Positions 1 through 33,732 of a stretch of DNA of 33,732 bases are shown here, in pieces. Location: IMG/VR virus record IMGVR_UViG_2061766007_001539. One strand, 5' to 3'. The notes under the pieces are model-generated. The model was not told the DNA's origin. It searched no databases and saw only the letters and a program-made list of their open reading frames with translations. Positions within the stretch are counted from its first letter, which is position 1. Each line of letters starts with the position of its first letter. Made by a program: the position numbers and the translations under genes. Origin of the DNA: an uncultured virus (IMG/VR IMGVR_UViG_2061766007_001539) (taxonomy: Duplodnaviria; Heunggongvirae; Uroviricota; Caudoviricetes).

Positions 1-254
1 TAATAGCGTCTGCCGGATATGCCGTCGCCGGAATATCCGTCACGATACATTCTGCCTGACATGCCGTCACGGTACATCCTTCCGGAATATCCGTCACGAC
101 TCTCAGCACGTTCCATAGCACTGACAGTATCAATGCACTTAATAGCATGTGCAAGCTTGTCAACGAGATCAAGACTCTGCTCGTTCATCGGCTTGTCTGC
201 GAATTTTTCAAGTTCGTCCATGAGATTGTCACGGAGCATCATCATCTTGTGCAT
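1..254 (-). CDS. Hypothetical phage protein with RDG(Y/M)SGRMY repeats; runs off the window edge
   Basis: Not in the ORF track. Translated by hand: MHKMMMLRDNLMDELEKF...RDGYSGRMYRDGMSGRMYRDGYSG, with RBS GAAAGGAG. The fragment at 7539-7712 looks like the C-terminus of this gene family. Confidence 0.8.
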   Translation of the reverse strand, partial: MHKMMMLRDNLMDELEKFADKPMNEQSLDLVDKLAHAIKCIDTVSAMERAESRDGYSGRMYRDGMSGRMYRDGYSGDGISGRRY

Positions 255-269
255 GGTTTATCTCCTTTC

Positions 270-755
270 TCAGAACAGCACTCTTCTGACGCCTAAATAA
301 TTGATCGTCAGATTAGCGTTCTGGACGTCTATTGCCTGTGTGCTTGTATTTCTTACGGAAACACTCTCGCATCCGCACAGGCTCGGTACAGCGATAAAGA
401 TCTCAGCGCCGACATTCTGAAAGTCGCCGACGGCCGCCGGAGTCACGATCATTGTGCTGCTCGGATCCGGTTCACCGTCTACTGATATGCTGAGCTCTAT
501 CGGATCAACAGTGCCGCCTTCTGCGATCGCAATGTTCGCATGGAAGGTCACGTTGTAGATTGTCTCGTACAGGTTTCTGCAGCCACATCCACAGCCGCAC
601 GCGTTAGCGTTCGCGTTGTTTGCAAGACGGAATATGCCGGATTCATCACGATGGAAAATCAAGCCCTGTCTGCAAGGAACAGGCGATTCAGTGAAAACAA
701 CTGGTGCATTCACTTCGACTGTCTGAACTGCATTAGCTGAATATTCGGCAGCCAT
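270..755 (-). CDS. Conserved Firmicutes phage protein, Cys-containing, probably beta-rich (possible BclA-C/TNF-like fold)
   Basis: ORF; likely start MAAEY at 755 after GGAGGTG; contains CGCGCGC and CGC. The fold is inferred only. Confidence 0.75.
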   Translation of the reverse strand: MAAEYSANAVQTVEVNAPVVFTESPVPCRQGLIFHRDESGIFRLANNANANACGCGCGCRNLYETIYNVTFHANIAIAEGGTVDPIELSISVDGEPDPSSTMIVTPAAVGDFQNVGAEIFIAVPSLCGCESVSVRNTSTQAIDVQNANLTINYLGVRRVLF

Positions 756-769
756 AATGCCACCTCCCA

Positions 770-1671
770 TCAGTTAAAGCCGTTGCATCCACATCCGGCT
801 ACATTCTGCGCGCATGTGAATATCGGAGAATTGCCGTATACAGGCTGTGACGGAATCGGACAGCTGCGGAGTTCTGCAACGAGCTGATTTGCTGTTGTAG
901 CCTGTGACGCTCTTAATTCTGCTGTCTGAGCCACCTGTGATGCCTGCATGTTAGCGAACTGGAGCTGAGATCTGAGATTGTCATTGTCTCTCTTGTAGCC
1001 GTCGAGTTCGAGCTGGCAGAGCTTGTCGAGGATTGCCTGTGTGTTTGCTGTTGAGTTAGCTCTTGTTGCGCATGCTTCCTGTGCGAGCGTGAACTTAACG
1101 TCCTGCGTTGCAGCACGATTATCACAACAACACTGAGCAAGCTGAGCCTGAAGTGCGGTCATGCCCTGAGTCGATGCAGTCTGAGCCGCAAAACTTCTCT
1201 CGAGATCTGCGATCTGGTTAGTGTACATCTGCTGTGTAAGCGCATTCTGAGCGCTGTTTACAGATGCTGTCACGCCGTTTACAGACGTATTCACACTGTT
1301 AAAACCATTGCAGAGCGCCATCTGGATATCACCTGTCGCACCGCACATCTGAGTGCTTAAGCCGCTGATGCCGTCACGTACTGATGTGATGCTGTCAGAA
1401 AGCTGTGCGTTCTGGAATCCGTTTGCAATGTTTGCATTGATCCCGTTCTGACCGTTCCAGAGCCATGGAAACTCTGAGTTACCGTAGCCGCCGAAACCAC
1501 CGCCGAAACCGCCGTTACCAAACATTCCGAAAAGTAAGAACAGAATGATAAGACTGCCCCAGTCGGATCCGAGACCCATACCGCCAATGCCGCCGTTGTT
1601 ATACGGGTAAGCATAGCCGCTGGTCGGTGATACGAGCATTGTTGTGTTCATGCCTTCGTTTTCGCCAAGTG
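770..1671 (-). CDS. Gly-rich/hydrophobic N-terminus, coiled-coil, Cys-rich protein; true start probably inside the gap
   Basis: 293-aa ORF whose frame stays open upstream (LGENEG) into the N-run; LIILFLLFGMF segment, QCCCD, C-terminal GCGCN. Confidence 0.8.
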
Positions 1672-1786
1672 NNNNNNNNNNNNNNNNNNNNNNNNNNNNN
1701 NNNNNNNNNNNNNNNNNNNNNNNNNNNNNNNNNNNNNNNNNNNNNNNNNNNAGTCTAAAAGTTCGTTAAAAACAGAGAAGTTTCGG

Positions 1787-1952
1787 TTATCTTTTAAAAC
1801 ATCCTTGTATCATCTGCATAAACTGAGGGTTAGTCTGAAGCTGCCTTGCCTGCATTGCCGCATTGTTGTACTGCTGCTGTGAAATACCACCGGAATTCAT
1901 CATATACTGTATCATATCCGCCGGTGATCTCATAGCGTTCTGTGGCGGCATC
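1787..1952 (-). CDS. Partial variant copy of the Gln/Met-rich small protein
   Basis: Near-identical to the 3' part of 2069-2314 with scattered substitutions; bounded by gaps. Confidence 0.65.
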
Positions 1953-2068
1953 NNNNNNNNNNATTATTACTCCTTTTGTAGTAAGATTTATATAACCGTC
2001 GCGCGCCGGTTGTATACTGCTAAGTTGTTAGTAGGTCTAAAAGTTCGTTAAAAACAGAGAAGTTTCGG

Positions 2069-2314
2069 TTATCTTTTAAAATATCCTTGTATCATTTGCA
2101 TAAACTGTGGGTTAGTCTGAAGCTGCCTTGCCTGCATTGCCGCATTATTATACTGCTGCTGTGAAATGCCGCCGGAATTCATCATGTACTGTATCATGTC
2201 AGCCGGTGATCTCATAGCGTTCTGCGGCGGCATCTGCATTCCTCTTGACTGAAAAAAGGCGGCCGGATTCTGCATAAACTGCATGAATGCCTGCATATTA
2301 TTCGGGTTCATCAT
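2069..2314 (-). CDS. Gln/Met-rich small protein (81 aa)
   Basis: ORF with RBS GAGGAG; variant copies at 1787-1952 and 10349-10576 differ mostly at synonymous sites. Confidence 0.85.
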   Translation of the reverse strand: MMNPNNMQAFMQFMQNPAAFFQSRGMQMPPQNAMRSPADMIQYMMNSGGISQQQYNNAAMQARQLQTNPQFMQMIQGYFKR

Positions 2315-2375
2315 AGCTTACTCCTCCTCTTTAAGTGACTCGATCCAGTCGCGCATCTTTTTGAANNNNNNNNNN

Positions 2376-2531
2376 GCAACGGTTCAATTCATCAATTTTT
2401 CTCGATAACTCACTGTAGGATTCATTTGAACGTTCTTCCTGTTCCTCTTCCTGCGGTGAGTTTTTCCTTAAACCCCGTCCCACAATCACTGCAATGTACA
2501 TCATCAACGCTATGCAAAGAAACTGACTCAT
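2376..2531 (-). CDS. Small membrane-anchored hypothetical protein, truncated by gap
   Basis: MSQFLCIALMMYIAVIVG...; its ATG overlaps the upstream stop (ATGA). Confidence 0.55.
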
Positions 2532-2731
2532 GGAGAAGCCGCCGCCTTCCATTCGTTGATGATCGTTTCTGAGTCCGCTCGGATCTTGTCAAACTTCGGT
2601 CTCGGAAGACCCCTAAGTGCAGAACTCATGTCATTGGCGCTGACAGTGTAACCGAGATCACGCTTGTTGATTTCAAAAACTAAATCAATCTGCTTCTTGT
2701 TTAAATTAAATAACTCAGCTCTAATATTCAT
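2528..2731 (-). CDS. Cro-like HTH regulator
   Basis: Small ORF divergent from the repressor; HTH-like segment KQIDLV...VSANDMSSALRG; RBS GGAG before ATG 2731. Confidence 0.65.
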   Translation of the reverse strand: MNIRAELFNLNKKQIDLVFEINKRDLGYTVSANDMSSALRGLPRPKFDKIRADSETIINEWKAAASP

Positions 2732-2812
2732 AAAATCACACTCCACTTATGTACAGATACCCAACTTTTTTAGTTTATATTATTGCATCTGACAGAAATT
2801 TTACCTCCCATC

Positions 2813-2841
2813 TTGTAAAAATTCAGTTATAATGTTATAAT
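2813..2841 (+). promoter_or_regulatory. Sigma-A type promoter for the repressor operon
   Basis: TTGTAA-N17-TATAAT with extended -10 TG. Confidence 0.65.
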
Positions 2842-2881
2842 CATAATGTGTGTAATGATTATTACTTATCGCTGTAAGTCA

Positions 2882-2910
2882 ATTATAGCGTACAAATCTT
2901 AGAATTACAA
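2882..2910 (-). promoter_or_regulatory. Sigma-A type promoter for the cro-like operon
   Basis: Minus strand TTGTAA-N17-TATAAT. Confidence 0.65.
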
Positions 2911-2979
2911 GTAGTTTTTCTTAATTTCTTCTAAGAAATAATCAGATTTGTAAGAGTTGTCTAAAAGGAGTTTGCTTAA

Positions 2980-3345
2980 ATGTGCATAATAGACAGAATT
3001 AATGGACTTTTAAAGGAGCGCCAAATAAGCGCTGCTAAGATGATGAGAGATCTTAATCTGTCATCAGGATTGTATTCACAATGGAAAAGCCTTGGGCGTA
3101 TTCCTTCAACGGATAAGATTGAAATGATTGCGGCCTATCTTAATGTTTCAGCCGATTATCTTATTTCCGGAAACACGGAAAACAATGCGCTTGCTATAAA
3201 TAACAATCATAGCGCGTCAATGGTGATCACAGACAGAAATGAACGTCTGCTTATCCAGAATTACAGGGCCTTGCATTACGCAAGACAAATTCAGGTGCTA
3301 TCCTCGCTTATCACTGAGGTAGAAAACAACAACAATGATTCTTAA
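2980..3345 (+). CDS. XRE-family HTH repressor (cI-like)
   Basis: IDRINGLLKERQISAAKMMRDLNLSSGLYSQWK...PSTDKIEMIAAYLNVSADYLISG is a typical XRE HTH; RBS AAGGAG. Confidence 0.9.
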   Translation: MCIIDRINGLLKERQISAAKMMRDLNLSSGLYSQWKSLGRIPSTDKIEMIAAYLNVSADYLISGNTENNALAINNNHSASMVITDRNERLLIQNYRALHYARQIQVLSSLITEVENNNNDS

Positions 3346-3417
3346 TTATCTAAGATTTCGTTATGAAACGAAAACGATAACTAAGCTATAAATATTACTT
3401 ACGAGAAAGGGATTATT

Positions 3418-4212
3418 ATGAAAAAAGAATTCAGAAAACTTATGACTGCTGCTGTCTGTTTTTGCCTGCTCACTGCCGGATGTGGAAGCCAGCCGGAGAC
3501 AGTTGAAACCGAGCCGGAACAGACAGCTTCCGTCACCACTACAGCAAGTGAAACGGAATCTATTGAAACCACGCAGGTAACCACTTCTGTAACCGAAACG
3601 GAAACTACCGTAACTGAAAAAGTCACGACTGTAACTGTATCGGAAACTCAGGAGTCTGAAACTGAAACCACCGTTCCGGTTACAGAAACGGAAACGGCGA
3701 AAGAAATATCTGAGGATGAAGTAAGAGCGCTGACAAATCCGCTCACCAAAGAAGCGGCCGCTCCGTTCCAGGTCAAAGTTTCAAACGTATGGAAAGTCTA
3801 CTGGATCAACGTTTCACGCAGTGATCTTTATGGCATGAAGCCGGATGATTTCAAATTCTTTGATGATTATATCAACGAACACTTTGAAGCTGACGCCTGC
3901 GAGTTTTACGTAGTTGTCACCGACGTTCCGGATCTCTGCTTTCAGTTCACAGTAACTAAGAGCGAATATGTGAGAAGCACTTGTGAAGCATTCGCTGGAA
4001 TTACAAAGACTGATTCAAGTCAGCATTATCCTTACTGCGGAACTGGTTCATGTGCCATCAGGTACAATGATCCTGAACAGTTTGAAATGCAGGCGTTGAC
4101 CAAGGACAAATATGGAATTGAACAGTACGATGATAGTAAGATCTATCATTTTTCAGAATTTGGTGATGATATGTTCGCACAGCTTGATGAATTACAGCGA
4201 AACGCTCGTTAA
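3418..4212 (+). CDS. Lipoprotein with Thr/Glu-rich linker (lysogeny module)
   Basis: Basic N-terminus, hydrophobic stretch, lipobox LTAGC, TETET-type low-complexity region. Confidence 0.8.
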   Translation: MKKEFRKLMTAAVCFCLLTAGCGSQPETVETEPEQTASVTTTASETESIETTQVTTSVTETETTVTEKVTTVTVSETQESETETTVPVTETETAKEISEDEVRALTNPLTKEAAAPFQVKVSNVWKVYWINVSRSDLYGMKPDDFKFFDDYINEHFEADACEFYVVVTDVPDLCFQFTVTKSEYVRSTCEAFAGITKTDSSQHYPYCGTGSCAIRYNDPEQFEMQALTKDKYGIEQYDDSKIYHFSEFGDDMFAQLDELQRNAR

Positions 4213-4434
4213 ATATAATCAAATACCACGAAACACCCATCAAATATAATAAAATATCAACAGGACAGGCACTAAACTGGAATGCATGGTCAGTTTAAAC
4301 GTGCGGAGAGTAGTACGATAGCCTGTCCTGCTGACTGTTATCAGTATAACATACCGTTTTGGTCGGTTTAAAGAGATAAAAAGGTCAAGTTTAGGTCATA
4401 AAAAGGTCGAAAACAGGATGAAAAGAGGTAATAT

Positions 4435-5763
4435 ATGTTGCAGAAAAGAATATCCGAGATAATACGTAACCTGAAACGTGTCANNNNNNNNNNTGAACCT
4501 CAGCGTTTATCACGTGGTGATCTCGAAGATATCGGCCGATTATCCAAGCTGTTAAGATACACACACACTTACGTCTTAACACTGCAATACAGCTATGATC
4601 TCAGTGACGAGCGCGACCGTGATTATTTCGAGCGAGAATTGAAGCGAGGCAATGAATACCTGGAATATTCAAAGCGCATCATGGCAAACGGCAAAGCGCT
4701 TGCTGCCGAAAACGGAAACTATCTCGGCAGTCATGCGCCGTTTGGATATAAGCGAGTTAAATACAAGGAAGGAAAGAGACACGTCAGCACGCTGGAGATC
4801 ATACCAGAAGAAGCAGAGGTCATTCGTGAGATATACCGCATGTATGCGGATGGTATTGGATCTGTGCGTATTTGCAAGCACCTGAATCAATACTGCAAGC
4901 CACAACGCGGCAAACTGTGGGCGAGGTCGTCGATATATCATATTTTGAAAAATCCGCTTTACCTCGGCAAGATAAAGTGGCAGCACAGAAAAATCATACA
5001 GACTGTCGAGGACGGCGAGATCGTCAAGCACTCTCATGAACGTAAGGATTATCCTGTTTACGAAGGAAAGCATGAGGCGATCGTCTCGCAGGAGCTGTGG
5101 GATGCGGTAAGAGCCCGTCAGGAAGCGCACGACATTCCGAAGGTGACAGCTTCCACCAAGTTACGAAACCCGCTCGCGGGAATAGTAAGCTGTGAGTGCG
5201 GATCCACGATGATGATGTGGACTGATCCTAAAGGCAGTGCACGTGCCCGTCTTGTATGTGCGAAAAAAATGTCCTGCAATTCCGCGTCATGTACATATGA
5301 CGAAATGCAGGACATAGTCGCCGAGATCCTCCGCCAGTCGATCGCTGACTTCGAGGTGAAAATCGAATCCGGCGCTGACGACCGTATTGCCGAAAAAGAA
5401 GAGTTCAAGGACCAGCTCCGCCGCCGCCTTGCCGCTCTTGATGATAAGGAAACTTCGATCTGGGAGAAGTATGCCGAAGGAATGCCGAAACGCGTGTTCG
5501 ATTCGCTTATTTCAGAACTGACAGAAGAGCGCTCCCGTATTGAGACCACACTGGAGGAGGCAGAAAAGGAAAAGCCGATCAGATATTCCGACCTCGTTAC
5601 CACGTTTCATGCCGCTCTGGAGTGTCTTGATTCTGATTTGACCGCAGATAAGAAAAATGCACTCCTTAAGAAGTGCATTCGTAAAATTATTTATCATCGG
5701 CCGCAGGGTAAGAGCAAGCACGACATGAAACCCATAAATGTGGACGTTGAGCTTAATATCTGA
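4435..5763 (+). CDS. Large serine recombinase (integrase); N-terminal catalytic part lost in gap 4484-4493
   Basis: QRLSRGD, APFGY, ILKNPLYLG, GKHEAIVSQELW, zinc-ribbon LAGIVSCECG, coiled coil. The 16 aa before the gap may belong to another ORF. Confidence 0.92.
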   Translation: MLQKRISEIIRNLKRVXXXXEPQRLSRGDLEDIGRLSKLLRYTHTYVLTLQYSYDLSDERDRDYFERELKRGNEYLEYSKRIMANGKALAAENGNYLGSHAPFGYKRVKYKEGKRHVSTLEIIPEEAEVIREIYRMYADGIGSVRICKHLNQYCKPQRGKLWARSSIYHILKNPLYLGKIKWQHRKIIQTVEDGEIVKHSHERKDYPVYEGKHEAIVSQELWDAVRARQEAHDIPKVTASTKLRNPLAGIVSCECGSTMMMWTDPKGSARARLVCAKKMSCNSASCTYDEMQDIVAEILRQSIADFEVKIESGADDRIAEKEEFKDQLRRRLAALDDKETSIWEKYAEGMPKRVFDSLISELTEERSRIETTLEEAEKEKPIRYSDLVTTFHAALECLDSDLTADKKNALLKKCIRKIIYHRPQGKSKHDMKPINVDVELNI

Positions 5764-5768
5764 GTATT

Positions 5769-5810
5769 ACTATCATGTACATACTGTTTGGTGTGTATGT
5801 ACATGTTGGT
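5769..5810. other. Candidate attP (inverted repeat just after the recombinase)
   Basis: CATGTACATAC-N10-GTATGTACATG (5774-5805) with imperfect extension and no U-tract. Confidence 0.55.
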
Positions 5811-5851
5811 TATTGCCGGAATCACGATATCTTTTCCGTGCTCCGAAGTAA

Positions 5852-5869
5852 ACAAAAATCAAATTTGGT
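5852..5869. repeat. 18-bp quasi-palindromic boundary motif, copy 1
   Basis: Minus strand ACCAAATTTGATTTTTGT, directly after a TGA stop. Confidence 0.7.
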
Positions 5870-6046
5870 TCACCGCATCTTCTTGTTGAGCCAGTCAGTC
5901 TTAATGGTTGACTTTTCCTTGTAATCGTCGATACAATCATCCATGTACTGAGGTAGTATACCGTTGATTGCGGTTACAGCTTCAAGAAGTTCGCCTTGAC
6001 GCTCCGTTCTTTTGTTAAGGTCTTCACGTATTTTCTTATCGTCCAT
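5870..6046 (-). CDS. 58-aa hypothetical protein
   Basis: Not in the track: MDDKKIREDLNKRTERQGELL...WLNKKMR*, RBS GAGGTG. Confidence 0.7.
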   Translation of the reverse strand: MDDKKIREDLNKRTERQGELLEAVTAINGILPQYMDDCIDDYKEKSTIKTDWLNKKMR

Positions 6047-6063
6047 ACTGCACCTCTTTCTCT

Positions 6064-6081
6064 ACAAAATTAAATTTTGGT
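6064..6081. repeat. 18-bp quasi-palindromic boundary motif, copy 2
   Basis: Minus strand ACCAAAATTTAATTTTGT, just before an RBS. Confidence 0.7.
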
Positions 6082-6129
6082 ACGGACATTAACGTCCTTA
6101 CCTAAGTATATAAAGCAAAATAATATAGG

Positions 6130-6162
6130 AAAGGCCCCTGAACCGCTCTATCAGGGGCCTTT
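6130..6162 (-). terminator. Intrinsic terminator after the endolysin
   Basis: AAAGGCCCCTGA...TCAGGGGCCTTT stem. Confidence 0.65.
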
Positions 6163-6220
6163 CGCTGGCTTTGAAAAATCTCACAGGTTTATTATATCTG
6201 TTTTAATATTAAATGTCAAG

Positions 6221-6997
6221 CTATTTTCTTTTTCTGGCTATTGGTTCACACTTCCAGAGTGCAGTTAATGTAAGCACACCGGCAATACCGTCCGGATCAA
6301 GAGCATGATCGCGTTGGTACTTCATCACGGCATTTTCCGTGTCGGGTCCGAATTCGCCGTCATCACCGCACTGGCCGACAGAATATCCATCGGCAAAGAG
6401 TAAGCGCTGTAAGGTCTTCACGTCGCCGCCGGTCATGCCTTTGCGGAGCTGTCGCACCTTAAGAACGACCTCTTTTTCCACCGGCTTTTCATCCGGCTTC
6501 TTTTCAGGCTCTTTCTCAGGCTTGTTATCATCTTCTGCCGGTCTTTCGTTGAGATCACCGATATACCGCATCCAGTATGCCACTAACATGAGGCCGTTGC
6601 TGTCTTTAGCTTCCAGATTGATAAACTGTTGTGTTACGTAATGCGAGCTTGAACCGTTCCCGTTTGCATACGTTATCTGTAATGTGTCTTCATCAAACGC
6701 GAGAACTATTCCGACGTGGTCTAATGGGCGCTCTTCCGACATATTGTGATCCCAGTCAAAAAACAGAATGTCTCCCGGCTCAGGGAAACCAATCGGTTCA
6801 TACCAGTTGATATTCTGACTCATTGCCCGCTGCATCATAGTACAGGACGTTGACGTTACACCTTCGCCGACTCCGGCACGATTGAGAACACTTGAAACCC
6901 ACGCAGCGCACCACGCATAATCTCCGGCACAGCCGACTTCATCACGGCTCTTTCCAATATCGCTTTTTGCAATTCTAACTATTTCTTCCCATTTCAC
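6221..6997 (-). CDS. Endolysin: CHAP/NlpC-type amidase plus C-terminal peptidoglycan-binding domain
   Basis: YAWCAAWVS and DHVGIV catalytic Cys/His; KPE linker; LRKGMTGGDVKTLQ...DGEFGPDTENAV...DGIAG; next to the holin. Confidence 0.9.
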   Translation of the reverse strand: MKWEEIVRIAKSDIGKSRDEVGCAGDYAWCAAWVSSVLNRAGVGEGVTSTSCTMMQRAMSQNINWYEPIGFPEPGDILFFDWDHNMSEERPLDHVGIVLAFDEDTLQITYANGNGSSSHYVTQQFINLEAKDSNGLMLVAYWMRYIGDLNERPAEDDNKPEKEPEKKPDEKPVEKEVVLKVRQLRKGMTGGDVKTLQRLLFADGYSVGQCGDDGEFGPDTENAVMKYQRDHALDPDGIAGVLTLTALWKCEPIARKRK

Positions 6998-6999
6998 AA

Positions 7000-7416
7000 T
7001 TATTCCCCCTTGTTATCCTCATTGTTTTTTCCTTTTTCTGTGAGTTGTTTCAATGCCTTCTTAAGAACATCCGGCACCGGAATGCCGATCAACACAGCGT
7101 TTTCTAATATGCTGATGCCTTCATTTCCAATATAAAACATCAAGGCCGCCGACATGATAATCGACTTGTCACCGATCACATGAACGTCTATGATATGACA
7201 GATGCTTACAAGACACAGGATCATGATCTTTTTTGCGATCCCCTTGAAACCCGTTGAACTGGATAGCTGCTTCATATAGATCGCCTTGATCCATCCTGTC
7301 ACATAGTCAACCGCCATCATAAAGATAAGCGCCTTAAATAATCCCGTCATCTCGCCGAAACAGAAGCCGATAACCGCTCCTGCGGCAAGAGAAATGCCAT
7401 GCACTGTGTCTTTCAT
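7000..7416 (-). CDS. Phage holin (holin_4_1-like family)
   Basis: VDYVTG, LSSSTGFKGIAKK, NEGISILEN, GIPVP motifs; likely start MKDTV at 7416. Confidence 0.9.
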   Translation of the reverse strand: MKDTVHGISLAAGAVIGFCFGEMTGLFKALIFMMAVDYVTGWIKAIYMKQLSSSTGFKGIAKKIMILCLVSICHIIDVHVIGDKSIIMSAALMFYIGNEGISILENAVLIGIPVPDVLKKALKQLTEKGKNNEDNKGE

Positions 7417-7486
7417 CGTCTCACCGCCTTTCATAAGTTCATGATAACCCATAAAACAAGTATCATTCAACCCCATAATCAGCACA

Positions 7487-7517
7487 AAACCCCTGATCCG
7501 AACGCGGTCAGGGGTTT
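7487..7517 (-). terminator. Intrinsic terminator
   Basis: AAACCCCTGA...TCAGGGGTTT stem downstream of the 7539 stop. Confidence 0.6.
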
Positions 7518-7538
7518 CGTTATGTTATTGATTCAGGA

Positions 7539-7712
7539 TCATTCCTGACCGAGTGCGTTGAGTGCTTTCTGAATTGCGTGCTGCGCTTCCGGAGAAACGT
7601 TATTCATCATGCCTTCCATTTCACCCATAAGTCGGTCTTTCGCTTCGTCGTGACTGTATCCATCGGCATATCTGCCCATGCTGTCACGTCTTCTCATGCC
7701 GCTCATACCGCC
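7539..7712 (-). CDS. C-terminal fragment of the RDG-repeat protein family (cf. 1-254)
   Basis: GGMSGMRRRDSMGRYADGYS... is unrelated to the DUF4406 part across the gap. Confidence 0.65.
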   Translation of the reverse strand, partial: GGMSGMRRRDSMGRYADGYSHDEAKDRLMGEMEGMMNNVSPEAQHAIQKALNALGQE

Positions 7713-7722
7713 NNNNNNNNNN

Positions 7723-7982
7723 ATCTGATGTTCAAGCTTACAGCCTCTTGCTTCTTCCCAACCTTCCATGAAGTAAACTGCATCTACAGTTGACATCGCT
7801 TCGATAGCCTTTGAGAGGTACCATACAGGCTTGTTCTGTGCTTCTTCAGGTGAATCTGCAAAAACAGTGTCAATTGTTTCGTAACCTTTTTCAAGGAGTT
7901 CCTTTACTACTGACTCTCTTTCTGCGTTAATCTGTTCTTTTGTCTTACCTTTCATTGGCTGTGAAATCATTACTTTCTTCAT
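7723..7982 (-). CDS. DUF4406-like protein (nucleoside deoxyribosyltransferase-like fold), truncated by gap
   Basis: MISQPMKG...DAVYFMEGWEEARGCKLEH. Confidence 0.75.
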
Positions 7983-8002
7983 TATTTTCTTTTCCTTTCT
8001 CT

Positions 8003-8020
8003 ACAAAAATCAAATTCGGT
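8003..8020. repeat. 18-bp quasi-palindromic boundary motif, copy 3
   Basis: Minus strand ACCGAATTTGATTTTTGT between a stop and an RBS. Confidence 0.7.
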
Positions 8021-8028
8021 TCGGCTGA

Positions 8029-8274
8029 TTATAAATCAATGCCTTCAATCTCAGCACGAAGGTCTAAGCACTTAATGTATTCCCACATATATGCTTCCTG
8101 CTTTTTGAGCAGTTCAAGACTACACTTAGGTTCAAATGTGAGTGTACCAGCTTCGTATTTTGTAACCATTGTGTGAAGCTTGTCGAAACGGATCTTTAAC
8201 TGATAATACTCAGCCTTGAATCGTTCCTTGAAATCTTCACTGTTCATCATTTCAATTGTGTCTTTTAATTCCAT
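8029..8274 (-). CDS. Small phage protein (crAss001_48-like family)
   Basis: KERFKAEYYQLKIR...LLKKQ...RAEIEGIDL pattern recognised by eye; RBS AAAGGA. Confidence 0.7.
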   Translation of the reverse strand: MELKDTIEMMNSEDFKERFKAEYYQLKIRFDKLHTMVTKYEAGTLTFEPKCSLELLKKQEAYMWEYIKCLDLRAEIEGIDL

Positions 8275-8296
8275 TTTTCTTTTCCTTTCTTAACAG

Positions 8297-8314
8297 ACCA
8301 AATTAAATTTTGGT
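8297..8314. repeat. 18-bp quasi-palindromic boundary motif, copy 4
   Basis: Minus strand ACCAAAATTTAATTTGGT, 5 nt after a stop. Confidence 0.7.
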
Positions 8315-8319
8315 ACGGC

Positions 8320-8466
8320 TTATTCAGCTCTTAAAGCTTCCTCAATATCTGCTATGTCAACAGCTGTCAGTTTCGGATAGCTTCTCGCAACCTGTTCAAA
8401 AGTTTCACCATTTAACATTCTTCTTTTAAAGACTGACACCATGAGTTTTAACTTTGCATTACTCAT
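8320..8466 (-). CDS. 48-aa hypothetical protein
   Basis: Not in the track: MSNAKLKLMVSVFKRRMLNGETFEQVARSYPKLTAVDIADIEEALRAE*; RBS GGAGGTG; ATGA overlap with the upstream gene. Confidence 0.75.
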   Translation of the reverse strand: MSNAKLKLMVSVFKRRMLNGETFEQVARSYPKLTAVDIADIEEALRAE

Positions 8467-8729
8467 TCTTTGTCACCTCCGAAAAGTAACTCAGCAAGGA
8501 CATCTTCAATCTCTGTCGTTCTGTCTTCTGTTGCCCAAAGTTCTCTTACATATTCATAGATTTCTTTTTTGATTTTAAGGTAGTCATACTGATAAAGCTT
8601 TTCTGTTCTACCTTGTTCATCTTTTCTTTCTATCTCAGTCATGTTCTTATATAAGTAAACATATACTTCAGATGATGTGTCGTCTATTGCTGGTAGTATT
8701 TCTGTACTTTCGCACTTTTTCCAGTCCAT
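8463..8729 (-). CDS. Hypothetical protein, possibly tail-fibre-associated
   Basis: 88-aa ORF starting 2 nt after the RT stop with RBS GAGGAGG; C-terminal EDVLAEL helix. Confidence 0.7.
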   Translation of the reverse strand: MDWKKCESTEILPAIDDTSSEVYVYLYKNMTEIERKDEQGRTEKLYQYDYLKIKKEIYEYVRELWATEDRTTEIEDVLAELLFGGDKE

Positions 8730-8731
8730 CG

Positions 8732-9790
8732 TTAATCCCTCCTCTTGGAATCTTCAGATATAATTCTTTTAAGATCATCAAAATTTATATATGGGTCGAT
8801 GTATCTTTGCATAAAGTAATAAGAATCCGTGTGTTTTATCCAGCCGTAATAAGCCATCATTCTTCTTGCATCTTCTACGGATATTGTTTCTTGATTGCCA
8901 AGTTTACGGGCTAAAACCATAGCTTTTCTCGCTATGGATCTTCTCATAGTTGTATGATCTCGGTAAAATCTGAATCCCATAAAATCAACAAATCGTCCTT
9001 TATGGTCTTTCGTGTCAAATCTGAATATCTGCCAGTTATCTTTAAACCAAACATGAAGATTTTCCTGTAGATATTGCAGCATACGTTCTCTATCTTTATG
9101 CAGTTCTTTCTTGTTAGAACCGAAAATAACCATATCGTCCATGTAACGCATATAGTATTTCACATTGAGATCTTCTTTCACAAAATGATCAAAGTCTTGC
9201 AGATAGAAGTTAGCAAACCATTGTGATGTATAAAATCCTAAAGGTAAGCCTTTATCAGATGTACGTATAATCTTTATAAGTAAATCCATGAACTTTTTAT
9301 CATCAATGATTTTTTCCAATTTAGCGATTAGAATATCTTGGTCAATGTTTTCAAAGAATTTTCTTATATCAAATTTACCACAGTACTTAATATGCCTACC
9401 ACCTTCTTCAATCCATTTCATCATGCGAAACGCTCCATTGTGACAACCTCTATCCGGGATAGAAGCGTAAGAATGCTCGTACATGCCTTTCATGAAGATA
9501 GGTTTCAAAACTAACATAACACAGTGTTGTACTATATGCTCTTCTACGGTTGGAACGATAATTTCACGTTGCTTTTCACCATCTATAATGATTTTGGTTT
9601 CGTGATTAACCGGAGAATAATTCTCCAGAACGTTACGTATTTTCGGGATTTCTGATTCGATATTTGTGTCAATCCTAAGTAGGGTCATCTTTTTCTCGCC
9701 TTTTACAGAACCGTGAGAAGCTTTATGTACAGCTTCTCGTATATTCTCGTCAGAAATCAATTCTTCCCATAAATATTTATATGTTTTCAT
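8732..9790 (-). CDS. DGR reverse transcriptase
   Basis: 352 aa; KFDIRKFF, GLPLGFYTSQ (DGR-type GxxxSQ), RYMDD, DFMGF; no maturase or endonuclease extension; TR immediately upstream. Confidence 0.95.
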   Translation of the reverse strand: MKTYKYLWEELISDENIREAVHKASHGSVKGEKKMTLLRIDTNIESEIPKIRNVLENYSPVNHETKIIIDGEKQREIIVPTVEEHIVQHCVMLVLKPIFMKGMYEHSYASIPDRGCHNGAFRMMKWIEEGGRHIKYCGKFDIRKFFENIDQDILIAKLEKIIDDKKFMDLLIKIIRTSDKGLPLGFYTSQWFANFYLQDFDHFVKEDLNVKYYMRYMDDMVIFGSNKKELHKDRERMLQYLQENLHVWFKDNWQIFRFDTKDHKGRFVDFMGFRFYRDHTTMRRSIARKAMVLARKLGNQETISVEDARRMMAYYGWIKHTDSYYFMQRYIDPYINFDDLKRIISEDSKRRD

Positions 9791-9964
9791 TTATTCTCTC
9801 TTATCCTTTCTTGACCGCTTTCTTATTTATCTCTATAGAGCAGGTGCGTAACGCACCCCACCCTAAAATATAGAAATATCAATTACTAACAGTCGTATGT
9901 CGAAAGCAAATTTCACCAAGGGGTGAGGACTTAACGAAGCGTATATGATATAAAGCTTTTGTTA

Positions 9965-10076
9965 AGGATTAGTTAGCGAGCCCTCGATATTCCAATTGGA
10001 ATTAGAAGCGGAATTGTTCAGATTGACATAGAAACCACAATTAGCGTCATTGTCAGAATTGCCACCTACATAGGCT
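9965..10076 (-). repeat. DGR template repeat (TR); ends approximate
   Basis: No start codon, but reads AYVGGNSDNDANCGFYVNLNNSASNSNWNIEGSLTN with 10 AAY codons; the 3' end matches the VR remnant with mismatches only at TR adenines. Confidence 0.9.
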
Positions 10077-10155
10077 GTGCTTCGATAAACCCTGTTAATT
10101 TTATTATATGTGTTGTAAGCAATTTAACTTTTATTATTACTGATTTGCGGATTTA

Positions 10156-10211
10156 TTGGAGACAACTACGTTTTCTCCAAACCTCTTTCCTTAAGCAAAC
10201 CTACGGTTTGC
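10156..10211 (-). other. Tandem hairpins downstream of VR (candidate DGR homing elements)
   Basis: GCAAACC-GTA-GGTTTGC (10195-10211) and TTGGAGAAAAC-GTA-GTTGTCTCCAA (10156-10180). Confidence 0.7.
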
Positions 10212-10232
10212 AAGAGAGCGAGCCCCCGATAT
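10201..10232 (-). repeat. 3' remnant of the DGR variable repeat / target-gene C-terminus (IGGSLSCKP*)
   Basis: ATATCGGGGGCTCGCTCTCTTG versus TR ATATCGAGGGCTCGCTAACTAA; the rest is lost in the gap. Confidence 0.85.
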
Positions 10233-10348
10233 NNNNNNNNNNTTAATTACTCCTTTTGTGGTAAGATTTATATAACCGTCGCGCGCCGGTTGTATACTGC
10301 TAAGATGTTAGTAAGTTGAAAAGTTTGTTTAAAAGGCAGAAGTTTCTT

Positions 10349-10576
10349 TTATTTTTTAAAGTATCCTTGTATCATTTGCATAAACTGCGGATTACTCTGC
10401 AGTTGCCTTGCCTGCATTGCCGCATTATTATACTGTTGCTGTGAAATACCGCCGGAATTCATCATATACTGGATCATGTCCTGCGGTGATCGCATCGCAC
10501 TCTGAGGCGGCATCTGCATACCGCGGGACTGGAAAAATCCCGCCGGATTCTGCATAAACTGCATGAAAGCCTGCAT
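10349..10576 (-). CDS. Variant copy of the Gln/Met-rich protein (a matching MMNPNN start lies at 11584-11601)
   Basis: High similarity to 2069-2314. Confidence 0.75.
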   Translation of the reverse strand: MQAFMQFMQNPAGFFQSRGMQMPPQSAMRSPQDMIQYMMNSGGISQQQYNNAAMQARQLQSNPQFMQMIQGYFKK

Positions 10577-10677
10577 NNNNNNNNNNNNNNNNNNNNNNNN
10601 NNNNNNNNNNNNNNNNNNNNNNNNNNNNNNNNNNNNNNNNNNNNNNNNNNNNNNNNNNNNNNNNNNNNNNNNNNNNN

Positions 10678-11008
10678 CCTTCGGCGGCTCGACCGGCTCT
10701 TCCGGCTTTTCCTGCTTTTCCGCTGTAATAGCATCGTCCTCAAATACGATCCGTGCTTTTCGGAATATAGGCTGGTCAAGCTGTGAATAACCCATTGTTT
10801 TTTCATATAAATACGGGCCGTTTTCGTCCCTCATGGTTACCGTATAACCAGGTGCGACAGGATAACGCCGCGCTTCATCCTCGTTCGCCACCGACACAAT
10901 GCCGCCGCTTCTGATCTGCTGCGGAGCCGGCTGCTGCTGTTGTCCCGCCGTGTACATGTTCTGCATCTGCGGATAATAGGAAGGATAAGAATACTGCGGA
11001 TAGATCAT
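10678..11008 (-). CDS. Tyr/Gln/Pro-rich hypothetical protein, N-terminal part (C-terminus probably 11598-11687)
   Basis: MIYPQYSYP...EARRYPVAPG; RBS AAGGAGG; ATGA overlap. Confidence 0.75.
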
Positions 11009-11391
11009 GCCTTATCCTCCTTAAGCGTAAAGTAATAGCTCGGTACAAGGCTTCCTGAATCCCATGTGTCGAAGTAATTACCGTCCTGCGCAGTGACTAC
11101 ATGAGAGCCGGTTGCAATGATAAACGTTCCGATCGGATGATCATCCACAAAGTCAGCGATAGTATAACAGTCCGGGCATGTGTCCGGCAGAACGTGCATT
11201 TCAAAGCCGTGTTCTTTCAGATACTTTTCCCACACAGCGTTAGTATCTCCCCACATAGCCTTTTCAAGGCCCTTAACTGTGAGTTCCATGTACACTTTCT
11301 CCCAGTCCTTATCAAACGCCTTACAGATGGCCCTGATAACACAGTCGCCTGTATTGATCCCTCTCGGATTTGGATTGTATTCTATAAACAT
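11005..11391 (-). CDS. Hypothetical protein with papain-like Cys/His/Asp pattern
   Basis: YNPNP...GDCVIRAI...HVVTAQDG...DTWDSG; likely start MFIEY. Peptidase function is inferred. Confidence 0.7.
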   Translation of the reverse strand: MFIEYNPNPRGINTGDCVIRAICKAFDKDWEKVYMELTVKGLEKAMWGDTNAVWEKYLKEHGFEMHVLPDTCPDCYTIADFVDDHPIGTFIIATGSHVVTAQDGNYFDTWDSGSLVPSYYFTLKEDKA

Positions 11392-11508
11392 AATCGCACC
11401 GCCTTTCGTTACCTCCATTATGGCAAAAAAATAACCCGTTCACAAGGATGTGAACAGGCTATTTTCGGGGTTTTTGGAGGGTGTTTTCAGTCAATTTTCA
11501 GGCTAATT

Positions 11509-11573
11509 TCAGGTTATTTTTAACCGCTCGTTCATCAGTTTTCTGACAAGTGAGCGAACATACCGCGGAGACA
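11509..11573 (-). CDS. C-terminal fragment of the sigma-region-4-like HTH protein (N-terminus at 13308-13444)
   Basis: SPRYVRSLVRKLMNERLKIT* completes the HTH begun by GLTYEKIAEIY. Confidence 0.65.
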
Positions 11574-11697
11574 NNNNNNNNNNGTTATTCGGGTTCATCA
11601 TGACGCATCCTCCTCTTTAAGTGACTCGATCCAGTCACGCATCTTTTTAAATTCCAATGCCACCGCGTCCCTGAGCGCTTCGAGCTGNNNNNNNNNN

Positions 11698-12878
11698 CAG
11701 TAATATGTGGATGATGATCCTGAGAAAGTAGTTCCTTTATAACCCATTACATTATCCGCTGTCATCTTAGTCACATAACCACCGTTGTTTGCAGGAGCAC
11801 CAAAATTAAGATATCCAGTACCTGTAGTGTTGTAATCTGAAGCTGTACTTCCATCATATGTGCCACGTGTCATCTTAACCATGATTGATGATGTGGTAGT
11901 TAATAATCCAGCAATACGTTTATATCTTAAACCCCAGAAGTTTTCAATTCCAAGCGTTTTAACTGCTGTATTTTGTCCGGAAGTATCACCGTAAAACAGA
12001 CCCTTATCATTCAAAGAACCCGTGGTATAAGCTCTTTTGGCTGATGAAGATCCAGTTGTTATGCCTTGACCATAGGTGCCTTGTAAGTCTAAAGATTTAC
12101 CCATTAGATACAATAAATCATATACTAAACACCAGTCAGCCCATACACCAGTATACCAACCCGCTGATGCCCCATTTGCAACTGCTGTTGATACTTCAGT
12201 TGATACTGTAGTGTCTTCCGGTGCATTAGTTGAAGTCAAAGTAACACCTGAAAGAGAACGAGTCTTGCTCGACTTTACACAAATATCATAAGCCGCCATG
12301 TAGAAATGATCTATCTCTTGATTAGATGCATTTACGTTAGAAAAACATTTGTAGTTTCCATCTACATTTGTTTGTGCTATATATACAGTACGTTCACCAT
12401 TTAATGAACCGGGAACACGTTTAATGTATATTTTTGGGAATTCCATCATAACGTTTCCGTCATAGTTCTGATTGGCTATGTCAGATGCTGTTCCATCAGC
12501 TTTTTTACTGTAATCATTGGGATCTAAATAATAGTCAACCGTTCCATCTGATTTAAGCATACACGGTTTAGGAAGAAACCACGCATTTTCCCATGACCCA
12601 TAACTAAATGTGGATGAACCCATCTTAGCCGGAGTCATACCAACTGCATCTTCAACATATGTTACCGCAGCAGATGGGTCTGATTCTGATGGATTAACAT
12701 GATACCCATAGATCGTTGGTGCAGGCGGTGGAGTTGGGATTGTCAATATATCCGCAGGAAACTCCTCAAACCCATCACCAGAATTTACAGTACCACCCTT
12801 AGCAGTAATAGCGTCAGCGATATCAGATTTAGCAGTTACAAGTCGCTGTAAGTTTGTTGCTATTGTATTATTTGGCAT
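11698..12878 (-). CDS. DGR target: putative tail-fibre/receptor-binding protein with CLec/FGE-like C-terminal domain; VR missing in gap
   Basis: Tail-like N-terminus; VMMEFPK, GIENFWG, GSSSTYY(C/W), then an N-run where the VR should start. The ORF-track tail beyond the gap belongs to another gene. Confidence 0.85.
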
Positions 12879-12879
12879 A

Positions 12880-13297
12880 TCAGAGCACCCCCTCTAAGAC
12901 AGCGTTGATATTGCCTATAATACCCACAACGCTAACTTCGGTTACGTCAGCACTGTCCCAAGCACCGGCACTATGAGCACTGGTAAACTCATACAGTGAA
13001 TTATTGTAAGTGACATAATCACCCACTGAATATGCAGTAGATGTAGAAAATTCTGTATCACAGATCATATCTTCTACCGACAAAATATTTGTTTGGTTCG
13101 CTACTATAGCAGCGTTTACTACTTTATTTTGTACAGGATTAGTAGATGTGGCGCTTAAAGCATCATCTACTATAGTTTTGTTAGCCATAGCTTCAATATT
13201 ACCTAGCTTGTTCTTTTCTTCTGTTGTATAGTCGTTTGATGATAATCCCTTACCGGTTTCTTTATCTACCTTGTTTCCAAGTGCAGTTTTAATCGCA
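12880..13297 (-). CDS. Tail-fibre-like protein, C-terminal fragment, with CBM5/12-like motif
   Basis: KVDKETGKGLSSNDYTTEEKNKL motif; FSTSTAYSVGDYVTYNNSLY. Confidence 0.7.
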
Positions 13298-13307
13298 NNN
13301 NNNNNNN

Positions 13308-13444
13308 TATATCTCAGCGATTTTTTCATAAGTGAGTCCGTCAATGAGCTTAAGCTTCATGATCTGACGGTCACGTTCGGAGTGGATGTGTTCGCCGATA
13401 AGCTCGGCAAGTTCAGAGTTCGTTAGTTGGATGTAATGCTGCAT
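13308..13444 (-). CDS. Small sigma-70 region 4-like HTH protein, N-terminal part
   Basis: Translated by hand: MQHYIQLTNSELAELIGEHIHSERDRQIMKLKLIDGLTYEKIAEIY; RBS AAGGGGTG. Confidence 0.7.
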
Positions 13445-13554
13445 ATGTTGGACACCCCTTTTTATTATTCAATTGTCATGGTTGATTGACCTATTTATTA
13501 GGTTATTTATAGTTTAAATGATAATCAGTGTATCATGCAACACCATCTTTACAT

Positions 13555-13632
13555 AAAAAAAGAAAAAGGCCAGCATATAAATGCCGACCTTCTTCTATTA
13601 CAAGGAGACTCTAATTGACAGATAAGAGTCCG
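13555..13632 (-). ncRNA. Candidate ~80-nt small RNA
   Basis: Promoter TTGACA-N17-TAGACT (13666-13638), GACTCT/AGAGTC stem, terminator AGGTCGGCAT/ATGCTGGCCT plus U-tract; no convincing ORF. Confidence 0.5.
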
Positions 13633-13672
13633 TTAACAGTCTATCATAGATGATCTGTGATGTCAAGAGCCT

Positions 13673-13690
13673 ACCAAATAAGATTTTGGT
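13673..13690. repeat. 18-bp quasi-palindromic motif, copy 5 (more divergent)
   Basis: Minus strand ACCAAAATCTTATTTGGT, 6 nt upstream of a -35 box. Confidence 0.5.
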
Positions 13691-13719
13691 AAAGCATTTC
13701 TTTATTTCAATGTGAATGA

Positions 13720-16260
13720 TTATCTTGCTTCACCATAAAGTTTGTTAAAATATGAAGGGTTGCTTTCTCCAACTTCATTAATACAGCGCACTATTTCCGA
13801 TGCAATACGCATATATCCAACCCTTCCATAATGTAATAATTTATCATATGGCTGATTGATCATCCTCTCTGCATAAGTGAGAATTTTAGATTTGTCTAAT
13901 CTGAGTACAGGTAAAGAGTAATGTTCTCCAAGTCCAACTATCTGTGATGTAAAATTAGGTCTGTTGTCTCTGTTTACTGTCCAACCGGATGTACAAAGGA
14001 ATATTGAAGCTTGTGGGTTAGCTTCAATTATCATTTCAATTATTTTGCAATAATAACCCATCATAGATTCTTCTGAACTATCGTAATTTCCATCTACTCC
14101 ACCATTTGTTCCGAGGAAAATAATGAACGCATCATAATTCATCCAGTTTGTCTGTTCTTCTGTGAAAGTGCTGCTGTATCTTTCATACCATGTCTTTGTA
14201 GACTGTCCGCCCATTCCAAGGTTCTGCACATCTGCATCTATGAGTTTGGCTAAAAAAGCAGGATAACAGTACTCAGGGAAAATACCATACTCTGTGGTAC
14301 CATCAGAACCATATTCACCTTGTGTTAAACTGTCACCTATACAGCACACTTTTCTAAATATATGTGCAAATGACACGTTATCCAAACAAGCTTCTTCCAT
14401 GTTCTTTGATATATCAAGATTTGGCATTGTAATAGTGTTGTACTTAGAACCAACTCTAAATTCTGCGTTTTTTAATATTACAAAGTCTTCTGCATACTTA
14501 AAGTTAATATATGCCTTATTAACATTCGGCGGAACAATCACTTCAATATAATCCGAATACTTTGTCTGAATATTCTGGAAAGCTACAACAAAGGTATCTC
14601 CATTAAAGAAAACACCATTCTGACCATCTAAAGCTGATGTTTCAAAGCTCCATCTAAGAACATCACCTGCATTAACATCAACTGCTGTATAATGATATGT
14701 AGAGCTTGATGAGATATTACCATAATTATTATAATATCCGTCGCCATATGTTGTTCCATCAAAAATATTCCCCTGTTCTATCTGTTTAGATATATCAAGA
14801 TTAGGGATCGTAGTCACGCCATACTCTGCATCTGCCCTGAAATCAGAGTTTTTAATTATAACAAATGATTCCGGATCTTTAAAGTTTACATATGCCTTAG
14901 TGACATTTGCCGGAACAACCACTTCAATATAAGTCGTATGTGTTGTCTGAATGTTTTGAAAAGCTACGGCAAAAGTGTTGCCATTAAAGAAAACACCATT
15001 TTGATTATTTAATGCAGCAGTTTCATAATTCCATTTGAGAACATCGCCTTCTTTAACTGCAACCTCTGCATAATGATATGTAGCACTTGGAACTAAAGTT
15101 CCTAAATTGCTGTAATATCCATCACCATATGTAATACCGTCAAAGATATTTCCTGTTTCTATTTCTTTAGACAAATAACTATAGCGATTAGTAACACTAT
15201 TTACCTGCTCTCTCACCGCATCACCCGCACTGCTTGCCGTTGTTCCGTCAGCTTTTGTACGAATATCAGTAAGCTCTGCGTCAGCTGTTGTACTTCCGTC
15301 CGGTAAAGCAATGATATTATCAATACGTGCTGTCTGCGTTGCAATATCAGTTTCGGCATCTGATACACGTTCCGTTAATGCAACCAAACTACTGTTTTGT
15401 TCGTCAAGTGCTGCCTTGATGACACTGTTCTGCACTGGATTTGGACTTGACGCGCTTAATGCGTTATCAACTACCGTCTTATTCGCCTGTGCTTCGATAC
15501 CGGCGAGTTTGTTTTTCTCTTCTGTTGTATAATCATTGGTACTAAGTCCCTTGCCTGTTTCTTTATCGACCTTACCGGCAAGTCCGCTTGTTACGTCTGA
15601 ACTGTTGGCTTTCGCGTTAAGAGCCGTCTGGAGTCCTTCGACGTTCTCGATCTTTGTTGCAGGATAAATGTTATTTACATTGCCGTTCTCATCTTTGATA
15701 TGAACGAGAGCATTTATGTCCTGTGCTGCCATATCATTTTCCTCCTCTATATATTCTATGTTCCTATTCCATGTCGAATCAGAAATAGTGCTTTCTCCGC
15801 TAATACTTAATTCAAGAAGATCTCTGAGAATATATGTTGCATCTGTCTGAATAAACTTTGTGCCATTGTCAGAATTATCAACGTCTCCGTTGCGGTGTGA
15901 CATTTCAATATAGGTTTCAGGGTATTTCTGCTTTCCTTCTTCACTGATAAGATCATCAAGGACAGACTCGCCGCTCACTGAAACCGAAAGTGCTTCTCTG
16001 AGTATAATTGTGGCATCAATCTGAGTAACCTTTCCGTCAAGATTGACGTCACCTCTGAGATAATCCTCATCAACTGGTTCGTCACTTTCTGCCTGGATGG
16101 TTTCTGCATCAACCTCCGGATCCTGCTGATCGTCGTTTGTAACTGAAACCGGCTGTTCTTCTTCTGCTGCAAATATTGTCTGTGCTGATGGTATTGTAAC
16201 GTCTGCCATCATTGCAAAAGCGAGAACACTTGCTGCAATTTTTCTGAATTTTTCTGACAT
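13720..16260 (-). CDS. Signal peptide + dockerin + tail-fibre-like region + two 127-aa repeats + SGNH/GDSL hydrolase
   Basis: MSEKFRKIAASVLAFAMMA; paired Ca-loops GDVNLDGKVTQIDATIILR / GDVDNSDNG...TDATYILR; KVDKETGKGLSTNDYT; GDSLTQG, FLGTN, DKLLH. No gap inside the gene. Confidence 0.85.
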   Translation of the reverse strand: MSEKFRKIAASVLAFAMMADVTIPSAQTIFAAEEEQPVSVTNDDQQDPEVDAETIQAESDEPVDEDYLRGDVNLDGKVTQIDATIILREALSVSVSGESVLDDLISEEGKQKYPETYIEMSHRNGDVDNSDNGTKFIQTDATYILRDLLELSISGESTISDSTWNRNIEYIEEENDMAAQDINALVHIKDENGNVNNIYPATKIENVEGLQTALNAKANSSDVTSGLAGKVDKETGKGLSTNDYTTEEKNKLAGIEAQANKTVVDNALSASSPNPVQNSVIKAALDEQNSSLVALTERVSDAETDIATQTARIDNIIALPDGSTTADAELTDIRTKADGTTASSAGDAVREQVNSVTNRYSYLSKEIETGNIFDGITYGDGYYSNLGTLVPSATYHYAEVAVKEGDVLKWNYETAALNNQNGVFFNGNTFAVAFQNIQTTHTTYIEVVVPANVTKAYVNFKDPESFVIIKNSDFRADAEYGVTTIPNLDISKQIEQGNIFDGTTYGDGYYNNYGNISSSSTYHYTAVDVNAGDVLRWSFETSALDGQNGVFFNGDTFVVAFQNIQTKYSDYIEVIVPPNVNKAYINFKYAEDFVILKNAEFRVGSKYNTITMPNLDISKNMEEACLDNVSFAHIFRKVCCIGDSLTQGEYGSDGTTEYGIFPEYCYPAFLAKLIDADVQNLGMGGQSTKTWYERYSSTFTEEQTNWMNYDAFIIFLGTNGGVDGNYDSSEESMMGYYCKIIEMIIEANPQASIFLCTSGWTVNRDNRPNFTSQIVGLGEHYSLPVLRLDKSKILTYAERMINQPYDKLLHYGRVGYMRIASEIVRCINEVGESNPSYFNKLYGEAR

Positions 16261-16446
16261 TATAAATCCCCCGTTTTTTTGATAAAATTGTTTGTCTATA
16301 AGACAACGCATATTATATATATCGAAAAAAACTCAAAGAATTAAAGCCTGAATTATATCATTTTGCAGCATATATTTTTTATCGACCACAGGCGGCCGGA
16401 GCCGCCCGGTGTCGAATGGTTCTTATTCAGACAAGTTCGTTTTCAA

Positions 16447-16833
16447 TTATGATTCAGAAATCTGGAACCAGATGTCGCCGGCTTTAAGGCCGCTTGGCTG
16501 TGTTGCCTGTACGTATACGTCAGGCTTGTTGTCGAGAGCAGTCTTATCTGTGGAGCTCATAAGGCCTGCAACGCTCTGTGTTGCGTTGCTGTAGTTGCCG
16601 CTGAGGACGCCGTTTGCATCGATTGCGAGGTTTGAGCCTACCTTTACACCGCCGAGTGTGCCGGCTGCAGCAGTTGGAAGGCTGTAGTTGTTAGCGCCTG
16701 CCTCAATGCCTGCGAGCTTTGTCTTCTCTGTGTCNNNNNNNNNNGAGTCGAATACACCTTTTTCATGACATATAGGATATGCCTTTTGTGTAGCGGCTTC
16801 GTCTGAGTAGAGTTGAATTAATTTAGACGCCAT
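16447..16833 (-). CDS. Tail/head-fibre-like protein (gapped, possibly two fragments)
   Basis: YSLPTAAAGTLGGVKVG, ATQSVAGLMSSTDK, GDIWFQ motifs. Confidence 0.65.
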   Translation of the reverse strand: MASKLIQLYSDEAATQKAYPICHEKGVFDXXXXDTEKTKLAGIEAGANNYSLPTAAAGTLGGVKVGSNLAIDANGVLSGNYSNATQSVAGLMSSTDKTALDNKPDVYVQATQPSGLKAGDIWFQISES

Positions 16834-17394
16834 AATTAACTCCTTTCTTTANNNNNNNNNNNNNNNNNNNNNNNNNNNNNNNNNNNNNNNNNNNNNNNNN
16901 NNNNNNNNNNNNNNNNNNNNNNNNNNNNNNNNNNNNNNNNNNNNNNNNNNNNNNNNNNNNNNNNNNNNNNNNNNNNNNNNNNNNNNNNNNNNNNNNNNNN
17001 NNNNNNNNNNNNNNNNNNNNNNNNNNNNNNNNNNNNNNNNNNNNNNNNNNNNNNNNNNNNNNNNNNNNNNNNNNNNNNNNNNNNNNNNNNNNNNNNNNNN
17101 NNNNNNNNNNNNNNNNNNNNNNNNNNNNNNNNNNNNNNNNNNNNNNNNNNNNNNNNNNNNNNNNNNNNNNNNNNNNNNNNNNNNNNNNNNNNNNNNNNNN
17201 NNNNNNNNNNNNNNNNNNNNNNNNNNNNNNNNNNNNNNNNNNNNNNNNNNNNNNNNNNNNNNNNNNNNNNNNNNNNNNNNNNNNNNNNNNNNNNNNNNNN
17301 NNNNNNNNNNNNNNNNNNNNNNNNNNNNNNNNNNNNNNNNNNNNNNNNNNNNNNNNNNNNNNNNNNTGTATATAATAAGAAAGGAATATATTTT

Positions 17395-18093
17395 ATGCAA
17401 GTACAGTATGAACAGCAGAGTGAACATATTAAGACAATCACTCTCACTAAGACCGATGGAGAAGCAAGATGTGCTCATGATGTAACAGTAAAGTTTGATA
17501 TGATCAAGAGAGCTCGTCTTACTACAGAAGACAGACAGTATCTTGGTATTATAAGAGGAGATGTATATTCAGCTTGTAATGGAACAGACATAGAAGAGAT
17601 ATATGTAATCTCTGAATGGTCTGACTATGCATTTGATGAATGCTTAGAGATGGTAGAGGACTACATATACGATGCAAATCGTGCAGATGATAGCTATATT
17701 AATGAGGGATACTTCATTAATCCGGAAACAACTGCAATATTCTTTGTAGTAGGTACAGACTATCCATTTACTTGGCAGCATATAGGAACAGCTGCTAGTA
17801 AGGGATATATGACTGCTGATCAGTTAGTATGTCTGGAAAATAATCTGGTAATGGTTAAGACATCATTTACCACATATAAGTTTATGAATAAACTGAATAC
17901 ACTGATGAGTAAACAGGAACTGAGATCTGCTTATGATAAGATGGCAGAACGTGCTGCTATGAAGCATACACCTAAAGAGATATTGGATGACACGCTTGCA
18001 ATGCGTAAAGAGTATAAAGCTTCTCTTAATGCTGACACTGATACATCTGACATTGGTGTTGATATGACTGATGTGTCTTCTGATGAAGAATAA
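17395..18093 (+). CDS. Hypothetical protein
   Basis: 232-aa ORF with RBS, followed by a terminator. Confidence 0.75.
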   Translation: MQVQYEQQSEHIKTITLTKTDGEARCAHDVTVKFDMIKRARLTTEDRQYLGIIRGDVYSACNGTDIEEIYVISEWSDYAFDECLEMVEDYIYDANRADDSYINEGYFINPETTAIFFVVGTDYPFTWQHIGTAASKGYMTADQLVCLENNLVMVKTSFTTYKFMNKLNTLMSKQELRSAYDKMAERAAMKHTPKEILDDTLAMRKEYKASLNADTDTSDIGVDMTDVSSDEE

Positions 18094-18133
18094 TCAATAA
18101 TCTACTGTAAAATCTCTACACAACAAAATATAT

Positions 18134-18164
18134 GAACCCGCTCTCTACAAGCGGGTTCTTTTTT
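18134..18164 (+). terminator. Intrinsic terminator between convergent genes
   Basis: GAACCCGCT...AGCGGGTTC-TTTTTT. Confidence 0.75.
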
Positions 18165-18167
18165 ATA

Positions 18168-18470
18168 TTATAAGAATAACACTGTATATAGTATACCTAT
18201 TATTATACTGAGCTCTATGAAGTTAAGTAACCATATTAACTTAGGCTTTAACTTCTTAAATCTCCATTCTCTTAACATAACCTTCTTGTAATCTTTATCA
18301 GCATATTTGTGGTAATATAGCTCTTCTGGAGATATACCAGTATCAATATACTCATAAATGGTTTTATTTGATTCTCGTATTTTTACTAACTCCTCAAATA
18401 ACTCACCACGTTTGATTACAAGGGTACTTTCGTGTTCACAATGTTTAAAATCATTCTTCTTGTTTTCCAT
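18168..18470 (-). CDS. Hypothetical protein with C-terminal membrane anchor
   Basis: RBS GGGGAGG; hydrophobic C-terminus. Confidence 0.7.
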   Translation of the reverse strand: MENKKNDFKHCEHESTLVIKRGELFEELVKIRESNKTIYEYIDTGISPEELYYHKYADKDYKKVMLREWRFKKLKPKLIWLLNFIELSIIIGILYTVLFL

Positions 18471-18596
18471 ATCATATATTCCTCCCCAATGGATATAATT
18501 TTATCTAAATGTTTTTGTTATAGTATATTACTATGTATATATACTATTATAGTAGAAGAACAACAATTCTGTCATTATAGAAAGGATGTGATAAAT

Positions 18597-18932
18597 ATGA
18601 CAGATAATGAAAGATATGTTCTGAACAAGTGTCCTTATGAGTATGGGACAGGTTACTGTTCTATCCATGGAGGATGTATCCACAAGACATACATGCGTTC
18701 ATGTTCAGATCATAACCCATATGAAGGTCATAAATATGTAGGCGGTTGTGTACATGCAAATGGTACAGAAAGATGGTCAGATGAGGAAGTACCTATAGAT
18801 ACATTCAGGAAGCCTCATCCTGATTGCTGTAAAGAAAAATGCTCAGATACTGCTGAGCATTGGGCGGATTACTTTGCAAGAAAATGCGGTACTAACCCAT
18901 GTGGTGACTGTATATACAGCGAAGGTAGATAA
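18597..18932 (+). CDS. Cys/His-rich small protein
   Basis: Likely start MTDNER after AAGGATGTG; many Cys and His. Confidence 0.7.
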   Translation: MTDNERYVLNKCPYEYGTGYCSIHGGCIHKTYMRSCSDHNPYEGHKYVGGCVHANGTERWSDEEVPIDTFRKPHPDCCKEKCSDTAEHWADYFARKCGTNPCGDCIYSEGR

Positions 18933-18939
18933 TCTATTT

Positions 18940-18973
18940 AAAGAACCGGTTGTCAGAGAACCGGTTCTTTTTT
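18940..18973 (+). terminator. Intrinsic terminator
   Basis: AAAGAACCGGTT...AACCGGTTCTTTTTT. Confidence 0.75.
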
Positions 18974-19030
18974 GTCAGTTCAACATCCTTATAATGTATT
19001 TATACTATATATACAAGGAGGAACAGAGAC

Positions 19031-20786
19031 ATGTTAATAGATGAAGCTATGGTTATTGTTAATAGAGATTCTTATAGAGAGTATTTAGAAGAAGCNNNNN
19101 NNNNNNNNNNNNNNNNNNNNNNNNNNNNNNNNNNNNNAAAAGTCAATACTTGTCCGGAAGTTACTAATCCAGTATTCTTTGAAGCCGGTGGTAGACCAAC
19201 AGATGATGGATTGTTAAGTCAGACATTATTTGGGATTACTAAAGCAGAACGATCCGGTATATATGGATGTGTAGATCTTGGAGGCAAGTTTATGCATCCA
19301 TTAGTATATAAGACTCTTATAAAACTGAATGGTAAGATAGAGGAAGTGGTTAATGGTACAGATTACTTCTCTATAGATAAGTCAGGTGAGTTAGTAGTAG
19401 ATCCAGATGGAGATACTGGTATAGATTGGTTAAGAAAGAATTTCGATCAAATAAAGTTTAAGAAGAATGACTCACCAGCCAGAAACTCTAGAATAGACTT
19501 TATCAATAAGTATAAAGGTATGATGTGGATAAGTAAGTATGTTATTATACCACCATATTATAGAGACGTGGAGTCTAAGGATAATGGATTAGGTGTAGGA
19601 GAGATAAATAAGTTATACTCTTCTCTTATAATAGCCACTAAAGCAGTAAAGGAAACTACTTCATATGGATTAACTTTATCTGATACTACTAAAGCCAGAG
19701 TACAGAATATATTATTACAGATATTTGATTGGTTTGGCAATGGTACTACTATAAACGGACAAGAAACACCTGCAATATTACCAGGTAAGTTAGGGTTAAT
19801 TAGACATGGGTTAATNNNNNNNNNNNNNNNNNNNNNNNNNNNNNNNNNNNNNNNNNNNNNNNNNNNNNNNNNNNNNNNNNNNNNNNNNNNNNNNNNNACC
19901 GTTTGTAATGTTTTGGTTAAGAAGATTCTTTGAGAATCAGTTTGCTGGTAGATTAGAGTATCCAATAGCAATCAATGATACTGATACTATAACAGTACCA
20001 TTATTGGATTATCAGATAGCATTCTCTGATACAGAATTGAATAAACAGATAGANNNNNNNNNNNNNNNNNNNNNNNNNNNNNNNNNNACCGCTTTATACC
20101 AATAGAACTCCCAGTAGATAAAGCAGCCTTTGCAGAGAAAGTAAAAAACAAAGAACTTAAGACTATATCGGGTAAACCAGTATCATTAAAAGACAGCAAG
20201 CCTCTATATATGACACTTACTGGATTTAAACTTAAGACTGGAGAAGAGTATAAGAAAGACAATACATACTTACCGGAACAGCGTTTAAACAGACCATTGA
20301 CTTGGTGTGATATATTCTATATGGCTGCTANNNNNNNNNNNNNNNNNNNNAATCACACGTTTCCCTATAGACTCATATCTTAATCAGTATCCTACTAAAG
20401 TAAATATAAAATCTACTGTAAAGACTGAACCTATGGTTATCAAGTTAGGATTTGATGATAATGAGAAGTTCTATAAGTGGTACCCTATGATAAAGTCAGA
20501 TGATATGTATACTAATACATCTCCATTATTTGAAGATACTCTATCTATATCAAATGGTTTAATAGATGCTATGGGTATGGACTATGATGGTGATACAGCG
20601 ACAGTAAAGCCATTATACACAATAGAAGCTAATCAGGAATGTGAAAAGATGTCTAAGTCTAAGGTACAGATAATAGGTATGAATGGATTTACTACTAGAA
20701 ACGTATCTAAAGAGAACTTGTTATGTTTGTATGAATTAACAATACAACCAGATGATTCTATCAAGTTTGTTAACCCAGAGTTTTAA
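19031..20786 (+). CDS. Phage multisubunit RNA polymerase beta'-like subunit, N-terminal half (broken by four gaps)
   Basis: PTDDGLLSQTLFG, VDLGGKFMHP, IIPPYYRD, GKLGLIR, PFVMFWLRRFFEN, RPLTWCDIFYMAA, ITRFP, catalytic MDYDGD; stops about 65 aa after DxDGD. The start is uncertain. Confidence 0.88.
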
Positions 20787-20921
20787 GTTTGTATATTATA
20801 ATTGTGATAATAAAACTCCTGTTCTATTATCACCAAAACTCCTTCAAGAAAGGAGGTGCAATCCATGGGTGAAGGAACAGGAGGATGCATAGGTGACTAG
20901 TCATCTATAAACATCTAATCA

Positions 20922-20960
20922 AATCCAGAGTACCTATTATGGTACTCTGGATTCTTTTTT
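20922..20960 (+). terminator. Intrinsic terminator, probably bidirectional
   Basis: AATCCAGAGTACC-TATTAT-GGTACTCTGGATT followed by a T-run. Confidence 0.8.
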
Positions 20961-21516
20961 ATTCTTTATCTTCTTTCTTATCTTTTTCTTCTTCGTAGAT
21001 ATGTGACCAATCAGATGTTGCTGGATCTTCTGGGTCGGCCTGTGCTACTTCAACAGTTTCTGTTGCTGTATTTGTTTCTTCCTTCTTAGGTTCCTCTACC
21101 ACTGGAGTAGGTTCTGAAGTTGCTGGCTTTTCTTCAACTACTACAGGTTCTTCCTTCTTAGGCTCTTCTACCTTCTTAGGAGTTGACTTGCTCTTCTTGT
21201 TGTTTTCTTTGATAGATTCGAGTGCTTTAGCATTCTTGGTATTCTTCTTGTTAACAGCTTCGTTTTCTCTCTTGTTCTCTAATTCATTCTTATATGTAAG
21301 GAGAACTTCACGATAGTTGTTCTGGTTGAGTATTACATTGTTACCATTGTCTTTATGTAATACTACTCTTGCGAATGATGCTAAGCAGTTAGCTATCTCT
21401 GGAATAGAGAGCTTCTTTCTGATTGTACCATAACGGTTTATGTTAGGATAGATATTGAGTACTGGGTAGTTCTTAGTCTCCACAGTACACATAAACTTAT
21501 TTACCTGAAATGCCAT
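20959..21516 (-). CDS. Hypothetical protein with K/E/P-rich tail
   Basis: 185-aa ORF, RBS AAGGAGG. Confidence 0.75.
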   Translation of the reverse strand: MAFQVNKFMCTVETKNYPVLNIYPNINRYGTIRKKLSIPEIANCLASFARVVLHKDNGNNVILNQNNYREVLLTYKNELENKRENEAVNKKNTKNAKALESIKENNKKSKSTPKKVEEPKKEEPVVVEEKPATSEPTPVVEEPKKEETNTATETVEVAQADPEDPATSDWSHIYEEEKDKKEDKE

Positions 21517-21548
21517 TGGGATTTCCTCCTTCTTATATTATGTATGTA

Positions 21549-21931
21549 TTATGCGATATCGTCCATAAGAGCATCAAGATCATCGTCATCGAAGTATGAG
21601 TCTATATCTTCATAGTCAGTCTCATCTTCAATATCAATACCTTCAAACTCATCGTTATCATCGAGTTCATCTATAGTATCCTGGAAGATATCATCTTCAT
21701 CTTCGATATCATATTCTCCGTCAATAGCTTCATCTAATAAAGCATTGACTTCTTCATCATCTTCCAGATACTGAGATTCATCATCATACTCAGCATCTAT
21801 AGCTAAGTCAGTCATNNNNNNNNNNNNNNNNNNNNNNNNNNNNNNNNNNNNNNNNNNNNNNNNNNNNNNNNNNNNNNNNNNNNNNNNNNNNNNNNNNNNN
21901 NNNNNNNNNNNNNNNNNNNNNNNNNAGACAT
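21549..21931 (-). CDS. Extremely acidic protein (gapped)
   Basis: ATG at 21931 after AAGGAGG; D/E-dominated sequence after the gap. Confidence 0.65.
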
Positions 21932-21957
21932 ATAACTGTTCCTCCTTTATATATGTA

Positions 21958-22422
21958 TTATGCATTGTAGTTAGCATCAGTGAATGAATCATTGTATAAT
22001 GATCGCTGTTCATAACCATCCTCCAATGTATCATCTTCATTCTGTTGGAAATCATCATTGATGAATAATTGGAATTCTTCCGGGTTAAGTTCTCCTAACT
22101 CATCCGGTGAGATATAGTCTGGGTCAAAAGAGTTAATATACTCAAGATCAATCTTGGATGCATTCTCCATTGCATCATTCTGTACTTTCTCTAAAGTATC
22201 AATACGTTCCATTACTTTATCTAATATATATGTAAATGGTACATCTCCCTCAGTATCATCTTCATATATACTATTCTCGTCTTTCATTACGTCTATACAT
22301 AATGAATCGATATAATTATCTATACAAGTGAATATAGAATCAGAGAGTTCTTCATCTGCAACTACATAATCCTTAATGAATTCTTCCATTAAGTCATCTG
22401 TAGTAATAGCATTCTCAAACAT
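21958..22422 (-). CDS. Acidic hypothetical protein
   Basis: 154-aa ORF, RBS AAGGAGG, AACA-N6-TAA upstream. Confidence 0.75.
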   Translation of the reverse strand: MFENAITTDDLMEEFIKDYVVADEELSDSIFTCIDNYIDSLCIDVMKDENSIYEDDTEGDVPFTYILDKVMERIDTLEKVQNDAMENASKIDLEYINSFDPDYISPDELGELNPEEFQLFINDDFQQNEDDTLEDGYEQRSLYNDSFTDANYNA

Positions 22423-22455
22423 GATACATATCCTCCTTTCATTATTATATGGATG

Positions 22456-23691
22456 TTAAGATAGCATGTTTTGTACACTACCTTCTATAGCTTTTATTAT
22501 TATAGGTATAGAGTAGAACATGTCTACTGTAGGAGCAAGTTTGATATTCTCTAATACCGGTAATATATCTTCTGTAATAGTCTGTCCATTCATATACTCT
22601 ATTATGATATTCATATATGCATTGTCTGACTCTGTATCAAACAGAGTATTGGACTTTACTTTAGATATCAACTCACCTGATATAGGGAAGAACTTGTATA
22701 TACCATTACCATTATAGTCAATCATATAATACTGTTCTACTACAGTAGAGAATAATGAGTATTGGTTCTTTATTGGATTAGCTACGCAAGAACTGGTAGA
22801 GAACTTATTAGGCTTACATTGCTCTATAGCTCTGAATAAAGTAGTATCATACTCTATAGAGAAGGTTCTTGGTACAGGTACTTCATGATGTACATAGATA
22901 TACTCATCTGAACCGTTTAGTATATTATTCCTTATAAGGAACTCTATCATATATGGATCATAGAGTTTACCATATGGGCCTTGATAAGTGAATGTCTGTA
23001 CTGCATCATTATAGAATAATGCTATATAAGAATTCTTTAATCTGGATAATANNNNNNNNNNTTCCATTGCATCATTCTGCACTTTCTCTAAAGTATCAAT
23101 ACGTTCCATTACTTTATCTAATATATATGTNNNNNNNNNNACAGCAGACATATTAGTACCTACATTATTGATAATCATTCTATAAGTTTCCACTACCTGA
23201 TTATCTACATTAGTCTTACCCGTCTGATCTACCTGAGCTTCAAACTTATATACATTATTACCATTCTCTATAGTATCAAAATCTACTTCTGTTACTCTAT
23301 ATAAGTAATCCTTACCGACTTGTTTTATATAGAAATGGTCTCCTTGATATGGTATCCATGTATTCGGTAATACTATACCAGATATCTGTGGTGGTGCTAT
23401 TATGGCACCATCTTCATCATATTCAAGATTGAACTCTATCTGGATGCCTTGTGCATAAAAGACTGCATCCTTAATGAGATTGAATCTGAATGGACTGGAC
23501 TTACCGATATCTGAATAATGTAAACCAGATATCTGTCCAATTGAAGATGCTTGTTTGTTTATATTATACCAATCAGATATAACCGGTGATTTGTTGTTGA
23601 AAGTGTAATCAGCAGACTTAACCTTATTGATCATACCTTTGGTAAGAGAATCTATTGCACTGGTATAAGACTTGTTAATAAACTTACCCAT
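22456..23691 (-). CDS. Putative virion structural protein (gapped; contains a misplaced 69-bp insert)
   Basis: Long ORF with RBS and AACA-N6-TAA. The structural role is inferred from context only. Confidence 0.6.
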   Translation of the reverse strand: MGKFINKSYTSAIDSLTKGMINKVKSADYTFNNKSPVISDWYNINKQASSIGQISGLHYSDIGKSSPFRFNLIKDAVFYAQGIQIEFNLEYDEDGAIIAPPQISGIVLPNTWIPYQGDHFYIKQVGKDYLYRVTEVDFDTIENGNNVYKFEAQVDQTGKTNVDNQVVETYRMIINNVGTNMSAXXXXTYILDKVMERIDTLEKVQNDAMEXXXXLSRLKNSYIALFYNDAVQTFTYQGPYGKLYDPYMIEFLIRNNILNGSDEYIYVHHEVPVPRTFSIEYDTTLFRAIEQCKPNKFSTSSCVANPIKNQYSLFSTVVEQYYMIDYNGNGIYKFFPISGELISKVKSNTLFDTESDNAYMNIIIEYMNGQTITEDILPVLENIKLAPTVDMFYSIPIIIKAIEGSVQNMLS

Positions 23692-23780
23692 TTGTACTTG
23701 CCTCCTTTACTTATATAATTATTATAGGTATGTTCAACAAGAAAAAATAAGACAGGGTGTGATGACCCTGTCTTATATGC

Positions 23781-23924
23781 TTACTTGCGATGCTTGTTCT
23801 TGTCTATATCGTCATACTGCCAATCATCTATATCATTATCAGACTCATTGTTATGCACAGCTTCATCTATCAATAATATAGCGATAATTATAACGATACC
23901 GAGTAATACTATCTTAGGAATCAC
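23781..23924 (-). CDS. 47-aa membrane peptide
   Basis: GTG overlapping the YopX stop; IPKIVLLGIVIIIAILLI; terminator at ~23747-23776. Confidence 0.5.
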   Translation of the reverse strand: MIPKIVLLGIVIIIAILLIDEAVHNNESDNDIDDWQYDDIDKNKHRK

Positions 23925-24421
23925 TTGTTATTTTCTTCTTTCTGTCTTAATATTATATTCCCTAATTTAACCTGTACAAGATCTTTGTTCTCTATAATAT
24001 TACCGATAATCTTGACAGATGTGAAATCTCCATATACATTCTGTATCATAAGTGTAAAGTCTTCCCAAGTGATTGGTGTATTATAATAATCGTATCCATT
24101 ATATCCGATATTATCATCTACTAACACAGCACTATAGAAATGTGCTTCTTTATTAAACCATACTAGATATCGTGTTTTTGATCCGTCGCCTCTAGTAAAC
24201 TCTAATACATCATCAGTAAATATAAGTACACCATTATCATCCTTATATCCTATGAATTCTCCGATAGTATTTTTATCTATCCATAATGATTCATAATAAT
24301 CATGTCCTAGTAAAGTTGCTATCTTATAATCATTATCACCGGCTTTAATAAGACTTCCAATAATCCATTCTGAAAACGAGCCTCCATGTATATGTTTGGC
24401 TCTAAAGATAATATCTTCCAT
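23921..24421 (-). CDS. YopX-family protein
   Basis: IIFRAK...EWIIGSL...TIGEFIGYKDDNGVLIFTDDVL...KIIGNIIENKDL; TAATG coupling to the primase. Confidence 0.85.
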   Translation of the reverse strand: MEDIIFRAKHIHGGSFSEWIIGSLIKAGDNDYKIATLLGHDYYESLWIDKNTIGEFIGYKDDNGVLIFTDDVLEFTRGDGSKTRYLVWFNKEAHFYSAVLVDDNIGYNGYDYYNTPITWEDFTLMIQNVYGDFTSVKIIGNIIENKDLVQVKLGNIILRQKEENNK

Positions 24422-25187
24422 TATTTGACCTCCCAATAAAAGTCAGAGATCTTCCATTCCGGTACTCCATAATCCTTCTCTGTTCCATAAGTATTGTTAT
24501 GGATATAGAATTTGTATGGGAAGAATGAATATCTCTTAATAATCTCCATTATATCCCCGTTAGATACATCCTTATCTGGAAACATATGTATCTCCAAAGA
24601 TGTGGATGCCAGATTAGTAATAATCCAATACATTGCTGTATCATAAGCTTTACCTTTACCTGCCATATATACACAATTGTCAATGGACTTTACTAAATTA
24701 TAACGTATTCCTAATACATCAAACGGACCTTCTGCTATATATACCCTTATAGGCTTAGTCAAGTCTACTGTGTTAGGTAATATATAGAAGTCATTGTCTG
24801 GTACNNNNNNNNNNNNNNNTATTTAGATTTGACTGCATCATGAAAAGAATCTGCCAGTGTAGACTTAAAAGCCAGATTCCTCATATTCAATGATGCACAC
24901 GACCTGGATAAGAAACCAATGAAGTACTTATTCAATACATCCATTGTTTCTTCTGGTCTGGTTCTATAATTGATCCTATTGTATTCCAATAAGTCATATA
25001 GATTTAAGACTATCTTATTCTGTATGATATCATCATATGTAAGATCTAACCCTAATCTATTATTGATATACTTTAACTTGAACTCAGATAACGGATTCTC
25101 TGAGATATAGTTATACTTTAAGTTATAAGTAATATCGTTAGACAGCCCTTTAGTAGTATAACCTGGACCTTTATTGGCTGCTAGTAT
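24421..25187 (-). CDS. DNA primase (TOPRIM), C-terminal part, gapped
   Basis: KYINNRLG, VYIAEGPFDVLG, MFPDKD, KDYG motifs. Confidence 0.8.
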
Positions 25188-25693
25188 NNNNNNNNNNNNN
25201 NNNNNNNNNNNNNNNNNNNNNNNNNNNNNNNNNNNNNNNNNNNNNNNNNNNNNNNNNNNNNNNNNNNNNNNNNNNNNNNNNNNNNNNNNNNNNNNNNNNN
25301 NNNNNNNNNNNNNNNNNNNNNNNNNNNNNNNNNNNNNNNNNNNNNNNNNNNNNNNNNNNNNNNNNNNNNNNNNNNNNNNNNNNNNNNNNNNNNNNNNNNN
25401 NNNNNNNNNNNNNNNNNNNNNNNNNNNNNNNNNNNNNNNNNNNNNNNNNNNNNNNNNNNNNNNNNNNNNNNNNNNNNNNNNNNNNNNNNNNNNNNNNNNN
25501 NNNNNNNNNNNNNNNNNNNNNNNNNNNNNNNNNNNNNNNNNNNNNNNNNNNNNNNNNNNNNNNNNNNNNNNNNNNNNNNNNNNNNNNNNNNNNNNNNNNN
25601 NNNNNNNNNNNNNNNNNNNNNNNNNNNNNNNNNNNNNNNNNNNNNNNNNNNNNNNNNNNNNNNNNNNNNNNNNNNNNNNNNNNNNNNNNNNNN

Positions 25694-25820
25694 CCGATAG
25701 CCCAGACATGTCAGATAATTGCTTCTGAGTAAGGTTTTTAGACTTTCGTATAGAGCATAACTTCTTACGAATATATTGATCTTGTAAGAAGCATTCTGTA
25801 TTATTAATCATCTTCATCAT
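25694..25820 (-). CDS. XRE HTH protein, N-terminal fragment
   Basis: LCSIRKSKNLTQKQLSDMSGLS. Confidence 0.7.
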
Positions 25821-27114
25821 CCTCCATATCTATGTTATTCTCATAATCAAATCCAACATCGTCAGATAATTCATCTGACCAATCATCTTTCTGATGAGAA
25901 TGTAACACCAGTGCTGCAAAGGTATGATTAGCATTAATAAGCATATCATCAGGAACACCCTTCTTAGGCGGATATATAGTGAATACAAAGTCTATTACTT
26001 TATTAGAAGTATTGCCTCCATCTTCATTTGCCATTGCTTCATCTATATCATCTGGTGTTATAATTGTTATATATGGTGGTACTTCTATATTACCGTTAGG
26101 AGCTCCTAGAAAGAATATATAGTCTCCGTCTTTCGAATTATCAATATACTCAAACATCTGGTCATATACACGCTCTCTCGATACAGGACCATAACCTGTT
26201 ATGAAGGATTCTCTCGGAAAATATTTGGTCATTATATGCTTAGACATTTTGATGAATTCATCTTCATCAATTTCTTCTTTAACAAACTTACTTATTACAG
26301 GACCAACCATCTGATTGAACTCGTGTTCTTTCTGTGCTATTAAAGCCTCTACACGTTTCTGTTCCATATTAGGATTAGGACCTTTATTAGACCGCATAAT
26401 AGGTGGTAAATACTTATCCGGTACTACCGGCAACTTATCATCAGGTGGTATTACTGTTGCAGTAGTAGGATTATACGTAGGTGGTGGTGTAGGATAACCA
26501 AACATTAGTGGTGGTATACCATTCTCTGCATGTAATCTATTGATATTATTCTGTGTTTCAAAGAGAGACATATATGGAAAGAATGGTCCCTTAGATATGA
26601 TATTATTAATATCATTCTGTACCTTTAATCTATCCATGATATTCTTCTTTATAACCATGCGTTGTTTACTAAGCTCTACATACTTTAACACTTTACAGCT
26701 TAGTTCACATAAGCATTTAATACCGAGATCAAGTATATCATTACCGGTCTCTTTATCTTTACAGAATACGATGTCTGCTTCCTTTTCTGGTAAAGATTTC
26801 TTATATGTACAGAGTAAGTCTAACAGTTTAGGTATTACTGAGTTACATGTATTCTGGTCTACTGCATCGAACTCTGTTACTCCATATATACATCTGATAG
26901 CAACTGCTTTATCAGGAGATATGTATGGAGTCAAGTATTTTGCGTTACAATCAAATACATCACCAGTATTAACAGATAATACAGTGTATGTATTCTCTTT
27001 TTGGGTTTCTCTGACTACAGTTACTAACGAGGTAGTTGCAGCCAGATTAGTTTCACATAAGACATCATAGATGTATTGCTCGCCTATGACTATCTCTTTT
27101 TGTCTGTTATTCAT
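25804..27114 (-). CDS. Hypothetical protein (436 aa) with Pro-rich linker
   Basis: Long uninterrupted ORF, RBS GGAGG. Confidence 0.8.
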   Translation of the reverse strand: MNNRQKEIVIGEQYIYDVLCETNLAATTSLVTVVRETQKENTYTVLSVNTGDVFDCNAKYLTPYISPDKAVAIRCIYGVTEFDAVDQNTCNSVIPKLLDLLCTYKKSLPEKEADIVFCKDKETGNDILDLGIKCLCELSCKVLKYVELSKQRMVIKKNIMDRLKVQNDINNIISKGPFFPYMSLFETQNNINRLHAENGIPPLMFGYPTPPPTYNPTTATVIPPDDKLPVVPDKYLPPIMRSNKGPNPNMEQKRVEALIAQKEHEFNQMVGPVISKFVKEEIDEDEFIKMSKHIMTKYFPRESFITGYGPVSRERVYDQMFEYIDNSKDGDYIFFLGAPNGNIEVPPYITIITPDDIDEAMANEDGGNTSNKVIDFVFTIYPPKKGVPDDMLINANHTFAALVLHSHQKDDWSDELSDDVGFDYENNIDMEDDEDD

Positions 27115-27194
27115 TGTTTAACCTCCGTTATGAAATTTATAAATAAAAGACCGGATGCCGTAAAGACATCCGGCCAATTTTATTCTTTAGTTAA

Positions 27195-27550
27195 TTAAAT
27201 AGCTAAGATAAATCTCAGCATCTCATCGATCACCACATCCGAATCAATCGGAATATCTACTCCATTGATATTCGGGTTCTCATAATCAATTACCTTGAAG
27301 CTACTAGACAATACTGTTGCGATTGTACTATTGATAGCTTTCATTATTTTCTNNNNNNNNNNCCATCTGTTAATCCAGTAATATCATATGTAATGTAGGT
27401 GTTGTCATTCTTGTTTGCGTTTATTTCATAAGATTGCGAATCATGCATTAATGAATATAATATCATGTGTTGGTCTACATAGTTTATTACATAATCAATC
27501 AAATTGGTTATACCGGTGATGCGTTTAGTGAAACTGATCAGGTTCTCCAT
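27195..27550 (-). CDS. Hypothetical protein (gapped)
   Basis: ORF from 27550; plausible continuation KIMKAINST...LRFILAI* after the gap, then a terminator-like stem. Confidence 0.55.
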
Positions 27551-27589
27551 GTTTCATTCCCCCTAACATCACACCTTCCTAGTTTGTTA

Positions 27590-27811
27590 TTAAGTCGCTT
27601 CCTCAATAGCGTCTTCTAAAGCATCAGCCTGAATCTTGTCTTGTTCATTCTTCATTTTTTCATATGCTATAGCATACAATACTTGGAACATGGAACAAGG
27701 CATCTCATATAACTCCATTAAAGATATTCTTCCTTTGTAATATGTAGATACCTGTTCCAAACGTCTTATATCTTTTTCATAAGACCCAGCTGATGTCTGA
27801 TAAAAAGCATA
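27590..27811 (-). CDS. Overlapping -1 frame ORF (candidate frameshift extension of the upstream gene)
   Basis: ...DIRRLEQVSTYYKGRISLMELYEMP...AIEEAT*; open for 73 sense codons with no convincing RBS. Confidence 0.55.
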   Translation of the reverse strand, partial: YAFYQTSAGSYEKDIRRLEQVSTYYKGRISLMELYEMPCSMFQVLYAIAYEKMKNEQDKIQADALEDAIEEAT

Positions 27812-29415
27812 TTATCAGGATTAACAACCTGTTCTTTGATCTTCTTACCACACTTAGTGCAAATTCTTTCTGGGTAGATGTATGTTACATCAGTTACTAA
27901 TTCACCATCATCGTTTAACTTACCACCATCATACTTATCTGTATAAGTAGAGAGTGTCATAAGTTGGTCAGAAGTAAGTGCTTTTAAGATAGTATCGAAT
28001 GTCTTAATACGTCTCTTATATGTAAGTGACTTATCTGTCTTAACTGGTTTAGTATCTATACGGATAAGCTGATGATTAGTTTCATCTATCTTATAGATAT
28101 TATCTATATAAGATAAGAGAAGTAATCTATCTTCATACTTAGAATTGAATTCCTGCGGTACTAATGTAGGTTCTATATATACATTATATACAGACGGAGT
28201 CTTTAATCCTACTACATATTCATCAGAGATCTGATATAAGTCTACTGGATAAGTATGATCTCCAGTACTATCAGTATTACCTTCATGCAGTATCTTCATA
28301 TACTGTTCTTTAACATCATCAGATGTAAACTTGATCATTGAATGGATCGGTACTGGCTCCATGAATACATTATTACATTCTTCATTATCACATGAGTATG
28401 TAAGTATATTAGTTAAACCAAAGGTAGCCTTATATGCAGTAAACATGTAATCATCTATTACTGTATTAGGAGTTATCATAGCCCATGCTTCAAATGTAGA
28501 AGGTTTGTTAGCATCTACGATATGGTCATATATAAGCTTGAGTTTGTTCTCAATATACTTATTATAATTACCATTTCTAATTCTAGCAGGATCAATAGAC
28601 TGTATTTCCATAGGCTGCCAAGCAGACATTCTAACAGCTCTCTTAGTATGCCATAATACACCATCAGCACATTCAATCGCTTTTGTTTTAATCTCGTTGA
28701 TTACTTTAGCAGCATTGATTGGTTTAGCAGCAATAGTATATGTAGAGAGATCTACCTTCTTAATAACAGGATTAAAGTTCTTATCCATCTCATGACGAAT
28801 ATTCTCTTTTATTGCTTCTGTCTTAGCCTTCTCTTCTTCATCTTCTTCTTTCTCTTCTTCAGTCTCTTCTTCATCGTCATCTAAGAGTTTAAGATCTTCA
28901 TCGTCAATTCCATCGAAGAGATGTTCATCTTCATCATATACAGACTGATCAGATGGCATACTAATAGTTTCTGTTCTTGTACCAGCTACTGGAGATGCTG
29001 TTCTAACTGTCTGTTCTACCATAGGAGTTTCTATCTGTTCTTCAGCATCCTTATGAACTACGATATTATTATTAGAAACAGTATCATTGTCAATATCATC
29101 GATATCGTCATCTTCATCTAATGATTCTTCTATCCTCTGTTCAAGACCCTTCTGGTAAGTATCATTAGTTTCCTGTTGAGTTCTTACAATAGCTTCTTCT
29201 AAACCTTCAAATGCTTTATCTAACATTGGGTTACCAGTACCTACTACTGGAGCAGGTTCTGACTGTACAACAGCTTCTACTAAGTTAGCATCCTTAATAG
29301 ATGAAGTATCGAGTTTTGGTCTCATCTTCTGCTGTGGAGTTGGTTTAGCTGCATTTGCTGCACCTTCAGCTAATTCTGATAAAGTGATATTGTTGTTATC
29401 TTTCTCTGTTGACAT
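27766..29415 (-). CDS. Putative baseplate hub/tail assembly chaperone with acidic N-terminus
   Basis: YSCDNEECNNVF and ICTKCG Cys pairs; next to a gp25-like gene. Confidence 0.6.
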   Translation of the reverse strand: MSTEKDNNNITLSELAEGAANAAKPTPQQKMRPKLDTSSIKDANLVEAVVQSEPAPVVGTGNPMLDKAFEGLEEAIVRTQQETNDTYQKGLEQRIEESLDEDDDIDDIDNDTVSNNNIVVHKDAEEQIETPMVEQTVRTASPVAGTRTETISMPSDQSVYDEDEHLFDGIDDEDLKLLDDDEEETEEEKEEDEEEKAKTEAIKENIRHEMDKNFNPVIKKVDLSTYTIAAKPINAAKVINEIKTKAIECADGVLWHTKRAVRMSAWQPMEIQSIDPARIRNGNYNKYIENKLKLIYDHIVDANKPSTFEAWAMITPNTVIDDYMFTAYKATFGLTNILTYSCDNEECNNVFMEPVPIHSMIKFTSDDVKEQYMKILHEGNTDSTGDHTYPVDLYQISDEYVVGLKTPSVYNVYIEPTLVPQEFNSKYEDRLLLLSYIDNIYKIDETNHQLIRIDTKPVKTDKSLTYKRRIKTFDTILKALTSDQLMTLSTYTDKYDGGKLNDDGELVTDVTYIYPERICTKCGKKIKEQVVNPDNMLFIRHQLGLMKKI

Positions 29416-29451
29416 ATGTTTTCCTCCTCGTGTGTGTTATGTATGTATATA

Positions 29452-29883
29452 TTATTTGATATCTGCTAGTTTGCTTGTTTTCTTAGCAGTATCCATTACC
29501 TCACCAGTTACAGTATTAATCGGTAGATATACATCGGTATTCTGATTAGTACGGATGTGGATACGAATAACATTACCGTTATACTCTTGTGCCATTTCAC
29601 ACTTAACCTCATTAACAGCAAACTGAGGTAGATAACAGTTTATCTGTGACTTAATTAGATTATTAAGCTGTTTCATATCCGATTCATTACAATACCGATA
29701 ACGAGAAACTAATCCAACACCCATATCCGGGTGTGTTTGAATCAGCCCAGGTTCCATTAATATCAATCTGATTAACAATAGAGACATTGCGTCTCCATCT
29801 TTAGCAACCAGTGGAAGGTTTTTCTTATCAATAGACAGTAGTGGTTCAGTAGTATCAATTGACGTTGTATCATCATTAGCCAT
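29452..29883 (-). CDS. gp25/GPW-like baseplate protein
   Basis: LIRLILMEPG...HPDMGVGL...QINCYLP pattern; size fits the family. Confidence 0.65.
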   Translation of the reverse strand: MANDDTTSIDTTEPLLSIDKKNLPLVAKDGDAMSLLLIRLILMEPGLIQTHPDMGVGLVSRYRYCNESDMKQLNNLIKSQINCYLPQFAVNEVKCEMAQEYNGNVIRIHIRTNQNTDVYLPINTVTGEVMDTAKKTSKLADIK

Positions 29884-30007
29884 ATATACTACACCTCCTC
29901 TTTATAAGATTGTTTAATTAGTAAAAAATAACAGACATATATACATAGGGGTGTATATAGAGGTCTGCTATTTTAGGAATATATAGATAGGGGATTATGA
30001 TAATATC

Positions 30008-31064
30008 TTAATCATCAAACTCTACATCAGATACATTGTGAACTTCAAATCCTGCATTCTTTGCAACGAGTTCACATATCTCTATAGCTCTTTCCTTAGA
30101 TACAGCTGTACCCAAGAATCCAGACGGATGTAAGAAGTTTACACCTTCCCAATCCCTTACTTCCTGTGGGATAGGAATGATATAATCCTGCATACCCATA
30201 TTCGGATATGTCACTGTACGGAATGTGTATCCGCCAGTCTCTGATCTAGCATCAGGAAATACCACGAATGGTATTACCGCTTTACCAGCTTCTTCAGATA
30301 AAGTCTTATAATACTTGTCTGCAACAGCTACTACACCATTACAGTCATCTATTATCTTCTTTACTTCATCATATTNNNNNNNNNNGTATTCCTGCTTTGC
30401 CAGCTTCTTCAGACAGAGTCTTATAATACTTGTCTGCAATAGCTACTACACCATTACAGTCATCTATTATCTTCTTTACTTCATCATATTCTGCATACTT
30501 ATCCTTATACTGATTCATAGCAGCTTTAATGAAGATCTTCATGATTCCAACACTAGCTCTGAATGATTCATCATGATCATCTGGATTATACATGTTCATA
30601 TAACGAATCATTGTTGATAATGGGTTAGTAGTAACTCCATTATCTGCATCATCTATATATGAGAACAGATCCTTATACAGATCCTCTACATATACTTCCG
30701 GTACTAAATACTTTCCTATTGACTTCCATATTAATCCTGTAGATGAGTACTTACCACCTTCAGGTCTTAATATATTGTCATACAATGGGTGTCCTTCTGG
30801 CTGATGGTGATCATAGACACCCATACCGATATCATACACCACTGTATCTGGTGTTTCATCATTATATCCGTCTTCTCTAGGCTTGAATGTCTGTACAAGC
30901 CTAGTTTTTACTCCATATCCTCCAAAGATATCTTCAAATAATATCTGGAGTAATGCTGTTGCTGTTACATCATCTGAGTGATGTGGCTTTGGTAAATGTG
31001 TAACGAGTGTTACCTCTTTACAGTATCTCTTTTCGATTCTTTCAATGATCTCTTCGATTCTCAT
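30008..31064 (-). CDS. MYG1/UPF0160-family metal-dependent hydrolase (split by gap, with duplicated overlap)
   Basis: VTH...HSDDV, YDIG...YDHHQ, YSSTGLIW, IDDADNG, FLHPSGF. Confidence 0.85.
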
Positions 31065-31266
31065 TGACTAAATTCCTCCTCTGTTGTGTTTATATTCCTA
31101 TATACGATGATTAATGCTATCTGTATATAGCATTATCATACTTATATTATACAAGTATATATAAGTTTGATGTGTCTAAATATACATGATTATATATAGT
31201 TGTGTGTAATAAATTACTACTACGATAACTTAACTATAAATATTATTTCAGAAAGAAGGGAATGTA

Positions 31267-32061
31267 ATGGCGAATAAGTTAAAGTATTCATTCGATGATT
31301 ACATTAAGAATCCTTCCGGAAGAGGTAGTGCTGTTAACACATCTGTTGATAAGTTACAGTATGATAAAGAGTTATTATCATTAGAGGGTAATAATGGTAA
31401 GGCTACTTATACTGTGTACAAACAGGGTAGAACTGGAGGTGTTTATTATTTTATAATACACTTCGCTATACCATCTTCTACTAAGGGATTCTTCCATGAT
31501 GTAGTAATTGAGTTCAATCCAGATCAATTAGACAATGTGGGTGTCAAAAGCATTAAAGCATATACGGTTAAGTTCTTCGTCAATGATGAAAACTTTGTAT
31601 ACACTTATGCATATGCATTTAAGACCCATGGGTTATTGATATCTGAATTGGAACGATTATTGCCGTTCAGGTCAATCACACAGAAAGCTCCTACAAGAAA
31701 TCCTGATAATGCTATGGGGTATAACAAACAACTTGTTTATGCATATCTAATTATGCAGAGACATAATTTGTTTAGTAAGGATATACTCAATCGTATTTGT
31801 AATAATACTGGGTATAACGTTATCAGACAGAAGATTGAACCGTACGATAAGAAGGTTCAGGAACGTAGGAAACTTACACAAAAAGAGAAGGAAGCCGCTG
31901 ACAAAGCAAGACATGATAAATCCAATACCACTAAGATTGTCAAGTCCAAGAATTTGTTAGGTAACAGTCTTCCAACACCGCCTAAACTAACTACCATAGT
32001 TAATCAGGTTAAGTCAGTCTCTAAGATAGGTACAGTCAAAAAGAAGCCTAAAAAGCATTAA
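31267..32061 (+). CDS. Hypothetical protein with basic C-terminus
   Basis: 264-aa ORF. Confidence 0.75.
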   Translation: MANKLKYSFDDYIKNPSGRGSAVNTSVDKLQYDKELLSLEGNNGKATYTVYKQGRTGGVYYFIIHFAIPSSTKGFFHDVVIEFNPDQLDNVGVKSIKAYTVKFFVNDENFVYTYAYAFKTHGLLISELERLLPFRSITQKAPTRNPDNAMGYNKQLVYAYLIMQRHNLFSKDILNRICNNTGYNVIRQKIEPYDKKVQERRKLTQKEKEAADKARHDKSNTTKIVKSKNLLGNSLPTPPKLTTIVNQVKSVSKIGTVKKKPKKH

Positions 32062-32121
32062 GATTGTATACTATATATTTGTGTATCGATATATGATATA
32101 AAAACGGGAGGGTTAATAAAA

Positions 32122-32534
32122 ATGCAGCAAATGGTCACAACGATAATACCACCAGAAAACACTATAAACATAAACAATTTTGTGAACGATAACAACAACA
32201 AGGAAATTTTAAAACTCGATATATTCGAGTGGTGTCACTCAGAGAACTACTGGTGTGAAGTAGATAAGTGGTATCCATTATATGGAGAAGAACACTTTAC
32301 TAACACCAGAAACTCAATAAACTTAAATGTATCTGACTTCTATGGTGAATGTAACAAACCATCACAGATCTTAGATACTTTCATGCTGACTCCAAAGAGA
32401 TGCTATAACTCAGATGAAATAAGGAAACACATCTGTCGTTATCTGAACTACTTTGAGAGATTCTATGATAAAGAGCATGAACTTATCTTCATGATGCAGA
32501 GAATCAAGATTGCCATGGACATTGGTGTCTGGGA
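32122..32534 (+). CDS. N-terminal part of a large jumbo-phage protein
   Basis: RBS GGGAGG; ends ...MMQRIKIAMDIGVW at the gap. Confidence 0.75.
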
Positions 32535-32544
32535 NNNNNNNNNN

Positions 32545-33661
32545 ACTGTTCTATCTTAGTAAGTTCTTTCTTACATAAAGATGTACGAGTAGATATTCTG
32601 TTTACGACCGAAGCGATTATGTAAGGGAGCATAAGCATCCCTTGAGAGATCAATAATCTCTTGGCGATTATCATCAGTTTGATATACTGATCGCCATTAA
32701 TAGAGTTTACCGATACAGTGTCTCCAAAATCCTTGAAGAAAAAGTTGTTAATCATATTGTGTTGGAACGTATTGATTAACGGTTGACCATGTTTAGTCAA
32801 AGCTTTTCTATAGAAGTTAACTTCCTCATCAGATACTTCTCCACCAACTGCAATGATAGAATCTACAATCCTCTTTGCACGGAAGTCGTTCTGAATTGCC
32901 AAGCCTTCATCAGTCTTAATAAGATGAGCTTCAAACTTATCAAACTGAGAAGTATTGTCTTCTCCATCTCTTTTAGACGACGATAGTGACATATAATCGA
33001 ACTCATATGAGATGTCACTAATATTGAATTTGATGTTATTTCTCACACCTGCCAGGTTATATATGATAATATTACCTGAGAAAGTATACTTAGGAATAAC
33101 CTGCATGATAACAGTGTTAACTGCATCATTGGCATTTATAGTCGGAGAGTAACCTCTTATTTCCGACATGTTCCATAATACTTCATTATGTGTATGATTA
33201 CTGTTCATAGTTGTGATAGCAGTCTCATACAGTTTAGCATAGATGTCTGTGAGTTGTAATCCTCTTGCCGACATCCTGATCGGATCCATATACATATCTA
33301 TCAATGTATTGTAGATAGTATATATGAAATCATCGATAGCATCTTTAGATGTTACATCTCTAGTATATACCCAATGCATTATAAGCGGTATGAGTATATT
33401 CATCATAATAGATATCTCCATGAGATACTTACCATGACGATTAGTATACTGTAAGCCTTCATTAGCCTTGTTCTTATAAGTAAGATCAATCTTATAATTA
33501 CACTCAACCATTCTCCATACTTTGTTATATATGGATGGTGAGAGTATATAAGTTTTGATATCATGTAAGAACTCTTCACATGTATAATCACGATAACCAT
33601 TGAGATTGATATCCCAGACACCAATGTCCATGGCAATCTTGATTCTCTGCATCATGAAGAT
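32545..33661 (-). CDS. Continuation of the 32122 gene in inverted scaffold orientation; possible sigma-like RNAP specificity subunit
   Basis: Begins with the same MMQRIKIAMDIGVW sequence. The function is a weak inference. Confidence 0.6.
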
Positions 33662-33732
33662 NNNNNNNNNNGTAGGTTAATGTCCCAGACACCAATGTCC
33701 ATGGCAATCTTGATTCTCTGCATCATGAAGAT

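Follow-up and report, generated by a model that had tools for sequence, protein, structure and literature searches.

Palindromic sites with slot-specific spacers as probable tyrosine-recombinase sites for cassette exchange between phages

Introduction

The mosaicism of phage genomes at gene boundaries is usually ascribed to random or short-homology recombination followed by selection. The window analysed here, 33,732 nucleotides of an uncultured Caudoviricetes virus (IMG/VR record IMGVR_UViG_2061766007_001539), raises the question of what an 18-bp quasi-palindrome does at the edges of its small accessory genes. An earlier note, made from the letters alone, had read it as a recombination site for single-gene cassettes with integron- or pdif-like logic. 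We consider it fairly probable that the motif represents tyrosine-recombinase sites whose spacer serves as an address, and that it supports a natural cassette exchange between phages, not integron-type insertion. We found no description of these sites in the literature.

Site anatomy and copies in the window

Each site has a 6-6-6 build of 18 bp, with an arm ACCAAA, a 6-bp spacer and an arm TTT(G/T)GT. The consensus proposed in the earlier note matches the minus strand exactly at 5852, 6064, 8003 and 8297. The copy at 13673, described there as more divergent, also has 0 mismatches and is therefore no more divergent than the other four. Nor are all copies intergenic, as had been claimed: in addition to the five intergenic copies, the window holds two within tail-protein ORFs (13080-13097 and 15383-15400). 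The arms are palindromic, and the common orientation noted earlier is therefore set by the spacer only.

The motif is more frequent than chance predicts, as the note's reading demanded: allowing 3 mismatches or fewer gives 14 matches where 2.68 would be expected, and none of 100 shuffles reaches 14. A pattern built from the copies occurs 7 times in 1-16850 (0.01 expected, a figure inflated because the pattern was drawn after the fact) and 0 times in 17387-33732. Two further details were borne out, namely that single ORFs are bracketed with the motif 0-8 nt after the stop (0 nt at 5852, 8 nt at 8003) and that an AGAAAG leader follows three copies (8297, 8003 and 6064); the stop-to-site gap is 5 nt at 8297 and 29 nt at 13673.

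Among 31 sites compared, the letters A-NN-(A)AA / TTT-NN-T are invariant. In all 31, moreover, position -3 is a pyrimidine and its mirror position a purine, and the arms therefore extend to 9-11 bp around the 6-bp spacer. Conservation is limited to about 24-28 bp around the sites, and no longer repeat family was found there. The four sites in 5600-8800 are free of overlapping promoter or terminator matches, and an Rfam search of four sources found nothing.

Gene content changes at the sites

The first pair of sites delimits what we call slot 1:

8320..8466, minus strand: 48-aa tail-associated gene, which lies upstream of slot 1 as its fixed anchor
8297..8314, minus strand: site opening slot 1, spacer ATTTAA (ACCAAA ATTTAA TTTGGT), 5 nt after the 48-aa gene
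8029..8274, minus strand: slot-1 insert with its own RBS, an 81-aa crAss001_48-family protein (Pfam PF21825, E 1.5e-20)
8003..8020, minus strand: site closing slot 1, spacer TTTGAT (ACCGAA TTTGAT TTTTGT), exact consensus match
7723..7982, minus strand: start of a DUF4406 gene, cut by the N gap at 7713-7722; the assembly has falsely fused it to what lies past the gap

The N gap stands between this pair and the second one. In contigs of metagenome runs X5, X6 and X7, the DNA past 7712 continues with letters that match the window start; the scaffold is therefore scrambled, and ORF 7539-7982 is consequently a false fusion. The two site pairs may come from different phages, and the DUF4406 gene start is probably a further insert.

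The 48-aa gene has no significant Pfam or NCBIfam family. Of 21 loci with an ortholog, 15 have a site within 60 nt after it and unrelated small genes beyond, and the other 6 lack a site; among 140 other ORFs used as a control, 6 have a site in this position, 4 of them sites of this same family. Unrelated genes take the place of the 81-aa insert in relatives. By eye, such a palindrome follows the stop codon in only 3 of the 40 crAss001_48 flanks listed (L033-L035, one phage group); this cargo is therefore not tied to a site in every case.

A proposed check in related phages, whether gene-content breakpoints fall in the motif, came out in its favour: the boundaries of changing content are the sites. 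Identity between relatives stops at or within the right arm. Among five ATAAAA-type loci it is 100% across site positions 2-15 and falls to 30-60% across the last three, and L083 and L120 agree to the end of the site and differ from the next base on.

Spacers are reused by slot. The pair ATTTAA then TTTGAT brackets six unrelated inserts of 194-1217 nt that share no DNA beyond the leader: two in the window, where the pairs lie on different contigs, and those of L044, L053, L078 and L293. The last is an independent Ruminococcus-genus prophage in which the pair occupies the same slot between lysis gene and integrase as slot 2 of the window, here next to a tyrosine integrase. L044 and L078 have three spacers in common, in the same order, around unrelated contents. 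Spacer sharing among close relatives can be common descent. Judging from the sequences, the address rule is not strict and looks leaky: five spacers occur after the 48-aa gene (AGGTAA 5, ATTTAA 4, TTCAAG 3, AATTTA 2 and ATCAAA 1), one contig of run X12 carries TTCAAG in slot 2 (see below), and the window itself has one spacer pair in both slots, though on different contigs. Related inserts stand behind different spacers in L120 and L212, and in L212 and L155 the spacer changes along with the insert. L043 holds an array of up to four or more units. TTCAAG occurs in L043 at least 2 times in direct orientation, an arrangement that would permit loss.

A search with a 22-letter pattern matched 0 viral contigs. 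Two 18-mer scans gave 78 and 56 matches, mostly single and often intragenic, which we treated as chance; nine loci from these scans were examined, and L161 and L167 gave nothing clear.

Sites within and beside tail genes

Three further sites and a retroelement block were mapped:

8463..9790, minus strand: an 88-aa gene plus the reverse transcriptase of a diversity-generating retroelement
13080..13097, minus strand: in-frame site in a tail-protein ORF, spacer CAAATA (reads NQTNIL), a joint for end swaps in relatives
13673..13690, minus strand: site with spacer ATCTTA; the 863-aa tail/SGNH gene ends 29 nt ahead of it, and a TTGACA box follows after 6 nt
15383..15400, minus strand: probable in-frame site in the 863-aa tail gene, spacer CAGTAG (pattern match in the window)

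The spacer CAAATA is found in frame in 7 tail genes that are mostly unrelated around the site. Between the L045 and L078 genes, identity is 93% over the 120 nt before the site and 49% after it. Tail-protein ends are, by these comparisons, swapped at the CAAATA site in relatives. In relatives, the 88-aa/reverse transcriptase block has the tail-internal site on one side and the slot-1 site on the other, with the reverse transcriptase present in some and absent in others. To judge from the in-frame joint, phages may exchange, as a unit, the retroelement and the variable end of what is likely a host-recognition protein. The spacer ATCTTA of site 13673 recurs in L079.

Search for the enzyme and for host copies

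The earlier note had proposed to look for a co-occurring recombinase; no recombinase gene of the shufflon type lies beside the sites in the window or in the genomes G001, G002 and G003. The sole recombinase match of G001 is its own prophage integrase. G003, a complete relative (65 kb, CheckV 100%), carries sites, has no PF00589 or PF00239 match and encodes a single-strand annealing protein (phrog_4787). Elsewhere, 16 of 30 Lachnospiraceae loci, against 0.75 expected, have an armless XerA-like tyrosine recombinase with NNAAA-N6-TTT sites close by that recur with one and the same spacer. These shufflon sites share AAA-N6-TTT but usually lack the outer A and T; in L082, L252 and others, same-spacer sites are inverted within one locus.

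Several candidates were set aside. The serine integrase of the window is an unlikely enzyme: PF00239 is found in 0 of 5 related virus records, and L293 has slot 2 beside a tyrosine integrase instead. A 180-aa prophage recombinase is also unlikely; 128 of its 199 records are Streptococcus phages (none among those scanned), and the one scanned record with the 180-aa protein only, a Listeria phage, has 1 site against 0.3 expected. The SPbeta-type 345-aa recombinase family gave mixed results, as the 50 kb scanned held no clear excess of sites in 2 of 3 records (3 vs 1.1; 3 vs 1.3). Site enrichment does not track one recombinase family. The L082 recombinase has no relatives among the viral contigs searched, and a search at E 1e-25 detected no enzyme of its type in 4 of 5 host MAGs; three host MAGs encode Xer-sized tyrosine recombinases, which are candidate enzymes by size. 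The motif is not a convincing host repeat (2 of 5 MAGs matched, controls similar) or host-chromosome site: 1 of 161 Ruminococcus-genus genomes, which are incomplete, has it (2 control matches), and there it lies in a prophage. The tail-internal form occurs in 0 of 151 host genomes.

Exchange could also be driven by homology, with sites that serve protein binding of some other kind or are just conserved and single-strand-annealing recombinases that cross over in 18-30 shared bases. No dedicated enzyme would then be needed, as would suit G003 with its annealing protein. Leaders after the right arm are common to unrelated inserts, and one insert, found in L044 and L045, has a different leader in each, a sign of additional crossovers close to the RBS. 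Precedent comes from the PeSL cassettes of T4-type phages, repeated intergenic elements where relatives shuffle small genes (PMC2839356). PeSLs consist of a promoter and a stem-loop, whereas the window sites are 18-28 bp long, lack a promoter, have slot-specific centres and also occur in frame. Homology leaves unexplained why palindromic arms are kept across different spacers, why identity ends inside the right arm, why codons are kept at the in-frame site of seven mostly unrelated tail genes, and why sites of similar build lie beside tyrosine recombinases elsewhere; we regard this explanation as unlikely.

Replacement of the slot-2 insert

The second pair lies between the lysin and the integrase:

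6221..6997, minus strand: CHAP/PG-binding lysin, fixed upstream neighbour of slot 2 (domain search)
6191..6219, minus strand: predicted sigma-70-type promoter, perfect 12/12 match, pointing into slot 2
6064..6081, minus strand: site opening slot 2, spacer ATTTAA (ACCAAA ATTTAA TTTTGT), between lysin and integrase
5870..6046, minus strand: slot-2 insert with its own RBS, a 58-aa protein with no functional assignment from homologs
5852..5869, minus strand: site closing slot 2, spacer TTTGAT (ACCAAA TTTGAT TTTTGT), abutting the stop codon
4435..5763, plus strand: large serine integrase, fixed neighbour of slot 2 (PF07508; N gap near its start)

The lysin has no relatives among the viral contigs searched. 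The 58-aa protein has no Pfam match and 46 homologs, 0 of which carry a functional name. Contigs of runs X4, X6, X8, X11 and X12 have its gene replaced with both sites kept, by joints from 5870-5874 to 6037-6062; in X11, 645 other letters lie between the retained sites. The gene occurs in other contexts in X7 and X15, the X7 copy with both sites. One X12 contig retains the left arm at 6076-6081 but has the spacer TTCAAG. Of the empty sites that the earlier note proposed to look for in reads, the metagenome contigs show no clean example; the alleles that they contain are replacements. A 212-nt joint, as expected of clean excision, is absent from the slot-2 joints listed, most of which have no known intervening sequence; these are assembled contigs, in which rare forms drop out.

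Integrons combine an IntI integrase, attI and attC sites, the latter being imperfect hairpins of about 55-140 bp with R'/R'' cores, and in pdif modules site pairs bracket small accessory modules. In a capture of either kind, a gene circle with one site (arm and spacer at its 3' end) would insert anywhere and tolerate unlike spacers. The window resembles integrons in its promoterless single-gene units with an RBS, the stop codons abutting the left arm, the upstream promoter pointing into slot 2 and, in L043, tandem arrays of up to four or more units. Capture would also suit the spacers that change with the insert (X12, L212 and L155) and the 58-aa unit found with both sites in another context (X7). 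Unlike integrons, however, the sites have no IntI (the only recombinase of the window, itself an incomplete phage, is the serine integrase), no long attC hairpin to judge by the extent of conservation and no clean empty sites among the contig joints listed, and replacement, not accretion, dominates. Unrelated inserts share closing spacers, spacer order is kept, and the site is not one of host chromosomes. The dif site of XerC/D (PMC3025954) offers a geometry of about 11-6-11, matched by the 6-bp spacer and 9-11-bp mirrored arms of the 31 sites. As in pdif modules, site pairs bracket small accessory modules and the enzyme would act in trans. The near-symmetric arms ACCAAA/TTTGGT differ from the distinct XerC and XerD arms of dif, and in the incomplete host genomes scanned the motif does not occur as a once-per-chromosome site. 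Of the integron- and pdif-like cassettes first proposed, the boundaries of gene-content change stand; the strict logic, given unlike spacers and no integron integrase or attC, is not supported, and we think capture quite improbable. The further suggestion of operators or RNA-processing sites that regulate the small genes and travel with them, to which the palindromy, the TTGACA box near site 13673 and MrpR, a recombinase-fold repressor of SPbeta with dispersed sites (PMC10516654), lend something, is very unlikely and accounts poorly for content changes at sites, as copies lie on stop codons and in frame in tail genes and not over promoters, spacers are kept by slot, and the MrpR site (SPBRE), compared by its description, is a 15-bp motif in promoter regions.

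Proposed mechanism and known counterparts

Site anatomy, position, content change at the sites, and spacer reuse and order can be read directly from the sequences; the enzyme class, the spacer-matching rule and supply in trans are inferred. In the address-coded exchange that we favour, a tyrosine recombinase would act on the motif as core site, and, when two phages share a cell, crossovers would occur mainly between same-spacer sites of their genomes. A single crossover would yield a mosaic genome. Two, one at ATTTAA and one at TTTGAT, would exchange the gene that lies in between, and the unlike spacers of the pair would keep the insert from simply dropping out. At the in-frame site, the same reaction would swap tail-protein ends. 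The enzyme could be supplied in trans by a co-resident prophage, a shufflon recombinase or the host Xer.

Recombinase-mediated cassette exchange is a laboratory method with heterospecific lox/FRT sites. There too, unlike-spacer sites bracket a gene, a spacer match is needed at both ends and the insert is stable; the window sites differ in being natural, in probably acting between phages, in their 6-bp spacer and in a matching rule that looks leaky. A second counterpart is found in tyrosine-recombinase shufflons, the Rin shufflon of bifidobacterial prophages (PMC6109161) and the PsrA hsdS inversions (PMC7096588), in which an armless enzyme uses short in-frame sites to replace the variable end of a protein, be it a tail or a specificity protein. 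Likewise, 13080-13097 and its orthologous positions join constant and variable parts, with L045 and L078 switching at the site, and the Lachnospiraceae loci have AAA-N6-TTT sites with one shared spacer. Those shufflons invert within one locus beside their enzyme, whereas the window sites would serve exchange between genomes, with no enzyme in cis, unlike spacers in each pair and no same-spacer inverted pair. The Rin site is an asymmetric 11-mer, TTCCCTAACCC, and not the window motif.

The sites point to built-in, labelled crossover points in phage genomes. A recombinase whose sites have symmetric arms and whose many 6-bp spacers are orthogonal would also be of use as a tool. A broader version is conceivable, though we lean slightly towards doubting it: Firmicutes phages might share address-coded exchange of accessory genes and tail-protein ends, one slot at a time, through AAA-N6-TTT tyrosine-recombinase sites with slot-specific spacers, a between-genome use of the Lachnospiraceae shufflon site family, for which small rumen phages without a recombinase would borrow the enzyme in trans. 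In the 49 kb scanned, the model phage SPbeta has 7 intergenic AAA-N6-TTT copies where 0.86 would be expected; these sites are 18-mers, 3 of the 7 overlap stop codons, and the question is therefore testable in a laboratory strain.

Site architecture and occurrence

The site comprises the arm ACCAAA, a six-base spacer and the arm TTT(G/T)GT, and it is a real feature. All five copies reported in an earlier note (5852, 6064, 8003, 8297 and 13673) match its consensus exactly, and the stop-codon-to-site distances and AGAAAG leaders agree with its description. Its statement that all copies are intergenic has to be amended, since two extra copies lie in-frame within tail ORFs. With at most three mismatches we counted 14 matches against 2.68 expected, and none of 100 shuffles scored as high. 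Across 31 sites from the window and its relatives, the core consists of A-NN-(A)AA and TTT-NN-T separated by six bases; position -3 is a pyrimidine and its mirror position a purine in all of them (31/31). Such geometry is that of tyrosine-recombinase core sites, for example dif. Intergenic sites are likewise in excess in phages SPbeta (85-134 kb; 7 versus 0.86 in shuffled sequence with annotated genes, 5 versus 1.15 with our own ORF calls) and BtCS33 (7 versus 0.78 and 6 versus 0.7, respectively).

Composition of the scaffold

Positions 1-16850 are a scaffold with N gaps from a temperate phage infecting rumen Clostridia and encode tail genes, a reverse transcriptase, a holin, a CHAP lysin, a large serine integrase and a repressor; DNA near-identical to the window was found in bovine-gut and other gut runs. 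A gap of ~530 N follows, and then jumbo-phage-like genes without sites. This second part (17387-33732), which carries RNA-polymerase-like fragments judged from translations only, is probably a different virus. A further N gap (7713-7722) stands between the two site pairs noted earlier, and in metagenome runs X5, X6 and X7 the DNA beyond 7712 corresponds to the window's first bases; the scaffold order is therefore unreliable, and the two site pairs may derive from different phages. Repeated copies of a single Gln/Met-rich gene and ORFs fused over 10-N gaps (1787-2314, 10349-11008, 7539-7982 and 11598-12878) also indicate mixed strains, out of order.

Sites as boundaries of variable modules

Comparison with relatives very probably identifies the sites as module boundaries, bearing out the expectation that gene-content breakpoints fall at the motif. 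Slot 1, the insert between sites 8297 and 8003, lies downstream of a 48-aa anchor gene, whose orthologs, once five duplicates (L046, L070, L071, L072, L074) were removed, occupy 22 distinct loci, one of them the window's. One locus (L051) ends too early for scoring, leaving 21, and of 16 positives one (L082) was discounted as a poly-A/poly-T run. A site thus follows the stop codon within 60 nt at 15 of 21 loci, none being found within that distance at the other six, compared with 6 of 140 control ORFs, four of those six being sites of the same family. The contents beyond the site vary: ORFs of 68, 69, 80, 97 or 404 aa, or inserts without an ORF. Arrays in relatives reach four or more units, and the whole block precedes the prohead protease, lysin or other core genes, depending on the relative. 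Between loci L083 and L120, identity extends through a site and is lost from the next base on; in five ATAAAA-type loci, site positions 2-15 are 100% identical and the last three bases 30-60%.

Slot 2 (sites 6064 to 5852, between lysin and integrase) was examined in contigs of eight runs, which do not include two possible-source runs. Joints from 5870-5874 to 6037-6062 retain both sites in X4, X6, X8, X11 and X12; one X11 contig carries 645 foreign letters between them, and the intervening letters are undefined for most other joints. Two more joints, 5835-6111 and 5857-6100, cut through sites. The suggested search for empty sites was thus answered in part: replaced inserts were seen, whereas the 212-nt skip of a clean excision was absent among the joints listed, which come from contigs that lose rare forms. 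Contigs from X7 (3458 nt) and X15 (6675 nt) match the window only at 5855-6081 and 5863-6046, respectively, indicating that the slot-2 unit is present in other contexts too. A single-site pattern scan of 161 Ruminococcus-genus genomes gave one match, inside a prophage (L293) with the order lysin, holin, ATTTAA site, 224-nt insert, TTTGAT site and tyrosine integrase. Its insert is unrelated to those of the window, the slot and spacer pair are those of slot 2, and the TTTGAT site was not part of the search pattern.

At the in-frame tail-gene site, present in 9 of 16 loci scanned (spacer CAAATA in seven, ACAATA and CCAATA in one each), identity of the 120-nt flanks is mostly background (0.39-0.57). 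It drops from 0.93 before to 0.49 after the site between L045 and L078, and from 0.68-0.70 to 0.47-0.53 for L042.

Several inserts lack an ORF. A 97-nt stretch behind a site, without a clear ORF or an Rfam match, is 94% identical in two different phages (L043:5626-5721 and L079:2293-2389) and is possibly a small RNA carried as an insert. Two others between two sites measure 59 nt, with short internal repeats (L078:5173-5231), and 14 nt (L048:4159-4172). A short GGAC...GTCC-type hairpin lies ahead of site 6064 (6082-6105); as an X7 contig has a similar one flanked by two sites, it may be an ORF-less insert.

Spacer matching

The pair ATTTAA...TTTGAT encloses six inserts (194, 224, 276, 495, 650 and 1217 nt) that share one 32-nt leader at most, judged from ten pairwise comparisons of five inserts and two of L293 with the window's. 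Loci L044 and L078 have AATTTA, ATTTAA and TTTGAT in common order with unrelated contents, the middle L044 site having a degenerate left arm, and TTCAAG followed by TCCCAG is common to L041, L042 and L083. A putative tyrosine recombinase exchanging DNA between matching spacers is the reading we moderately favor. Strict addresses, by which only same-spacer sites would exchange, are opposed by five different spacers after the 48-aa gene, an X12 contig that combines the left arm of the window with a TTCAAG spacer, a repeated TTCAAG in L043, an inverted TTTGAT site in L079, and different spacers preceding related inserts. A 99.6-kb phage (G010:C1:78166-98128, L228-L229) has ~20 intergenic sites, many of the adjoining genes being methylase-like; its 24 spacers examined all differ (24/24), and arms reach 11 bp.

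Candidate recombinases

The 65-kb phage genome G003 (CheckV 100%) contains four or more sites. Neither PF00589 nor PF00239 matched in it, and none of the 67 ORFs compared with PHROGs was an integrase; G001 has a prophage integrase only. The enzyme, if any, would thus be supplied in trans. Host genomes encode Xer-sized enzymes.

At the L082 prophage tail locus, four CTAAA-CACGGA copies (two inverted, in-frame) surround a 334-aa armless tyrosine recombinase (210 bits to NF040815, below the cut-off of 220). This family gave 38 matches in 32 of 201 Lachnospiraceae genomes. Of the 30 loci fetched, 16 (0.75 expected) carry repeats of an NNAAA-N6 half-site that share a single spacer, at least one of them with a TTT arm; some are tail loci, others type I restriction hsdS (2 by Pfam). 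Site build and spacer matching are tied to tyrosine recombinases here, on DNA other than the window and with different outer bases. These loci (L246-L275; e.g. L082:2261-4579, L252, L258, L261, L267) are putative shufflons of tail fibre or hsdS with an XerA-like enzyme, AAA-N6-TTT sites and a locus-specific spacer.

Another candidate family, of 345 aa (L222/L223), is present in SPbeta-like phages and BtCS33. Its association with site excess is mixed: 30 versus 3.0 intergenic sites in G010, 9 versus 1.3 in C30-3, 7 versus 1.1 in G012, and 3 versus 1.1 and 3 versus 1.3 in two partial scans.

Relation to known systems

We rate the sites among the boundary elements driving phage module exchange. 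The system works like recombinase-mediated cassette exchange, and the site build resembles dif (PMC3025954) or the shufflon sites of Rin (PMC6109161) and PsrA (PMC7096588). With PsrA compared by description and not by site sequence, the sites fall outside shufflons (PMC6109161, PMC7096588). The SPBRE/MrpR operator was compared by its description (PMC10516654), not by motif sequence. PeSLs, as defined in PMC2839356, do not include these sites. The integron- or pdif-like logic of the earlier note finds no support in its strict form, the sites falling outside both classes. The full-text literature searched contains no account of these sites; older phage genome papers may mention the repeats.

Retroelement and a composite tail gene

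In relatives, the stretch from tail site to slot-1 site comprises the 88- and 48-aa genes, a tail end that varies and, in some cases, a reverse transcriptase with template repeat. The window carries a diversity-generating retroelement at 8732-10232 (minus strand), with a reverse transcriptase, a template repeat at ~9960-10070 and the terminal part of a target gene interrupted by an N gap. An avd-sized ORF between target and reverse transcriptase was found neither in the window nor in L041; L083 has a 144-aa ORF there. Retroelement relatives occur at L041:2082-2497 and L078:3117-3498, with mismatches between variable and template repeats mostly at A; in relatives, 42 of 54 and 26 of 36 mismatch positions are at A. 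In an 863-aa ORF (13720-16311, minus strand), a start resembling a signal peptide and a weak match to dockerin are joined to a part resembling tail fibres, a repeat spaced at 381 nt and a domain of SGNH hydrolase; this composition points to fusion of a host module of Ruminococcus type with a phage gene.
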